A DNA stretch of 64,000 nucleotides from Promethearchaeota archaeon (GTDB lineage Archaea; Asgardarchaeota; Lokiarchaeia; Sigyniarchaeales; SOKP01): the NCBI GenBank assembly GCA_011364925.1, contig RDOA01000002.1, positions 64,001 to 128,000 of the forward strand, in the 5' to 3' direction. Made by a program: the position numbers and the translations under genes. Below are positions 1-64,000 of this stretch, piece after piece. The notes below the pieces were generated by a model that was given only the letters and a program-made list of their open reading frames with translations, ran no database searches and was not told where the DNA came from. How positions within the stretch are numbered: the stretch's first letter is position 1; every line of letters starts with the position of its first letter.

Positions 1-1
1 A

Positions 2-817
2 AGATTTCTGATAGCCTCACTCGTATTCATTCTTGTTGACATCTTTTTTCTTATAAGACACAGAATACAAAAACATAAAGAAGAAGATAAAAAAAGTAAA
101 CTTGGATTCTCAAAAATGGAATGGATATATATCATTATAGCAAGTTTTTGTGGAGTTACAATTTTTTTCGCTATCCAATATTCTGCAATAGAATTAATCG
201 GTCCTTCGCTACCTGCACTATTTGTTTGCCTTTTATCTCCTGTATTAATCACTATTTTAGCTTTAATATTTTTTAAAGAAAAATTGACGCGTTTTAAGTT
301 AATAGGATTTGTTATTGCTACAATTGGAGGATTTTTACTAGTAACAGGAGGTGATTTAAGAACACTTACTCCTGAAACTCCCAATTTTTTAGGTTATTTA
401 TTTGCTCTTGTTACGCCAATATTATGGGCCATATACACAATTGTAACGAAAAAAATATCTAATGAAAAGTCTAATTTGATTACTCTCAAATACATAGCTT
501 ATTTTGGAACGATTGAGTTGTTTTTTTTCGTTCTCTTCAGCAATGAGTTATTGATTTTTATTCAAAATCTGACTAATGTTTTTGTATTGATGTCTGGAAT
601 ATACTTAGGGGTTGGTTGTTATATTATTGGGTATTTTATTTGGCAAAAATCCCAAAAAGAACTAAAATCTTCCAAAGGAGCGTCGTTTCTATATATTGAA
701 CCTTTTTTAACCTTACTTTTTTCAATATTCCTGAAGAGAACCGAGATTATAGTAGTATGGAATCTTATAGGAGGAATTATCGTATTAGTGGCAGTATTAA
801 TTATAAATTACAAATAA
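2..817 (+). CDS. EamA/DMT family transporter (5' truncated by window edge)
   Basis: Frame is open from position 2 (RFLIASLVF...). Contains FFAIQYSAIELIGPS, LSPVLITILALIFFKEKL and YIEPFLTLLFS, with many TM helices, as in EamA repeats. Confidence 0.85.
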   Translation, partial: RFLIASLVFILVDIFFLIRHRIQKHKEEDKKSKLGFSKMEWIYIIIASFCGVTIFFAIQYSAIELIGPSLPALFVCLLSPVLITILALIFFKEKLTRFKLIGFVIATIGGFLLVTGGDLRTLTPETPNFLGYLFALVTPILWAIYTIVTKKISNEKSNLITLKYIAYFGTIELFFFVLFSNELLIFIQNLTNVFVLMSGIYLGVGCYIIGYFIWQKSQKELKSSKGASFLYIEPFLTLLFSIFLKRTEIIVVWNLIGGIIVLVAVLIINYK

Positions 818-961
818 ATCTATTATTTTTAATCAATAATTAAATCTGACTAGTTTTTAAAGAAAAGTTGCATTGGCAAAAGTTTTTACAAAAATGTTAA
901 ATATCAAAGTACTCTTATTCTTCTTTGATCTGTTATTATCAGATGAGAATTTCAAGAAGAG

Positions 962-1366
962 TTGAAAAATTTGACCGAAATCAAGAAAATAACAAAAATT
1001 TCCCTAATCTGGTACACTGTCGCTGGTTTTCTTTTTGCTTTTATGTTTATAGTTTTAACAGATTTTACCATGAGTTTTATGCAATGGCCATACAATGATC
1101 CAATCGATTTTTGGTTTCAGGGAGGGACTATGTTAGTTTTAGCAATCACTACTCTACTAGCACTATTCAAGAAAGAATGGGAAGGAATAAAATTATTCTT
1201 CTTTTTAGTAATAATTTGGGATATAATGGTTCTTATCATGGATATTGTTGCCGTAGCAATATTGAATTTTTCTGAGACTACTTTTTTGTTTATGATTACT
1301 TTCATCATCCTCCTCTCATTCAATTTAGTAATTGGGCTCGTAAGTTGGATGACTCAAAGAAGATAA
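962..1366 (+). CDS. Hypothetical 4-TM membrane protein
   Basis: 134-aa ORF with four hydrophobic segments and a WPYNDP loop. Confidence 0.65.
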   Translation: MKNLTEIKKITKISLIWYTVAGFLFAFMFIVLTDFTMSFMQWPYNDPIDFWFQGGTMLVLAITTLLALFKKEWEGIKLFFFLVIIWDIMVLIMDIVAVAILNFSETTFLFMITFIILLSFNLVIGLVSWMTQRR

Positions 1367-1461
1367 TATATATAAACCTTTTTTTTTAGATTTATACTCC
1401 TGACGGACTTAAATCAAAATATTTGAAGAAAAAATATACTATTGTCCTTAAATTAACAGAA

Positions 1462-2898
1462 TTACAGATGTTTTAAAGCAACATCTTCTAATTCTTTTGC
1501 TACCCTATCATCAATTGGTCGTAGAGATCCCTTACTTAGTAATTTAAACGCTTCTTCTTTTGCTCTTTTTCGAGTAGATTTCGCTCCTGAAGCTTTCCAC
1601 ATATCCCGAGATTGTCGATCTATAACAGGTCCAGCAAGGAACAATTCTTTTCTAAATAACTTTAATGTTGACGGATGGGAGAGTAATTCCTCTTTATCCT
1701 CGTAATCTTTTAAAATATTTGCTGCAAAAGGAGAACCGTAATCTTCTATACCTTGTAAAAGTCTTTTTACCATTCCTATAAGTTCGTTATCAATCACTAA
1801 TTTTTCAATGCTCTGAGTAGACTCAAAATCTAACATACCCGGTCCGGAAACCATATTAACTCCCGCAAGCCCAGCTAAAAGAGCTCCCATACCTGCTTCG
1901 AAACCAGCTTGAGTGTCTGGAACTTTGGAGTCGCTTAAGCTCATGTATGCGTGAGTAGGCATTTTTAGGAATTTTCCCATTTCTACATCACCCAAATTTA
2001 TCATCATAGTCTCTATCGCTCCCATAGGAGTGGTTCCTTGCTTCATGTCTAAAATCGCTGGTGAACCGCCCCATATTAAAGGAGCACCAGTTTTTGTTAA
2101 TTGTCCAATTACGACGCCCGCAAGACATTCAGCACAATGCTGAGTTATCGAGCCTATTAAACTCATTGGAGCACTGGCTCCGGCTAGTGGCATGGAAACG
2201 AATTCAGATGGTATCATGCTCACAGCAGCGTCAATAAGAGACTGGGTAGTAAGGTCAGACCATTTTAATGGAGGGCTTGGGCAAGCATCGAAAATAGCTA
2301 ACGGTTTTCTCGCTAAATCGTCCTCTGAACGCCTACAACTCAGCAATAAGTCCTTCATAATTGTAAAACTTTCTTTTCGGAAAGTACCCGTTACAACTGG
2401 TTTGTAACAATTTGTTAATGCTATAAACAATCTGTGCCAATCCTGAGCTTCTTTTGGTACATCTTGATAGATTAAGGCAGTACTCTGAGCTTCTATGTAT
2501 TGTAAGTGCTCAACAACTTTAGAAAAGCGAATGAAGTCCTCTTTTATGGCGTTTCTAATTTCTCCAGAAGTCTCGTCGAAGTATAAAATTGCTGCGGAAC
2601 CAGGATCAAAATGTACATTATCTTCTCCAAGAGTTATGTGTTCCTTTCCCTCTCGATCGTATAATTTGATCTCGCTCGGAACCGTCTTAAGACATTTTTC
2701 AACTAAATCTGATGGAATAAAATATCGTAAGCCTTCATGAGAAATTCCTTCGTTGTGAAATAATTCTTTAGCATTTTCATTTTCTAAAAAGATTCCCAAG
2801 TTTTCTAGTATCTCTTTCGCTTCGATATAGATTTTATTTTTATGTTCTTCGTCTAATACTTGAATTTTTGGTCTTAATATACCCACTTTCACATTCAC
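1462..2898 (-). CDS. Trimethylamine methyltransferase (MttB/MtgB) superfamily protein, non-pyrrolysine
   Basis: Motifs SPPLKWS, GASAPMSLIG, DMKQGTTPMGAIE and SDSKVPDTQAGFE. Leu occupies the position where MttB carries Pyl. Confidence 0.9.
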   Translation of the reverse strand: MNVKVGILRPKIQVLDEEHKNKIYIEAKEILENLGIFLENENAKELFHNEGISHEGLRYFIPSDLVEKCLKTVPSEIKLYDREGKEHITLGEDNVHFDPGSAAILYFDETSGEIRNAIKEDFIRFSKVVEHLQYIEAQSTALIYQDVPKEAQDWHRLFIALTNCYKPVVTGTFRKESFTIMKDLLLSCRRSEDDLARKPLAIFDACPSPPLKWSDLTTQSLIDAAVSMIPSEFVSMPLAGASAPMSLIGSITQHCAECLAGVVIGQLTKTGAPLIWGGSPAILDMKQGTTPMGAIETMMINLGDVEMGKFLKMPTHAYMSLSDSKVPDTQAGFEAGMGALLAGLAGVNMVSGPGMLDFESTQSIEKLVIDNELIGMVKRLLQGIEDYGSPFAANILKDYEDKEELLSHPSTLKLFRKELFLAGPVIDRQSRDMWKASGAKSTRKRAKEEAFKLLSKGSLRPIDDRVAKELEDVALKHL

Positions 2899-2914
2899 AT
2901 CCGATTATGTGTCT

Positions 2915-3793
2915 CTATAATGAATCGATAACTTTTCTAATTTCGCGTATCGTCTCTGGAGACGTACCACAGCACCCCCCGACAACTTTAGCGCCTAAAG
3001 CAATTATCCTTTTAATATCTGCTACAAAATCTTTTACAGGCTGATCATAATGCGCTCTTTTATCGTTATCTATTCTTGGTTGGCCAGCGTTGGGTTTTGC
3101 AGATATTGGTTTATCCGTAAGGTTTGTAAGTTCTAGCACTAACTCTACCATTTCTTCAGAACCTAGCGTACAATTCGCTCCCACGACATCGACTTTTGCG
3201 TTTTCTTGGGCACGAACACACTTTTCTAGTGAATCCCCCATTATCGTAAAAAAACCTCTTTTAGTCTTTTTATAGGTCATAGAACTGATGATTGGTTTTT
3301 TTGAAAGGTTCCTAATTGCTTCTATTGCCGCCAACATTTCTTCTATATCAGACATAGTTTCGATATGCCAAAGATCTACACCCTTCTCCAATACGCTGGC
3401 CTGTTTCTCAAAACTCGATACCCATTGATCCGATGTAGCTTTTCCAACGGGAGGTCGAAATTCACCAGAAGGACCGATATCACCTACAATTAAGCGATTA
3501 GGTGGACGAGCTTTCCTTATATTTTCTAATGCTCGTGCATTAATCTCTGTAATCTGATTTTCTATTTTATATCTTTGTAGATTTAAAAAGCTAGCACCGA
3601 AAGTATTTGATTGACACATGTCCGCACCTACATCGTAATATGTCTTATGAATCTCGTATATAAGCTCGGGATTCTCAATGTTAAGCATATCAGGAAGCTT
3701 TCCTGGTTCAATACCACGCTTAAATATTTCAGAGCCCATACCTCCATCGAATAGTATGATTTTAGAGGCATCTTTCAACCATTCGGTAAACAT
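2915..3793 (-). CDS. Homocysteine S-methyltransferase family protein (stand-alone MetH N-terminal domain)
   Basis: DGGMGS, SNTFGA, GDIGPSG, IETMSD, KPNAG, and Zn ligands in GANC and GGCCG. Confidence 0.92.
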   Translation of the reverse strand: MFTEWLKDASKIILFDGGMGSEIFKRGIEPGKLPDMLNIENPELIYEIHKTYYDVGADMCQSNTFGASFLNLQRYKIENQITEINARALENIRKARPPNRLIVGDIGPSGEFRPPVGKATSDQWVSSFEKQASVLEKGVDLWHIETMSDIEEMLAAIEAIRNLSKKPIISSMTYKKTKRGFFTIMGDSLEKCVRAQENAKVDVVGANCTLGSEEMVELVLELTNLTDKPISAKPNAGQPRIDNDKRAHYDQPVKDFVADIKRIIALGAKVVGGCCGTSPETIREIRKVIDSL

Positions 3794-3818
3794 CTTTTTT
3801 TCCCTCCTAAAAACGTTC

Positions 3819-4487
3819 TTATTTATTGAGCAATTTTTTAACTAATTTAACAGCCTCTACAGCGCTACTCGCGAAACCATCTGCTTGGCATTCTTCAGTC
3901 CATGATTTTGTAACGGGAGCACCTCCAATGATCACCTTAAACTTACTTCTGATCCCTTTTTCTTCCAAAATATCAACGATCTTTTTCTGACCAAACATTG
4001 TGGTCGTGAGTAATGCAGAAACTCCAATTACATCAGCATTTTTTTCTATAGCAGTATTCACAATTTTTTCAGCAGGAACATCAGCTCCTAAGTCATACAC
4101 CTCAAAACCGTTAGCGCTTAACATCGTTCCTACGATGGTCTTTCCAATGGAATGAATATCTCCTTCAATCGTTGCTATTACGACTGTTCCTAAATTAATG
4201 TTTTCTCCACTCCGCTTTAACTCTGGCAAAAGAATATCCATTGACTCTTGCATTATTGTACCACCCAGCATTAATTCAGGCAAAAAAAAATCTCCTTCTT
4301 CCCATAAATCGCCAATTCTGCGTATACCATCTCCATATCCTTTTTCAATCACTTCTAACAAATTCATGTTTTCAATTATTGCCCTTTTTGCAAGTTCGAT
4401 GGCTCTTTCTTTGTCTAGATTCACAATCGCATCAGAAATTTCCTTATAAAATTGCTCCTGAACCAATTTATTATCTCCAAAAAACAT
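3819..4487 (-). CDS. Corrinoid (B12-binding) methyl-carrier protein, MttC/MtbC-like; real start possibly TTG at 4466
   Basis: Cap domain FFLPELM, DxHxxG motif (GDIHSIGK), SALLTTT and GGAP. A GGAGA ribosome-binding site precedes the TTG at 4466. Confidence 0.92.
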   Translation of the reverse strand: MFFGDNKLVQEQFYKEISDAIVNLDKERAIELAKRAIIENMNLLEVIEKGYGDGIRRIGDLWEEGDFFLPELMLGGTIMQESMDILLPELKRSGENINLGTVVIATIEGDIHSIGKTIVGTMLSANGFEVYDLGADVPAEKIVNTAIEKNADVIGVSALLTTTMFGQKKIVDILEEKGIRSKFKVIIGGAPVTKSWTEECQADGFASSAVEAVKLVKKLLNK

Positions 4488-4693
4488 ATTCAGTATAATT
4501 TTAATATTATCTGGATTAACTAATTAAAATTTCGGATTCAAACCTAAAACAGAAAATTTTAAAGTTCTAAGTCCTAAATTATTATTCCATTATTACCAGA
4601 TTATTTAACTTAATAAGAAATATAAACACTTACACTATATTAAATTAAAAATACAGAATATTAATTAATGTGGCTTAGAAAATGTGATTTATA

Positions 4694-5182
4694 ATGTCCA
4701 GAAGATATTATGCTAAAGGAAAAAAAACCTACGCTAAAGACCAAAATTTCGAACAAGATCAAGTCGGAAAAGAAAAAGAGCGTTATCTTATTAGCATAGA
4801 TTTGATGAGCTTAAAAACTCTAAAAGACTATGATATTATGGGATGGCGTGGTGAATTCTATTTCAAAGCAGACGGTCCTAAAGTGTTCAAATCGAGGTTT
4901 CCTAACAAAGGTAATATTAAGCTTCAGAGAAATCAAACCTTTACATCTAAGGCAGATATGAACATCTGGAGTCAATTCAAAACCGTAAAAGCGGGAGCTG
5001 AAGCCGTTGAGCGAGTTACGATTATATTAAGAGAACAGGATCATTTGAAGAAAGATGTCACCATCGCAGAACGTGAGTTTGAAATAGAACTACCTTCTAA
5101 AACGCGATACGAAATTTTACAGGATGAAAAGGAACAAACTAAAGCGAAACTGCGAATTCAAGCCTCAAGGACACGATATTAG
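4694..5182 (+). CDS. Hypothetical protein, possible C2-like beta-sandwich
   Basis: 162-aa ORF preceded by a GTGAT ribosome-binding site. Alternating beta-strand pattern with acidic loops DYDIMG and EQDHLKKD. Confidence 0.6.
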   Translation: MSRRYYAKGKKTYAKDQNFEQDQVGKEKERYLISIDLMSLKTLKDYDIMGWRGEFYFKADGPKVFKSRFPNKGNIKLQRNQTFTSKADMNIWSQFKTVKAGAEAVERVTIILREQDHLKKDVTIAEREFEIELPSKTRYEILQDEKEQTKAKLRIQASRTRY

Positions 5183-5271
5183 AAATATTCATTTTTTCTC
5201 ACTTTTATTTTTTTAATTTTGGTTAGAAAAAAAATAATAGGATAATAATAAATTTTAAAAATTTTTTCAGA

Positions 5272-5886
5272 ATGAACAAAATTAAATTCAATATTGAAGT
5301 AGCGTCCGTAACTGACTCTCAGGGGATATTGGAAGCCCTTAAACAAAACCTTGTAGAAATTAGAGATGTTGATAAACTCTCCAAATTAAAAAAAAAAGAA
5401 TTAGAGGAAGAAGGGTTTCTACGTAAAGAAGTAAACCTAGAATACTATCAGGAACTAATCAAAGAACCTTTTACAGACATTTTTATCGCCAAAAATAAAT
5501 TGGGGAAAATAATTGGTTTTGCAAGCATTCATAGAAAAAAGAACAATATTGTAGAAGTTCGAGATGTTGTTGGCAATCTTTCATTTGAAAACGAAAAAAC
5601 TAAGAAACTATTGCTTAACGAAGAAAAAGAATTTGCATATTTAGACCAAGTGAGCATTTTACCGAAATTTAAGCATAAAGGAGTTGGCACAGCCATTTTC
5701 CAAAAAGCGTTGACAACCATTAATACACCTATAGTTGCTTTTATCGTTGAAGAACCAATATTCAACAAATCTTCGGCCGTGTGGCACGAACGCAACGGAT
5801 TTGAACTTCAAGCCACAAGCAGCGGCGAATATAAAGGAAATGCTTTTAAATTTCTGATTTACATAAATTGGAATTTAACTAAATGA
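5272..5886 (+). CDS. GNAT family N-acetyltransferase
   Basis: Acetyl-CoA motif YLDQVSILPKFKHKGVGT, plus NKSSAVWHERNGF. Confidence 0.85.
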   Translation: MNKIKFNIEVASVTDSQGILEALKQNLVEIRDVDKLSKLKKKELEEEGFLRKEVNLEYYQELIKEPFTDIFIAKNKLGKIIGFASIHRKKNNIVEVRDVVGNLSFENEKTKKLLLNEEKEFAYLDQVSILPKFKHKGVGTAIFQKALTTINTPIVAFIVEEPIFNKSSAVWHERNGFELQATSSGEYKGNAFKFLIYINWNLTK

Positions 5887-5925
5887 AAGATATATGCATC
5901 ATTCTTTACTTATTATTTGGTGAGT

Positions 5926-6180
5926 TTATGTCTCATCGTCTTGAGACGAAAATTCCCCTGTTAAACTTTTCGCAAGCTTATTCCCAACATCAAATAGGCC
6001 CTTCATTGACTTATAGAATATGTCTCCAATAAGTTCACTCATTTTCTTATCTGGCTCGAAACAGACTTCACAATCATTGACATCGTTTAACTCTTGTATT
6101 AGATCAGCTTTTCTTTGCGCAAGCTGTTCATTAAGTTCCTCCAAATTGATTTTAATATTCTCCTTTTCTTGATTTTCCAT
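5926..6180 (-). CDS. Small hypothetical protein (coiled coil, CxxC, amphipathic C-terminal helix)
   Basis: GAGGT ribosome-binding site. Starts 16 nt after the PlsC-like gene on the same strand. Confidence 0.65.
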   Translation of the reverse strand: MENQEKENIKINLEELNEQLAQRKADLIQELNDVNDCEVCFEPDKKMSELIGDIFYKSMKGLFDVGNKLAKSLTGEFSSQDDET

Positions 6181-6196
6181 TATTTTTACCTCGTTG

Positions 6197-6904
6197 TTAT
6201 TCTTCTATTGGGTGAACTTTAAGCGAATCAATAATATTAATTATATCTTCAGCAAGTTCGTACCGCTCATCGCGATATTTTTCACGATTTAATCGTTTTT
6301 CAACCTTAAGCGGGGTACCAATTTTAACTCTGATTCCCGTTGTGTTAAACATGCCAAGAACCCTCGCTTTTTCGGTGTAGATCGCTAAAGGAATTATCGG
6401 TGCCATTCCTGCAACTGCGAATTTAATAATTCCCGCCATGGCTTTTACTTGAACTTCTGGCGTTAACTTGGATTCTGGCGTCATAGCCACAAGATCCCCT
6501 ACCTCGTTAAGATAATGAAACACCATATCAATTGGAACAGTATCATCTTTATCAAGAGTACTACGGAACATTCCTAAATTTTTCAAAACAGGTCCATATA
6601 TTTGATGTTTCATTAACTTGTGATGAACCATAAAATGGATTCTACGTCCGGTAACCTGGCTAATAATTGCCATGTCTCTTAGTGCGTTGTCGCTTATCGT
6701 AGTCAAAATGGCCTTACCCTTAACTGGCACATTTTCTCTGCCCTCTATCTTCAAGTCAGCGAAAGCTCCTAAGCCAAAACCTCCAATTCCTTTTGTAACT
6801 GCGTATAACACATCTTTCATTAAATCCGTACTGAAAATCTTATCCTTTCCTTTCGTTTCTTTTTCTTCTTTTACTTCTTTTTCTTCTGGTATTGTTTGAA
6901 CCAT
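6197..6904 (-). CDS. PlsC/LPLAT-fold acyltransferase-like protein with degenerate catalytic motifs
   Basis: Scaffold KIEGRENVPVKGKAIL, RRIHFM, APIIPLAI and RVKIGTPL. The HX4D motif is replaced by ISDNALRD and FPEG by TPES. Confidence 0.75.
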   Translation of the reverse strand: MVQTIPEEKEVKEEKETKGKDKIFSTDLMKDVLYAVTKGIGGFGLGAFADLKIEGRENVPVKGKAILTTISDNALRDMAIISQVTGRRIHFMVHHKLMKHQIYGPVLKNLGMFRSTLDKDDTVPIDMVFHYLNEVGDLVAMTPESKLTPEVQVKAMAGIIKFAVAGMAPIIPLAIYTEKARVLGMFNTTGIRVKIGTPLKVEKRLNREKYRDERYELAEDIINIIDSLKVHPIEE

Positions 6905-6916
6905 TCTTCTTCCACC

Positions 6917-7111
6917 TTATAGTCTATCTATAAAATTATTCACTTCCTCCATCCGTTTCTCGTAGTATTCTTTTAACTCTTTCTCAGAAACAAACGTAGG
7001 AATTACTTTTTCTAAATAAATATCAAAAATCGTTGATAACTTGGTTTTATGTTGAATTGACTCAAGAAATTCCTCTCCTAAGTGCTTTAGTTGATTAAAA
7101 AAGTCTGACAT
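6917..7111 (-). CDS. Small hypothetical helical protein
   Basis: 64-aa ORF tightly packed between the activase and PlsC-like genes on the same strand. Confidence 0.65.
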   Translation of the reverse strand: MSDFFNQLKHLGEEFLESIQHKTKLSTIFDIYLEKVIPTFVSEKELKEYYEKRMEEVNNFIDRL

Positions 7112-7132
7112 CTCTTTATCATCTTTTTTATT

Positions 7133-8158
7133 TTAAGTTAATTGATCCCATTTTCCGCATCGAGAGCCCCAACGGGCTATAATTTTATTACCAAATTCTG
7201 GCATTTTTACTTGAACAATCTCACAATTATTCGGACAGTCGCCACAATTGAAAGCAGAGGTAGTAAATTCAATCTCTGCTACTTCAAGACCTCTAAACAC
7301 TGTCTCGTGTTCGCGTTCTAAATAATAGTCTCTAACTAAAATAGCCATACCAAGTGCTCCCATAAGAACGTTATATTTAGGGACTATAACTTTACACCCT
7401 AAGTGCCTCTCAAAAGCTTCTATAATTCCCTTATTGTAGGACACCCCTCCTTGAAAGACGATTGGTTCTTCGAGGTCTTTACCTTTACCAACGTTGTTCA
7501 TATAATTGCGAACGAGAGAATCGCACAGTCCAGCAATTATATCCGCTTTAGAATACCCCGCGTTTTGCTTGTGAATCATATCTGATTCAGCAAATACAGT
7601 ACACCTACCAGCTATACTTACCGGGTTCTTTGATTTTATAGCATAATCTCCAAACTCTTCAATAGGAATCCCAAGCCTCGCCGCTTGGTGGTCAAGGAAC
7701 GAACCTGTTCCAGCAGCGCAAACAGAGTTCATTGCGAAATCTATAATTATGCCATCTCTCAAGAGTATAATTTTAGAATCCTGACCTCCGATCTCTAATA
7801 TGGTTCTTACATCGGGATACATTGTTTGAGCGGCAACAGCGTGAGCAATTATCTCGGTTTTTGCGAGATCTGCTCCTACAATGGCTTTAGTTAAATATCT
7901 TGCTGAACCAGTCGTCCCACAGCAACGAATAGCATATTCGGGTAAATTCTCACTCTCTTCTATTTTATCGCGTAATTGTGCCATTCCTGCTTTTGCTGAA
8001 TCGATAGGAGAACCTCTATTCCGCAAAAATACACTGGTTAGTATATTTCCGTCAGTATCCATAAGAACGAATTTACAACTTACGCTACCTATGTCGATTC
8101 CAAGGAACGCATCCTTCTTATCTTCTTCTTTCATTACTTTTTCAGATACATCTTCCAT
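7133..8158 (-). CDS. Acyl-CoA dehydratase/reductase activase (HgdC/BcrAD/BadFG ASKHA ATPase, [4Fe-4S])
   Basis: GIDIGSVS, TTGSAR, EIGGQDSK, MNSVCAAGTGSFLD, RCTVFAESD, FQGGV, and C-terminal CGDCPNNC...GSRC. Confidence 0.92.
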   Translation of the reverse strand: MEDVSEKVMKEEDKKDAFLGIDIGSVSCKFVLMDTDGNILTSVFLRNRGSPIDSAKAGMAQLRDKIEESENLPEYAIRCCGTTGSARYLTKAIVGADLAKTEIIAHAVAAQTMYPDVRTILEIGGQDSKIILLRDGIIIDFAMNSVCAAGTGSFLDHQAARLGIPIEEFGDYAIKSKNPVSIAGRCTVFAESDMIHKQNAGYSKADIIAGLCDSLVRNYMNNVGKGKDLEEPIVFQGGVSYNKGIIEAFERHLGCKVIVPKYNVLMGALGMAILVRDYYLEREHETVFRGLEVAEIEFTTSAFNCGDCPNNCEIVQVKMPEFGNKIIARWGSRCGKWDQLT

Positions 8159-8332
8159 TTTTACTCACCATTAAACCGAATTTTGTATTAATTGATTCGT
8201 TACGAATTCTGTATTATTTTTAATTTCTTTATTTTTACGAGCGGGCAAATTATACAATGTTTTGTTATTTGAGAAAGAAAATAAGACGAATAATTTTACT
8301 TAATTAACTATTTAATCAAAAAAAAAACAGTT

Positions 8333-8359
8333 TAAAATAAAAATTTACCCATTATAAAC
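8333..8359 (-). promoter_or_regulatory. Conserved 27-bp promoter element, copy 1 (TATA box plus GGGTAAATTTTTATTTTA)
   Basis: Minus strand reads GTTTATAATGGGTAAATTTTTATTTTA, 26/27 identical to the copies at 13656 and 18697. Lies upstream of the activase gene. Confidence 0.7.
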
Positions 8360-8601
8360 CGATTATTAAAAGTATTACTATAATTATACACATTTTTGAT
8401 CCTCATTTTGTTCGAATCTTGATTAGTCTTCATTTTCGATAAATTTCCTTGTCCGTAGTTACTACTTCAATGTAAGTCATATACTTATTTTATCGAAGTC
8501 ATTTAAATAGTATAATCTTATTCATCTTCCTTATAAAATTTTACACATATTTTTAAAACTTAATTTTCTGATTAGTATTTAAAATTAAATAAGATGAATT
8601 T

Positions 8602-9225
8602 ATGATGGAAAAAATAATTAATCTTGATTTAAAAGCAAAAGAGAATATAATTATCGCTAGTAAAGAAGAACTAGTTGCCTTAGAATTAAATAAGTTAGCT
8701 AAAAACCTCTTGAAAAGAGTGAAAACAAGAAAGAATTTTGCGGAAAAAGAGATAAAATTAGCTGAAATTAGAAAAAGTATGGTTGAAAATAACTACAAAT
8801 TATTAGAAAACAAAATTAATTCAAGGGAGATACTAGACTTTTCGGAGGATGTAATAAAAAAAGAACGGGAATTTATAGATTATCACGAGAAAATCGCTGA
8901 AAATCAACTAAATTTAGCAAAACTACATAAAGAAATAGCAGAACTTGAAGAAAAATTAGCGAAAAGTAAGATAATTTTAGCAAATTCTAAACTAAATGTC
9001 GCTAAAACTCGTCTTAAGATAGGTAAGTTGCAACAAAAGTTTGTAAATGTTGTTCAAAAGAAAACACCTGAAAAAGCTAAGATAATAAAACATCTATATA
9101 AGGAAGAAGAAGAAAAATTAAATCATCAACTCAAAGATGTAATCGAAAAAGAAAATCAAGTTAAAATGTTTCAAAATGATATCGCAAAGATAACAAATAA
9201 ACTCTCCCAGACTCTGACAAATTAA
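8602..9225 (+). CDS. Coiled-coil hypothetical protein
   Basis: K/E/L-rich heptad pattern over 207 aa. Confidence 0.65.
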   Translation: MMEKIINLDLKAKENIIIASKEELVALELNKLAKNLLKRVKTRKNFAEKEIKLAEIRKSMVENNYKLLENKINSREILDFSEDVIKKEREFIDYHEKIAENQLNLAKLHKEIAELEEKLAKSKIILANSKLNVAKTRLKIGKLQQKFVNVVQKKTPEKAKIIKHLYKEEEEKLNHQLKDVIEKENQVKMFQNDIAKITNKLSQTLTN

Positions 9226-9261
9226 ATAAACTCAATTTTTAGTTAATTATTTTGAAATGAC

Positions 9262-9738
9262 CTATTCTCTAATTATTAAAACATCACAAGGAACATGTCT
9301 TAAAACTTTCTCTGCTACATTTCCAAGTAAGATTTCTTCAAGAAGAGAATGAAGACCTTTACTTCCAATTATAACAAGATCAACTTGCTCTTTTTTAACC
9401 ATTTCTTTAATATAAGATACAGGACCATATTCAAAAATTAATCGAGTTTCCACTTCTGATCCTGCTTCCATAAAAAGATTCTTAGCTCTATCTAAAATTG
9501 CTTGGCCATTTTTTTCATATACTTCTCTTATCCGTTGAATATCAGGATCTGAAATACTATAGACGTAAGGAATATTATAAGATGGTCCCATAAACATCCC
9601 TCCAGGTTCTGCATGATACTCTACTGAATGAAACACGATCACCTTACTTTTAGCTGATTTTTGAAGTTCGATTGCTTTTAATATAGCCTTGTAAGAAGAT
9701 TCTGATCCATCAATGCCAATTAATATTTTCTTATAAAT
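9262..9738 (-). CDS. Universal stress protein (UspA family); N-terminus extends to an ATT codon
   Basis: In-frame IYKKILIGIDGSESSYKA lies upstream of the ORF-track start. C-terminus DLVIIGSKG...LLGNVAEKVLRHVPCDVLIIR. Confidence 0.88.
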   Translation of the reverse strand: MYKKILIGIDGSESSYKAILKAIELQKSAKSKVIVFHSVEYHAEPGGMFMGPSYNIPYVYSISDPDIQRIREVYEKNGQAILDRAKNLFMEAGSEVETRLIFEYGPVSYIKEMVKKEQVDLVIIGSKGLHSLLEEILLGNVAEKVLRHVPCDVLIIRE

Positions 9739-9904
9739 AATTCATCACCTTATTGAATATTTATTAATTAAAACAAAATTAGCTATTAAAATATTCTGGC
9801 TATAATTTTTAGAGAAAAAGATTAAGTAAAAAATCAATAATCAATAGTTAGATATTTCAGAATAGACCGAGTATTATGACGAATTATTATTTTAATAAAG
9901 GTGT

Positions 9905-10234
9905 ATGAAAATTACTGAGAATATTTATAGGTTGACATGGAGAAATAAATGGATTACTGCTCATGCTACTTCGATTGATGACTTTATCGAAACATTTGAG
10001 AATTTGGCAAAAGAATTTAGAAGGTGGAAGGAATTAGGAATAAAGTTATATACAGATAGAGGTATAGGGGATGATTATGCTTCATTTATCACTGATGATA
10101 TGGATATTGCCATTAAAGCAGGATTCACATTCTATATGGGCGATGATAGAAAAAGAGAGTATCTTGAGCTGCTATCTGGGGGAGAAATTGAAGTTCCAAA
10201 AGAGAAACTCGAAAAATTAAGAAAAAAGGATTAA
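9905..10234 (+). CDS. Hypothetical protein
   Basis: 109-aa ORF with plausible composition and an AGGTG ribosome-binding-like sequence. Confidence 0.6.
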   Translation: MKITENIYRLTWRNKWITAHATSIDDFIETFENLAKEFRRWKELGIKLYTDRGIGDDYASFITDDMDIAIKAGFTFYMGDDRKREYLELLSGGEIEVPKEKLEKLRKKD

Positions 10235-10395
10235 TACTTTGAAATTTTAAAATTTTTCCCGAAGTAATAAATTTATAGTCTTCCAATCTTAGAATAGGTT
10301 AGATTAAAACCCAACAGCTACAAAAAAATCAGTGGACCTGACTATTCGAAATTTCTTCATAAAAGTCCCTAATTAGAAAAAATTAGAAATGAGCA

Positions 10396-11430
10396 TTAAT
10401 AGTAATCAAGATTATTAGATTTCGTATCGCAAAACTCCTTAAGCTTCAGGACTTCCCATTTATACTCTTCAAGTTTAATAATATATACCCCTTCAACGCT
10501 ATCCTCAATAGGATATCCCCTTCCTTGAGTCCATCTAATATTCGAAATACGTATTTCGTCTCCCACATGAATTAAATCCCAGAATAGTCCCGCACAGCAT
10601 CCCAGATGCCCACAACCTCTAACTACTATACAATCATCCTCCCAATCGTCATTGTCGCTCTCTGAGAGAATATTTTCTGTTATACCTTTTACAAGCGCGT
10701 TTATATGTATAACAGGAAAGGGTTCATAAATGAGACAATACTCGCCTAGATAAATTTCAATGTACCCTGAAAACGCACTCGCCGAGATTGCTTTGATATT
10801 TTTGATAAAAATTCTAAAAGTTTTGTCCGTATTCTCATAAATAGGTTTTCTTTCTAGTAATTTCCTCTCATGCCCCTCTACAGTCCAATCCACGAGTCCG
10901 AGTGATAGGAACATTTTGAATCGCTTTGGAAAGGCTTCAAATGGGATTTTTGGTTCCAGATGGAAAGGTGATAATAAAATAACTCCATCATCAGTATCAA
11001 AGGCAGGACCACCATCTGGGTATAGAACTAATTTTCTCCTTTTCCATTTAGGATCACGGAAATATTTTGGAATAAATGTTCCTTCTATTATAAGTGCTGA
11101 AGGTCCCAATTTTTTCAAAGGAGTCGTCCTAAGATTGTTTTTTTTTACTTTTTCCTCCCTTTTCCGTTCCAATTCTTCAACCACATCGAATTGATAGTAT
11201 TCTCCCTCCAGTTCAAAGGGCGAGTTGTTTTCGGGCATCAATCTATATTCTGATATCGGAGAGCGAAAACCAGAGAGTAGAACATCAATTTCTTTTCCTA
11301 CAAAATCCTTCATATCTCCATCTTTATATAATTCTGATTCTAATGTAATAACTTGTCCACTAGTCAATCGAATTGTTATTAGTATTACTTCATTTTCAAT
11401 CTCTTTGGTATTCTCAAGGAGGACTTTCAT
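10396..11430 (-). CDS. Hypothetical protein (two apparent domains; C-terminal GCGHLGCC)
   Basis: 344-aa ORF with a GTGGT ribosome-binding site. No family recognised. Confidence 0.65.
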   Translation of the reverse strand: MKVLLENTKEIENEVILITIRLTSGQVITLESELYKDGDMKDFVGKEIDVLLSGFRSPISEYRLMPENNSPFELEGEYYQFDVVEELERKREEKVKKNNLRTTPLKKLGPSALIIEGTFIPKYFRDPKWKRRKLVLYPDGGPAFDTDDGVILLSPFHLEPKIPFEAFPKRFKMFLSLGLVDWTVEGHERKLLERKPIYENTDKTFRIFIKNIKAISASAFSGYIEIYLGEYCLIYEPFPVIHINALVKGITENILSESDNDDWEDDCIVVRGCGHLGCCAGLFWDLIHVGDEIRISNIRWTQGRGYPIEDSVEGVYIIKLEEYKWEVLKLKEFCDTKSNNLDYY

Positions 11431-11529
11431 TAATTAACCACTTTTACATCATATTTTCCATAAATTTCAATTTTTTAATAGGAAAGGTATTTTTATAAAT
11501 GAAAATAATATTTTAGATAATAATTAGAA

Positions 11530-12417
11530 ATGTTCAAAATAAATAAGTTCATCACGCTTGAACTTCGAAACGGAAAGACAGTTATTTTTTTGGATAACTC
11601 TGAATTTGCAATTTGTATGGGTGCAAGCATTAATACTATTTTAAGGGACCTAGCATACGGTTCCGTTGATAAAACAATTGAAGATTTGGATATGAGATCT
11701 TTTGTTTCGTTAAGTCCAGAAGAAGAGTATTGGGTGCACTGCTCTAATTTACAAGCGTGGAGCGAAAATAATTACGACACGAGATTAATTCATCCAGATC
11801 TTTCTTTCCCTTTATTGAGAGAGTTAGTACAACTAGGCGACCCCAAAGCGTTAGAAGTGTTTAAGGATGAACTCGTTAAAAAATTTAAAAGCAATCACAT
11901 GCCGACAGTTATATTTTTACTTCAGGGTGGCTATTTAGATGAATTTACTGACGAAGAATTTGAAGTTTTGATGACTGAAGTAAAGGAAAAGATTTATACC
12001 TACGAGATTGACACTCAAGATAAAATTGTTTTGGATATGGTGTTCGAAGGCGAAGATTATGATGAGGTTCCACCGCTCGAGCGCTTCAAACCGAGGGCGA
12101 TACAATTTTTAATGGAACACCCAATAATAAACTTATTCGAATTGTTAGTTAAGTTTGGATGTTATTACCTTAAAGCCTATTACCCGTGGATTTTTAAGTT
12201 CTTTGGTTGCCTTAAAAAGAAGGAGCCTGAGCTGTTTAAGAAAAAAGTGGAATTGCTTTTGAAAAAGGGTTATAAACTTATTCCAGCAACAGTGGAATAC
12301 TCCGAGAATATTGGAGATTACACATTTCATGACAAACGGTCCGATTATTCGGAGATGGACGAGTTTGCACAAGTGTTTTACTATAGATATCTAAGAGATT
12401 ATAATTTCAAAAGTTAA
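11530..12417 (+). CDS. Lokiarchaeia-type expanded hypothetical family (domain often found with LRRs)
   Basis: Signature FKINKFITLELRNGKTVIF...EEEYWVHCSNLQAWSENNYDTRLIHPDLSFPLLRELVQLGD, recognised from memory of Lokiarchaeia proteomes. Confidence 0.65.
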   Translation: MFKINKFITLELRNGKTVIFLDNSEFAICMGASINTILRDLAYGSVDKTIEDLDMRSFVSLSPEEEYWVHCSNLQAWSENNYDTRLIHPDLSFPLLRELVQLGDPKALEVFKDELVKKFKSNHMPTVIFLLQGGYLDEFTDEEFEVLMTEVKEKIYTYEIDTQDKIVLDMVFEGEDYDEVPPLERFKPRAIQFLMEHPIINLFELLVKFGCYYLKAYYPWIFKFFGCLKKKEPELFKKKVELLLKKGYKLIPATVEYSENIGDYTFHDKRSDYSEMDEFAQVFYYRYLRDYNFKS

Positions 12418-12419
12418 AA

Positions 12420-13604
12420 TTATTCGGTAATAATCTTAACGCACTCGTTATAGAAAGAGTCGCCGTAGTAAGGATAAATTTTCCGATTCCCATTTGCTTG
12501 GAATTCTTTGTTTTTTTCTATTTCCTTTTTCCTCCTACCATGCATAAGGTCTGCGAACGCCTCTAATCGCGTGCGGAAACCTTCCATACCTGATTGTTCA
12601 TCGAAGGAGAAATAAATTATTGGGAGATCGTAGATTTTCTTGAGTTTATTGGTTATAATCGTGCGAGCTACGACCTCAGGCATACATAAAAAGGGATACT
12701 CATGGACGAAACCATCAAATCCAGCCAGCGCCTTGTCGATATACTCCCCAAGCACCCACCTCGCCTCTCCACCGCAGTCTAACGGTAAATATGGACGCGA
12801 AAGATGCTCCAACCATTTTCTGTGATAATTTAGATGAAATTTGTGGACAACCCAATCATACAAGCTTAGAGATTGGTGAATTTCGATTCCCATCTCACCT
12901 AGCTTTCTTCTAATGTCAAGGTTAACGTAAGGTTCCAAGCTTATATGAATCTCGCCCGATATCCCTACTTTTAACGGAGTTCGAGTTTTATCGATATCCA
13001 GACCATTAAAATCTTGTTTAATAACATTTTTAAATTTCCTTAACTCGGGGAGCGTATTAGCCTCGTCGAGCTTTGTTAGCAGACCATTTACAATGTCTGT
13101 AGTGTCTCCTTGATTTCGCTCGTACGCTCGGAATAGCCCCTCTGCCGTCTGGATGTCGTTGAGTAATTTAGCCTTCTTTAGGAAAAATATGATGGCTTTC
13201 ACAAACTTCGAATAAACGAACAAATCACTCCGACCACTTATTTCTTGAAGCGTTTTAACCCAATGAAACTCAAGTAAATCGGCCTGATCCAAGGGGACTA
13301 CCGTAATATTCTTGTATCCCATATCCTTTAGAATTCTCTCCTGCACAGAAGCATAAAATCCGAACCTACAAGGTCCACAGTCGATCGCCATGACTAATGT
13401 ATCTGCTCCCTTCTCGATGGCATTGACAAAATCCCCTATTGTCGCCTTGAATGGAAAACAAACGAACTCTGGAGATTGCTTAACGCCGATTTTGATTGCC
13501 TCACGATTTGTTGGATCAGGAACGACCACATCTAAATCAAGGCTTGTAAAAAGTGTTTTAAAGGCAACCCAGTTTGGGCCCATATTAGGGAAGGAGATTA
13601 ACAT
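12420..13604 (-). CDS. PlsR-like / 2-hydroxyacyl-CoA dehydratase-related reductase subunit
   Basis: SFPNMG, SPEFVCFPFK, CGPCRFG, GEIH, PFLCMPE and FDEQSGMEGFRTRLEAFAD. Confidence 0.85.
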   Translation of the reverse strand: MLISFPNMGPNWVAFKTLFTSLDLDVVVPDPTNREAIKIGVKQSPEFVCFPFKATIGDFVNAIEKGADTLVMAIDCGPCRFGFYASVQERILKDMGYKNITVVPLDQADLLEFHWVKTLQEISGRSDLFVYSKFVKAIIFFLKKAKLLNDIQTAEGLFRAYERNQGDTTDIVNGLLTKLDEANTLPELRKFKNVIKQDFNGLDIDKTRTPLKVGISGEIHISLEPYVNLDIRRKLGEMGIEIHQSLSLYDWVVHKFHLNYHRKWLEHLSRPYLPLDCGGEARWVLGEYIDKALAGFDGFVHEYPFLCMPEVVARTIITNKLKKIYDLPIIYFSFDEQSGMEGFRTRLEAFADLMHGRRKKEIEKNKEFQANGNRKIYPYYGDSFYNECVKIITE

Positions 13605-13716
13605 CTTAAATCTAAGAAATTTTACCTAAGTCAAGTATTTGATCAAAACATGGTTTAAAATAAAAATTTACCCCTTATAAACAAAATATTAATCATGTGT
13701 TATTTTTAATAAAAAA
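13588..13716. repeat. Imperfect direct repeat A (promoter, 5'UTR and first codons of gene 12420-13604)
   Basis: Shares gggaaggaRattaacat, caagtatttgatcaaa, taaaataaaaatttaccccttataaacaaa and ttttaataaaaa with 18614-18756. Confidence 0.85.
13656..13682 (-). promoter_or_regulatory. Conserved 27-bp promoter element, copy 2
   Basis: Minus strand reads GTTTATAAGGGGTAAATTTTTATTTTA, ~50 nt upstream of the ATG at 13604. Confidence 0.75.
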
Positions 13717-13779
13717 TGGGAGCAATAATAATAAGATAGGATGCAAAAATTAATATTCCAGATAGTTCCAAAACTCGAA

Positions 13780-15105
13780 TCAAGATACCAGATTTTTCCA
13801 TATCGAATTTCTTGAAAAGAACTCAAGTCCGTTCTTAACGGCGAATCCTACATCTAATTTCTTTGATGGATTCAGCATAGTTAAAACCTTTGACATTGGT
13901 GTTTCAATACTAGAAACAAAATAATCAAAATTAGATTTCGGCTTAAAATATATACTTTTTATTTCATCCGGGATCACATACTTGACATCTTTAAACAAGG
14001 GATTAGCATTCTTGTTGCCGACCATTAAATCATGAAATGCTTCGATTCTTGTTCTAAGTCCTTCAAAACCAGAACTTCCATCAAGACTAATATGAATTTG
14101 GGGCATGTAAAACTTGTCCATGTTTTTCTCAGCCTCTAGCATTCCCATGAGGGATATTTCAGGCATGCAAGTGAAGGGAAAAATGTGGACATAGCCGTCG
14201 AACCCTTTTTCTTGACACTCAAGATAACTCCCCATGTTCCAGATCATCTCCCCACCAACATCCATTGGGACATAATTTTTTGCCCTTTTTTCAAGTCGTC
14301 TTCTTCGTTGGCTGGCGTCAAGTTTGTACATAACCCAATCAAAGACATCATACTGCTTGTGAACCTCGATACCCATGACGCCTAATTCTCCCATCAGATC
14401 ATAATTAACCCATTTCTCCAACATGACTTGGATTTCCCCAGTATAACAAACCCTCAAAGGTTCCATTTCCTTGTCAATAGGAATCTTGCGAAAGTGTTCA
14501 TCTATCGTTCTATCAAAATTAGATAATTTCATCAAATTGTATTCGTTATCAAGTAAATTCATCAAAGTATGAACTACTTTGGTAGTCATTGCTTTGGTTT
14601 TTTCCCGACATCTAACAAGTCCTTCAATATGGCTGATTCTTTCAACATAGTATGCTTTGATTAAGAACAAGAGTGTGTTTCTTAAAATTTTATAGTCATC
14701 AATTTTTCTTCCTGTTCTTTTTTCTAAATCATGAAACATCCTTAGCCATTCAAGATTTCGGAAATCATCTTGATTCAGATAAAACATTCTAACATCATTG
14801 AATCCCATGTTTTTCAAGATCCTTTTCTGGACAACAGCATAAATTCCTGCTCGACAAGGACCGTGATCAACAATCATCGCAAAATCTTTGACGTCATAAT
14901 TACGATACAGGTTTATCATTTCACCAAGAATGACTTTAAATGGAAAACAAACGAATTCAGGAGAAACTTTGACTCCTTCACTAACGATGTCAGTGTTTAC
15001 TAAAGGTGGTTCAACAACTTCAATACCAGGAAGATCATAGAATAAACCTTTGAAAAAAATATAGCTCCAACCCATTCGTGAAAATGCAATTCTGACATTT
15101 ACCAT
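13780..15105 (-). CDS. PlsR-like reductase subunit (second paralog)
   Basis: SPEFVCFPFK, HGPCRAG, GEIQ, PFTCMPE and GLRTRIEAFHD. Start overlaps the stop of the upstream activase. Confidence 0.85.
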   Translation of the reverse strand: MVNVRIAFSRMGWSYIFFKGLFYDLPGIEVVEPPLVNTDIVSEGVKVSPEFVCFPFKVILGEMINLYRNYDVKDFAMIVDHGPCRAGIYAVVQKRILKNMGFNDVRMFYLNQDDFRNLEWLRMFHDLEKRTGRKIDDYKILRNTLLFLIKAYYVERISHIEGLVRCREKTKAMTTKVVHTLMNLLDNEYNLMKLSNFDRTIDEHFRKIPIDKEMEPLRVCYTGEIQVMLEKWVNYDLMGELGVMGIEVHKQYDVFDWVMYKLDASQRRRRLEKRAKNYVPMDVGGEMIWNMGSYLECQEKGFDGYVHIFPFTCMPEISLMGMLEAEKNMDKFYMPQIHISLDGSSGFEGLRTRIEAFHDLMVGNKNANPLFKDVKYVIPDEIKSIYFKPKSNFDYFVSSIETPMSKVLTMLNPSKKLDVGFAVKNGLEFFSRNSIWKNLVS

Positions 15106-16130
15106 TTACCGCACCTACTGTTCCATCGTGCAAATATCCTATCATCCTTTTCTTTTCCAGTTACCTTACTTTTATCTTCTTCTCTGACAATGTATTTAAC
15201 CGTACATCTATTCGCACAATCAGGACAGACAAATGAACCTGGAGCCAAGTTCATTTCACTGACTTTTAGGCCATGAAAAGAAGATAGCTGTCCATTTACA
15301 TGTTCCTTTGCCAAAATGGCTGAACCAAATGCTCCCATCACATAATAGTTTTCATGAATAATGACTTCATGCCCCAATTCTTCTTCAAAAGCATTTTTTA
15401 TTCCGGAATTTGCTGCAACTCCTCCTTGGAATACGAAGGGAGGACTCAGTTTTTTACCCTTGCACACATTATTCAAGTAGTTTCTAACAAGAGCTTTACA
15501 TAATCCCTTGATAATTGCTTCTTTAGAATATCCTTCTTGTTGTTTACTGATCATATCAGATTCGGCAAAAACTGTGCATCGTCCTGCAATTGAAACCTCC
15601 TCTTCTGCCCGAGAAGCATAATCCCCAAATTCTTCAATTGGAACCTTGATCCGAATTGCTTGGTGATCTAGAAAAGAACCAGTTCCGGCAGCACAAACAC
15701 TGTTCATGTTAAAATCTGTTACGATGCCATTTTTCATCAATATAACTTTGCTGTCCTGTCCTCCGATTTCAAGAATTGTTCTCACGTCAGGGGTATAAGT
15801 TGAAGCTCCAATTGCGTGAGCAATTATTTCAGGTTTTGCTATATCTGCACCGATTAAAGCTTTTATTAAATACCTAGCAGAACCTGTTGTCCCAACACCA
15901 TAAATATTTTTTTCGATGTGATCGGGAAGGACTTCTTCCATGTATTTTAGATTTTCTTGTGTAGAAACAATGGGAGAACCATCATTTCTAGTCCAGGTTG
16001 CATACAATAATTCATTACTCTCATTAATTATTGCACATTTCGTGGAGACACTTCCGACATCGATTCCTAGATATAACTTGTCTTCCACATCATCTGGAAG
16101 AATATTCTTGATAAATTCTGGTTCATTCAT
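15099..16130 (-). CDS. Acyl-CoA dehydratase/reductase activase (second paralog)
   Basis: GIDVGSVST, EIGGQDSK, CAAGTGSFLD, RCTVFAESD and CPDCANRC...SRC. ATGA overlap with the upstream gene. Confidence 0.92.
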   Translation of the reverse strand: MNEPEFIKNILPDDVEDKLYLGIDVGSVSTKCAIINESNELLYATWTRNDGSPIVSTQENLKYMEEVLPDHIEKNIYGVGTTGSARYLIKALIGADIAKPEIIAHAIGASTYTPDVRTILEIGGQDSKVILMKNGIVTDFNMNSVCAAGTGSFLDHQAIRIKVPIEEFGDYASRAEEEVSIAGRCTVFAESDMISKQQEGYSKEAIIKGLCKALVRNYLNNVCKGKKLSPPFVFQGGVAANSGIKNAFEEELGHEVIIHENYYVMGAFGSAILAKEHVNGQLSSFHGLKVSEMNLAPGSFVCPDCANRCTVKYIVREEDKSKVTGKEKDDRIFARWNSRCGKW

Positions 16131-18568
16131 TTGTATTTCTTCCTCCTTATCATTTCTATAAAAGATTCTATTCTTGTGGTTATTTGGGATTCTCCAGTGT
16201 GTTCATCTAATGTAAGATCAATAAAAGGTTTATTTTTCATGTCAAAATCCTGCATTACCAATTCTTGAATTAAAGAATCAGGACCACATGCAAAAGAAAT
16301 TAAGAAAATGCCTCCATCAATCTCTTCATTATGGATAACATAATCAGATAATTGCATCAATTCATCTTCATTATCCCAGAAATTGGTTAGATTATCATCA
16401 ATTTCAACTCTTCTTGAGAAGATTTCCTTTGGAGCATTTTCAACAGTTACAACATCAACAAAATTGGCTTTGAGTATATCCATTAATCCATGATTAATAA
16501 TTGGTTCATAAGTGTTGTATGGATGACCAAGAACCATTAATGTAAGTGGATAATTTTCATAATCTTTGTTAAGTTTAGGTCGAAATCTTTTCTTAAACTT
16601 ATAATTAGGATATTTATCAAAAGGATACATTTTGTAAAGTGCATCAATGACAAGAATTCCATCCTCAGTCAACTTATGGAATTCTTCAAGTTTTTTATAT
16701 CCGTTCTCATACGCAAGTTTTGATTCTTCTTTAGATTTGCCTAATGTTTTTCCAAAATCTATTGCTGATTTCATCATTGTATGTTCCCTGGCATTAAAAG
16801 TCCATTCAATAACGGGAACATTAGAAACTGTCGAGTGCTGAGTGACATCTGGAAGGAGCAGGAATTTTGGACAATAATAATGATCCTTACTTTTACTAAC
16901 GAGTCTTGGAACAAATATAAAATCTAGATCGGGGTGATTCGTCGATAAATAATTCACATGACCGTAATGAATCTTGACTGGAATGCATAAATCGGTTGCA
17001 GACTGATTAGATCCGTTGGTAAGAATTTCTTTGTTCGTTTCTGGACTCACAATAACTTCGCAACCAAGACTTGTAAGCATTCCTTCCCATAATGGAAAAT
17101 ACTTGTAGAAATACAGGGAACGTGGTATACCTACCTTCAGGCTTTTCGTCTTTTCAGGTTTTTCAGTCTTTTCAGTTTTTTCGTTCTTTTTCTTATAATT
17201 CGTCTTTTCGTACAGGTTTCGAAATAGGTTCTTAGGATCCGTTCGTTCTTTCACATTATCGTATAATTCCTTGTTATATATCTTCCAGAACAAGTCTTCC
17301 TCGTAGAAATTGTGAGTTATTAGAGTTTTCATTCCCCCGAGCTCATAAACCTTTTCTTCAAGCGCTTTATAGAAGTTAAATCCCTTTCTTTTTTGCTCGA
17401 ACCCGTAGATGGCAAAATCTATGAATAATTCATCCTCGATGGGAGCGAACATGTCTTGATTAAGCCACGGGTAGAACTTGTACCCATCCAGCTTGTCTTT
17501 TTGCATGCGGTAAGGGACGATCCAAACCGGGAAGTAATTATCAAATACATCCAGGTACCAATTAAAAAATTCTTCCGCGTGAGTGAATGGTATGAAGACA
17601 TCAACAATTACGTCCGGTTCTCCACCCTTCTTAGTTAAAAATGGCAATCGTTCGCTGATGTTAAGAATATTTGTTGATCCAAGTATATAGGGTCCTACTA
17701 ACCACCGGACTACTTTATTCTCAAAAATTCCTCCAGCAACATTCCGTATCGACCAGTGACAATCTGCATCATACCTGAAAAAATAATCTATGGTGGAGAG
17801 GAAATCTCGCTTTTTTTCCATCGCACTTTTGTAATAAATATCGTAAAAATATTGACTCTTGTAAGGAGCTTCCTCCTCATCAACGAAGCTGGCAACACAG
17901 AGTACGTTCATATTCTTGGAGAAGATAAGCCCGTCCATCATTTCAATATCCTGCTTTTCGTAGTGTTGCATGATAGCTTCCATGTATTCACTAAAAGTAT
18001 TGTAACGGATGTAATCGATGCGAACGCACTTTTTTGCTGGAACGAGCTTAAACTTTAGGAGTGTGATGATTGCAATCGTGCCAAAACTCCCATGCAGCAT
18101 CTCGAATATATCATGGTTATCGCTTTTCGTGCATAACATTATGTCGCCTGTTCCTGTCACGATTTCTATTTCTTCACAGGAATCGAAAAATCCCCCATAC
18201 TTGAAAGACATGGATTCAACAGAACATCCTGCTACTGCCCCGCCTATCGTGATTCCCTTGAGCTCGGAAACCGTTTGCGGTACAAGACCATACTTTAAGG
18301 TTTCTGTTGCAAGTTTAACAAAAGTAACCCCTCCTTCTGCAATACATGTCCTAGTATCCGTGTTTATCTCAATAATGTCAGTAAGTGACTTTACATCAAT
18401 CGGCTTGTCACTATAGATTGGGTTATCTGGTTGTGGAGCCATGTGGGAAACATTCGCCTTTTTTAGAGAAAAATATTCTCCTGGCTTCGCGTTGTCGTAC
18501 GCGTTTCTAACCATTTCAGAGATCGCTTCTACTTTTCTTTTATGTATTGCTAGTTTTTCTTCGCTCAT
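16127..18568 (-). CDS. Fusion: DHCR24/TmsA-like FAD oxidoreductase (VAO/PCMH fold) plus DUF2229 activase-related subunit
   Basis: N-half: HKRKVEAI, ELKGITIGGAVAGCSVESMSFKYG, LHGSFGT, YFFRYD, DPKNLFRNLYEK. C-half: KVGIPRSL, LCIPVKIHYGH, YCPKF, FACGPDS, DEHTGE. Likely start is ATG 18568; the ORF track extends to TTG 18640. Confidence 0.85.
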   Translation of the reverse strand: MSEEKLAIHKRKVEAISEMVRNAYDNAKPGEYFSLKKANVSHMAPQPDNPIYSDKPIDVKSLTDIIEINTDTRTCIAEGGVTFVKLATETLKYGLVPQTVSELKGITIGGAVAGCSVESMSFKYGGFFDSCEEIEIVTGTGDIMLCTKSDNHDIFEMLHGSFGTIAIITLLKFKLVPAKKCVRIDYIRYNTFSEYMEAIMQHYEKQDIEMMDGLIFSKNMNVLCVASFVDEEEAPYKSQYFYDIYYKSAMEKKRDFLSTIDYFFRYDADCHWSIRNVAGGIFENKVVRWLVGPYILGSTNILNISERLPFLTKKGGEPDVIVDVFIPFTHAEEFFNWYLDVFDNYFPVWIVPYRMQKDKLDGYKFYPWLNQDMFAPIEDELFIDFAIYGFEQKRKGFNFYKALEEKVYELGGMKTLITHNFYEEDLFWKIYNKELYDNVKERTDPKNLFRNLYEKTNYKKKNEKTEKTEKPEKTKSLKVGIPRSLYFYKYFPLWEGMLTSLGCEVIVSPETNKEILTNGSNQSATDLCIPVKIHYGHVNYLSTNHPDLDFIFVPRLVSKSKDHYYCPKFLLLPDVTQHSTVSNVPVIEWTFNAREHTMMKSAIDFGKTLGKSKEESKLAYENGYKKLEEFHKLTEDGILVIDALYKMYPFDKYPNYKFKKRFRPKLNKDYENYPLTLMVLGHPYNTYEPIINHGLMDILKANFVDVVTVENAPKEIFSRRVEIDDNLTNFWDNEDELMQLSDYVIHNEEIDGGIFLISFACGPDSLIQELVMQDFDMKNKPFIDLTLDEHTGESQITTRIESFIEMIRRKKYK
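17141..17195. repeat. Imperfect 9-nt tandem repeat encoding the interdomain linker (NEKTEKTEKPEKTK)
   Basis: Repeating ttttcag(t/g)(c/t) units at the FAD-domain/DUF2229 junction. Confidence 0.7.
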
Positions 18569-18630
18569 GTCATACACAGGCTTGGGATTATTGCACGAAA
18601 CGATCCTTGCTTTGGGAAGGAAATTAACAT
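18565..18630 (-). other. 21-codon uORF/relic MLISFPKQGSFRAIIPSLCMT* derived from the start of gene 12420-13604
   Basis: First six codons encode MLISFP, as in the 13604 gene. Its TGA (18567-18565) overlaps ATG 18568 (ATGA). Confidence 0.65.
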
Positions 18631-18756
18631 TATTTTTCAAAGAAGTTTTACTTAGGCAAGTATTTGATCAAATCTATGAAATCAAATAACTCACTCTAAA
18701 ATAAAAATTTACCCCTTATAAACAAATTGTCAATTGTATGATACTTTTAATAAAAA
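18614..18756. repeat. Imperfect direct repeat B (copy of 13588-13716), containing promoter element copy 3 at 18697-18723
   Basis: Same blocks as repeat A, with a ~15-nt insertion. Confidence 0.85.
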
Positions 18757-18973
18757 TTTCAATAATATATATTAATTTTCACAGATCGATTGACACTATT
18801 ATATTTGTATCTCCCGTCATATTGAGTTCTTCTAACATATATATAGCTCCTCGCTTCAGTCAAAAACTTTATTCCTTTCAGTATCGCTAAACGATACTAT
18901 ATACTAATAAACAACAGATCAGAAAGACTAAAATTAGAAAAGATTACAATTTCAATGCGAACATGGGATTATA

Positions 18974-20383
18974 TTACAACAAGTTATCTGACTTCTTCAT
19001 TAGTTCATTCTTCTTTTTACGCAGTCTTTTAGCCTGGACTGCGATAGTTTCAAGAAGTCTTATTTGGTTAGAGGCTAACCATGGGCCTTCACAATCCACG
19101 GCAGCGTATGGAACATCACTCTTATTGGCCAAAGGTCTTATGATTGCTTGAGAATTCATAGCAGGTTGGCAATTAAATGTTCCAAGGTTTATTAAGCCAT
19201 CGTAAATGTTTTCCTTAAGAGAATACAAAAACCTACCAACAATTTGTGGTGTTTCAGTCATACTGTTTGAGGATACATATTTATTACCTTCTTCTAGGAG
19301 TTTATCAATTTCGATATAGGAATCGAACAATAATCCTGATCTACTCATTATTCTTCTGTACATCTTACATTGAGTATCAATAAAATTTATCATACTCTTG
19401 GTTCTTTTCGCTCTTACTGCCTCTTTTTGTTCTTTTTCGTTTAATTCAGAAAAATTAATTAAGGCCTCATCGAACTGATCTTTTGGGGTGAGAAGTCCTT
19501 TACTAAACCCAAACCTTATTGTATTTTCGGACAAAAGTAAAGTCATCCCTTCTGAAACATCAGCAACCTTTGTTATAATTCCTTTCTGAAGGAAAAATTC
19601 TTCAATTGGATAATGATCAAACATTAAGTTCAATCCCCCAAAGATTAAAATTTTAGTAGTCTCTTCGACTTTAGCTTTTAAAGGGATTTTCGCAACTTCT
19701 TTTGCCCACCTTACTAAACCAGTTTTTATGGTTTTTTCCCCCATTCTCACGCTTTCAATGAAGTTGGTTGTAATTTCTTCGAAAGTGTTCAAAGCAGAGT
19801 ATTCATCCTCAGCCGTACATCGTAGGGCGTTCCGCGCTTCAATTATATACTGTCCGATTATAAAATTGAGCTTTTCTTGCGCAATAAAGTCTTTATTCAA
19901 TCCTAGATAATTATTATAATAATTAGGTATCTGGTAGAATAACACATTTTTCAGATTCAGTCGTTTTGAAAAGTTTTTCCATATAACTGGCCATGCACCA
20001 TTCTGACACGGGCCATCTTGATCTATGGGAGTAATATAAATAGTGATCTCGTTTTCAGATCTATTCTCATGAATATCTTTCAATATCTCACCAGCAATAG
20101 CAACACACGCAAGACATTCTCTTCCAGAACAGATCTTCTTACCGTATTGTAGAGTGGAGGTGTTAGTTTCTTTGCTGATACGGACATTCTTATTGTGTGA
20201 AGCGTACAAATCTTTAACAAGACGTATCCCATAAGAATTTCTTGGTTCTGGCAAAACATAGACAATTCTTGGATCACTAAAGTCAACGCTATTTCCATCG
20301 CTGTCTATAATAGAACCATTATGAACTTCAGCCGATTTTACTTTTTGAATATCTTCGATTTTAAATTTCTTTATATCAGACAT
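18974..20383 (-). CDS. PlsR-like reductase/dehydratase subunit (partner of the 977-aa protein)
   Basis: CSGRECLAC, DGPCQNG and DGLINLGTFNCQP. Directly downstream of the double-activase gene. Confidence 0.8.
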   Translation of the reverse strand: MSDIKKFKIEDIQKVKSAEVHNGSIIDSDGNSVDFSDPRIVYVLPEPRNSYGIRLVKDLYASHNKNVRISKETNTSTLQYGKKICSGRECLACVAIAGEILKDIHENRSENEITIYITPIDQDGPCQNGAWPVIWKNFSKRLNLKNVLFYQIPNYYNNYLGLNKDFIAQEKLNFIIGQYIIEARNALRCTAEDEYSALNTFEEITTNFIESVRMGEKTIKTGLVRWAKEVAKIPLKAKVEETTKILIFGGLNLMFDHYPIEEFFLQKGIITKVADVSEGMTLLLSENTIRFGFSKGLLTPKDQFDEALINFSELNEKEQKEAVRAKRTKSMINFIDTQCKMYRRIMSRSGLLFDSYIEIDKLLEEGNKYVSSNSMTETPQIVGRFLYSLKENIYDGLINLGTFNCQPAMNSQAIIRPLANKSDVPYAAVDCEGPWLASNQIRLLETIAVQAKRLRKKKNELMKKSDNLL

Positions 20384-20400
20384 TTTTCTATTAAAATTCT

Positions 20401-23334
20401 CTAGCTTGTTAATTCAAATTTTTTACGTCGTTCTTCAATTATATCAAGAAATGCTTCTACCCGTGTTTCAAAACCAGCATGTGCAGTATGTGAATCAATC
20501 TCAAGATAACAAAATGTAGATCCTGCAAGCTCCTGTCGAAATTGATGATACATTGTACCGTCAGGACCACAAGAAAAACAGGAAACCATACAAATATAGA
20601 CATTTGGATTTTTTTTTGCGAAATTTACTGCATTATCGATCTGTTGAGTAAAAAGCCATGCATTTCGTTCATGATTAGCCGTTAGTAGTGGTAAAATATC
20701 AACTGGAATAGCATGATATCCTCTACTTGCAATTTTCTGAGGAAGTGCAATATTAATATCATTAGGATAGATTACATAAGGTCTTCCAGCAATTATTACA
20801 CTTGGTTCCTTGATTAATTTATCTAGTAGTTTTTCTCCTAACTCATGATACTTCCGAATAAACTTTTTATAATGAGAAAAAGCCCGTTTACCTGCTTCTA
20901 TTCCTACACTCCTTTCTAATCCGAGTTGAATCGCAACTTGCCCCAATTCTTGTAATGTTGTTTGTAAATATCGTTTCGATGTGCTTATATGAGGTGCTAA
21001 AATTCTATCTTGCTCGTTCTCAAACGCAGCTCGAACAACATCAGATATAACAGCTGTTGAGCTGCAGGTATACCCGTGAAGATATCCATCTGTAGGTTCG
21101 AATTCAAAAGTTCGAGGTAAAAATATATATTCGATTCCTTGGTTGATAAGATCTAGTACTGCTCCATGCGTTAATTCACCAGGATAACATATCGATGCCA
21201 ATGTTTTAGTATTTCCTAATGTATTTGATTTTGATAACACTACATCGAATCCCAATTCATTAATAAATTTGGTATAAAAGGGAAAAAGTGAATGTGTAGT
21301 TAAAACCATTGGTAAACCAATAGATCCTAGTGAATTTTTAAGAGCAGTTGGTCCAAATTCATCGTAAATCATTGAGTTCCTTATCTCTACTAGATTTTTA
21401 CCTAGTTTTATCTTTTTGCCTCTCTGACGCAATAGCTTGTATTTTGAACATAATCCACCAAACGGATAGGTATTGCCTCTTATGGAAATGTTTTGGATCT
21501 CGCAATTGTTTTCACATGCATTACACCTAAATGTGCTCTTTACTTTCATCTCTCCATGTAGAAGATCCCTTAAATTAAAATTATGTTCAGAGATTTCTTC
21601 GTTTCTTAAAAGATCGAGAGCCATTAGAGCAGAACCTATACTTCCCATAAGCTCGGGATGGGCTGGAACAATAATTTTTCGTTGAACTCGATCAGCAATG
21701 GCTAATGCAACAGCTTTATTTAAAGCAAGGCCTCCCAGAAATAAGATATTTTCACCAATTTGGCGGGATCCAATGATCCTCGAAATATAATTATCAGCAA
21801 TTGAATAAACAAGACCTGCAACAACATCCTCTCGTTTAGCGCCTTGCTGTAGTGCGTTTCTTAAATCAGTATTAATAAAAGCTGCACATCTTTCCCCAAA
21901 TGAAATTGGCTGAGAGCTGGTTAGAGCAATTTCACTGATTTTTTCGACTGGAATCCCCATATCTACTGACGCAGATTCTTCTAAAAAACTCCCAGTTCCG
22001 GCAGAACACCCTTCATTCATAGCATAATCAATAGGAACACCTTTTAAAAAGGAAATAAATTTTGAATCTTGCCCACCAATTTCAAAGACAGTATCGATTC
22101 CAAGTAATTCTTCCGTAGCGGATCGTGCGTGAGCTAATATTTCGTTAAAACTTCGACAATTATCCAAATACACTGAAACCATTTCTCTCGCTGACCCTGT
22201 TACACCGCATTGAATTATATTAATCGTAGTATTGCCAATTTGTTCTAAAAGTATCTCTAGACACTGTTTTGTTGATACAATGGGATTCCCTAAAGTTCTT
22301 AAATACGCACTAGCTCCAATGGAACTATCTTTTACATTGAATAGAACTGCTTTTGTAGTAGTTGATCCGGCGTCTAAACCTAATATATAGGATCCATTTT
22401 TAACAATTCTCATTTTAGTAGCTGGTTCTACTCGATAATCTAATAAATTTTCAATACTGGTAAGGGTTTTAGTAGTTTCAAAGACCGACTCCTTTTGTTC
22501 AATCAAATTTTCACTCCTTTGAGTATCATTTTGAATCTCAGACGCATATAGAGCCGCTCCAAAGACTTCAAGAAATGGGCTTTCTGATAAAACTTCAATA
22601 TCAGAGGATGGAAGAAAGTTTTGCATACTTTCGATAAAATACTTATTTAAAGAAACCCCACCCGTGATAACTATTAAATCAGTTGGCCATTGAGCACTCT
22701 CAATCATTTCACTCACTTTTCTTGCTAAATCGTGTATTAATGTTTTTGCGATGTCTTCTTTTTTACATTCTCCTTTGTTAAGTTTATGCGTCGCGTCAGA
22801 TTTACAATGCACCGAACATCGAGTTGCTAATTGAACTAACTGCCCCTTTGAACTTTCCTCAATTCCCTGCTTTACAGAGAGACCCATCCTTTCAAGTTGC
22901 TGGACGATAAATTCTCCTGTTCCAGCGGCACATTTAGAGGTTGAAATAATATTCTTAATAACGCCATTTTTCATTGGGTATATACTAAATGTTTCGCCTC
23001 CTAAAGAAAGAAGTAAATCGGGTTTTAAATTATAATATTGCAGTGCTTTTTCAAAGCATTCTACTTCAGAATAATAGGGAAAATCGAAAAATTGTTTTGC
23101 AACATTTCCTGTCATAACGATATTTGAATCACCATTGGTATTATGACGTTTAAAAATCTCTCTAATTTTTTCTCTAGGGAAACCCTCATGACGCAAAACT
23201 TCATTTATTATCGTTCCGTCTTGGGAAATTCGAACCCATTTTACAGAAACCGCCCCTATCTCTAATCCCTCATAATACTTATACTTGTACGAGACTTCTT
23301 TTGTGAAACTTTCGTTTGACATTAGGATCATCAA
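20401..23334 (-). CDS. PlsA-like multidomain protein: two ASKHA activase domains plus DUF2229
   Basis: Domain 1: GLEIGAVSVK, KCAAGTG, RCSVHCKSD. Domain 2: GLDAGSTTTK, EIGGQDSK, NEGCSAGTGSFL, RCAAF. Then CNACENNC, and DUF2229 motifs ICYPGE, FSCGPD, EIDSHT. Confidence 0.9.
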   Translation of the reverse strand: MMILMSNESFTKEVSYKYKYYEGLEIGAVSVKWVRISQDGTIINEVLRHEGFPREKIREIFKRHNTNGDSNIVMTGNVAKQFFDFPYYSEVECFEKALQYYNLKPDLLLSLGGETFSIYPMKNGVIKNIISTSKCAAGTGEFIVQQLERMGLSVKQGIEESSKGQLVQLATRCSVHCKSDATHKLNKGECKKEDIAKTLIHDLARKVSEMIESAQWPTDLIVITGGVSLNKYFIESMQNFLPSSDIEVLSESPFLEVFGAALYASEIQNDTQRSENLIEQKESVFETTKTLTSIENLLDYRVEPATKMRIVKNGSYILGLDAGSTTTKAVLFNVKDSSIGASAYLRTLGNPIVSTKQCLEILLEQIGNTTINIIQCGVTGSAREMVSVYLDNCRSFNEILAHARSATEELLGIDTVFEIGGQDSKFISFLKGVPIDYAMNEGCSAGTGSFLEESASVDMGIPVEKISEIALTSSQPISFGERCAAFINTDLRNALQQGAKREDVVAGLVYSIADNYISRIIGSRQIGENILFLGGLALNKAVALAIADRVQRKIIVPAHPELMGSIGSALMALDLLRNEEISEHNFNLRDLLHGEMKVKSTFRCNACENNCEIQNISIRGNTYPFGGLCSKYKLLRQRGKKIKLGKNLVEIRNSMIYDEFGPTALKNSLGSIGLPMVLTTHSLFPFYTKFINELGFDVVLSKSNTLGNTKTLASICYPGELTHGAVLDLINQGIEYIFLPRTFEFEPTDGYLHGYTCSSTAVISDVVRAAFENEQDRILAPHISTSKRYLQTTLQELGQVAIQLGLERSVGIEAGKRAFSHYKKFIRKYHELGEKLLDKLIKEPSVIIAGRPYVIYPNDINIALPQKIASRGYHAIPVDILPLLTANHERNAWLFTQQIDNAVNFAKKNPNVYICMVSCFSCGPDGTMYHQFRQELAGSTFCYLEIDSHTAHAGFETRVEAFLDIIEERRKKFELTS

Positions 23335-23715
23335 ATATTATTGGATAATTGTTTAAAATCTTCTCAAAGGGAGTACCGAATTTAATTTAATTCCAAATTT
23401 AGAATATCTATTCAATAATTCCTTAGTTTATCTAAATTGCTTAAAATTATGATATAATGGTTAAGCACATATGGTTATATTTTACTTAGATACTTATTTA
23501 ATCAAAATTGAAGTGTTGTATATAAATGTTTTCCTACACTTGCAACGGGTAGAATCTCTTAATTTTTGCCGAATCCTTGTTCACTGAATGAACATTCATT
23601 TATTTTGCATTGTTCTTTGCAATTTATCGAAAAATAGTATAATACGATAAATCCTAGACAAAGTTGAAATTTAAGACTTATCAAAAAAAAGAGGTACAAA
23701 ATACAAGTTTGGAAC

Positions 23716-24792
23716 CTATACTTCTTGTTTTGAGCGAATAATTAAATGTTGCTTTTGGTTTAAGTCCTTTCTTCTTTTCTTTCTTCTAATCATTTCAACA
23801 AAACTTTCTACTCTTGTCAATAATCCAGCTTCTCCCGAATGTTCATCCATCGTAATCTCCAAGAAAGGAAGTCCAACAACTTTCATATCGCGCATGATTA
23901 ATTCTGAAATTAGACTATCTGGACCACAAGCAAAACTTATTAAGAAAATAACTCCATCAATTTCGTCTCGACCTTCAGTGAGGAAATATCGGATGCTTTG
24001 CATGATTTCTTCTTCATGGCGCCAGTAATTTCGAAGTTTCCCACCTTTTGGGTTGACGATAACAGGTTTCTTAAAAATGAATTCTGGTAAGTTTTCGATA
24101 GTGATAACTTCTACTCCTTGATCTTGTAACTTTTTCTGAAAATCAAGGTTGATGAAAGTATCGAATATGTTGTAAGCATGTCCTAATAGTAAAAACTTTA
24201 TATCACCAGTGAGTTTTCTCTTAGGTAAGGTAAAAGAGCGATTCCTTTCAGCTAACCGTAGTGCATAATTGACCGAAGCGCCGTTTCTCAAAAATTCGTG
24301 ATACTCGTCAAAATACCTTTGGGCTTCTCTATACGCGTTTAAAGATTGATTTTGAGTTTTTCCTAACTGACTACCGAGTTCAATTGCGGCTGCTGATATA
24401 GGAAACTCTTTAACATTTACCTCAAAGTTCAAAATTTTTGGAACTCCCGGTAAAATTTTAATTACATCGGGTAATGATAAGAATTTTGGGCAAAAATACG
24501 AATCTTTTGTTTCAGAAACATATCTCGGTACAAAAATATAGTCTAAATCAGGGTGTTCTTCTATTAGTTTGATAACTTGTCCGTAGTAAATCTTAACGGG
24601 AATGCATAACTCTCCAAATCCATGAGTTACGCCTTCCTCAACTATTTTTTTGTTTGTAAGGGGACTTATAACGATTTCGGCATCTAGCTCTTCTAAGATC
24701 TTTTTCCAAAACGGAAAATACCTGTAAAAATGAAGCGCTCTCGGTATCCCCACTTTGAATTTTTTCTTAGTGGACGGTTGTGGAACTTCCAT
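23716..24792 (-). CDS. DUF2229 CoA-enzyme-activase-related subunit
   Basis: KVGIPRAL, ELCIPVKIYYG, FCPKFLSLPD, LLGHAYN, FACGPDS and MDEHSGEAGLLTRVESFVE. Confidence 0.88.
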   Translation of the reverse strand: MEVPQPSTKKKFKVGIPRALHFYRYFPFWKKILEELDAEIVISPLTNKKIVEEGVTHGFGELCIPVKIYYGQVIKLIEEHPDLDYIFVPRYVSETKDSYFCPKFLSLPDVIKILPGVPKILNFEVNVKEFPISAAAIELGSQLGKTQNQSLNAYREAQRYFDEYHEFLRNGASVNYALRLAERNRSFTLPKRKLTGDIKFLLLGHAYNIFDTFINLDFQKKLQDQGVEVITIENLPEFIFKKPVIVNPKGGKLRNYWRHEEEIMQSIRYFLTEGRDEIDGVIFLISFACGPDSLISELIMRDMKVVGLPFLEITMDEHSGEAGLLTRVESFVEMIRRKKRRKDLNQKQHLIIRSKQEV

Positions 24793-24813
24793 GTTAACAC
24801 ATCCCCTTAAGTT

Positions 24814-26493
24814 CTATGCATCTGGGCTATCATAAAGCAATAAATCTTTAATTTGAGCCATCATATTGGCAGTTAGACGCTTTAATTCTTCGTAGTCCGG
24901 CATAGGTTTACCCCAATATTTTTTGTGCTCCATGAATAAAGGTCCTGCTTTTAAGATATGACCTGTGTAGAAATTCAACATTTTCGCGTGTTTGGGATAG
25001 ATGTCTTCCGTTCCCGTTATCCCGATCAGTACGATTGGAACTTGTTTTTCGATCGCTAAACGCATCGCTCCGGTGTGACCCTCCAATAGTTCTCCGCCAC
25101 CAGGATTAGTAGTTCCCTCAGGATAAACTACACATAATTCTCCTTTGTCCAATACACTTTTTGCGTAATTGAATGAATCTATATCGTGTTGACCGCGTTT
25201 AAGTGGGAAAGCGTGATGGTTTCTAATCCACGCGTTAACAAGCGGCGGTTTGAATAAGGTTTGTTTTGCCATCTGATATAAAACCCGTTTACTATGATAG
25301 ATTAAACTCGTTGCTAAGATAATTACATCCCATTCAGAATTGTGGTTAGTGCACACGACAGCAGCTCCTTCTTCGGGTATATATTTTTCGAAATCAATTA
25401 CTTTATAGGGCATCATCAGTTCACACCAATTGTGGACTAACCAACCCGAGAAGTTTTGGACAGTTCTCTGAAATTGATCTCGAACTCCAAAAACCTCCAA
25501 TGTCTTTAAAAACGAATACCATATATCGTCGAAAAGTTGTAATGTACCTATTCCAACATCTTTTAAATAACCCTTGAAGGAGAACGAATCTTTAGGTTTT
25601 TGGGCGTCTTCTGGAGAACCGATTGATAATTCCTCTTCTTTCTTTTGCTTTCTCGGATCTACAATAACGTAATCTCGCAAATCTAGTACTACTTGACGTA
25701 ATTCAGTGGTTAGTCTTTTTATTTCTTCGTATGATACTTTGTTAATATCGTATTTGTCGTAATATATTGGGTCTCCTACGCGCACTTTAACTTGAGTTGG
25801 CTTCATTACAAGTTTGCCTTTGGGTAACGCATTTCTCGATCCTATAACTGCCATAGGAACTATAGGTACTTTCGTCTCAATGGCTAGTCGAACCGCTCCT
25901 GTTTTAAATTCTCCGAGCTCCCAACCTGTCTCTTCTCGAGATCGTGTCCCTTCAGGGAAAATGCCAACCCACTCTCCATTACGTATAATCTCCTTAGCTG
26001 TCTCCCACCCTTGCTCAGGATTTTCTCGGTCTAATTTAAACGCTCCGAGATTAGTAAATAAGGTTCTTACTAAAGGAGTTTTGAAATTGTCCAACTTACT
26101 CATGTATCGGATTCGTCTGTGGCACGCAGCACCATAGAAGAACGGGTCTAAATGGCTTTCATGGTTTCCCACTAGGATGCCCGGACCATATTCAGGGAAC
26201 ATATTCCCTTGTGGGTATTCTGCTTTAAAATTCCACAAAAGACGAGCAAAAAACTTAATATAGATAAACGCAGCCCACCATTGGAGTTGTCCTTCAATAT
26301 CTTCAACGTCTAATCGTTTAATAGCTTTGCGGTAAAGGTCGTTTAAGGGATCAATAGGATTATACTTTAATACCTTATAAGTTGCGTTTTGATGTCGTTT
26401 TCCGAAGTCTAATTCTTCTTGTTCCTTTTCTTCAGTAGTTTTAACTAAACGCGTTTCTTCAGTAGTTTTAAATTCTTCTTCTTCTAGTACCAT
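24814..26493 (-). CDS. Tandem two-domain lysophospholipid/glycerol-phosphate acyltransferase (PlsC family)
   Basis: Two intact catalytic sets: NHESHLD with FPEGTRS, and NHNSEWD with YPEGTT. Confidence 0.92.
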   Translation of the reverse strand: MVLEEEEFKTTEETRLVKTTEEKEQEELDFGKRHQNATYKVLKYNPIDPLNDLYRKAIKRLDVEDIEGQLQWWAAFIYIKFFARLLWNFKAEYPQGNMFPEYGPGILVGNHESHLDPFFYGAACHRRIRYMSKLDNFKTPLVRTLFTNLGAFKLDRENPEQGWETAKEIIRNGEWVGIFPEGTRSREETGWELGEFKTGAVRLAIETKVPIVPMAVIGSRNALPKGKLVMKPTQVKVRVGDPIYYDKYDINKVSYEEIKRLTTELRQVVLDLRDYVIVDPRKQKKEEELSIGSPEDAQKPKDSFSFKGYLKDVGIGTLQLFDDIWYSFLKTLEVFGVRDQFQRTVQNFSGWLVHNWCELMMPYKVIDFEKYIPEEGAAVVCTNHNSEWDVIILATSLIYHSKRVLYQMAKQTLFKPPLVNAWIRNHHAFPLKRGQHDIDSFNYAKSVLDKGELCVVYPEGTTNPGGGELLEGHTGAMRLAIEKQVPIVLIGITGTEDIYPKHAKMLNFYTGHILKAGPLFMEHKKYWGKPMPDYEELKRLTANMMAQIKDLLLYDSPDA

Positions 26494-26506
26494 TTTTTAC
26501 ACACTT

Positions 26507-27289
26507 TTAGGATTTTATTTTTACACTATTTTTAGTGCTCGAATCGGATATATTCTTTTTTTCAATTAACTTTTTTAATTCCTCTAGTGAATCAATTAAT
26601 AAATCGGGTTCGAATTCTGCTAACATCTCTTTTTTACTAACACCGCTTGCGACTCCGATCGTCCAAACTCCAGCTTCTCTCCCAGCTTGGATATCTGAAG
26701 GCATATCCCCAATCATTACAAACTCTTTCAAATTACACGATTTGTAAGTCTCGAAAACGGGATTTAGAGCTGTTGGATCGGGTTTCAAATTAGGGAGAAG
26801 ATCAGCTCCAAAAACACCTTTAAAAACGCTTTTAACCTTGTTTTCTTCAAGATGAGGAATGATATTCTTAGTCTGATTATGTGATACGATAAAAAAGTCG
26901 TACGATTTCTTGTATTTACTAATGAAATCGGTTGCTTCGGGGTAAAAGGGTGCTTCTTTAGCTAATGTTAAGTATCGAGTAAATATTTTTACCGCTATTC
27001 TTAATTTTTTAAAGAATGTTAATGATTGGAGCGAAGTAATGTATTTAAACAATTCAAAAGATTCTAATATGATTTTAGGAAGTGGCGTTCCTTGGATTAT
27101 CTCCATTAAAGCTCCGATCTCTTGCATCGTAGTTTCAATATTGGTCTTAATCTGCTTCTCTTCGTAGACTTCTTCTATTGATTTCTGAAGTGATTCTCTT
27201 ATATCGAGGACAGTTCCGTCAAAATCGAAAATAATACCTCGAATTGTCCCATTTTGAAGCCGCTTTACTAATTGATTGTCAGAGATCAT
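26507..27289 (-). CDS. HAD-superfamily phosphatase
   Basis: FDFDGT, KPDP and MIGDMPSDIQAG. First gene of the HAD-PlsC-DUF2229 unit. Confidence 0.9.
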   Translation of the reverse strand: MISDNQLVKRLQNGTIRGIIFDFDGTVLDIRESLQKSIEEVYEEKQIKTNIETTMQEIGALMEIIQGTPLPKIILESFELFKYITSLQSLTFFKKLRIAVKIFTRYLTLAKEAPFYPEATDFISKYKKSYDFFIVSHNQTKNIIPHLEENKVKSVFKGVFGADLLPNLKPDPTALNPVFETYKSCNLKEFVMIGDMPSDIQAGREAGVWTIGVASGVSKKEMLAEFEPDLLIDSLEELKKLIEKKNISDSSTKNSVKIKS

Positions 27290-28044
27290 TTTTTATTAAA
27301 AATCGGCCGAATTTTTAATAACTATTAAATTAATAATAGGTGAATTATCTTTACTTAAGTGATTTTCTATATAAAAAGATAATGATTATGTTTAAAGTAT
27401 GAAAAGTATGTAAAGTTTTAGCAGAAAAAATGGAAAAGCTTGATAATTTTTAAAAAAAAAATTTCAAATTTTGACTATCTTACATCTGTTTGCGATACTT
27501 CACATTTTTAGACCATGTATCCATGGTATTATTCCTTTAATATAAGATTCTTAAATATTATGTCGAAAAATAATTATTTAATTAGAGGTATTGAGTATGG
27601 AATGGCAAAAACAATATCAGAAGGATAAATATCGTCACGTCAATTTCCTTGAAACTCTTCCCATTAAGGAAGAAAAGATTCTAAAACTATTTCTTAAGAG
27701 AAATCAAAATCCGATTGATCTAGCGCATCAAATGTCTCATCCATATGATGAGAATCATATATAGTAAGTGCGAATCAATTTTAAATAAGTTTTCTATTCA
27801 ATCTCTATTTAATTTGAGGACCCTGCAAAATTGATATTGTTTATAGGGACAATCATAGATACCGCAGTTAATTCCGTTCACTTAGGATTAGTTGCTAGGT
27901 TAAACAAAGACACTGGAAAAAAGCTCTTAAATTAATATTTACTACGGGTTTTTAAATATTTGTAATTATGAACATTAAAATATATTATCACTTATTATTA
28001 AGTTGGTAAAATATAACCAAAATCTATGCGATTAGGTTTTTAAA

Positions 28045-28587
28045 ATGAGTAGAACTTCTACTTCCGATTTTCAATTTAAGATTCCGATAATAGGGGATGG
28101 CGGTGTAGGTAAAACCACGTTAACTCATCGCTATCTTCACGGATTATTTAAAGAGAGCTACCATTTAACGATTGGAGTAGATTTTTTTCTCAAAAAGCTT
28201 GAAATAGATGGGAAAAAAGTCTCTTTACAAATTTGGGATTTTGCTGGTGAAGAAAAATTTAGATTTTTACTACCTGGAGTAATCAATGGGGCTAATGGGA
28301 CCATTTTCATGTTTGATATAACAAGGTACGGGTCATTTGAGAATTTACCCAACTGGTTGGATGTTTTTAATAAGGCTAATGAAAATCACAATCAAGCAGT
28401 TCCTGCCTTGTTAGTAGGTAGTAAAACTGATCTCGCAGGAATTAGGACAGTTCCACCTAAAGAAGCTAAAGAATTCGCCCGGGATAATAATTTTATCAGC
28501 TATATTGAATGTTCTTCTAAAAGTGGTGAAAATGTAGAAGAACTCTTTAAAACAATTACTAAAATTATGATGGAAAAGGTAAAATAA
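28045..28587 (+). CDS. Rab-like small GTPase
   Basis: GDGGVGKT, TIGVDF, WDFAGEE, GSKTD and ECSSK. No C-terminal prenylation motif. Confidence 0.92.
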   Translation: MSRTSTSDFQFKIPIIGDGGVGKTTLTHRYLHGLFKESYHLTIGVDFFLKKLEIDGKKVSLQIWDFAGEEKFRFLLPGVINGANGTIFMFDITRYGSFENLPNWLDVFNKANENHNQAVPALLVGSKTDLAGIRTVPPKEAKEFARDNNFISYIECSSKSGENVEELFKTITKIMMEKVK

Positions 28588-28691
28588 CTTAGCATTTTAT
28601 TATCTATAAAGCTTTTATACCTTCTATTAATTATTAAAAAGTAATCATACACGAATTCTATTTTTAGTATGTAATTCCGTTATTCATACAT

Positions 28692-30317
28692 GTGATTATT
28701 ATGAAGTCAATGCACGAGTTGAGCGTACCAGTTCCGACGAAGCGATCTTTGGTCGTAAGGAGCAATAAAGAAGTATCAATGAAACAGAGAGAATACGCTC
28801 TGAAAGAAACAGAATATAGTATGTTTTCATTCCCTGCTGATATGCTTGTTTTAGATTTTCTTTCTGACAGTGGGAGTTCTTCAATGACTGATTTACAATG
28901 GGCTTCACTTTTTCACGGAGATGAGTCCTACGGTCGTAATAAAGGGTATTATGTTTTACTCGATGCTATAAGGGACACTTTTGAGAGAGGAAATGAACCC
29001 CAGAAAGCAATAAACCTGATTTTATCGGGGGAAACAAACGTAGAAAAACTTATGGACGAGTTGTATTTAAAATCCCATGAGGGTGGTTTTGTTAATGGAG
29101 GGATTCATCAACTAGCTCGTCCAAACGCATTTTTAGTACCTCAAGGACGTTGTGCGGAACATCTCTTATTCTCAACAATCGCTCCTATTTTAAAAGATAG
29201 AAATCCCGATATAGAGTACTATATTCCAAATAATGGCCATTTCGACACTACTGAAGCTAACATCGCTGCGAATGGTATGCATCCTGTTAATTTATTCTCG
29301 GTTAATTTATTTGAAGATTTCCCTTCCGATCAAATGTCCGCAAAAAACCCGTTCAAAGGGAATATGGATAGCAAAGAATTAGAAGCTTTCATTGAGGATA
29401 AAGGAGTAGAAAGTGTACCACTAATTTACTTAACAATTACTAACAACACCGCAGCAGGACAACCTGTGTCGTTAAAGAATATTAAAACTATAAGCGAGAT
29501 CGCTCGAAATTATGAAATTCCGCTTTTTTTCGACGCATGTAGGTTTGCCGAAAATGCGTATTTTATTAAAGAATTTGAGGAAGAATATCGTAATTACAGC
29601 GTAGTAGAAATCGTAAAAGAAATGTTTTCCTATGCTGACGGATTTACAATAAGTTTTAAAAAAGATGGGCTCGCTAACATCGGAGGAGGAATGTTTTTCA
29701 GAGACCAAGGAACTTTTTATAAGAAGTTCTCGGATAACGGAAACATTGGTATAAAGCTAAAAGAAAAACAGATATTAACCTTTGGTAACGATTCCTATGG
29801 GGGTCTTAGCGGGCGAGCGATTATGACTATAACTGTAGGACTTTATGAAATCGTTAAAGAGCAATACTTGAGAGAAAGAATACGTTTGGTGAGAGAATTT
29901 GCTTTAAAGCTTTCAAAAAATGGAGTACCGGTTGTTCTGCCGGCGGGGGGTCATGCCGTTTATATTAATGTGGAGAAATTTTTCGAAGGAACTGAAATGA
30001 AAATTGATGATTTTGGCGGGGTAGGATTTACAATAGAACTGCTAAAACATTATGGCATTAGAGCTTGTGAATTAGGTCCTTTTGCGTTCGAATGGGATAA
30101 AAAAACTCCAGAACAACGAAAAGGCATTTTAAACTTGGTACGTTTTGCAATACCGCGTAACGTATATGAATCTTCTCACATTGATTATGCTGTCGCAGCT
30201 GTAACAGAATTGTATAACAATAGAGAAAGAATTCCAAAAGTCAAAATCTCCCGAGGAGCTAATTTGAGACTTCGGCATTTCCAATCAGGATTGGAACCAA
30301 TCTATAATTCTCAATAA
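28692..30317 (+). CDS. tnaA: Tryptophanase / tyrosine phenol-lyase family PLP enzyme (likely start ATG 28701)
   Basis: DFLSDSG, GDESYG, QGRCAE, HFDTT, TNNTAAGQPVS, DACRFAENA, SFKKDG (PLP lysine), GGHAVY, RFAIPR and LRHF. Confidence 0.85.
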   Translation: MIIMKSMHELSVPVPTKRSLVVRSNKEVSMKQREYALKETEYSMFSFPADMLVLDFLSDSGSSSMTDLQWASLFHGDESYGRNKGYYVLLDAIRDTFERGNEPQKAINLILSGETNVEKLMDELYLKSHEGGFVNGGIHQLARPNAFLVPQGRCAEHLLFSTIAPILKDRNPDIEYYIPNNGHFDTTEANIAANGMHPVNLFSVNLFEDFPSDQMSAKNPFKGNMDSKELEAFIEDKGVESVPLIYLTITNNTAAGQPVSLKNIKTISEIARNYEIPLFFDACRFAENAYFIKEFEEEYRNYSVVEIVKEMFSYADGFTISFKKDGLANIGGGMFFRDQGTFYKKFSDNGNIGIKLKEKQILTFGNDSYGGLSGRAIMTITVGLYEIVKEQYLRERIRLVREFALKLSKNGVPVVLPAGGHAVYINVEKFFEGTEMKIDDFGGVGFTIELLKHYGIRACELGPFAFEWDKKTPEQRKGILNLVRFAIPRNVYESSHIDYAVAAVTELYNNRERIPKVKISRGANLRLRHFQSGLEPIYNSQ

Positions 30318-30432
30318 TTAAAATAATGTTCGCAATTTAAAAAACAAAAAATCGCTCTTAGATTAAGATCTTTAACTTTTTTAGTATATTTCGTTATACT
30401 TAAAAAGTTAAAGTTATGCTTTCATTTTTTTT

Positions 30433-31368
30433 ATGCGTACTTATTATGGTAAAATAGGAGAACTTGAAGAGATTTTAATATCTTTACCCTTTTATTATTG
30501 CATGATAAAAAATGAATTTAGTTCCGTTCCAATTCTTGACAATTTTTATCAAACATCATCCTATTTTCCTATGCCCGTGGTACTTATAAGCACCATATCT
30601 CCTTCGGGAAAAACTAATTTAGGGCCATATTCACTTTGTTTTCCCTACATCATAGCTGAGAAGCATTCTATGTTATTAATTAGTCGTTCAAACAGTAATA
30701 CTGCTGAAAATATTAGAAGAGCTAAAGTATGTGCGATAAATTTTATCCCCTACAATAAGAAATTATTAAAAGAATGCGTTTTACTTGGGTACCCCGGAGA
30801 AACTACAGAAGAAAAAATGAAGAATAACAAATTTACCCTTATTCCCTCCCAGAGAACTCCTGAAGAGAAACAAGAGAATTTCATATATCCTGAAATTGTT
30901 GACGAAGCTATCCAAGTATTCGAGTGTACTTTAGACGAATCTTTTCCTACTTACAATAATGAAGTAACTCTCGAATCTCATTTCGTGCTTAATATTGACA
31001 AGATTCTTTTAAAGAACGAATGGAAAGAATTGCTATATGAAGGAAAAGAGTTTCCCGATTTACCAATCGACTTTGGCTATAGAAATAACATTAATTTCTG
31101 GTTTAGTAAGCATTCTGCTCCTTACGCTGAACCAATCCCTAAAGAAAAAGGAAATTCTGTAAACACAGTGATATATGCCGCTCAAAGAATAGACCCAGAA
31201 GTTGAATGGACCGATGAGGCTTGTGAAAAACTCGTAAAAGTCCCTCGCATCTTTTTGAAGAAGGTTCTAAAAGGGTGCGTTGAAATTGCTAAAGAAGAAG
31301 GTATCAGACTAATAACACCTGAATTCATGGACAAAATAAGAGATAAACGAGCTGTTGAGAAGCAATAA
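30433..31368 (+). CDS. Flavin-reductase-like FMN-binding protein with C-terminal PCP-reductase (BchB C-terminal-like) domain; likely start ATG 30502
   Basis: PMPVVLIST, NLGPYS, SNTAENI and FECTL. C-terminal WTDEACEKLVKVPRIFLKKV...ITPEFM. Confidence 0.75.
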   Translation: MRTYYGKIGELEEILISLPFYYCMIKNEFSSVPILDNFYQTSSYFPMPVVLISTISPSGKTNLGPYSLCFPYIIAEKHSMLLISRSNSNTAENIRRAKVCAINFIPYNKKLLKECVLLGYPGETTEEKMKNNKFTLIPSQRTPEEKQENFIYPEIVDEAIQVFECTLDESFPTYNNEVTLESHFVLNIDKILLKNEWKELLYEGKEFPDLPIDFGYRNNINFWFSKHSAPYAEPIPKEKGNSVNTVIYAAQRIDPEVEWTDEACEKLVKVPRIFLKKVLKGCVEIAKEEGIRLITPEFMDKIRDKRAVEKQ

Positions 31369-31494
31369 GCTTAAAAAAATTAAACTTCCTTAGCCTTACA
31401 TACTTCCAGTATCATAGGAAGAATTAAATCCAAAGCGATCTCTTTAAGACTATCCGGTGCTTTTAATAGATAAATCGCTTTTCCTAAAAAATCC

Positions 31495-31851
31495 TTATAT
31501 ATCGAGTGTTCTCAACCTTTGAGAAATATTCTTCCTTCTCAGAATCTTCATAAAATCGTCTTCTTTCTGTTTAAGTTTACCAAGAAAAGAATCCAACTTA
31601 TCAAAATTGTTGAACCAATGTTCTTCTCCGTTTACGATTATTTTAACGCCTTTTCTTTCGTTGTTATTGATAATTGCATATATCCCTCCTATTTCTGAAT
31701 CATGTTTTATAAAGATTTTTTCACCTTCCATATTATGATCTTTTTCATTTCCTTTTTTAGCCCAAAATTGATTTTTAAGAAGATAACTTCTATACATACT
31801 CATTTTTCCACACACACGACCTTTTATAATGTATTTTTCACAAGTCATCAT
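31495..31851 (-). CDS. Hypothetical protein
   Basis: 118-aa ORF with no recognised motif. Confidence 0.5.
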   Translation of the reverse strand: MMTCEKYIIKGRVCGKMSMYRSYLLKNQFWAKKGNEKDHNMEGEKIFIKHDSEIGGIYAIINNNERKGVKIIVNGEEHWFNNFDKLDSFLGKLKQKEDDFMKILRRKNISQRLRTLDI

Positions 31852-32250
31852 TATATTGCTAATGATAACCCATAGAGTAGTATCTAAGTAATATAAGATC
31901 AGTTTTGATAATAGAATGCTGTGTTATCTGTATTATACGCAGGTATTACGCGAATATTAATTTCTAATTACTAATTTAACCAGTATTTACTTAGATGCGA
32001 TATAAATCAAAAAACATCAATATAGTATTTAAATAACAAAGTAAAAAAGTCAGCACTAAATACTAAACCAATTTTAGGATCGGTTTTTTTCCATTGCAAA
32101 ATACACTCGCTAAAATTATTACTAATGATTGCAAGTTTGTATTATGATCACGCTTTTTCTTAATAAGAATTCAGTTTAAATAGTAAGAAATCAATTTTAT
32201 ACATAAGTATCAAAAAAGGAGATTAGGGTTAAGCGAGGTAATCATTCGTT

Positions 32251-32538
32251 ATGATGGCAGAATGCGACTTCTACATGAACCTTTACGACGATTTTATCAA
32301 GACAGGAAACAACGAGCACGATAAAATTTTATGGAAAACATATAAAATTCTTGAATTGATGAAATTAACTAATGGTAAAGATACAAATGGTCTGGTGGAA
32401 AATGGCCTGAGAATGATAATGCTTCTCTTTAACAATTTTAATTTTAATATATGTGATCTCAATAGTATTGATCTCAATGAGACTCCTCCTAATATAAAAG
32501 AAGAATTACAACATATATTAAAAACAGAATTCATTTAA
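32251..32538 (+). CDS. Hypothetical protein
   Basis: 95-aa ORF preceded by a GAGGT ribosome-binding site. Confidence 0.55.
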   Translation: MMAECDFYMNLYDDFIKTGNNEHDKILWKTYKILELMKLTNGKDTNGLVENGLRMIMLLFNNFNFNICDLNSIDLNETPPNIKEELQHILKTEFI

Positions 32539-33037
32539 ACTCTTTTTCAAACTTCCACACATTATCTTGTATAGTGTGCAAGTTTTTTACAACCTTCCCC
32601 GCTTTTTTTGCTTCCATTTCTTTAGCATTAAACAAGGCTTTTCCTATAGCTAACGCTCTGTCGTGATTTTCGTCCACTATTACCACGATCTCTCCCTTTT
32701 TTATCGATGGATCAATTTGAGTAATCCCTGGCCTCATGACATCCGCTGCATTTGTAACAAATCTGATCGCTCCTTGATCGACAACAATCTTCTTTAGGTT
32801 TACTTGTTTATTTAAAAGTAAAGTCAATACGGGAATGTAGCCTTCTTTTGATTTCCAGAGTTTTAGAACATTGTTCACTGCATATAAAGTATCTCCTTCA
32901 TCAGTCTCGATCAATTCGATCCGAGCTTTTTTAGGAAAGATTTGAGATACGATGGTTTCATCGTATTGCAATAACACATCGTCTTGTAATTCTCTAATCT
33001 GAGATTTTTGTATGAAGTGCCTATGTTTAATATTCAT
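32531..33037 (-). CDS. PUA-domain RNA-binding protein (DUF1947 / MCT-1-like)
   Basis: RHFIQKS, IPVL, VVDQGAIRFVTNAADVMRPGI and GKVVKNLHTIQD. Confidence 0.9.
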   Translation of the reverse strand: MNIKHRHFIQKSQIRELQDDVLLQYDETIVSQIFPKKARIELIETDEGDTLYAVNNVLKLWKSKEGYIPVLTLLLNKQVNLKKIVVDQGAIRFVTNAADVMRPGITQIDPSIKKGEIVVIVDENHDRALAIGKALFNAKEMEAKKAGKVVKNLHTIQDNVWKFEKEFK

Positions 33038-33108
33038 AATTCATAGTGTAAATAAAAATCATCAAATAAAAACCTTTTATATCCCTAATTTTATATTAGA
33101 ATTGAAGT

Positions 33109-33648
33109 ATGTCAAAAGTATATACAACGGCTGTAGTGATTATTCCTCCTGAGAAGATTTGGGAGACAATTCAAAAGATTCGAAGGACATACGATAGACA
33201 ATTTCATAGATGGATGCCGCACATAACTTTACTTTATCCATTTAAACCTCAATCTGATTTCCAAGAGCTCGATTCTCTCTTTTCATTTGCATGTAGACAA
33301 ATAGGATCGTTTCAAATTAGTTTCCACAAGTTTAAGTTTTTTAATCACGGAAAGCAGAGATATACGCTTTGGTTGAATCCTGAACCAGTGGATCCGATTA
33401 AAGTCCTTCAGAATACACTGATGGAAATCGTTCCCGATTGTAACGATGTAAATTTATATAAAAATGGATTTACGCCTCATTTAAGTGTTGGACAAATAGC
33501 AGGTAAAAACAATTTGATCAGCGTTATGGATAAACTTCAAACTAATTGGAATTCTTTAGAATTCAAAGTTTCGTCTACTTATTTTATCGCAAGGGAGAAT
33601 CAGAAGTCATCTGAATTTGAAATCAAAAAAGAATTTTATTTAAAATAA
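33109..33648 (+). CDS. 2H phosphoesterase (2'-5' RNA ligase family)
   Basis: Two HxT/S motifs: PHITLLYPF and PHLSVGQ. Confidence 0.88.
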   Translation: MSKVYTTAVVIIPPEKIWETIQKIRRTYDRQFHRWMPHITLLYPFKPQSDFQELDSLFSFACRQIGSFQISFHKFKFFNHGKQRYTLWLNPEPVDPIKVLQNTLMEIVPDCNDVNLYKNGFTPHLSVGQIAGKNNLISVMDKLQTNWNSLEFKVSSTYFIARENQKSSEFEIKKEFYLK

Positions 33649-33681
33649 GAGAGCACTAAAAAAAGGTTTGAGATTTATATT

Positions 33682-34251
33682 CTATTTTCCTTTAGAATTA
33701 TATACTAGTTCTGCGATTTTCTGAAATACAATTTTTACATTCTCACCAGTAAGTGCGGAAGTTTCGAAATATGGTGCGTTAAGTTTATCGCTTAAGTGTT
33801 CTGCCATTGGCAAAATTATCTTCCGTTCCTCTTTTAAATCTATTTTGTTCCCGATTAAAACTCTTGGCACTCCACTAAGACCATACTTAACCGCAGTATT
33901 ATACCAGTTGTTAACGTTACTAAATGTGCTTGAACGCGTAGTATCGAATACTAAGAGTATTCCGTCTGCTCCATTGAAGTATGGGCGATGTAGCATATAA
34001 AATTGAGGTTGTCCAGCGATATCCCAAAACATTAGATTTACTGTGGCGTCCTTTTCCTTTAATTCGATTGTTTCTTTTAATATTGAGACTCCAACGGTTG
34101 GTAAATACTTATGCTCGAATTGATTTGTTGCGAAATTTGTAAGAAGGCTTGTTTTTCCGACTGCAGGGTCTCCGATTACGATAACTTTATAAATCGCCTC
34201 AGTTTTTCCTTTAAAAACAATGCTTCCTTCTTTCTTCTCGTTATCGCTCAT
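33682..34251 (-). CDS. Rab-like small GTPase (canonical motifs)
   Basis: GDPAVGKT, PTVG, WDIAGQ, NKID and ETSAL. Confidence 0.93.
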   Translation of the reverse strand: MSDNEKKEGSIVFKGKTEAIYKVIVIGDPAVGKTSLLTNFATNQFEHKYLPTVGVSILKETIELKEKDATVNLMFWDIAGQPQFYMLHRPYFNGADGILLVFDTTRSSTFSNVNNWYNTAVKYGLSGVPRVLIGNKIDLKEERKIILPMAEHLSDKLNAPYFETSALTGENVKIVFQKIAELVYNSKGK

Positions 34252-34392
34252 GTGACTTTCAATCGATTATGATTTTAATTTATTTTTGTTATAATAAATA
34301 TGAACTTCTTATTTATATTTCTTAACAATTTATTTTACATTTTAGGCTTTAAGAACAAAAAAACTATGTTTTTGTATGTAACCACCTAAAGC

Positions 34393-35031
34393 TCAATTTT
34401 TTACATCTAATTTTTTAACCCAAAAATCAATTTTCTCCCCTAAGTGAACCTCTAAACTCTTTGAAGATTGTTCGTTATTATCGATTATATCTTGTAGCGA
34501 ATTAGCAGAATCCAACTGAGTTAAGATTTGTGAAATCTCATACAGCATTTTATGACCACCAGTAAATTCGTAGATATCTTCTTTAATTTGCTCTAAAATT
34601 GCTTTTACCGCTTGAGGTTCGCTAAAGCTACTTAGATTAGTTTTTAGGGCGCTTAACTGATTCAATATCAAATTTTTTTTGCTTGTTGCTGATTCATCTC
34701 TTTCAATTGCATTCTCGACTTCTTGTTTTTTTAACGGGAGAGACTTTAGATTCATTATCAGCGATTTGATCAAATTTAATTCATCTTCCACCTGCTTCTG
34801 ATTTTTAATTACATTCGTCAATTGCGGGGTTAATCCCTTAATTTCAATAGTAGATTTGTGCAATTCTTCAACCATATCAGTTAACTGTGTGATCTTCAGA
34901 TTAGTTTGTCCCATTTTAGTAATAATATCTAAACCAAATTTCTCTAATATTAAGGAGAAAGAAGTCATCTTCTTCTCTAACTCATTTAGAGATTTCTCCA
35001 AATCTTCTCCATTTGAACTCATTGATTTCAC
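34393..35031 (-). CDS. Helical/coiled-coil hypothetical protein
   Basis: Heptad-rich 212-aa ORF; likely start ATG 35022. Confidence 0.65.
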   Translation of the reverse strand: MKSMSSNGEDLEKSLNELEKKMTSFSLILEKFGLDIITKMGQTNLKITQLTDMVEELHKSTIEIKGLTPQLTNVIKNQKQVEDELNLIKSLIMNLKSLPLKKQEVENAIERDESATSKKNLILNQLSALKTNLSSFSEPQAVKAILEQIKEDIYEFTGGHKMLYEISQILTQLDSANSLQDIIDNNEQSSKSLEVHLGEKIDFWVKKLDVKN

Positions 35032-35204
35032 TCTTAGGTTTTACAAATTGAAATATTCTCAACCAAAAAAGTAAGATTGTTACCAATCTAAGGGAGAATA
35101 TTATATAAAGATCAATTTATTATTCTTTTTATAAGTAAATAATTAATGCATAAAAATATAAATTCAAGTTTTTTGAATCAAATTATTTCGCATTTCAAAA
35201 TTTT

Positions 35205-36098
35205 GTGATTACCTTGATTCAGTATATTAATATCCTCACTCGTGACGGTAAATCATTATTATTTAGGAATTATGGTAGTTCAGATGTCGATAGAGATTTG
35301 TTAGCAGGATTTCTGAGCGCGTTCTCGGGTTTCATGAAAGAGATTAGCCAAAGCGATATTAAATCCACAGCTACTGACGAATTCAAATATTTTTACACGA
35401 TTATAGAGGAGATTTTAATTGTGGTGTGTGCAGATCTAACTGATGAAGATGCAGCTATAAACACGAAAATTACTACTATTAAAGTAAAATTTGTCGAAGA
35501 ATATGGTAAAGTTATAAAAAGTGGGGAATGGTCAGGGAATCGCACAATATTTGAGGGGTTTGGACGTGAACTTGATGATGTTATTCTCGGAGAGATTAAG
35601 GTGTCAATACTTGGCCTGGGCGGTGTTGGCAAAACGACCCTTCTACGATTAATTTGTGGGGAAAAGATAAACTTAGAATATCAGCCTACCATAAATGTAG
35701 ACATTACTAATTATGATGGGGCAGAGATTGGAGTAAATCGTTCTATTATGCTATGGGATTTTGCTGGTCAATCTAATTATCGAGCCCTCTGGCCAAGTCT
35801 ACTCGATAGTACTGACATAGTTCTATTAGTGCTTGATTCTAGTTACGAATCTTTAAATCCCACTAAAGAGATTCTACGAGATATTTTGGAAAAACATTAC
35901 AAAGATACACTAGTTATTGGAATTGCAAATAAGCAAGATTTACCCAATAGACTTACGCCTAAATTCTGCGAGAGAATTCTTTCCGAGGTTAGAAAAGATC
36001 CTCCAATTCAAGTTTATGATATGGTGGCAATTGATCCAAATTATCGAGAAAAAATTCGCGCAATTCTAAGAGACGCGATAAGTAAAGTGTACCAATAG
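35205..36098 (+). CDS. Longin-domain / small GTPase (Arf-like) fusion
   Basis: N-terminal INILTRDGKSLLFRNY...DLLAGFLSAFSGF longin pattern. GTPase motifs GLGGVGKT, PT, WDFAGQ and ANKQD. Confidence 0.85.
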   Translation: MITLIQYINILTRDGKSLLFRNYGSSDVDRDLLAGFLSAFSGFMKEISQSDIKSTATDEFKYFYTIIEEILIVVCADLTDEDAAINTKITTIKVKFVEEYGKVIKSGEWSGNRTIFEGFGRELDDVILGEIKVSILGLGGVGKTTLLRLICGEKINLEYQPTINVDITNYDGAEIGVNRSIMLWDFAGQSNYRALWPSLLDSTDIVLLVLDSSYESLNPTKEILRDILEKHYKDTLVIGIANKQDLPNRLTPKFCERILSEVRKDPPIQVYDMVAIDPNYREKIRAILRDAISKVYQ

Positions 36099-36125
36099 CT
36101 AAAATGTTCTAAGAAAGAAGAATTT

Positions 36126-36659
36126 CTATTGCTCTTTAAACTCGTATACTAATTCCGCGATCTTTTCAAAGACTTCTTTAACATTTTCTCCAGTAACTTC
36201 TGATGTTTCGTAATACAGAGCATTTATTTTTTCGCTTAAATGTTCAGCCATAGGAAGAATAATCTTCCTTTCTTCTGTTAAATGGCTCTTGTTTCCGACT
36301 AAGATTTTTGGTATATCTCTTAATCCATATTTCACAGCTGAACTATACCAGTTGTTAATATTACTGAACGAGCTTGAACGCGTGAGATCGAATATTAAAA
36401 GCATACCATCAGCTCCGCTGAAATACGGACGATGTATCATATAAAATTGTGGTTGTCCAGCGATGTCCCAAAACATCAGGTGAACTCGGGTGTTGTATTT
36501 CCTAAGCTCGACTGATGTTTTTAAAATTGAAACGCCTACGGACGGTAAATGCTTTTCCTCAAACTCCTTTTCGGTAAATTTAGTGATAAGTTCCGACTTA
36601 CCAACTTGTGGGTCTCCTAAAACTATAATTTTAAAAAGTGCTTCACTTTTAGCTGACAT
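36126..36659 (-). CDS. Rab-like small GTPase with non-canonical G4/G5
   Basis: GDPQVGKS, WDIAGQ, NKSH and ETSEV. Confidence 0.9.
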   Translation of the reverse strand: MSAKSEALFKIIVLGDPQVGKSELITKFTEKEFEEKHLPSVGVSILKTSVELRKYNTRVHLMFWDIAGQPQFYMIHRPYFSGADGMLLIFDLTRSSSFSNINNWYSSAVKYGLRDIPKILVGNKSHLTEERKIILPMAEHLSEKINALYYETSEVTGENVKEVFEKIAELVYEFKEQ

Positions 36660-36757
36660 ACTAAGTATTTTGGTAGTTCGTAATTTTTGAATATTATTCT
36701 ATTGGAGAATTAAATAATTTTATAAACATGTTTATTATCCTTCTCACTTAATCGAAT

Positions 36758-36964
36758 TTATCGGGATTGTTTGATATTCTCAATTGATTGCGACATCAGA
36801 GTTAATTTTCCCATGATATGGCTAAAAAAGTTTGAGATTATGTCTTCAATTTGGCTAGTTCTCATTAGAATTGCCACTGCTTCGCTGTAGGTTTTACAGC
36901 CATTAACTTCTTTTATTTTTTTAAGATCGTTTTTTATTTTTTCATTCAAATCGATTGTAGGCAT
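36758..36964 (-). CDS. Small ribbon-helix-helix / antitoxin-like DNA-binding protein
   Basis: MPTIDLNEKIKNDLKKIK...KTYSEAVAIL matches the archaeal RHH/VapB-like pattern. Confidence 0.55.
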   Translation of the reverse strand: MPTIDLNEKIKNDLKKIKEVNGCKTYSEAVAILMRTSQIEDIISNFFSHIMGKLTLMSQSIENIKQSR

Positions 36965-37111
36965 AATTTAATATAGGTTTTTTATATATATAAATTTTGT
37001 CATTAGAATGTTAATTGACAACATTACAAAAATATTTATATACTAATAATAATATAAAAATAATATTACATTCATTATTGAAATCAAAATTACAAGAAAT
37101 AAAGCTAAATT

Positions 37112-37999
37112 ATGACAATTGATTGGAGTTTTATTGAACAAAATTATAAAAAACCTGTAAAAGTTAAAGTTGAGGCTCGTGATCTAATGGATTTACGTGC
37201 TAAAGTTAACGATTTAGAAAAGCAACTGACGGATACAAGGAAGGAATTAAATAGAACACAGAATACTCTTAAATCTACGAGCACTAGCCTTGAAAATACA
37301 ACAAACGAATTAAAAAACACAAAAACAAGCCTAGATAAAATTAAAGCAGAACTTAGTGTTACTAAATCTAAATTAGTTCAAACTTCCGCTGATCTCGATA
37401 GCTCAAACTCTAAAGTAAGCGAACTTAAAGAGTTAATCCCTAAACTCGATATCGCAAACTCTAAAATAAGCGAGCTTGAAGGAAAGATCGAGGGACTTGG
37501 TGGTACGATTTCAGATCTCTCTTCTGAATTAGAATATTCTAAATCAGAAATACAAGGCTTAGAAGGAGCTGCTTCAGAGAGTAAAGAACAACACGATGAA
37601 TTGGCTGCCGAAAATCAAGAATTAAATAGCAAACTAATCATTACTCAAGACGAAAATACCTCCCTAAAAAATCAATTAACGGACCTAAATAACGAATTAC
37701 TTCAAAAAGACACAAAACTTAGAGAATTCACCGATTTGATCCACGATAAAGAAAAACTAATCAACGATCAGGCTGCTCACTTAAAAGAAGTTGAAGACGA
37801 GTTAAAAGAACTAAAACAAAGTAATGAACCTAATTTGGGACACCCCTTTGAAACACGGATTATTTGCCCTAGGTGTCAAGCTGTGGGAAAAGATATTAGA
37901 GAAGTCGAGGACAGAAAAAAGGTTCTTCGTCCTGGTCCTATTCCAATGTATGCTAAAAAATATGTCTGTAAAAAATGTGGATATGATTGGAATAAGTAA
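37112..37999 (+). CDS. Long coiled-coil protein with C-terminal zinc ribbon
   Basis: About 220 aa of heptads, then CPRC...KKYVCKKCGYDW. Confidence 0.75.
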   Translation: MTIDWSFIEQNYKKPVKVKVEARDLMDLRAKVNDLEKQLTDTRKELNRTQNTLKSTSTSLENTTNELKNTKTSLDKIKAELSVTKSKLVQTSADLDSSNSKVSELKELIPKLDIANSKISELEGKIEGLGGTISDLSSELEYSKSEIQGLEGAASESKEQHDELAAENQELNSKLIITQDENTSLKNQLTDLNNELLQKDTKLREFTDLIHDKEKLINDQAAHLKEVEDELKELKQSNEPNLGHPFETRIICPRCQAVGKDIREVEDRKKVLRPGPIPMYAKKYVCKKCGYDWNK

Positions 38000-38039
38000 A
38001 TTAACTCCGTACTAGAAGGATTATTTTCCAATTTAAAGG

Positions 38040-38900
38040 TTGTTTAACTTGATTAGATATATAAATTTTCTGACTCAAGCTGGTAAATCAGTATTATTCC
38101 GAAATTATGGATCCTCGGACATTGATAAAGGCTTAACGAAAGAAATTTTAAATATTTTTAAAGTTGCAAGCCAGAATGAAAGTGAAATTACAATTAATAT
38201 TACAGATGAATTCAAATATTTTTCTGCCACGATTGGTGAATACATAATTATAGTTTGCACCGATCTCGAGGACGAAAATGCTATTATCAAGTCCAAAATT
38301 CACGCCCTTAAGACAAAATTTAACAAAATAATAAGTAAGAATTATGAATTAATTCATGAATTTGAGCAAAATCTTGATGATATTATTCTTCCACCAATAA
38401 AAGTTGCGATTGTTGGTTTAGGGGGGACCGGTAAAGAAGAATTAATTCAATTAATCTGTGGAGAACAAGTGAACTTAGAATATCAACCGACTATAAACGT
38501 GGATCTTTCGAATTTTGATGGAACAGAGATCGGAGTAAATCGGACTATTATGCTATGGGATTTTCCTGGTCAATCTAATTACAGAGCTCTCTGGGCAAGC
38601 TTACTCGATAGGACTGATATAGTCCTATTAGTACTCGATTCCAGCTATGAATCTTTAAATCCTACTAAAGACATACTTCGCGATATTTTAGAAAAAAATT
38701 TCAAAGATAAACTAATTATCGGTATCGCAAACAAGCAAGACTTACCCCATCGACTCACGCCTAAATTCTGTGAGAGAATGCTTTCAGAGGTAAGAAAAGG
38801 CCCTCCAATTCCAGTTTATGGTATGGTTTCAAGTGATCCAGCCTATCGAGAAAAGATCCACGCAATTCTAAGAGACGCGATAAGGAAACTTTACCCATAG
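38040..38900 (+). CDS. Longin / small GTPase fusion paralog with degenerate P-loop
   Basis: Highly similar to 35205-36098, but with GLGGTGKEE and WDFPGQ. Confidence 0.85.
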   Translation: MFNLIRYINFLTQAGKSVLFRNYGSSDIDKGLTKEILNIFKVASQNESEITINITDEFKYFSATIGEYIIIVCTDLEDENAIIKSKIHALKTKFNKIISKNYELIHEFEQNLDDIILPPIKVAIVGLGGTGKEELIQLICGEQVNLEYQPTINVDLSNFDGTEIGVNRTIMLWDFPGQSNYRALWASLLDRTDIVLLVLDSSYESLNPTKDILRDILEKNFKDKLIIGIANKQDLPHRLTPKFCERMLSEVRKGPPIPVYGMVSSDPAYREKIHAILRDAIRKLYP

Positions 38901-38927
38901 CGGATAATTTTCAAAAAATAAATATTT

Positions 38928-39497
38928 CTAATGCTCCTTAAACTCATATACTAATTCTGCGATCTTTTTAAAAACTTCTTTAACATTTTCTCCAGTAACT
39001 TCGGATGTTTCATAATATTGCGCATTCAATTTTTTGCCTAGATGTTCAGCCATCGGATGTATAATTTTCCTTTCTTCTGTTAAATGAGTCTTGTTTCCTA
39101 TTAAAATTCTTGGAATTCCACTTAAACCATATTTCACAGCTGTATTAAACCAATTATTAATGTTACTGAATGTACTAAAGCGTGTAAGATCGAACACTAA
39201 AAGCATACCGTCTGCTCCGTTGAAGTAAAGGCGGTGAAGCATGCAGAACTGAGGTTGACCGGCGATGTCCCAAAACATTAGATTTACTGTAACATCCATA
39301 TCTTCTAATTCAATAGTATCTTTTAAAATTGAGACTCCAACCGTTTGTAAATACTTTTCCTTGAACTGATAAGTAGCAAAATTCGAAAGAAGGCTTGTCT
39401 TTCCAACTGCGGGGTCACCGATTACAATAATTTTATAAATTGCTTCAGTTTTCCCTCTAAAAACGATGCTTCCTTCTATTTGCTCGTAATCACTCAA
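38928..39497 (-). CDS. Rab-like small GTPase with non-canonical G4/G5
   Basis: GDPAVGKT, WDIAGQ, NKTH and ETSEV. Confidence 0.9.
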   Translation of the reverse strand: MSDYEQIEGSIVFRGKTEAIYKIIVIGDPAVGKTSLLSNFATYQFKEKYLQTVGVSILKDTIELEDMDVTVNLMFWDIAGQPQFCMLHRLYFNGADGMLLVFDLTRFSTFSNINNWFNTAVKYGLSGIPRILIGNKTHLTEERKIIHPMAEHLGKKLNAQYYETSEVTGENVKEVFKKIAELVYEFKEH

Positions 39498-39673
39498 AAA
39501 TTATCAATGAAAAATAATGATTTGTTCCAATAAAAAATTAAGCAATTTTAACAAATGGGATTTAACTCTCTCTAATTAATATCTTTCATGAAAACATAAA
39601 AAATTTAAGAATTTCATAATTATAGCCTATTAATTGATAACTTGTTATCGTGATGTAACTGATTAATTTTGAA

Positions 39674-41413
39674 TTGGAAGGTATTTCCTTTATAGACCAT
39701 GGTACTCATAAAATCTTAAAACTACCAAAATTGTCTGACGACGAGAAATTCATAATTGATCCGATTATTGCTCCGACTTCCGGATTAAGAATTCAAATTT
39801 TAGACCAATCTGAGAAGAGAGGTAAGGAAAAATTCTTATTGACTAATAGTAAACTTTACCTGTTCCTTAGAGTGTTTAAAGCTATTAGTCAACAATACAA
39901 AGAAATGAAAAATGGTAAAAACCTTAAGATATTAATCGTCACAGATAATAGACCAACAAGAAGTATTTTGTTAAACTATTGTTCTCAGATATTTGCCTAT
40001 GATGGATATAGCATTTATCATCAAGTGGATGATTTTGGAGAATCTCAAATATCTTCTCCTTACGGAGCGGCATCAGTCGCTCTCCTAAAAGAAGAAGAAA
40101 TAAACTTAATAATAGTTTTAACTGCTTCTCATAATGACTTAACTTGGAATGGGGTTAAATTTTACATCGATTATCCGATGCCAATGTCGGGAGATTTGTT
40201 TAAAGAAATTTCGAAAAAGGCAATGAAACTCAAAGAGATAAATTTTGATCCATCATTCAAAGCTATTCCTATTGATGCTGAAAAAAAGAATAACGATTAT
40301 GTAATCAATCTTGTATCAGGTGTACTGGAAATCGAAAGCATCAAGAATAAAAAAATTATTATTTGGCCATATTTGGGTAAAGCTAGAGGGATAGTCTCAT
40401 TATTCAAACGATTAGGTGCTGAAGTCGTTCTAATTGAAGAAGAAATCAATCCTCCGAATCCTATTAAAGAACTCAGAGAAGATAAATTGAAGCAGGTTAT
40501 GGATTCAGAAGGTTCAGATATAGCGATACTTTTAGATGCCGATAGAGATAGAATCGCGTTATATGTCAAACAAAACGGCAAGTTTAACTATTACATTCCT
40601 AACGAGATTTATTCAGCTCTACATAATATTTTAGCGAAGGAATATAACAAAAAAATTATAAACGTAAGAACCATACCAAGTGATTTAAGAGGAGATAAGA
40701 CTAGTTTTATAAATATTTTAACAGGAGTAGGATATAAGCATATAGGTGTGATTTTGTACTTTCTTTTAGATATTGAAGTCGATAAATCAAAAGTAGATCA
40801 AGCCATCCTTTATTTTGAAGATGAGCATCGAGACCTGCAAAAAATTGACAATCCAAAGCCTTTAATGCACACATTGTATGATTTGATTCGCAAACACAAT
40901 TGCTTTCAAGAAGAATTTATAATTGTAATGTGGGAAGAATCTGGAGGGCACACCCTTAATGTCCTTAAACCAGTTGGAACAGAGAGTCTAGAAGGATTCC
41001 GATTTAATTCCAAATTTCCAATCATTGCCGATAAATACCCTGTTCCGGCGTTAGTACTCATTACAGAACTTCTCGCTCGAGGTCACATAATATCAAAATC
41101 GATCGACTGGTCAATTAAAGGAATAAATAGGACTATTCCTGCAGTTGACAAAGAGAAAGTTAAAATCATGAAGAACTTTGCGAAAAATGATAACGCGACC
41201 ATTACAATTAATAATAAAGAATATAGAGTGAGCGCGCTTTCCGATAATGCAAATGATATCGATATATTTCAATTAAAAAGTAGTAATTCGACATTATATT
41301 TTAGACCGAGTGGAACGGGCCCAGAAGTTCGCTTTTATATATTTGGTGACCGTGAAACTCATTCTGAAGAATTAAAGACAGTTCAAGATTTCATAAAATC
41401 GAACTATGCGTAG
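39674..41413 (+). CDS. Alpha-D-phosphohexomutase (PGM/PMM) family protein, divergent
   Basis: TSGLR, TASHN, NGVKF, DADRDR, EESGG and RPSGTGP. Confidence 0.85.
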   Translation: MEGISFIDHGTHKILKLPKLSDDEKFIIDPIIAPTSGLRIQILDQSEKRGKEKFLLTNSKLYLFLRVFKAISQQYKEMKNGKNLKILIVTDNRPTRSILLNYCSQIFAYDGYSIYHQVDDFGESQISSPYGAASVALLKEEEINLIIVLTASHNDLTWNGVKFYIDYPMPMSGDLFKEISKKAMKLKEINFDPSFKAIPIDAEKKNNDYVINLVSGVLEIESIKNKKIIIWPYLGKARGIVSLFKRLGAEVVLIEEEINPPNPIKELREDKLKQVMDSEGSDIAILLDADRDRIALYVKQNGKFNYYIPNEIYSALHNILAKEYNKKIINVRTIPSDLRGDKTSFINILTGVGYKHIGVILYFLLDIEVDKSKVDQAILYFEDEHRDLQKIDNPKPLMHTLYDLIRKHNCFQEEFIIVMWEESGGHTLNVLKPVGTESLEGFRFNSKFPIIADKYPVPALVLITELLARGHIISKSIDWSIKGINRTIPAVDKEKVKIMKNFAKNDNATITINNKEYRVSALSDNANDIDIFQLKSSNSTLYFRPSGTGPEVRFYIFGDRETHSEELKTVQDFIKSNYA

Positions 41414-41427
41414 CATCTAGAATAATC

Positions 41428-43455
41428 ATGAACAAACCTTTATTACCATTAGCTATAAAACCTCTAAAGCTTGGCGAAGTTAAACCAGCCGGTTGGTTAA
41501 AAAACCAACTAATTACACAGGCTAATGGATTATCGGGACATTTAGACGAATTTTGGCCCGATGTAATGGATAGTGGGTGGATTGGAGGGGTCGCCGAGGG
41601 TTGGGAGCGCTTTCCTTATTGGCTTGATGGAGTTGTCCCTCTCGCTTATTTATTAGAATCCCAAGAACTAATACGAAAAGTAGAAAAATACATATCTTAC
41701 ATTCTAGATCATCAGCAGAAAGATGGATGGTTTGGTCCAACTAAATGGGGCAAAGAACCTTCGTACGATCCATGGCCAATTATGGTACTTTGTAAAGCAC
41801 TCATTCAATATTATGAAATCAGCAAGAATGAAAAAGTTATTAGAGCTTTAGTAAAATATTATCATAAATTAGACCAAATTCTTACCAGACTCACTCTCGG
41901 TGATAGTTGGGCATACATGAGGTGGATGGATGGCGTGTGGGGGATTCATTGGCTTATTGATAATATCACTGAGGATAGTTTTGAAATTGCTTTTTTAATG
42001 ACACTTGCGGAGAAACTTATGAACCAAGGATATGACTGGAAAACGCATTTTACTGATTTCTACTATACTCACATGAGAAAAGATCCCTTTTCAATGGCAA
42101 TATATGGAAAAAATGGAAATTTTGATGAGAACAAAACTCGAATTCACGATCTTCGAAGTCATGTAGTCAACAACGCAATGGGCATTAAAGCATCAACAAT
42201 ATGGTCAAGACAGAGTGGTTCTGATTATGATAAGCAGATGATCTTAACCGGAATCCGAATTTTGGATAAATATCATGGGCAAGCAACAGGCATGTTCTCG
42301 GGAGACGAGCATTTGGCAGGAAAGAATCCTTCGCAAGGCACAGAATTATGCGCTGTTGTGGAGTATTTATTTTCACTTGAAACTGCTCCTTTAATAATTG
42401 GCTGTAATTCTGATACTGTGACCTTAATTGATCGAATGGAAAAAGTATGTTTCAATGCCCTTCCTGCTACATTCTTGTCTGATATGTGGTCTCATCAATA
42501 CGATCAACAAGTAAACCAAATACAGGCAAATCGAGTAAAAAAACCAATTTATACTACCAATGGTAAAGATTCAAATATTTATGGATTAGAACCTAATTTT
42601 GGGTGTTGTACTGCCAATATGCATCAAGGATGGCCAAAATTTGTTGAATACGGATTTTGGGGTAAAGACGATGAAGGGCTAGTATGCTTAGCTTACGCTC
42701 CTAATAAGATAACTACGATTATTTCTACTAAAACTGGGGAAATACCCATAGAAATTGACGAAATAACGGACTATCCTTTCAAAAATGCCATTAATTTTAA
42801 AATTCATCTAGGAGATTCTACCGAATTTTCGTTAAAATTCCGAATTCCCGAATGGTCTTCACATTCCATAATTAGGATAAATCAAGAGCCTTCAATTCTA
42901 TGTGAGACAGGTGAATTCATTAACCTCTCAAGAACTTGGAACAATGGAGATGAAATAACCCTAACCTTATCTATGGATATTATCCTCGAGCGTAGATATA
43001 ACGACTCTTTAAGTGTGATGCGAGGACCTTTACTGTTTGCTCACAATCCCAAAGAAGAGCATAGAGAATTAAAACGATGGAGCAAAGTAGCAGCATTAAG
43101 GAAGGATGAAATCAGTATCCCTCCACAGGTGAAAGATTGGGAAGTGTTTCCAATTTCTCCTTGGGAGTATGCTCTTTTGGAACCTATTGAATTTAAAGTC
43201 TTCGAAATAAAAGAAAATATTGAAATCTTTCAATCCTTTAATAATGTTCATCCTCCAATTAAAATAAAATTAAAAGCGGTAAGGCTTGAAAACTGGCTTG
43301 TTGAATTTGAAGCAGCTGCACCGCCACCAACCAGTCCCGTAAGAAAATCGGGTAAGATCGAAGAAATTGAATTAATACCGTATGGATGCACAAACATACG
43401 AATCGCAGAATTTCCCACCCTTAAATCGGAAAACTCTAATTCGTATAAGGATTAG
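41428..43455 (+). CDS. GH127 beta-L-arabinofuranosidase family glycoside hydrolase
   Basis: WERFPYWLDG, HVVN, ELCAVVE, GCCTANMHQGWPK, RGPL and LIPYG. Confidence 0.88.
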   Translation: MNKPLLPLAIKPLKLGEVKPAGWLKNQLITQANGLSGHLDEFWPDVMDSGWIGGVAEGWERFPYWLDGVVPLAYLLESQELIRKVEKYISYILDHQQKDGWFGPTKWGKEPSYDPWPIMVLCKALIQYYEISKNEKVIRALVKYYHKLDQILTRLTLGDSWAYMRWMDGVWGIHWLIDNITEDSFEIAFLMTLAEKLMNQGYDWKTHFTDFYYTHMRKDPFSMAIYGKNGNFDENKTRIHDLRSHVVNNAMGIKASTIWSRQSGSDYDKQMILTGIRILDKYHGQATGMFSGDEHLAGKNPSQGTELCAVVEYLFSLETAPLIIGCNSDTVTLIDRMEKVCFNALPATFLSDMWSHQYDQQVNQIQANRVKKPIYTTNGKDSNIYGLEPNFGCCTANMHQGWPKFVEYGFWGKDDEGLVCLAYAPNKITTIISTKTGEIPIEIDEITDYPFKNAINFKIHLGDSTEFSLKFRIPEWSSHSIIRINQEPSILCETGEFINLSRTWNNGDEITLTLSMDIILERRYNDSLSVMRGPLLFAHNPKEEHRELKRWSKVAALRKDEISIPPQVKDWEVFPISPWEYALLEPIEFKVFEIKENIEIFQSFNNVHPPIKIKLKAVRLENWLVEFEAAAPPPTSPVRKSGKIEEIELIPYGCTNIRIAEFPTLKSENSNSYKD

Positions 43456-43541
43456 TAGTAGATTCTTTCTTAAGAAAAGCAAAATTTAATAGAAAATGGA
43501 TTGTAATTCAATTATTATACAAAATTCATAATAGTAAAAAA

Positions 43542-45536
43542 GTGGTAATTATTTCAGAGCGAAAAAAATTATGGGAACCTTCTGAAGAATGGATAAGAAA
43601 CGCGAACATAACTAAGTTCATTGAACTTGTTAATAGGGATTACGGACAGAATATTAGTGGGGGAAAAGATTTATATAAATTTTCAGTAAACAATATTGAA
43701 GATTTCTGGGACGCCATGTGGAAATTTTCCACTATAATCGCTTCCAAACCTTACGAAAAAGTAGTGGAAGATTTGAGTGTGTTTCCAGGAACAAAATGGT
43801 TTCCAGGTGCTCGCTTGAACTTCGCAGAAAACTTGTTAAAATTCAAAGATGACCAATTAGCATTTATCTTCCAAGGTGAGACAAAAGTAAGTAAACAAAT
43901 GACTTATAAAGAGTTGAACAAAACTGTTGCTCGTTTAGCTAAATCTCTTAGAGAATTAGGAGTAAGAAAGGGTGATCGCGTCGTATCCTACATTCCAAAC
44001 TTAATTGAAACACCAATCGCCATGCTAGCGGCAACTGCAATCGGAGCTGTTTGGGCTTCTTGTGGTGCGGAATTACAACCGAGTGCTGTTATAGATAGAT
44101 TTGGACAAATCGAACCAAAAGTGCTGTTCACCGTAGATGGGTACTTTTACCGGGACCAAGAATTCAATATCATCTCAAACGCTAAAACCGTAGTTGACGC
44201 CATTCCATCGATTGAAAAAGTAATTGTGGTGAATTATATTTCAGATAATAAGCCAGATATTAGTAGTATTCCTAATAGTATCCACTGGGACGATTTTATT
44301 TCTAAAGACATGGCTCCTCCCCTTGAATTTGAACAATCACCTTTTGACCATCCTGTATATATTATGTTCTCCTCTGGAACAACTGGAGCGCCAAAATGTC
44401 TTGTTCAGAGTGCAGGTGGTGTGTTAATTAATCATTTAAAGGAACTTGTCCTTTTAACAGACTGTAAAAGAAGCGATGTATTCAATTACATTACTGCACC
44501 TTCTTGGATGATGTGGAATTGGCTTATTAGCGGCCTAGCAGTGGGATGTACAATATTTTTATATGACGGCAATCCACTTTTCCCCGATCCATTGAGATTT
44601 TTTGAATTAATTGAAATGCATAAAATATCTATTTTCGGAACTAGTGCTTCTTATATCCATTATTTAATGGGTTTAAAGGTTAAACCTGCTGAAAAATACG
44701 ATCTTAGCGCATTAAGAGAAATCTCGCAGACCGCATCAACGCTTTCACCAGAAGGATTTGAGTATGTGTATAGAGAAATAAAAAAGGACCTCTTTTTTAA
44801 TTCAATTAGTGGAGGAACGGACATTAACGGATGTTTTGCAGGGGCTATGCCAATTCTCCCGGTCTACTCTGGAGAATTACAAGGGCGAGGTTTAGCGATG
44901 AAAGTAGAAGCATATTCTGATAATGCTGAGCCGATTGAAGATGAGCAAGCTGAATTAGTCTGCGAGGCACCATCCCCGTCCATGCCAATATATTTCTGGG
45001 GTGACGACGAGAACATGACAAAGTACAAAGCTGCGTATTTCGATCATTTTAAAGATGTAGGTAAAAATGTCTGGAGGCACGGCGATTATATAGTAATTCA
45101 TAGCGACACCGGAGGTATAACTTTTTGGGGTCGATCAGATGCAGTTCTAAAACCAAGTGGAGTGAGAATCGGAACAGCAGAGATTTACAACGTAGTTGAA
45201 CAACTTCCAGAAGTCGCAGATTCATTAGTGATCGGGCAAAAATATGAAGGAGATATAAGAATTATAATGTTTGTCTTATTAAATGAAGGATATGAACTCA
45301 ATGATGAATTAAAAGTTAAAATTAGACAAACACTCCGTGAAAAAACATCTCCAAGACACGTACCAAAACTTATTTATGCAACTCCTCCAGATGGCATCCC
45401 TTATACTTTTAGTAATAAGAAAGTTGAAATTGCTGTGACAAAAATTATCCATGGAATGGCAGTTGCAAATCGCGGGGCTCTTAGAAACCCAGAATCTTTA
45501 GATTTTTATATTGAAATGAAAGATAAGCTTAAATAA
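43542..45536 (+). CDS. Acetoacetate--CoA ligase
   Basis: WFPGARLNFAENLL, FSSGTTGAPKC, WMMWNW, SISGGTD, WRHGD, GRSDAVLKPSGVRIGTAEIY and KKVE. Confidence 0.93.
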   Translation: MVIISERKKLWEPSEEWIRNANITKFIELVNRDYGQNISGGKDLYKFSVNNIEDFWDAMWKFSTIIASKPYEKVVEDLSVFPGTKWFPGARLNFAENLLKFKDDQLAFIFQGETKVSKQMTYKELNKTVARLAKSLRELGVRKGDRVVSYIPNLIETPIAMLAATAIGAVWASCGAELQPSAVIDRFGQIEPKVLFTVDGYFYRDQEFNIISNAKTVVDAIPSIEKVIVVNYISDNKPDISSIPNSIHWDDFISKDMAPPLEFEQSPFDHPVYIMFSSGTTGAPKCLVQSAGGVLINHLKELVLLTDCKRSDVFNYITAPSWMMWNWLISGLAVGCTIFLYDGNPLFPDPLRFFELIEMHKISIFGTSASYIHYLMGLKVKPAEKYDLSALREISQTASTLSPEGFEYVYREIKKDLFFNSISGGTDINGCFAGAMPILPVYSGELQGRGLAMKVEAYSDNAEPIEDEQAELVCEAPSPSMPIYFWGDDENMTKYKAAYFDHFKDVGKNVWRHGDYIVIHSDTGGITFWGRSDAVLKPSGVRIGTAEIYNVVEQLPEVADSLVIGQKYEGDIRIIMFVLLNEGYELNDELKVKIRQTLREKTSPRHVPKLIYATPPDGIPYTFSNKKVEIAVTKIIHGMAVANRGALRNPESLDFYIEMKDKLK

Positions 45537-45583
45537 ACCAAATATCTCAATTTTTTTTTAAATAATGTCCTTATTATATTTCT

Positions 45584-46141
45584 TTACCTATTTCCCTTAT
45601 TCTCTTCATATAATGCAGGTAAAAAATTGGCAAATTCCCCAATTTCCTCTATGTTATGCTTACGTAGAGCCTCAATAAACGATTTTGGAGACTTAGCAGG
45701 TAATCGGAAAGTTGTTCGTAATTTTGTTCCATTATCGATTTGTTCGTATTCATGTAAAATCCAAGTCATAGGTTTGTCTTCATTATCGAGAGTACTCCCT
45801 ACAAGAGCATGGCTATATTCAATTGGTATAGGTGATGAGCTCGGATCTTCCCAACGAATTCGCAGCATAGTAGGGAGTCCAATATTTTCAATAATACGTT
45901 GAATGGCTCCAACATGACCTTGCTTTGGTGAAACTTCCCACTCGAAGGATTTATGATCGTCTGGGTGCCATAATTTATACCGATCGCTCGAATCAATATT
46001 ATCCCACCACCAATCAATCATTTCTGGTATAACTCCTGGAAGTTCGTGATCAACCACTAGATCTACAGTTTTACCCTTTGATCTTTTAATAATTTCCTCC
46101 ATTATTTTATCTGATTCAAACTCTTTATCGCTATTAGACAT
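45584..46141 (-). CDS. DAPG hydrolase PhlG-like (Bet v1/SRPBCC fold) protein
   Basis: PEMIDWWW, RYKLWHPDDH and HNIEE. Confidence 0.75.
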   Translation of the reverse strand: MSNSDKEFESDKIMEEIIKRSKGKTVDLVVDHELPGVIPEMIDWWWDNIDSSDRYKLWHPDDHKSFEWEVSPKQGHVGAIQRIIENIGLPTMLRIRWEDPSSSPIPIEYSHALVGSTLDNEDKPMTWILHEYEQIDNGTKLRTTFRLPAKSPKSFIEALRKHNIEEIGEFANFLPALYEENKGNR

Positions 46142-46327
46142 GTTCTTAAAACCTTCCTTTTATTCTTTCATCATTATAAAACTGTGTTTATTATTCATGG
46201 ATTTTTTTAAAAGTTTTCTTCTTTCTCTTATTTTTTTTTCTTTTTAAAAAATGATAAACTTCTTATTTTGTAAAATTGATTTGATAGTCGAATATTCAGC
46301 AAATGTAAAAATTGTAAAAGGCGTAAC

Positions 46328-46774
46328 ATGTTAATGGATCTATTTGATTGGATTTTTATAATATCAGGAATTGTTTTTTTCTCGTCGATAATTTGTGTAT
46401 TTATCTTAACCGCTAATGATAAAGAAGATAAGGTGAAAATATTCGGAATAATTCTATTTATTATGATTTTTCCACTTATCTCAGTGCTGATTAAGTATAG
46501 TATTGTTGGAGATTTAAGGTTTATAATCTTTCTTATTTTAATTCTTAGTTATTTAGTAATTGAATTTTTACTTGATCAGGTTTTCAAGATTGACTTTCGA
46601 TCGAAATTAAGCCGTCACATTCCTTATATTATTGTAGAGTGGACTGCTTGTTTTTCTTTCTTGTTTGGAGCCCTCAGACTTGACTATACTTGGGGCTGGA
46701 TTGTATCTTTCTTCTTCTTTGCATTTATAATTGCTTTGATTTACAATATAGCTAAACTTAAAAGAAAGAAATAG
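46328..46774 (+). CDS. Hypothetical membrane protein
   Basis: About five TM segments, with DFRSK...HIPYII. Confidence 0.65.
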   Translation: MLMDLFDWIFIISGIVFFSSIICVFILTANDKEDKVKIFGIILFIMIFPLISVLIKYSIVGDLRFIIFLILILSYLVIEFLLDQVFKIDFRSKLSRHIPYIIVEWTACFSFLFGALRLDYTWGWIVSFFFFAFIIALIYNIAKLKRKK

Positions 46775-46862
46775 AATATTACGATTCTAGCTTCAATCTC
46801 AACTGTATTTTAATCAATTTAATTGAGACTGTGGCAATGAATAATAATTGATAATCAAAAGA

Positions 46863-47288
46863 CTAAGTCTTAAATTTTAATTCACAAGCGCAATTTTTTG
46901 AATTAATTATATCATTTCCACTAGGACATTTTTTTGGATGCCCGTATTTTTCGCATATCTTATTAATCGTATCACATGATAATAATAGATTAAGTTTTGA
47001 ACTTTCGGTATGAGCTTCTTCCGCTGTCATTCCTAATTCATTATAGAAAAGTAATTCAAGCAATTGTTCGTGTCTTATCAATTCTTTTGCCACTTCTTTT
47101 CCTAAATTGGTTAAAGATACTTCGAAAAAAGGTTCATAATTGACATGTCCATTCGCTTTTAACCTTTTTACGCAACTGCCTAACGTAGAATGTATTATAT
47201 TTAGCTTTCGTGCAATTTGACTTACTTTTATCGGTTTTTTGTTCTTGTACAAAAACTTTAATACTGTATAATCTAACTCTCTCATCAA
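46863..47288 (-). CDS. DtxR/MntR-family metal-dependent transcriptional regulator
   Basis: wHTH, LTNLGKEVAKELIRHEQLLE and GHPKKCP. Confidence 0.85.
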   Translation of the reverse strand: MMRELDYTVLKFLYKNKKPIKVSQIARKLNIIHSTLGSCVKRLKANGHVNYEPFFEVSLTNLGKEVAKELIRHEQLLELLFYNELGMTAEEAHTESSKLNLLLSCDTINKICEKYGHPKKCPSGNDIINSKNCACELKFKT

Positions 47289-47313
47289 TTCATAACCAAC
47301 ATTTACATTTATT

Positions 47314-48027
47314 TTAAAAACTAAAAATTTGTTTAATAATTTGTTCTACTTCAGGATTATATGGCTCTCCATCATATATTATGGTTCCATCCATAAGAAG
47401 GAGTCTAGAGCAATATGGTTGCAACAAATCAAGGTGATGATTAATTGCAATAATAGTGATATTCAGGTTATTATTTAATTCTACCAATAAGGTCATCAAA
47501 TCTTTCACCATCATAAAATCTAGGGCACTAGTTGGTTCATCGAGGAGTAAAATATAAGGTTTTGAGGCGAGTGCTCTAGCTACCATTACTTTCTGAAGTT
47601 CTCCTCCCGACAAATGTCCAATTGGACGATTCTTATACGCTTCTAGATGAACTGTATGAAGTGCTTCTTCAGCTTGCTTTTTATCTTTGGTTTTTAAGGG
47701 TTTCATAAATCCGATTTTGCCGAATAAACCCATTTCTACTACATCTAATACTGTTGCCGGAAAAGTTTTTTTAACTGAAATATTTTGAGGGACATACCCA
47801 ACATTTGATCGTACTTTTTTAATGTTTTGAGAACCGAGAACTGTTACCGTTCCGGTAAAAGGTTCGATAAGACCTAAAATAGTCTTTAGAAAAGTAGTTT
47901 TACCCGAACCATTTGGACCGAAAATACCAATATATTCCCCTTGATTAATGTTTACATTAACATTCTGTAATGCAATTATATTCTGGTTTTTCACGCTAAC
48001 GTTTTCAAAACTTATGACTGGTTCCAT
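47314..48027 (-). CDS. Zn/Mn ABC transporter ATP-binding protein
   Basis: GPNGSGKT, GYVPQ, LSGGE and LLLDEPT. Confidence 0.92.
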   Translation of the reverse strand: MEPVISFENVSVKNQNIIALQNVNVNINQGEYIGIFGPNGSGKTTFLKTILGLIEPFTGTVTVLGSQNIKKVRSNVGYVPQNISVKKTFPATVLDVVEMGLFGKIGFMKPLKTKDKKQAEEALHTVHLEAYKNRPIGHLSGGELQKVMVARALASKPYILLLDEPTSALDFMMVKDLMTLLVELNNNLNITIIAINHHLDLLQPYCSRLLLMDGTIIYDGEPYNPEVEQIIKQIFSF

Positions 48028-48069
48028 ATTCTAGCCTCCTTCATTCTTTATTGTAATTCCAATTCAATT

Positions 48070-49137
48070 TTATTTTCTCGTTCTTATGTAAATAAAAATA
48101 ATTAAAAGTGCACTTATAATTATACTAAAAGTGATGATAATCCCTAGTAAATCAAGTAAACTTGGCGGATTGATTGGATTACCCAGTGCCCATAAATCAT
48201 ATTCAATCATCTGCGTATAATTTGAAATTAATACACGCTCTCCATTCCAATTAACTTCTACATTTAAAAGGGGAGTAAGTATAGCAATTTTTGATTCCGT
48301 TTCCCTAGCTATTTCATAAACACTCTCAGTTTTATGTTGAGGATCTGTAACAATTAGATGACATCCTTCTTCCTTCATTATTTTTATAATATCTGTAATC
48401 TCTATAGCAGAAGGTTCTTGATCTTCCCCCTTTTCAATGGATGCTAATCGAGTTACATTTAAAAGCTTTTCTTGGAATAAATAAAAATAAGCAGGATGAT
48501 TGACAACGACCTTCGTTCCATTATAAGTGGATTTTGCATTCTGAATGGTATCTAATAAGTTATCAAGAACTGTTAAATAATTCAAAGTGTTATTTGAATA
48601 AATCCACTTATTAGATATTAAAGGTTCCATTATCCAAAGGGTTTGATTGATCTTTTGTGTAAAATTTTTCATATTATTAGGGTCCATCCAGACATGGGGA
48701 TTGACAAATCCAAGTAACGGGTCAATTTTAAGCATATTTGGATCAATTAGTTCAACAACATAAGCGTCTTCCCATTCAGTTCGCCACCATGGCTCTAAAT
48801 CCTCAATTCCCATCCGAAATATGATATCAGCATTTTCAAGGGCTAAAATTTTATCAGAAGTTGGTTCGTAGGAATGAGGATCAGCCGATCCAGGTACTAT
48901 AATAGTGACATCTTGTCCTATAACATGCTCAACGACATCTTCTACTATCGTGATTGTCGCCACAATATTCAAAGAAGTATTCGCTACTTCAAATGAATTT
49001 AATGGATGCGAAACTTTTTTATTTATTTGACCTAAATTTAATCCAGAATTTGCTGATAATAAAAAGAAAATTAAGAAAATAGACGCTATCGTTCTAAATT
49101 TTTTCAAAACTTTCATTATAGAAAGTATTTTTAACAT
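48070..49137 (-). CDS. Zn/Mn ABC transporter substrate-binding protein (ZnuA/TroA family) with C-terminal TM anchor
   Basis: DPHSYEPT, NPHVWMDP and HPAYFY, with hydrophobic N- and C-termini. Confidence 0.9.
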   Translation of the reverse strand: MLKILSIMKVLKKFRTIASIFLIFFLLSANSGLNLGQINKKVSHPLNSFEVANTSLNIVATITIVEDVVEHVIGQDVTIIVPGSADPHSYEPTSDKILALENADIIFRMGIEDLEPWWRTEWEDAYVVELIDPNMLKIDPLLGFVNPHVWMDPNNMKNFTQKINQTLWIMEPLISNKWIYSNNTLNYLTVLDNLLDTIQNAKSTYNGTKVVVNHPAYFYLFQEKLLNVTRLASIEKGEDQEPSAIEITDIIKIMKEEGCHLIVTDPQHKTESVYEIARETESKIAILTPLLNVEVNWNGERVLISNYTQMIEYDLWALGNPINPPSLLDLLGIIITFSIIISALLIIFIYIRTRK

Positions 49138-49272
49138 TCTGATTTTTCCTATTTACGATCGTTCGTATATAATTTAATTTAAACTTTGTGAAAAGAATTA
49201 GATGAAAAGAAATTTAAAGGAGCGTTCCATAATTTTACTCAAAATAGTATTAGAAAAAAGATTAAACCTATC

Positions 49273-50208
49273 ATGTTATATGAGAATTTTTTTGAAGCAT
49301 TATTAAAATATGCATTTCTTCAACGCGCGTTGTTCACATCTATAATTGTAGGTGTAATTTGTGGTCTTGTAGGTGTGTTTATAATATTACGAGGTTTAAT
49401 TTTTATGGGAGCTGGGATTGCGCATTCTTCTTTCGCAGGAGGTGCGTTAGGGATACTCTTAGGAATAAATCCATTTGTTACAATATTCTTTTTTAGTACT
49501 GGTGCAGCGTTGACAATTGGTTTCATTAATGAGAAGGGTTACGTAGAAGATAATAATGTTGCAGTAGGGATTATTTTTTCCCTTACAATGGCTCTTGCTA
49601 TATTATTTATAAGTTTAATAAGAACGTATAATGCTGCTGTTACTAATATTCTATTTGGAAATGTTTTGGTTGTCACAACCGAAGATATGATTTTACTGAT
49701 TTTTATTAGTATCATAATCATGATGATCGTTTTCTTTATGAAAAAGGAACTATTTTTCATAACTTTTGATGATGAAATGGCAAGTGCAACGGGAATACCA
49801 GTAAGGTTTATTTCTTACATATTTCTTATGTTAATTTCGTTTGCAATTGTAGTCTCTTTGAAAGCAATAGGTGCAATATTGGTTTTTGCGATGATTACAA
49901 CACCAGCAGCATCAGCATACCAATGGAGTTATAAATTAAATCGAATTTTATTACTTTCAATACTATTCGGAGCTATTTCATCATCTGTCGGACTCTATTT
50001 ATCTTATATTCTTAATTTGCCTTCTGGTTCCATGATCACTATGACAATAAGCGTTATTTTCATAATTTCAATCATTTTTTCACCAAAAAGAAAAGCGGGC
50101 AAGGATATTGGGTATAAGCACACATGTAAGGTCTGTGATAAAGTGAGCGTTGAAGAATGCGAGTTTTGTTTAGCAGAAGAACAGAAGAACCATCAAGAAA
50201 TAAAATAA
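49273..50208 (+). CDS. Zn/Mn ABC transporter permease (ZnuB/ABC-3)
   Basis: FMGAGIAHSSFAG, ILFGNVL, FDDEMA, GAILVFAM and LPSG, with a Cys/His-rich tail. Confidence 0.92.
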   Translation: MLYENFFEALLKYAFLQRALFTSIIVGVICGLVGVFIILRGLIFMGAGIAHSSFAGGALGILLGINPFVTIFFFSTGAALTIGFINEKGYVEDNNVAVGIIFSLTMALAILFISLIRTYNAAVTNILFGNVLVVTTEDMILLIFISIIIMMIVFFMKKELFFITFDDEMASATGIPVRFISYIFLMLISFAIVVSLKAIGAILVFAMITTPAASAYQWSYKLNRILLLSILFGAISSSVGLYLSYILNLPSGSMITMTISVIFIISIIFSPKRKAGKDIGYKHTCKVCDKVSVEECEFCLAEEQKNHQEIK

Positions 50209-50239
50209 TTTGAATTTTAGCTAAAAAACATACACATAC

Positions 50240-50773
50240 CTAAGATTGTTTCAAATAAGATTGCTGCTTATTCTCAACATTTTGTTTCAGGTTTTGAGCA
50301 AACTTTTCTGCATGTTTGAGGTCATCAGCATTCGGTCTTCCCTTATTGATACCCCCAAAAAGTTTAAGAAATTTATTAGTGTTAAAGCCTCCACAATTAA
50401 ATTCGTCAACAATCTTATAACCCTTAGATTGCAGCTTTTCCCGAAGTTTTGAGTGATTATGGGACAATATCTCTTTCTCATATAAGGGATCATATTTGAT
50501 TAATCCTCGCGGAGCTCCATCTGTCGAAAATATGAATACTTTCTGGTTTTTACCCTGTGGAAGTTTATCAGCAAGATTTAGCAGAAATTCGTGGTGTTTT
50601 CCACCATATATTCCCGATCCAAAACCTATAAGACTATAATCTTGGATATCACCAAGATCTACTTCTTCTGGTGTTTTTAATTGAGCGTCAAGAACTTCTG
50701 CGAATACATTAGCAATTTTTTCAGTATTTTTATGATGTATTGATTTAACAACCACTAGAATCATCTTTTTCAT
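50240..50773 (-). CDS. Flavodoxin family protein
   Basis: SIHHKNTEKIA, GFGSGIY, FSTDG, EFNCGG and GRPNADD. Confidence 0.85.
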   Translation of the reverse strand: MKKMILVVVKSIHHKNTEKIANVFAEVLDAQLKTPEEVDLGDIQDYSLIGFGSGIYGGKHHEFLLNLADKLPQGKNQKVFIFSTDGAPRGLIKYDPLYEKEILSHNHSKLREKLQSKGYKIVDEFNCGGFNTNKFLKLFGGINKGRPNADDLKHAEKFAQNLKQNVENKQQSYLKQS

Positions 50774-50783
50774 CCCTGACTGA

Positions 50784-50828
50784 TTAATTTATAGTAATCA
50801 CAACACGACCCTTAAAATGCCCCATTCC
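50784..50828 (-). pseudogene. Relic C-terminus of an MDR (NAD(P)-dependent alcohol dehydrogenase/quinone reductase) gene
   Basis: Translates GMGHFKGRVVITIN*, the typical MDR terminal motif, and ends 10 nt before the flavodoxin start. Confidence 0.5.
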
Positions 50829-50950
50829 TCAAAATCCTCTTTCTTTTTATATTTTGTATATTAATTTAACAACTTATTTTAAAAACTTTTTTTATAACTT
50901 ATTTACAAGTTTATTTGATTTAATTTCAAAAAAAAAAAAATTTAAAAATT

Positions 50951-51541
50951 TCATTTTAATTTGTGCACTAAGTAGATAGTTCCTCCGATTAGAGCCGGAA
51001 TTCCGAAAATGATTGCAACCCATAAAATTGCCCAGAGATAGGTAACTACGAAATACTGCAAATTCAAATATTCAAAAGTAGTATTCCAATTGCCATTAAC
51101 AGCAACAATAATCAAAAATGTTATGGTTACTAATGCACTACATCCACTAAATCCATTGGATGTTCTTTTTCCTTTACGATGTTTTTTCTTCTCTCCCTCA
51201 TGTTGTTTATTCATTGCCTTTAATTCTTCACGCTTTTCGAGAGATAGGGTAAACCACATTATGCTAAAAATTATCCCTAAAACAGCAAGTGTGGGTAGCC
51301 CTACTAATAATAATTCTCTAAGAGCCAACATTAAGATATAGACAAAGATTAAACCCATAGACCAGTCATTAAAGGTATAGCTCCAAAAACTCCCTGTCCC
51401 AATTCCAATTTCGTTATGCCAAAGAAATACATATATCCCTGAAATGAAAGCAGCGATAATCACCAGAACAAACGGAACGAGTCTAAACCAATGCTTCTTC
51501 ATTAGAAATTCCCAATACGGCCAAATTTCTTCTTCACTCAT
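50951..51541 (-). CDS. Hypothetical membrane protein
   Basis: Four TM segments with a basic loop, preceded by an AGGTGA ribosome-binding site. Confidence 0.7.
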   Translation of the reverse strand: MSEEEIWPYWEFLMKKHWFRLVPFVLVIIAAFISGIYVFLWHNEIGIGTGSFWSYTFNDWSMGLIFVYILMLALRELLLVGLPTLAVLGIIFSIMWFTLSLEKREELKAMNKQHEGEKKKHRKGKRTSNGFSGCSALVTITFLIIVAVNGNWNTTFEYLNLQYFVVTYLWAILWVAIIFGIPALIGGTIYLVHKLK

Positions 51542-51587
51542 TTTTATTTATCACCTTTTTGTTTTATTTCAGATTTTTTATTTTTGT

Positions 51588-51818
51588 TTAAATTATACTT
51601 ATTACTACATTTCACTTTTTATGCCCATTATCAACATACCTGAGTGCTTCAGCTATGTTTTCTAATGTATATCGTTTATCAATGATTAAGGTTAGAGTTC
51701 CTGCCTCTAGAAGTATTCTGAGAAAATCCATGTATTCCACTTTCTCAGTGGCACCCCCATTTTTAAGTTCCTTTTTACTTACAGGATATAAATTCTCTAA
51801 TTTTGGGAAAAATTGCAT
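51588..51818 (-). pseudogene. Fragment of an MDR/zinc-binding alcohol dehydrogenase C-terminus
   Basis: FLRILLEAGTLTLIIDKRYTLENIAEALRYVDNGHKK*NVVISII*, with TGA at the conserved Gly and the N-terminal part missing. Confidence 0.75.
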
Positions 51819-51838
51819 AGATTGTTCTGATTCTAAAA

Positions 51839-52843
51839 TTATTTATCACCTACATTATTTGTTTTATCTCTATATTTTTCGAGTGCTATCGCCTTATATG
51901 CTTTGGAAATTCCTCCTATGACAACCATTGCTATAACAAATCCAAAAAATCCCCTTATCAAGAAATCTTCAAATGGAACAAATGGTACTAACCCAGGATT
52001 TTCCATTAGAATCACTAAAAGAGGTATATTTAAAACTGAAATGAATATATTTACGCCAATGATGATTTGATGTTTGGTAATTTGCTGATTTCCAATAATT
52101 CCACGAATTAAGTGTAAACCTCCCTCGCAAATTATGAACACTCCAAAAATCCGCAGTATAATTAGAAACTGTGGGTCGATAAGATGAGTAAAGCCTGTTT
52201 CAGGTTGCAATACAAAGATTAATCCAATAGCCATCTGAATTATTCCTCCAACGATTTGACCTTTAGGTTCTAAAAATGGTTTTTCTTCTACAGATGAGAG
52301 TGGTAAGCCCTTTTTCGCTGCCAACTTGACCCTTCTTTTTTCTATCTCGCGTTCCTGTTGCGTTTTTAGATTCTCAGGGAGATACCCCTCCATAGATAGT
52401 GCCACAAATATAAGGGTAACTATCGTAAATACTCCGGTAAGGCCAAAAAGTATCCCAATGATATCAAATTGGAATCTTCCTAAGAAAAGATTAATAATCA
52501 TAAAAACAAAATATACCACTACAACGACAAGAGATAGTATCCCTAAAACTCTCGTATAAAGTGGCCATAAATCTTCTGTTATATAGACTTTAGGCACGCC
52601 TCGGCGTTTATATTCTCTTGCTATACTTTGGGGTGTTCCCATTTGGACAAGAACTTGTTTAATCGCTGATTCCATGGAACTCCCATTATTTGAAAGTTCC
52701 TCAGCCCTATCCCATATATGTTCTTCAATTTCATCCAGGATATCTCCAAGCTCCTGTTTATCCTCTTTTAACCATTCTGGCAATTTTTCTTTAATTTTAT
52801 TAATATATTCTTTGACAGTTTCATTCAAATCATTTTGTTCCAT
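51839..52843 (-). CDS. HAAS-domain membrane protein (PadR-associated)
   Basis: EYINKIKEKLP...ILDEIEEHI...MGTPQSIAREY followed by TM helices. Overlaps the PadR gene. Confidence 0.75.
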   Translation of the reverse strand: MEQNDLNETVKEYINKIKEKLPEWLKEDKQELGDILDEIEEHIWDRAEELSNNGSSMESAIKQVLVQMGTPQSIAREYKRRGVPKVYITEDLWPLYTRVLGILSLVVVVVYFVFMIINLFLGRFQFDIIGILFGLTGVFTIVTLIFVALSMEGYLPENLKTQQEREIEKRRVKLAAKKGLPLSSVEEKPFLEPKGQIVGGIIQMAIGLIFVLQPETGFTHLIDPQFLIILRIFGVFIICEGGLHLIRGIIGNQQITKHQIIIGVNIFISVLNIPLLVILMENPGLVPFVPFEDFLIRGFFGFVIAMVVIGGISKAYKAIALEKYRDKTNNVGDK

Positions 52844-53378
52844 CTTTATTTAACCTCCTTTCCCTTAGTTCTTGTATATTTAATCCACACATATCGCAAT
52901 AAACATTTTCTTGATCTTCTAAATCAATTTTGTTTGCGCAGTTAGGACAATATAAATAACGATCATTCAAGGCAACACTAATACCAAGCAATGGAGAAAT
53001 AGCCTCTGTTAACTTACCATAAAATCCTAACATATGATTGTATACTTTGTTTCCTATTTTTGTTATCGAATACACTTTCCTCATTCTATTATCGACGATT
53101 TTTTTTTCTGATTTAAGAATTCCATTTTCTTCAAGCTTTCTTAATAAAGGGTATAGAGTACCTTCTTCTATTATTAGCATTTCATTCGTCTCTTTTTCAA
53201 GATTTTTCAACAATCCATAACCATGAATTTCTCTATTTTCAGCTTCATTAATTATTGCTAAGATGCACAATGTACTGATTCCCCGATTAATTTCAGATTC
53301 AAATTTTTCTAGATAGTCTCTGATTTCTTGCGAAGCGATTAATGCTTCTTCTCCTAATTTTTTAACTCCTTTTATCAT
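52830..53378 (-). CDS. PadR family transcriptional regulator with C-terminal zinc ribbon
   Basis: HGYGL, EGTLYPLLRKLE, RKVYSITKIG and CPNC...CDMCG. Confidence 0.9.
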   Translation of the reverse strand: MIKGVKKLGEEALIASQEIRDYLEKFESEINRGISTLCILAIINEAENREIHGYGLLKNLEKETNEMLIIEEGTLYPLLRKLEENGILKSEKKIVDNRMRKVYSITKIGNKVYNHMLGFYGKLTEAISPLLGISVALNDRYLYCPNCANKIDLEDQENVYCDMCGLNIQELRERRLNKDGTK

Positions 53379-53544
53379 ATGCTCTCAGCTTTTTTAATTA
53401 ACTTTTTTTATTAGTTTAGTATTTTTTTCATAGTAAACTAATTATACTAAATCACTCACAGTATATAAATCTTTCGGTAGGGATCTCCTAATCACAACTT
53501 ACGAAAATTAAGCTTTTAAGAGTTTAAAATATATAATCATTCAA

Positions 53545-53631
53545 ATGGATGAAATTGATCTAGCCATATTAAAGAAATTAATTATTAACTCACGAATTCC
53601 TTATCGGGAATTAGCAGAAGATATTGGATAA
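53545..53631 (+). pseudogene. Truncated Lrp/AsnC-family HTH fragment
   Basis: MDEIDLAILKKLIINSRIPYRELAEDIG* is the classic Lrp N-terminus but stops after 28 codons. Confidence 0.7.
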
Positions 53632-53686
53632 AGAGAAAAGAGTTTATTTCAAAATTATCTTTAATTCTTCGATAATGCTTCATTAG

Positions 53687-54979
53687 TTAACTTAACTTGT
53701 TCTTTGCCTCTCCTAAACGGTCTAAGATTCTATTTTTTGAATTTACAGCCACAGAGTTCATCCTTTGAGCATTGTGTCTAGATTCAAGATAATGAAAATT
53801 GAAATACATTTTTCCTCTCATTGTATAAACTAAGACAGTGATTGCTCCCAACGCAAAGGATATTGCTCCATAAAATGATTCTATCGAAAATTTTTTGGAA
53901 TCTAAATCAATGCCCAATCGATCTAGAGATCCTAAATTTGTAATTGCAAAAGCTTCTTTAGGAACTACTACTTCGAAAAATAAAGGAGTTAAATCTTTGA
54001 GAACATTTATTGGAACTCCTGTATGAACCATTTTGAAGAGTTTGTACACATTTTTATCTCGTAAGGATATATACAATTTCTTTTGATACCTCTTAACGTT
54101 TTCCCAGAAATCATATTTATCTTTGTATTTCATATCTACTATGGCCGCACCAGCATATAATCCAAAAGCTTCGCCAATTGGATAATTTAATCTCCCTCTT
54201 AGATTTACTGGGTTATTAATAATAGAGATATCCGGCAAGAACGCAGTACAAATCGCACTATGAACTGAAACTCGTCTCGTTTTACATAGGTGAATAAATA
54301 GATCAGTCTCCTCTTTAGATAAGTTCCATGAAATTAATCTCAGATCGTCCTCTTTATAGTCAGAAGCATAATGTAGGTATTCTTTTCTTGTACCATGTCT
54401 GAGAAAGTAATAAGCTTTTAACAAAGATACGAAAAATTTAGCGCGAAAAGCAGATTTTGGGATTTTCTTTCTGATTTTTGTGGGAAATATATCTTCTTTA
54501 TTCATAGGCGAATTAATTGGAGATATTTCAATATTAGGATCATTCAAAAAGTCGACGAGATCTCTCATTAAAAAAGCCATTGACAAACCATCAGTAATTG
54601 TATGCTGAGAACAAAGTATCAGATCACTTCGTTCTAAAGAATGAAGAAGAGTGACTCGAAATAGAGGTTTTACAGGATCGGTCATGTCGAATGGCGTTTC
54701 GAGATTTTTAAGAAATAATTTAGTAGTTTTTGACTCATTTTCAAATTTTAATGCTTCGATAGGGATTTCCTCAACATCTTTTGAGGTAAACCAGTAAAAA
54801 TCTTCACTATTGCCTTCAATTCGGACTTTTAGTAATGGATGTTTCTCTTGAGCTTTCTTTAAAGCCAACTTTAGTTCATCTTCGAAGATTGAACCCCTAA
54901 TCGATAATACAACGACTAAATTGTAAGGTTGTCCAAGAGAGAAATTAAAATATTCTAAATCATTAAGTCTTCTTTCCAT
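53687..54979 (-). CDS. Condensation-domain / PapA5-like CoA-dependent acyltransferase
   Basis: HPLLKVRI, QHTITDGLS (HxxxDG), PVNLR and ITNLG. Confidence 0.8.
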   Translation of the reverse strand: MERRLNDLEYFNFSLGQPYNLVVVLSIRGSIFEDELKLALKKAQEKHPLLKVRIEGNSEDFYWFTSKDVEEIPIEALKFENESKTTKLFLKNLETPFDMTDPVKPLFRVTLLHSLERSDLILCSQHTITDGLSMAFLMRDLVDFLNDPNIEISPINSPMNKEDIFPTKIRKKIPKSAFRAKFFVSLLKAYYFLRHGTRKEYLHYASDYKEDDLRLISWNLSKEETDLFIHLCKTRRVSVHSAICTAFLPDISIINNPVNLRGRLNYPIGEAFGLYAGAAIVDMKYKDKYDFWENVKRYQKKLYISLRDKNVYKLFKMVHTGVPINVLKDLTPLFFEVVVPKEAFAITNLGSLDRLGIDLDSKKFSIESFYGAISFALGAITVLVYTMRGKMYFNFHYLESRHNAQRMNSVAVNSKNRILDRLGEAKNKLS

Positions 54980-55251
54980 CAGAATCTAACTCATTTATTG
55001 AGGAGCCATTTCAATGAAATTACGCTATTCAAAGATATTTATAGTATAAGTATTTATTCATTTGTTTTAATTTTAACTCTTACTCTATCTCCTTTAAAAC
55101 TTCTTTGAGAGAAAATAAAAAAGATAAATCAATACTCTGTCTAATTTTGGAAAAAGATTTAAAATTTAATTACAAGATTGGTGAAATACTTCTACTGGAC
55201 TTTTGTTAAAGGAAATAAAAATGGTTCTTAGAAGAATAGAATAAAAAAAAA

Positions 55252-56445
55252 TTATTTTAACTGTACTTTTGGCGCTTCTTTTAAGTAAGCTGCTTTCCCG
55301 TCTAACGACTCCCAAAAATAATTCGCTACTTCTTGAAACTTTTCTGATGAAAAATCAGGATATACAACTTTTTGCATTAATTCGATATCAATATTCCCGT
55401 CTTTTACGATTTGTTCACCAGCTTTTTTACAAGCATCTTGAATCACATTTCTCCGAATGGAACCAACTGGTTGAAATAGTGTCTCAGAAGCCGTCATATA
55501 GAATTCCCCAACTATAGACATACTATGGTTATGTAAATCCCACATTTTAAACATTCCTCTTAACCCGTCAAAATTATTTTCTAAATCTGGAAAACCGGAA
55601 GCACTAAAAACGACAAATCCCTGTTTCCCTAATTCAGGGTATCTATCGGGATGGGTTATAAAGCCTTGTTTATCACGTATCATATAAGGTTTTAGAAGTG
55701 GGCATAATCTCTCCAAAAATCTTTTTAGAAATGCAGTAACATTAAAAATAAAAAGTGGCGATGCAAAAACAACTAAATCGGCTTCACGATACTTTTTTCT
55801 TAGTATTGTCATATCATCCTTATAGATACATTCTCCTGGCGTTTTTGTCCAGCAGGTATAACATCCGGAACAATCGTGAATATTATAATCTTTTAATTTA
55901 AAATATTCCACATTAGCACCTGCTTCTTTAGCTCCTTCAATAAAGTTGTTTACCATAAAGCTTGTCTTACTTAATTTACTATCCCGCGCTCCACCATCAA
56001 AAACTACTATTTTTCTAATTTTTCCTGGTCCAAAATCTTTATAACTAATTTCAATTTTCTTAAGCTTTGGTTTATCCATCTCTTTCTTAGGTTTTTCTTT
56101 TTCCTTCTTAGTAGGAGAAAATAGATCGTGAAGTTTCATTAATATAGTCATATCACCTTCTACTACATATTCTTTATTGACATATGCCTTAGCGGCTGAT
56201 ATTTCATTATTTGAAATTCCCAGCCATATTTTTGAATCTGCTTTTACTGTAGTATTAGGATTTGGATGTATTCCATATTCAAATAGACACTTTGAATCTT
56301 TGATTGTTAAATATCCATCTAACGGATCCTCACCTGTCAGACAATATTGAATTACAACATCAACCCCTTTTGCTAATTCTTTATTTAAACCATAAGGCAT
56401 CGATTCAAATAAATCCTTTACTGTTTCGAAGTGTCGTTTTTTCAT
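55252..56445 (-). CDS. SCP2 lipid-binding domain fused to iron-sulfur flavoprotein / NADPH-dependent FMN reductase
   Basis: N-terminal SCP2 pattern (VVIQY...AKAYVNKEYVVEGDM), then CSGCYTCWTKTPGEC, DDM and ADLVVFASP. Confidence 0.8.
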   Translation of the reverse strand: MKKRHFETVKDLFESMPYGLNKELAKGVDVVIQYCLTGEDPLDGYLTIKDSKCLFEYGIHPNPNTTVKADSKIWLGISNNEISAAKAYVNKEYVVEGDMTILMKLHDLFSPTKKEKEKPKKEMDKPKLKKIEISYKDFGPGKIRKIVVFDGGARDSKLSKTSFMVNNFIEGAKEAGANVEYFKLKDYNIHDCSGCYTCWTKTPGECIYKDDMTILRKKYREADLVVFASPLFIFNVTAFLKRFLERLCPLLKPYMIRDKQGFITHPDRYPELGKQGFVVFSASGFPDLENNFDGLRGMFKMWDLHNHSMSIVGEFYMTASETLFQPVGSIRRNVIQDACKKAGEQIVKDGNIDIELMQKVVYPDFSSEKFQEVANYFWESLDGKAAYLKEAPKVQLK

Positions 56446-56812
56446 TTTGAATTCCTCCTTTATATTATAATTATTATTATAACTTTTAATTATTTTTAAC
56501 TTTAATAAGTTGGGGGGCTCAAATAAGAGTATGTTCGATAATTAGGGAAAAAAAAGCTTTAGAATCTCACAACCCTCAAATAAAAAGAAAGAAATTTTAG
56601 TGCAATAAGTTAATTAAAAATTTCGATAAAATCCACATTTCTTCCCTCGAATTAATATAATTTAGAACTAAAAATACCATAATATATTTCAATTAGTTGA
56701 AATTTGGGAAAGTATTATTAAAACTTCTAATAAACGAACGAAATCATATAAATTTCAAAATTATTTGACTTATCCTTAATTCTTATTAAATAAATAAAAA
56801 GAAAATGAAAAA

Positions 56813-57562
56813 TTATACTTTGCTGTACTTTTTAAACAATAAGATTCCTATGCTAATAATTACAAGGCTAAAGATTATAAGTATAAACATATCACCCCAA
56901 ATTCTTAAATCATTTAGCGGTACGCCGTTTGAGAGGAGCGTTAAAGCATCAGACACATAATGTAAAGGCATGAACATACTAACTGCCTTAGCTTCAGATG
57001 GCAAGGGATATAACCCAGAGGCAAGCATTTGCTGAGGGAGCACGAAAATTTGAATTATCCCTCCAGCTGCTTTTGCGCTTTTTGCGATAGTTGCCGTTAT
57101 TAATCCAAAACCAATAGTAGACATGGAAAAGATAACCATTAAGACAAACGCAAAGACGGTTCCCTCGACTGATCCACGATATCCCATTAGAAAAGTAAGA
57201 ACGGCAATAATTGCTACTTGAATGATAGACATGGTTACATTTGATAATAAGTGACTTCCTATGAACTCTGTAGCAGTCGTTGGAGTCGTGTTAATTCTTT
57301 TTAACAAACCTTGTTCTCGGTCTTCTGAAAATGATAATGCAACTGGTATTGCCATAAAAAGCGCACTAAAGGCATATAAACCAGGAACAAGTACTTCAAA
57401 TACGCTCTTTCCCAAATCTTCTATGATCACCGATCCAAACATCAGACTAAATATCAATGTTAATACTATTGGGAGTATAAGTATTATAGATAGTGGGGCT
57501 GGTGACCTTATAAGATTTTTATATTGTAGTTTTAGAATAGCGAAAATTCTTTTACTTTTCAT
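56813..57562 (-). CDS. ABC-2 type exporter permease
   Basis: Six TM segments, EDREQGLLKRINTTP and SGLYP...MPLHY. Confidence 0.88.
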   Translation of the reverse strand: MKSKRIFAILKLQYKNLIRSPAPLSIILILPIVLTLIFSLMFGSVIIEDLGKSVFEVLVPGLYAFSALFMAIPVALSFSEDREQGLLKRINTTPTTATEFIGSHLLSNVTMSIIQVAIIAVLTFLMGYRGSVEGTVFAFVLMVIFSMSTIGFGLITATIAKSAKAAGGIIQIFVLPQQMLASGLYPLPSEAKAVSMFMPLHYVSDALTLLSNGVPLNDLRIWGDMFILIIFSLVIISIGILLFKKYSKV

Positions 57563-57564
57563 TT

Positions 57565-58383
57565 TTAAACACCCTCCATAATTCTTCTTCCTGTAATTTT
57601 TAAAAATACTTCTTCCAAGTCTTTTGCACGATGTTCCCTGATCAGATCTTTTGGTGATCCTATCGCAATTAATTTACCATAATCAATTATAGCAACTCTA
57701 TCACAAAGTTCTTCCGCTTCTTCTATATAATGCGTTGTTAAAACTACTGTTTTATTCGATTCCTTTAAAGAGCTAATGAATTTCCAGGTTCTTCGCCTGA
57801 CTCGTGGATCCATTCCAACTGTTGGTTCGTCGAGAAACAAAATGGGAGGGTCACTTATTAGAGCTATAATAAGATTTAATTGTCTCAACATTCCCCCACT
57901 ATATTTTTTTGCTTTTTTATCGCTTGCATCTGATAAACCTAAGAGTTCTAGGAATTCTTTTGACCTATCCTTTATTTCTTGATCATCCATGAGATGTAAC
58001 TTACCGAAAAATTCGATATTTTCCTTAGCACTTAGATATTGATAGACCGCTGCTTGTTGTGGGCAAACACCAATTAATTCTTTGATTTTTCTAAGATTCT
58101 TCTTGACATCATAGCCTCCTATAAAAGCATCTCCTTCAGTTTGATTTACCAAGCCACACAAAATATTTATTATGGTGGTTTTTCCCGCCCCATTTGGTCC
58201 TAATAGCCCAAAAATCTCACCATTCTTTATCGAAAACGAAATTCCATCAACAGCTTTTACTTCTTCTATTACTTTCTTACCTGTGTATATTTTTCTCAAA
58301 TTCTTGATTTCGATAGTATTTTGATTATAAGAAACAAATACTTTTTCACTGCCAAGTAAATCCAAATTTTTAGAATTCAACAT
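57565..58383 (-). CDS. ABC exporter ATP-binding protein
   Basis: GPNGAGKT, YSGGM, FLDEPTVGMD, TTHYIEEAE and LEEVFLKITG. Confidence 0.93.
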   Translation of the reverse strand: MLNSKNLDLLGSEKVFVSYNQNTIEIKNLRKIYTGKKVIEEVKAVDGISFSIKNGEIFGLLGPNGAGKTTIINILCGLVNQTEGDAFIGGYDVKKNLRKIKELIGVCPQQAAVYQYLSAKENIEFFGKLHLMDDQEIKDRSKEFLELLGLSDASDKKAKKYSGGMLRQLNLIIALISDPPILFLDEPTVGMDPRVRRRTWKFISSLKESNKTVVLTTHYIEEAEELCDRVAIIDYGKLIAIGSPKDLIREHRAKDLEEVFLKITGRRIMEGV

Positions 58384-58476
58384 TTATTAACACCTTAATT
58401 TTATTTAATTTTAGCTAAATTTGCTTAAATTAAATGAAAATTCCCGTATATTTAATCTAACGAGTGAAGAACCGTT

Positions 58477-58524
58477 TAGTAAAGGGAGATTAACTAAAAA
58501 AAAGTAGTAAAGAACTCTTTACTA
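58477..58524. promoter_or_regulatory. Candidate operator: perfect palindrome TAGTAAAGA-AC-TCTTTACTA (58505-58524) with a degenerate copy at 58477-58496
   Basis: Lies in the divergent intergenic region between the ABC exporter and the ArsR-TM genes. Confidence 0.55.
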
Positions 58525-58701
58525 TCCCAAATTTCTTTCAAACAAAAAGTTAATCTAGCGTCCAAAGGACTGTAAATAGAGAGAAAATTTTTTTATTTTC
58601 AAAAATCAAATTACTCTCTCTATCATAAAATTAAAAAAAATAAATAGGATTAATCCGAAATAGAATTATAGTAAGATTAAAATTGATTAAAATTTAATTA
58701 G

Positions 58702-59196
58702 ATGGTCAGTATGAGTTTTAATAAAAAAAGCCCAGAAGAAATCCCTACTTCTGAGGAAGATGAAATTTTCAAGCTGTTAACACACCCAACTCGCCGTAAT
58801 ATCATAAAAGTCTTGGGAGAACGAGACCTCACTTTTTCACAAATTCAAAAGAATTTAGAAATTGACAGTCCAACTCTTTCCTATCATCTCAAAAGCATGA
58901 ATCCATTTGTAATTCAAAAAAAAAATAAATATTCTTTTTCAGAAATTGGAAGAGCTGCTTTATTTCTCCTTACAAAAACAGACCAATCAATAAAAATGTC
59001 TCGTTATAAGAGAAATTTCATTTATGCTTATGTGATAACTCTATTATGTTGGGCAACGGCAGAAATTTTAACCCCTCTTGCCTTTTGGTTTGTTTCACCT
59101 AAAGATCTTTCTAATATAATAATACAAATAACAATAAATGTAATTTGTGCAATTAATTTAATTGTGCTTGGGCTCTTAAGAAATCGATATACTTAG
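58702..59196 (+). CDS. ArsR-type wHTH regulator with two C-terminal TM helices
   Basis: IFKLLTHPTRRNII, TLSYHLK and a hydrophobic C-terminus. Confidence 0.85.
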   Translation: MVSMSFNKKSPEEIPTSEEDEIFKLLTHPTRRNIIKVLGERDLTFSQIQKNLEIDSPTLSYHLKSMNPFVIQKKNKYSFSEIGRAALFLLTKTDQSIKMSRYKRNFIYAYVITLLCWATAEILTPLAFWFVSPKDLSNIIIQITINVICAINLIVLGLLRNRYT

Positions 59197-59321
59197 CTAT
59201 CAAACAGAAAAAGCTTTTATGAACTAGTTTTAAATTGTCCCCCTTATTTTAAGTGTACCCTTTCTTTAAAAACTTGTACTCATATAATTTATTTAATATT
59301 CGAAATTTGTTATTGAGTATA

Positions 59322-59804
59322 ATGATAAGAAATCAGCCCAAACCCGAAGAAATTCCTACTTCCAAGGAAGATGAAATTTTTAAGTTATTAACACATCCAA
59401 CACGCCGTAATATCATAAAAGCGTTAGGAGAGCGTGATCTTACCTTTTCAGAAATTCAAAAGAATCTAGAAATTGATAGTCCAACTCTTTCCTATCATCT
59501 TAAAAGTATGAACGCATTTGTAATTCAAAAAAAATCTAAATATTCCTTTTCAGAGATTGGAAGAGCTGCATTGTTTCTCCTTACAAAGACAGATCAATCG
59601 ATAAAGATGTCCAGATACAGAAGATATTTTTTGTACGTATACATCGTGAGTTATGCTTGTTGGGTAATTACTGGGGTTATTACTCCTATTATAATGTTAT
59701 TCTACTCAATCGGTCTTTCAATATTTATTTTTGAGATTGCTCTAAATGTTATAGCTGTGGTTAACATGTCTGTGATCGGATTCTTAAAAAGTCGGTATAT
59801 TTGA
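59322..59804 (+). CDS. ArsR-type wHTH regulator with two C-terminal TM helices (tandem paralog)
   Basis: HTH nearly identical to 58702-59196. ATG 59322 aligns with the paralog's N-terminus; the ORF track starts at 59253. Confidence 0.85.
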   Translation: MIRNQPKPEEIPTSKEDEIFKLLTHPTRRNIIKALGERDLTFSEIQKNLEIDSPTLSYHLKSMNAFVIQKKSKYSFSEIGRAALFLLTKTDQSIKMSRYRRYFLYVYIVSYACWVITGVITPIIMLFYSIGLSIFIFEIALNVIAVVNMSVIGFLKSRYI

Positions 59805-59883
59805 AATATACTTCAACTCGAACTATTTGAAAAAATAAAAAAAATATAAAACTTGAATTTTATTAATTTATTAAAAACCTAAG

Positions 59884-62103
<2,220 letters not shown>

Positions 62104-62162
62104 TTAACAAAATAAATTTGTTGCATTATCAATACAAGAATGTCGAGTATATATTTGATTAC

Positions 62163-62208
62163 ATAATGATTTATTATACAAGAATCATTCTTATATAGTA
62201 ACTACTAT
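62163..62208. promoter_or_regulatory. Candidate Fur/PerR boxes
   Basis: Three adjacent palindromes between divergent katG and the Fur-family gene: ATAAT-GATTT-ATTAT, AAGAAT-C-ATTCTT and ATAGTA-AC-TACTAT. Confidence 0.5.
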
Positions 62209-62299
62209 CAAATTGTAACCATTATTAATATAACTTTTGATTTAAGTTCATAAATTTTAAAATTGTATGCTTACGCAATATAACTACTTGGTGGTTTAA

Positions 62300-62713
62300 T
62301 TGGATACTCAATATTTGATAGAATTCCTTAGAGAAAAGGGGCTAAAGGTAACTTCTCAACGATTAGCTATATTTAACTTTATCCTATCTCGAAAAGATCA
62401 TCCTACTGCTGAGCAAATATATCAAAAAATTCGAGGTGAATATCCAACGATAAGTTTGGGAACGGTATACAAAAATCTCCATCTATTAAAAGAAATAGGA
62501 TTAATTCAAGAGCTTGGTTTCGACGAGGGAAGTGTTAGGTACGATCCCGATATGGATCTCCATGTAAACATGGTATGTACTAATTGCGGAAAAATAACTG
62601 ATTATAAGACTGATAAAGTTGAGAAATTATGGAATGCTTTAATATCTGACATTGGAATTAAACCCAAAGGACATCGTATAGATTTATACTACGAATGTGA
62701 TGATTGTAAATAA
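62300..62713 (+). CDS. Fur family regulator, PerR-like
   Basis: GLKVTSQR, HPTAE, SLGTVYKNL, CTNCG and CDDC. Divergent from katG. Confidence 0.9.
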   Translation: MDTQYLIEFLREKGLKVTSQRLAIFNFILSRKDHPTAEQIYQKIRGEYPTISLGTVYKNLHLLKEIGLIQELGFDEGSVRYDPDMDLHVNMVCTNCGKITDYKTDKVEKLWNALISDIGIKPKGHRIDLYYECDDCK

Positions 62714-62816
62714 TATAAATCTGAACAAAATCTTCGACCCTTTTTCAAAATTTTAATTAGAATCAAAGATTCTCCTTATTAAATTTTCATTTAATTACCA
62801 TCAAAAGAGATTTGAA

Positions 62817-64000
62817 ATGCAAGAAAAAATAATTAAAGACGAAATTCTGGAAAAGATCACATTGGAGAATGTTTTTAAGATTTTTAACGACAATGTTTTC
62901 CCAATGTTAAACGACGAAGAAATAGCATTTTGTGACGAACTCCAAAAATTTTGTTTGGATTTACACCCAAAAATCGACAAATCGAAAGATGTTTACGAAC
63001 TGTTTCCCGAGCTAGGGAAACACGGTTATTTACAAAGAATCAATAAATGGAAGGATTTTACTCCATATGGTATGAAAAAAGAAATCCTAATGGGGACACA
63101 CCTCTCTTTACTTGATCCCCAATTAGAACTAGCAAGGTTGGCAAGTGGAATTCTATGCGGAAATCCAACGTTCCATTACTACGAGCATGGAGGAACAAGC
63201 GATACAATCCTAAAGGTTCAAGATGAATTAATGTCGGGTCAGAAAATTGGATGTATTGGAATTACCGAACCTGAAAGAGGTTCTGATGCGGTTAATCTAA
63301 CAACTGTAGCAACAAAAGATGGAGATAATGTGATATATAATGGGGAAAAGGTTTACACTACGAACGGTCCAAAAGCAGACTATTTCTGTGCTTACGGGGT
63401 ATACGATACAAATAATCCACGCGATACGATGGTACAAGCAATGATTAAACGCGAATTCGGCGTAAGAACTGAAAGGTTAAAAATCAATTCAGTCCCGCGA
63501 GTACACATTGCCCACACCATTTTTGAAAACACAAAAATTCCTAAAAGTTATATTTTAGCCGACGACGGGCTAGGTTATAAGCGATTGTTTGAGGGATTAG
63601 TACCGGAGCGTCTAGGAATAATGGGATCTGGTATTGGTATCTGTTGGTCTGGATTGATATATGGGATTCTTTACACTAATCTCAGAAAACAATTTGGCAA
63701 ACCAGTAATTAGATATCAAGGAGTTGGTTATGGATTAGCAGATTTACTTACAAAATCTACCGCTGCAACAAGCTTAGCTCTTCAAGCTGCGACAATTTAC
63801 GATGATAAAATCCTTTTTGCCGAGACACCTTCGAAAGAGGCTGAAAAGTGGTGTGCCGGTATCTCATCACAAGGAAAATATTATACTGCTAAACTTACAC
63901 ACGAGATCTGTTATGAGGTTCAACAGCATATGGGTGGAGTTAGTGTAACAGATAATACTCCGGTAGATGAGCTAACTGATGTAAGCAAGATCGAAGAAGT
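62817..64000 (+). CDS. Acyl-CoA dehydrogenase (3' truncated by window edge; absent from ORF track)
   Basis: ATG 62817. Translates KIGCIGITEPERGSDA, YNGEKVYTTNGPKADY, RKQFGKPV and QQHMGG. Confidence 0.9.
   Translation, partial: MQEKIIKDEILEKITLENVFKIFNDNVFPMLNDEEIAFCDELQKFCLDLHPKIDKSKDVYELFPELGKHGYLQRINKWKDFTPYGMKKEILMGTHLSLLDPQLELARLASGILCGNPTFHYYEHGGTSDTILKVQDELMSGQKIGCIGITEPERGSDAVNLTTVATKDGDNVIYNGEKVYTTNGPKADYFCAYGVYDTNNPRDTMVQAMIKREFGVRTERLKINSVPRVHIAHTIFENTKIPKSYILADDGLGYKRLFEGLVPERLGIMGSGIGICWSGLIYGILYTNLRKQFGKPVIRYQGVGYGLADLLTKSTAATSLALQAATIYDDKILFAETPSKEAEKWCAGISSQGKYYTAKLTHEICYEVQQHMGGVSVTDNTPVDELTDVSKIEE

What the first reader, a model, noticed from the sequence alone, without database searches (positions are those of the whole stretch)
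16127..18568. DHCR24/TmsA-like FAD reductase fused to a plasmalogen-synthase-type subunit
Seen: one uninterrupted ORF joining a ~460-aa FAD oxidoreductase to DUF2229, with overlapping stop/start codons linking it to an activase and a reductase subunit. Known: this FAD subfamily includes eukaryotic delta24-sterol reductase and the actinobacterial methylene-fatty-acyl reductase TmsA/BfaA, both of which reduce C=C bonds in lipids. The wider VAO fold also includes alkyl-DHAP synthase. Inference (Rosetta-stone logic): the Pls-like complex makes a vinyl ether and the fused domain saturates it to an alkyl ether, which would be a candidate for the plasmenyl-to-plasmanyl step. I know of no described fusion of these two domains.
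Basis: partly seen in the sequence, partly recalled or inferred. Interest (0 to 1): 0.85.

Follow-up and report, generated by a model that had tools for sequence, protein, structure and literature searches.

The report
Lipid C=C reductase fused to ether-lipid enzyme
In a family of Asgard (Promethearchaeia) archaea, a flavoprotein related to enzymes that saturate double bonds in membrane lipids is permanently fused to a subunit of a plasmalogen-synthase-like enzyme, which makes it a testable candidate for the still-unknown enzyme that turns vinyl-ether lipids into saturated ether lipids without oxygen.

Summary
Window 16127-18568 (-) is one 813-aa gene. It joins a 456-aa VAO-fold FAD domain, through a short K/E/T-rich linker, to a DUF2229/HGD-D 'D' subunit. 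Its stop overlaps the start of an activase gene, whose stop overlaps the start of an HGD-like 'H' subunit gene. The fusion is intact in 41 of 121 sampled genomes of the same Promethearchaeia family (8 of 13 genera).

The FAD domain is homologous over its full length (29-30% identity, E about 1e-56) to BfaA and TmpA-type methylene-fatty-acyl reductases that I identified by synteny. It belongs to a separate sister clade with no Cfa-type partner gene. The D, H and B proteins are a split, distant paralogue of PlsA/Ger. They keep the cysteine triads, and the ancestral D-H-B set follows a PlsC acyltransferase gene in all five loci examined from other families of the order.

In an unrelated Myxococcota clade the same FAD family lies directly downstream of a full-length Ger/PlsA gene in six genomes.

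Ger alone makes alkyl ethers in E. coli. About a third of genomes with the stand-alone FAD gene show no DUF2229 gene.

The same scan also noted this fusion on this same stretch, read from an overlapping window.

The parts
16127..18568 (-). Fusion gene, 813 aa: FAD domain + linker + DUF2229/HGD-D 'D' subunit
17201..18568 (-). FAD domain (aa 1-456): VAO fold, BfaA/TmpA/DHCR24-like subfamily
   Evidence: Pfam PF01565. AF2 model pLDDT 94.8. Foldseek best hits are cytokinin oxidases and DprE1. 29-30% identity to BfaA and TmpA orthologues.
17141..17200 (-). Interdomain linker (aa 457-476): K/E/T-rich, length varies between species
   Evidence: alignment of 11 fused orthologues
16130..17140 (-). 'D' domain (aa 477-813): DUF2229 + HGD-D C-terminus, with three invariant Cys
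   Evidence: AF2 plus Foldseek hit DCCP, HadBC, BzdNO and MbdON.
15099..16130 (-). B343: BcrAD_BadFG/HgdC-type ATP-dependent activase; 4-nt overlap with the fusion gene
13780..15105 (-). H441: HGD-D-like second catalytic subunit of the fusion module, with three invariant Cys
12420..13604 (-). H394: H subunit of the ancestral D-H-B set, 39% identical to H441
7133..8158 (-). B341: activase of the ancestral set, closest to the activases of other families of the order
23716..24792 (-). D358: unfused D subunit of the ancestral set, 42-46% identical to the fused D domain
20401..23334 (-). Set A, part 1: 977-aa protein with two activase domains + DUF2229 (Ger/PlsA-type BBD)
   Evidence: 37-39% identical to the Myxococcota Ger-like genes.
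18974..20383 (-). Set A, part 2: 469-aa PlsR/Ger C-terminal-like subunit
24814..26493 (-). Tandem PlsC-family acyltransferase (two PF01553 domains); this family heads the D-H-B operon in the loci examined from other families of the order
26507..27289 (-). HAD-family hydrolase at the head of the cluster
18611..18771 (-). Duplicate of the H394 promoter region and its first codons, lying upstream of the fusion gene (insertion scar)
   Evidence: local alignment with 13585-13733; H394 N-terminal fragments upstream of the fusion gene in other species

Best explanation
What it is. The gene encodes the 'D' catalytic subunit of a split, three-component enzyme of the benzoyl-CoA-reductase/2-hydroxyacyl-CoA-dehydratase (BCR/HAD) radical [4Fe-4S] family. 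The enzyme is of the PlsA/Ger (ester-to-ether lipid) kind. The D subunit carries at its N-terminus a flavoprotein of the BfaA/TmpA/DHCR24-like branch of the VAO fold.

Proposed mechanism (inferred).
1. The neighbouring PlsC-type acyltransferases make an acyl-glycerolipid.
2. The activase B343 uses ATP to push a low-potential electron into the D/H441 heterodimer.
3. D/H441 reduces the ester carbonyl and eliminates water, giving a 1-alk-1'-enyl (vinyl) ether, as PlsA/PlsR does.
4. The tethered FAD domain, reduced by NAD(P)H as BfaA is, protonates C2' and delivers a hydride to the resulting oxocarbenium at C1'. This is the same protonation-then-hydride chemistry proposed for the isolated C=C bonds reduced by DHCR24 and BfaA (my own knowledge, not tested or read here).
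5. The product is an acid-stable saturated alkyl ether.

Shown here: the fusion, its conservation, the family assignments, the cysteine triads, the operon context, and an independent FAD-Ger gene pairing in Myxococcota.

Inferred: the substrate, the direction of the reaction and the electron donor.
For: (1) The fusion is real and under constraint. It is in 41 of 121 sampled genomes of the family, at 87-95% identity, with in-frame linker indels. The fused domain keeps all 71 columns that are invariant in an alignment of 25 family members.

(2) The FAD domain aligns end to end with a BfaA orthologue defined by synteny (Tsukamurella; YbaB, Rv3717-type amidase, SRPBCC, FAD oxidoreductase, SAM methyltransferase, DnaX, as in Fig. 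2 of PMC5660069): 29% identity, E 6e-56. It also aligns with a TmpA-type protein: 30%, E 3e-57. BfaA reduces a C=C on phospholipid-bound chains with NADPH (PMC7791843).

(3) D and H keep the three invariant Cys each that they share with Ger-type proteins. The D model hits DCCP, HadBC and BzdNO. The activase is TIGR00241.

(4) The operon PlsC-D-H-B is found in five loci examined from other families of the order.

(5) Independent association. In a well-separated clade of the FAD tree, six genomes have the FAD gene directly downstream, on the same strand, of a Ger/PlsA-type gene. The gap is 67-80 bp where measured, and the complete copy of that gene encodes 1485 aa with 2x BcrAD_BadFG + DUF2229.

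Against: - Ger expressed alone in E. coli already yields saturated 1-alkyl glycerol ethers (PMC13159169), so an extra reductase is not generally required.
- The set B D domain is only about 22% identical to the Ger-type D domain. Neither PlsA-like nor Ger-like chemistry can be assigned from sequence (PMC13274423).
- In 17 of 48 genomes with a stand-alone FAD homologue no DUF2229 gene was found, including CPR and DPANN genomes. Most stand-alone copies have no Pls/Ger neighbour. The family as a whole must therefore have other or broader substrates.
- The Myxococcota pairing is one evolutionary event (80-86% identical proteins).
- Cultured Promethearchaeia have so far shown only isoprenoid lipids (my own knowledge, not checked here).
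- There are no expression or lipid data for this organism.
Confidence: 0.42

Rival explanations
1. The FAD domain saturates a different C=C of the same lipid pool, for example a mid-chain or terminal alkene, a methylene branch, or an isoprenoid double bond like the Delta24 bond of sterols. On this view it is fused to D only for co-localisation at the membrane and co-expression, not because it acts on the D/H product.
For: The known relatives act on chain C=C bonds, not on vinyl ethers (PMC5660069, PMC7791843). The family is abundant in genomes where no DUF2229 gene was found, including CPR and DPANN, and mostly has no Pls/Ger neighbour. The genome also encodes GGGPS, and therefore isoprenoid ether lipids.
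Against: A covalent fusion kept across 8 genera, plus an independent operonic pairing with Ger in Myxococcota, points to coupled chemistry. No Cfa/BfaB-type methylene-forming partner is in the genome or beside any of about 100 loci.
Confidence: 0.2
2. The FAD domain is an electron-entry module. It takes electrons from NAD(P)H or another donor and passes them to the Fe-S clusters of D/H or of the activase, supplying the reducing equivalents for ester reduction.
For: PlsA/Ger-type ester reduction consumes electrons stoichiometrically and its donor is unknown. VAO-fold flavoproteins do hand electrons to Fe-S or ETF partners; the PDB hits include LctD of the lactate dehydrogenase/ferredoxin complex 7qh2. 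The Ger adjacency fits this reading equally well.
Against: The whole domain, cap included, is conserved with alkene reductases of the BfaA/TmpA type. That argues for a bound lipid substrate rather than a bare diaphorase. NAD(P)H is a poor donor for the low-potential clusters of this enzyme family (established biochemistry). Most D-H-B sets in the order, and set A, work without it.
Confidence: 0.1
3. Reverse direction. D/H/B acts like Ger and makes a saturated alkyl ether. The FAD domain then dehydrogenates it to a vinyl ether. This would be an oxygen-independent counterpart of the PEDS1/CarF plasmanyl desaturase.
For: Most solved VAO-fold neighbours are oxidases or dehydrogenases that remove a hydride next to a heteroatom, such as cytokinin oxidase and DprE1. 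The step is the microscopic reverse of the proposed reduction.
Against: The functionally tested closest relative, BfaA, is a reductase that uses NADPH (PMC7791843). Names given to near relatives also point to the reductase DHCR24. No electron acceptor is evident in the operon. A strict anaerobe lacks an obvious high-potential acceptor (inference).
Confidence: 0.08
4. The D/H/B module is not a lipid enzyme but a 2-hydroxyacyl-CoA-dehydratase-like system of fermentation. The FAD domain would then be a D-2-hydroxyacid dehydrogenase or an enoyl reductase feeding or draining it.
For: FAD_binding_4 includes the GlcD, D-lactate and D-2-hydroxyglutarate dehydrogenases, which give weak NCBIfam hits. 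The D-domain model resembles HadBC.
Against: Hits to GlcD and D-2-hydroxyacid dehydrogenases cover only the FAD-binding subdomain at E about 1e-10, against full-length E 1e-56 to BfaA/TmpA. D matches DUF2229 at E 2.6e-45 but HGD-D only at its C-terminus. The operon is headed by PlsC acyltransferases in the loci examined across the order. No CoA-transferase is in the cluster.
Confidence: 0.05

Closest known systems
BfaA/TmsA (actinobacterial 10-methylene-fatty-acyl-phospholipid reductase) and TmpA
   Same: Same VAO-fold subfamily. Homologous over the whole length: 29-30% identity, E about 1e-56. The substrate of BfaA is a C=C on a membrane-lipid chain and the donor is NADPH (PMC7791843).
   Different: The window's domain lies in a separate, strongly supported clade. 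BfaA and TmpA are 40-45% identical to an outgroup member (P0165) against 29-30% to this domain. There is no Cfa/BfaB-type methyltransferase partner. Here the domain is fused to a DUF2229 subunit.
DHCR24 / DIMINUTO (Delta24-sterol reductase)
   Same: Databases name the closest eukaryotic relative (Anaeramoeba, 57-58% identical) and a Myxococcota cluster 'Delta(24)-sterol reductase'. I expect the same protonation-plus-hydride chemistry on an electron-rich C=C (my own knowledge).
   Different: No N-terminal membrane anchor: the N-terminus is a polar helix. I could not obtain a bona fide DHCR24 sequence to compare directly.
PlsA/PlsR plasmalogen synthase (Clostridium perfringens)
   Same: Activase (BcrAD_BadFG) + DUF2229 + HGD-D-like parts, anaerobic, and a lipid operon context.
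   Different: Split into three genes with a single activase domain. The D domain is only about 22% identical to the Ger/PlsA-type D domain of set A in this window, which serves as a proxy; no C. perfringens sequence was compared. It carries an extra FAD domain.
Ger, glycerol ester reductase (Thermotoga maritima, Desulfatibacillum alkenivorans)
   Same: The proposed end product is a saturated alkyl ether made from an ester lipid. Ger homologues have already been reported in Lokiarchaeota (PMC13159169). Set A in this window and the Myxococcota neighbour genes have the BBD architecture.
   Different: Ger does the whole conversion in one polypeptide without a flavoprotein. In the present module the last step would be done by a separate, fused FAD domain.
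PEDS1/TMEM189/CarF plasmanylethanolamine desaturase
   Same: Interconverts the same pair of lipids, alkyl ether and vinyl ether.
   Different: Opposite direction, O2-dependent, a di-iron membrane desaturase, and an unrelated fold (PMC9131029 title; otherwise my own knowledge).
Alkyl-DHAP synthase (AGPS)
   Same: A VAO-fold flavoprotein of ether lipid synthesis.
   Different: Only weak similarity, restricted to the FAD-binding subdomain (E 5e-4 to 0.025). Different chemistry: acyl/alkyl exchange on DHAP.

Membership tests
VAO/PCMH flavoprotein superfamily (FAD_binding_4) | PF01565 FAD-binding domain and a two-domain VAO fold | tested here: met
   PF01565 E 1.4e-13. AF2 pLDDT 94.8. Foldseek to cytokinin oxidases and DprE1, E about 1e-22 to 1e-18, TM 0.60-0.67.
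BfaA/TmsA/TmpA methylene-fatty-acyl reductases | Full-length sequence homology, cap domain included | tested here: met
   29% identity over residues 20-460 of the domain query (813-aa gene numbering) against BfaA residues 14-465, E 6e-56. TmpA-type: 30%, E 3e-57. The references were identified by synteny and by Cfa-like neighbours.
BfaA/TmsA/TmpA methylene-fatty-acyl reductases | Operonic Cfa-type SAM methyltransferase (BfaB/TmpB) that makes the methylene substrate | tested here: not met
   No Cfa-like gene in about 100 loci of this clade. The window's genome shows only partial, generic methyltransferase matches to PF02353.
BfaA/TmsA/TmpA methylene-fatty-acyl reductases | Orthology: same clade in the family tree | tested here: not met
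   BfaA and TmpA are 40-45% identical to the outgroup member P0165 against 29-30% to this domain. The clade that holds the fused domain is split from that group by a branch with SH-aLRT 100. BfaA and TmpA themselves were not rows of the tree.
DHCR24 (Delta24-sterol reductase) | Sequence homology to bona fide eukaryotic DHCR24 | tested here: inconclusive
   Only source-given or automatic names: P0011 '24-dehydrocholesterol reductase' and an Atlas cluster 'Delta(24)-sterol reductase'. An attempt to reach named DHCR24 through P0189 gave no names.
DHCR24 (Delta24-sterol reductase) | N-terminal membrane anchor | tested here: not met
   The N-terminus is a polar, charged helix, read directly from the sequence and the model. 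No transmembrane predictor was run.
BCR/HAD radical enzyme family | HgdC/BcrAD-type ATP-dependent activase encoded with the catalytic subunits | tested here: met
   B343: PF01869 E 5.5e-47, TIGR00241 E 1.8e-56. 4-nt overlap with the fusion gene.
BCR/HAD radical enzyme family | Catalytic subunit fold and cluster-binding cysteines | tested here: met
   D model (pLDDT 78) hits DCCP, HadBC, BzdNO and MbdON at E 3.5e-8 to 6e-5, though TM is only 0.35-0.42. Three invariant Cys in D and three in H.
PlsA/PlsR plasmalogen synthase | DUF2229 domain plus an HGD-D-like partner and an activase | tested here: met
   PF09989 E 2.6e-45. H441 and H394 align with the PlsR-like R469 and with the Ger C-terminus, sharing the Cys triad.
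PlsA/PlsR plasmalogen synthase | Converts the sn-1 acyl ester to an alk-1'-enyl ether | not testable with these tools
   Needs anaerobic expression and lipid analysis. Published work states that sequence cannot separate PlsA from Ger (PMC13274423).
Ger (glycerol ester reductase) | Two activase domains + DUF2229 in one polypeptide (BBD...) | tested here: not met
   The fusion module has one activase domain, on a separate gene. The BBD architecture is met by set A (P0006) and by the Myxococcota neighbour gene.
Alkyl-DHAP synthase (AGPS) | Full-length similarity to AGPS | tested here: not met
   E 5e-4 to 0.025, and only residues about 80-230 align.

The most novel reading that the evidence does not exclude
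The FAD domain would be the first vinyl-ether (plasmenyl) reductase. Together with the D/H/B module it would form an oxygen-independent, two-step route from ester lipids to saturated alkyl-ether lipids. That route would have been assembled independently by fusion in Asgard archaea and by operon in Myxococcota. It would give Promethearchaeia the means to make bacterial-type ether lipids alongside archaeal ones.
Probability: 0.4. Interest if true: 0.88.

Novelty: new variant of a known kind. Interest (0 to 1): 0.72.

Why it matters
How anaerobes obtain saturated, non-isoprenoid alkyl ethers is only partly solved. These lipids include the ether bonds of the brGDGT palaeoclimate proxies. A 2026 study explicitly invokes an unknown enzyme that converts vinyl ethers into alkyl ethers (PMC13274423). 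This fusion and the Myxococcota gene pair name a concrete candidate that can be cloned.

The candidate sits in Asgard archaea, beside PlsC-type acyltransferases and, in this genome, a Ger-type gene. It therefore bears on whether relatives of the eukaryotic ancestor can make bacterial-type or mixed membranes (the 'lipid divide'). It would also give a first function to a very large family of 'FAD-binding oxidoreductases', with 3262 representative clusters at E <= 0.001, and to the split PlsA-like homologues without activase domains, whose role is stated to be unclear (PMC13274423).

Tried and rejected
Junction support rests on many independent assemblies.
- Other fusions of the FAD family. The search for longer proteins found none. 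The roughly 900-aa hits are tandem duplications of the FAD domain, not fusions to other enzymes.
- Reaching a named DHCR24. The listing of cluster members gave no informative names, only a generic 'FAD/FMN-containing dehydrogenase' for one cluster. The search with P0189 returned only generic or uninformative names.
- The broad alignment A1 was too diverse for the search for related loci. The narrower A2 worked.
- Clustering of neighbours across 69 stand-alone FAD loci. No conserved functional neighbour emerged apart from generic two-component regulators and synteny among close kin. The top clusters were shadow ORFs over the FAD gene itself.
- Co-occurrence of FAD with DUF2229. It is uninformative in the Myxococcota order, where 23 of 23 genomes have DUF2229. 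Across 48 stand-alone carriers the count is 31 of 48. I take this as evidence against an obligate link.
- The BfaA role is rejected because there is no Cfa partner.
- The AGPS-like and D-2-hydroxyacid dehydrogenase roles are rejected because only the FAD subdomain matches.
- No complex-prediction job was sent. The domains are covalently joined, and D-H pairing would pass merely by likeness to HadBC.

Full report
**The observation**

The minus strand of the window carries one open frame, 16127..18640. The in-frame ATG at 18568, which is residue 25 of P0001, is the likely start. It gives 813 aa, against 803-822 aa in orthologues whose whole gene lies on the contig. The stretch upstream of it is a duplicated scar, described below.

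Pfam finds three matches: FAD_binding_4, DUF2229 (E 2.6e-45) and the C-terminal part of HGD-D. The gene's TGA overlaps the ATG of a BcrAD_BadFG/TIGR00241 activase gene as ATGA. The activase stop overlaps the start of a 441-aa HGD-like gene as ATGGTAA.

**The organism and how far the fusion extends**

The window belongs to an Asgard archaeon. Three observations fit that assignment.
- A Ras-family GTPase gene lies at 28045-28587.
- Relatives carry a Cpn60/TCP1-family chaperonin gene and Ras/Arf-type genes.
- The matching public contigs are mostly titled Promethearchaeota or Promethearchaeia.

The fused frame occurs without stops in 41 of 121 sampled genomes of the same GTDB family, in 8 of 13 genera. 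It was not found in 16 genomes of three other families of the order. It is thus a patchy feature at family level, not a single-genome feature and not an assembly chimera.

In 11 species the two halves are joined by a K/E/T-rich linker of variable length, and every indel is in frame. Both halves are equally conserved. A few contigs that carry the operon sit in bins labelled Ignavibacteriales or Nitrosopumilaceae, which is probably mis-binning.

**The surrounding cluster**

In five loci examined from other families of the order, the arrangement is a PlsC-type acyltransferase, then D (about 350 aa, DUF2229), then H (about 400-440 aa), then B (an activase).

In the focal family a second module, FAD:D-B343-H441, sits between D358 and H394-B341 (locus L023).

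About 150 bp upstream of H394, including its first codons, are duplicated upstream of the fusion gene. Fragments of the H394 N-terminus lie at the same place in other species. This marks the insertion point.

In this genome a split Ger/PlsA-type pair (977 aa with the BBD architecture, plus 469 aa) is additionally inserted there. A HAD hydrolase and a tandem PlsC head the cluster. Another PlsC-family gene lies at 6197-6904.

**The FAD domain**

With an alignment of 77 sequences, AlphaFold2 gives a confident model (pLDDT 94.8). The nearest solved folds are cytokinin oxidases and DprE1, with TM 0.60-0.67. No closer structure exists. An Atlas cluster of 'FAD-binding oxidoreductases' matches at TM 0.91.

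The family is very large. The closest stand-alone relatives are 53-58% identical. They come from Spirochaetota, from unnamed metagenome contigs, and from the anaerobic protist Anaeramoeba, whose protein is named 24-dehydrocholesterol reductase by its source.

I obtained true BfaA-type and TmpA-type references by synteny.
- A Tsukamurella record reproduces the published bfaAB neighbourhood (PMC5660069).
- A Variovorax record has the methyltransferase-reductase order seen in tmp operons.
- Their methyltransferase neighbours are 34-36% identical to E. coli Cfa.

The window's domain aligns with both reductases over its whole length at 29-30% identity and E about 1e-56.

It is not an orthologue, for two reasons.
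- BfaA and TmpA are closer to a group that falls outside the well-supported clade holding this domain.
- No Cfa-type gene lies beside any of about 100 loci of this clade, or in this genome.

**The D, H and B parts**

The fused D domain is 42-46% identical to D358 and to the unfused D proteins of other families. It is about 22% identical to the D domain of the Ger-type protein in set A.

Three cysteines are invariant across the fused D, D358, set A and a Myxococcota Ger-type protein. Three more are invariant across H441, H394, the PlsR-like 469-aa protein and the Ger C-terminus.

An AlphaFold2 model of D (pLDDT 78) finds the double-cubane cluster protein, 2-hydroxyisocaproyl-CoA dehydratase and benzoyl-CoA reductase subunits. 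The module is therefore a split, divergent member of the PlsA/Ger branch of the BCR/HAD radical enzymes, with one activase domain on its own gene.

**Independent association**

Among 61 non-Asgard loci from a scan of species-representative genomes, three had a full-length Ger/PlsA-type gene immediately upstream of the FAD gene on the same strand. The complete copy encodes 1485 aa with two BcrAD_BadFG domains plus DUF2229. Three more genomes of the same order showed the same pairing.

These six FAD proteins are 80-86% identical to each other. They form one clade, separated by strongly supported branches from the Asgard clade. The FAD family has therefore become physically linked to PlsA/Ger-type enzymes at least twice: once by fusion and once by operon.

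**Limits**

Other stand-alone copies show no such neighbour. In 17 of 48 genomes that carry one, no DUF2229 gene was found, including CPR and DPANN genomes. The family as a whole cannot be dedicated to Ger products.

Ger alone yields saturated 1-alkyl ethers in E. coli, and Ger homologues in Lokiarchaeota were already reported (PMC13159169). [quoted passage not shown]

The genome encodes GGGPS and PlsY. No clear type II ketoacyl synthase was found. Both archaeal and acyl-type lipid chemistry are therefore conceivable, with fatty acids possibly scavenged.

**Mechanism and verdict**

The best-supported reading has three steps.
1. D/H441, primed by the ATP-dependent activase, reduces and dehydrates an ester of a glycerolipid made by the adjacent acyltransferases, giving a vinyl ether.
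2. The tethered flavoprotein, reduced by NAD(P)H, saturates that vinyl ether.
3. The chemistry would be protonation at C2' followed by hydride transfer to C1'. I would expect this from the behaviour of DHCR24 and BfaA and from the acid lability of vinyl ethers. It is inference from chemistry, not tested here.

I put this at about 0.4.

The rivals are as follows.
- Action on another lipid double bond: 0.2.
- An electron-entry role: 0.1.
- The reverse, dehydrogenase direction: 0.08.
- A non-lipid dehydratase pathway: 0.05.

I found no paper describing a vinyl-ether reductase or this domain combination. The finding is real, is a new variant of a known kind of system, and can be tested directly by anaerobic heterologous expression.

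Noticed in passing
window 18611-18771 and 13585-13733: About 150 bp upstream of H394, including a TATA-like TTTATAAGGGGTAAATTTTTATTTT element and the first codons (MLISFP), are duplicated upstream of the fusion gene. The mechanical ORF start at TTG 18640 runs through this scar.
   Followed up: yes
P0011; L131:10001-11692, L132:10001-11692: The single-exon '24-dehydrocholesterol reductase' of the anaerobic protist Anaeramoeba flamelloides is the sister (SH-aLRT 99) of the Asgard fused FAD clade. This suggests a gene transfer between an Asgard lineage and a eukaryote, direction unknown. It has no Pls-type neighbours.
   Followed up: partly
window 18974-23334: The split Ger/PlsA-type pair (977 aa + 469 aa) lies between D358 and the fusion gene only in this genome. 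In several other species, D358 or an H394 fragment sits directly upstream of the fusion gene, and two other genomes of the genus carry the BBD gene on other contigs.
   Followed up: partly
family-wide: The module FAD:D-B343-H441 is more conserved between species (83-95% identity) than the flanking PlsC (64-86%) and HAD (62-83%) genes. It is present in only about a third of the family's sampled genomes. This could mean strong constraint or lateral spread within the family.
   Followed up: no
L039 (Ignavibacteriales MAG), L043 (Nitrosopumilaceae MAG): Contigs carrying the Asgard fusion operon at 90-92% identity are deposited in bins of unrelated phyla. This is probably mis-binning.
   Followed up: no
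P0137, P0146, P0148, P0151, P0156: Proteins of about 890-916 aa in the same FAD family are tandem duplications of the whole FAD domain.
   Followed up: partly
L057, L062, L065, L077, L078, L080, L110: Peregrinibacteria, Gracilibacteria, WWE3 and Nanoarchaeota genomes with small or reduced gene sets keep a stand-alone member of this FAD clade, though no DUF2229 gene was found in them. This hints at remodelling of scavenged lipids.
   Followed up: partly
L086:4201-5619: A PIN/DUF3368 toxin-antitoxin-like pair is inserted between the Ger-type gene and the FAD gene in the MAG labelled Acidobacteriota.
   Followed up: partly
window 1462-4487 (-): An MttB-family methyltransferase (478 aa, uninterrupted), a homocysteine S-methyltransferase-like protein and a corrinoid-binding protein lie together. 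An Rfam PYLIS_3 match (41.5 bits, cut-off 38) lies inside the MttB gene at 1839-1936, although the frame has no in-frame TAG.
   Followed up: partly
window 6197-6904 (-): A third PlsC-family acyltransferase (235 aa) lies downstream of the activase B341 and extends the lipid locus to about 6.2-27.3 kb of the window.
   Followed up: no
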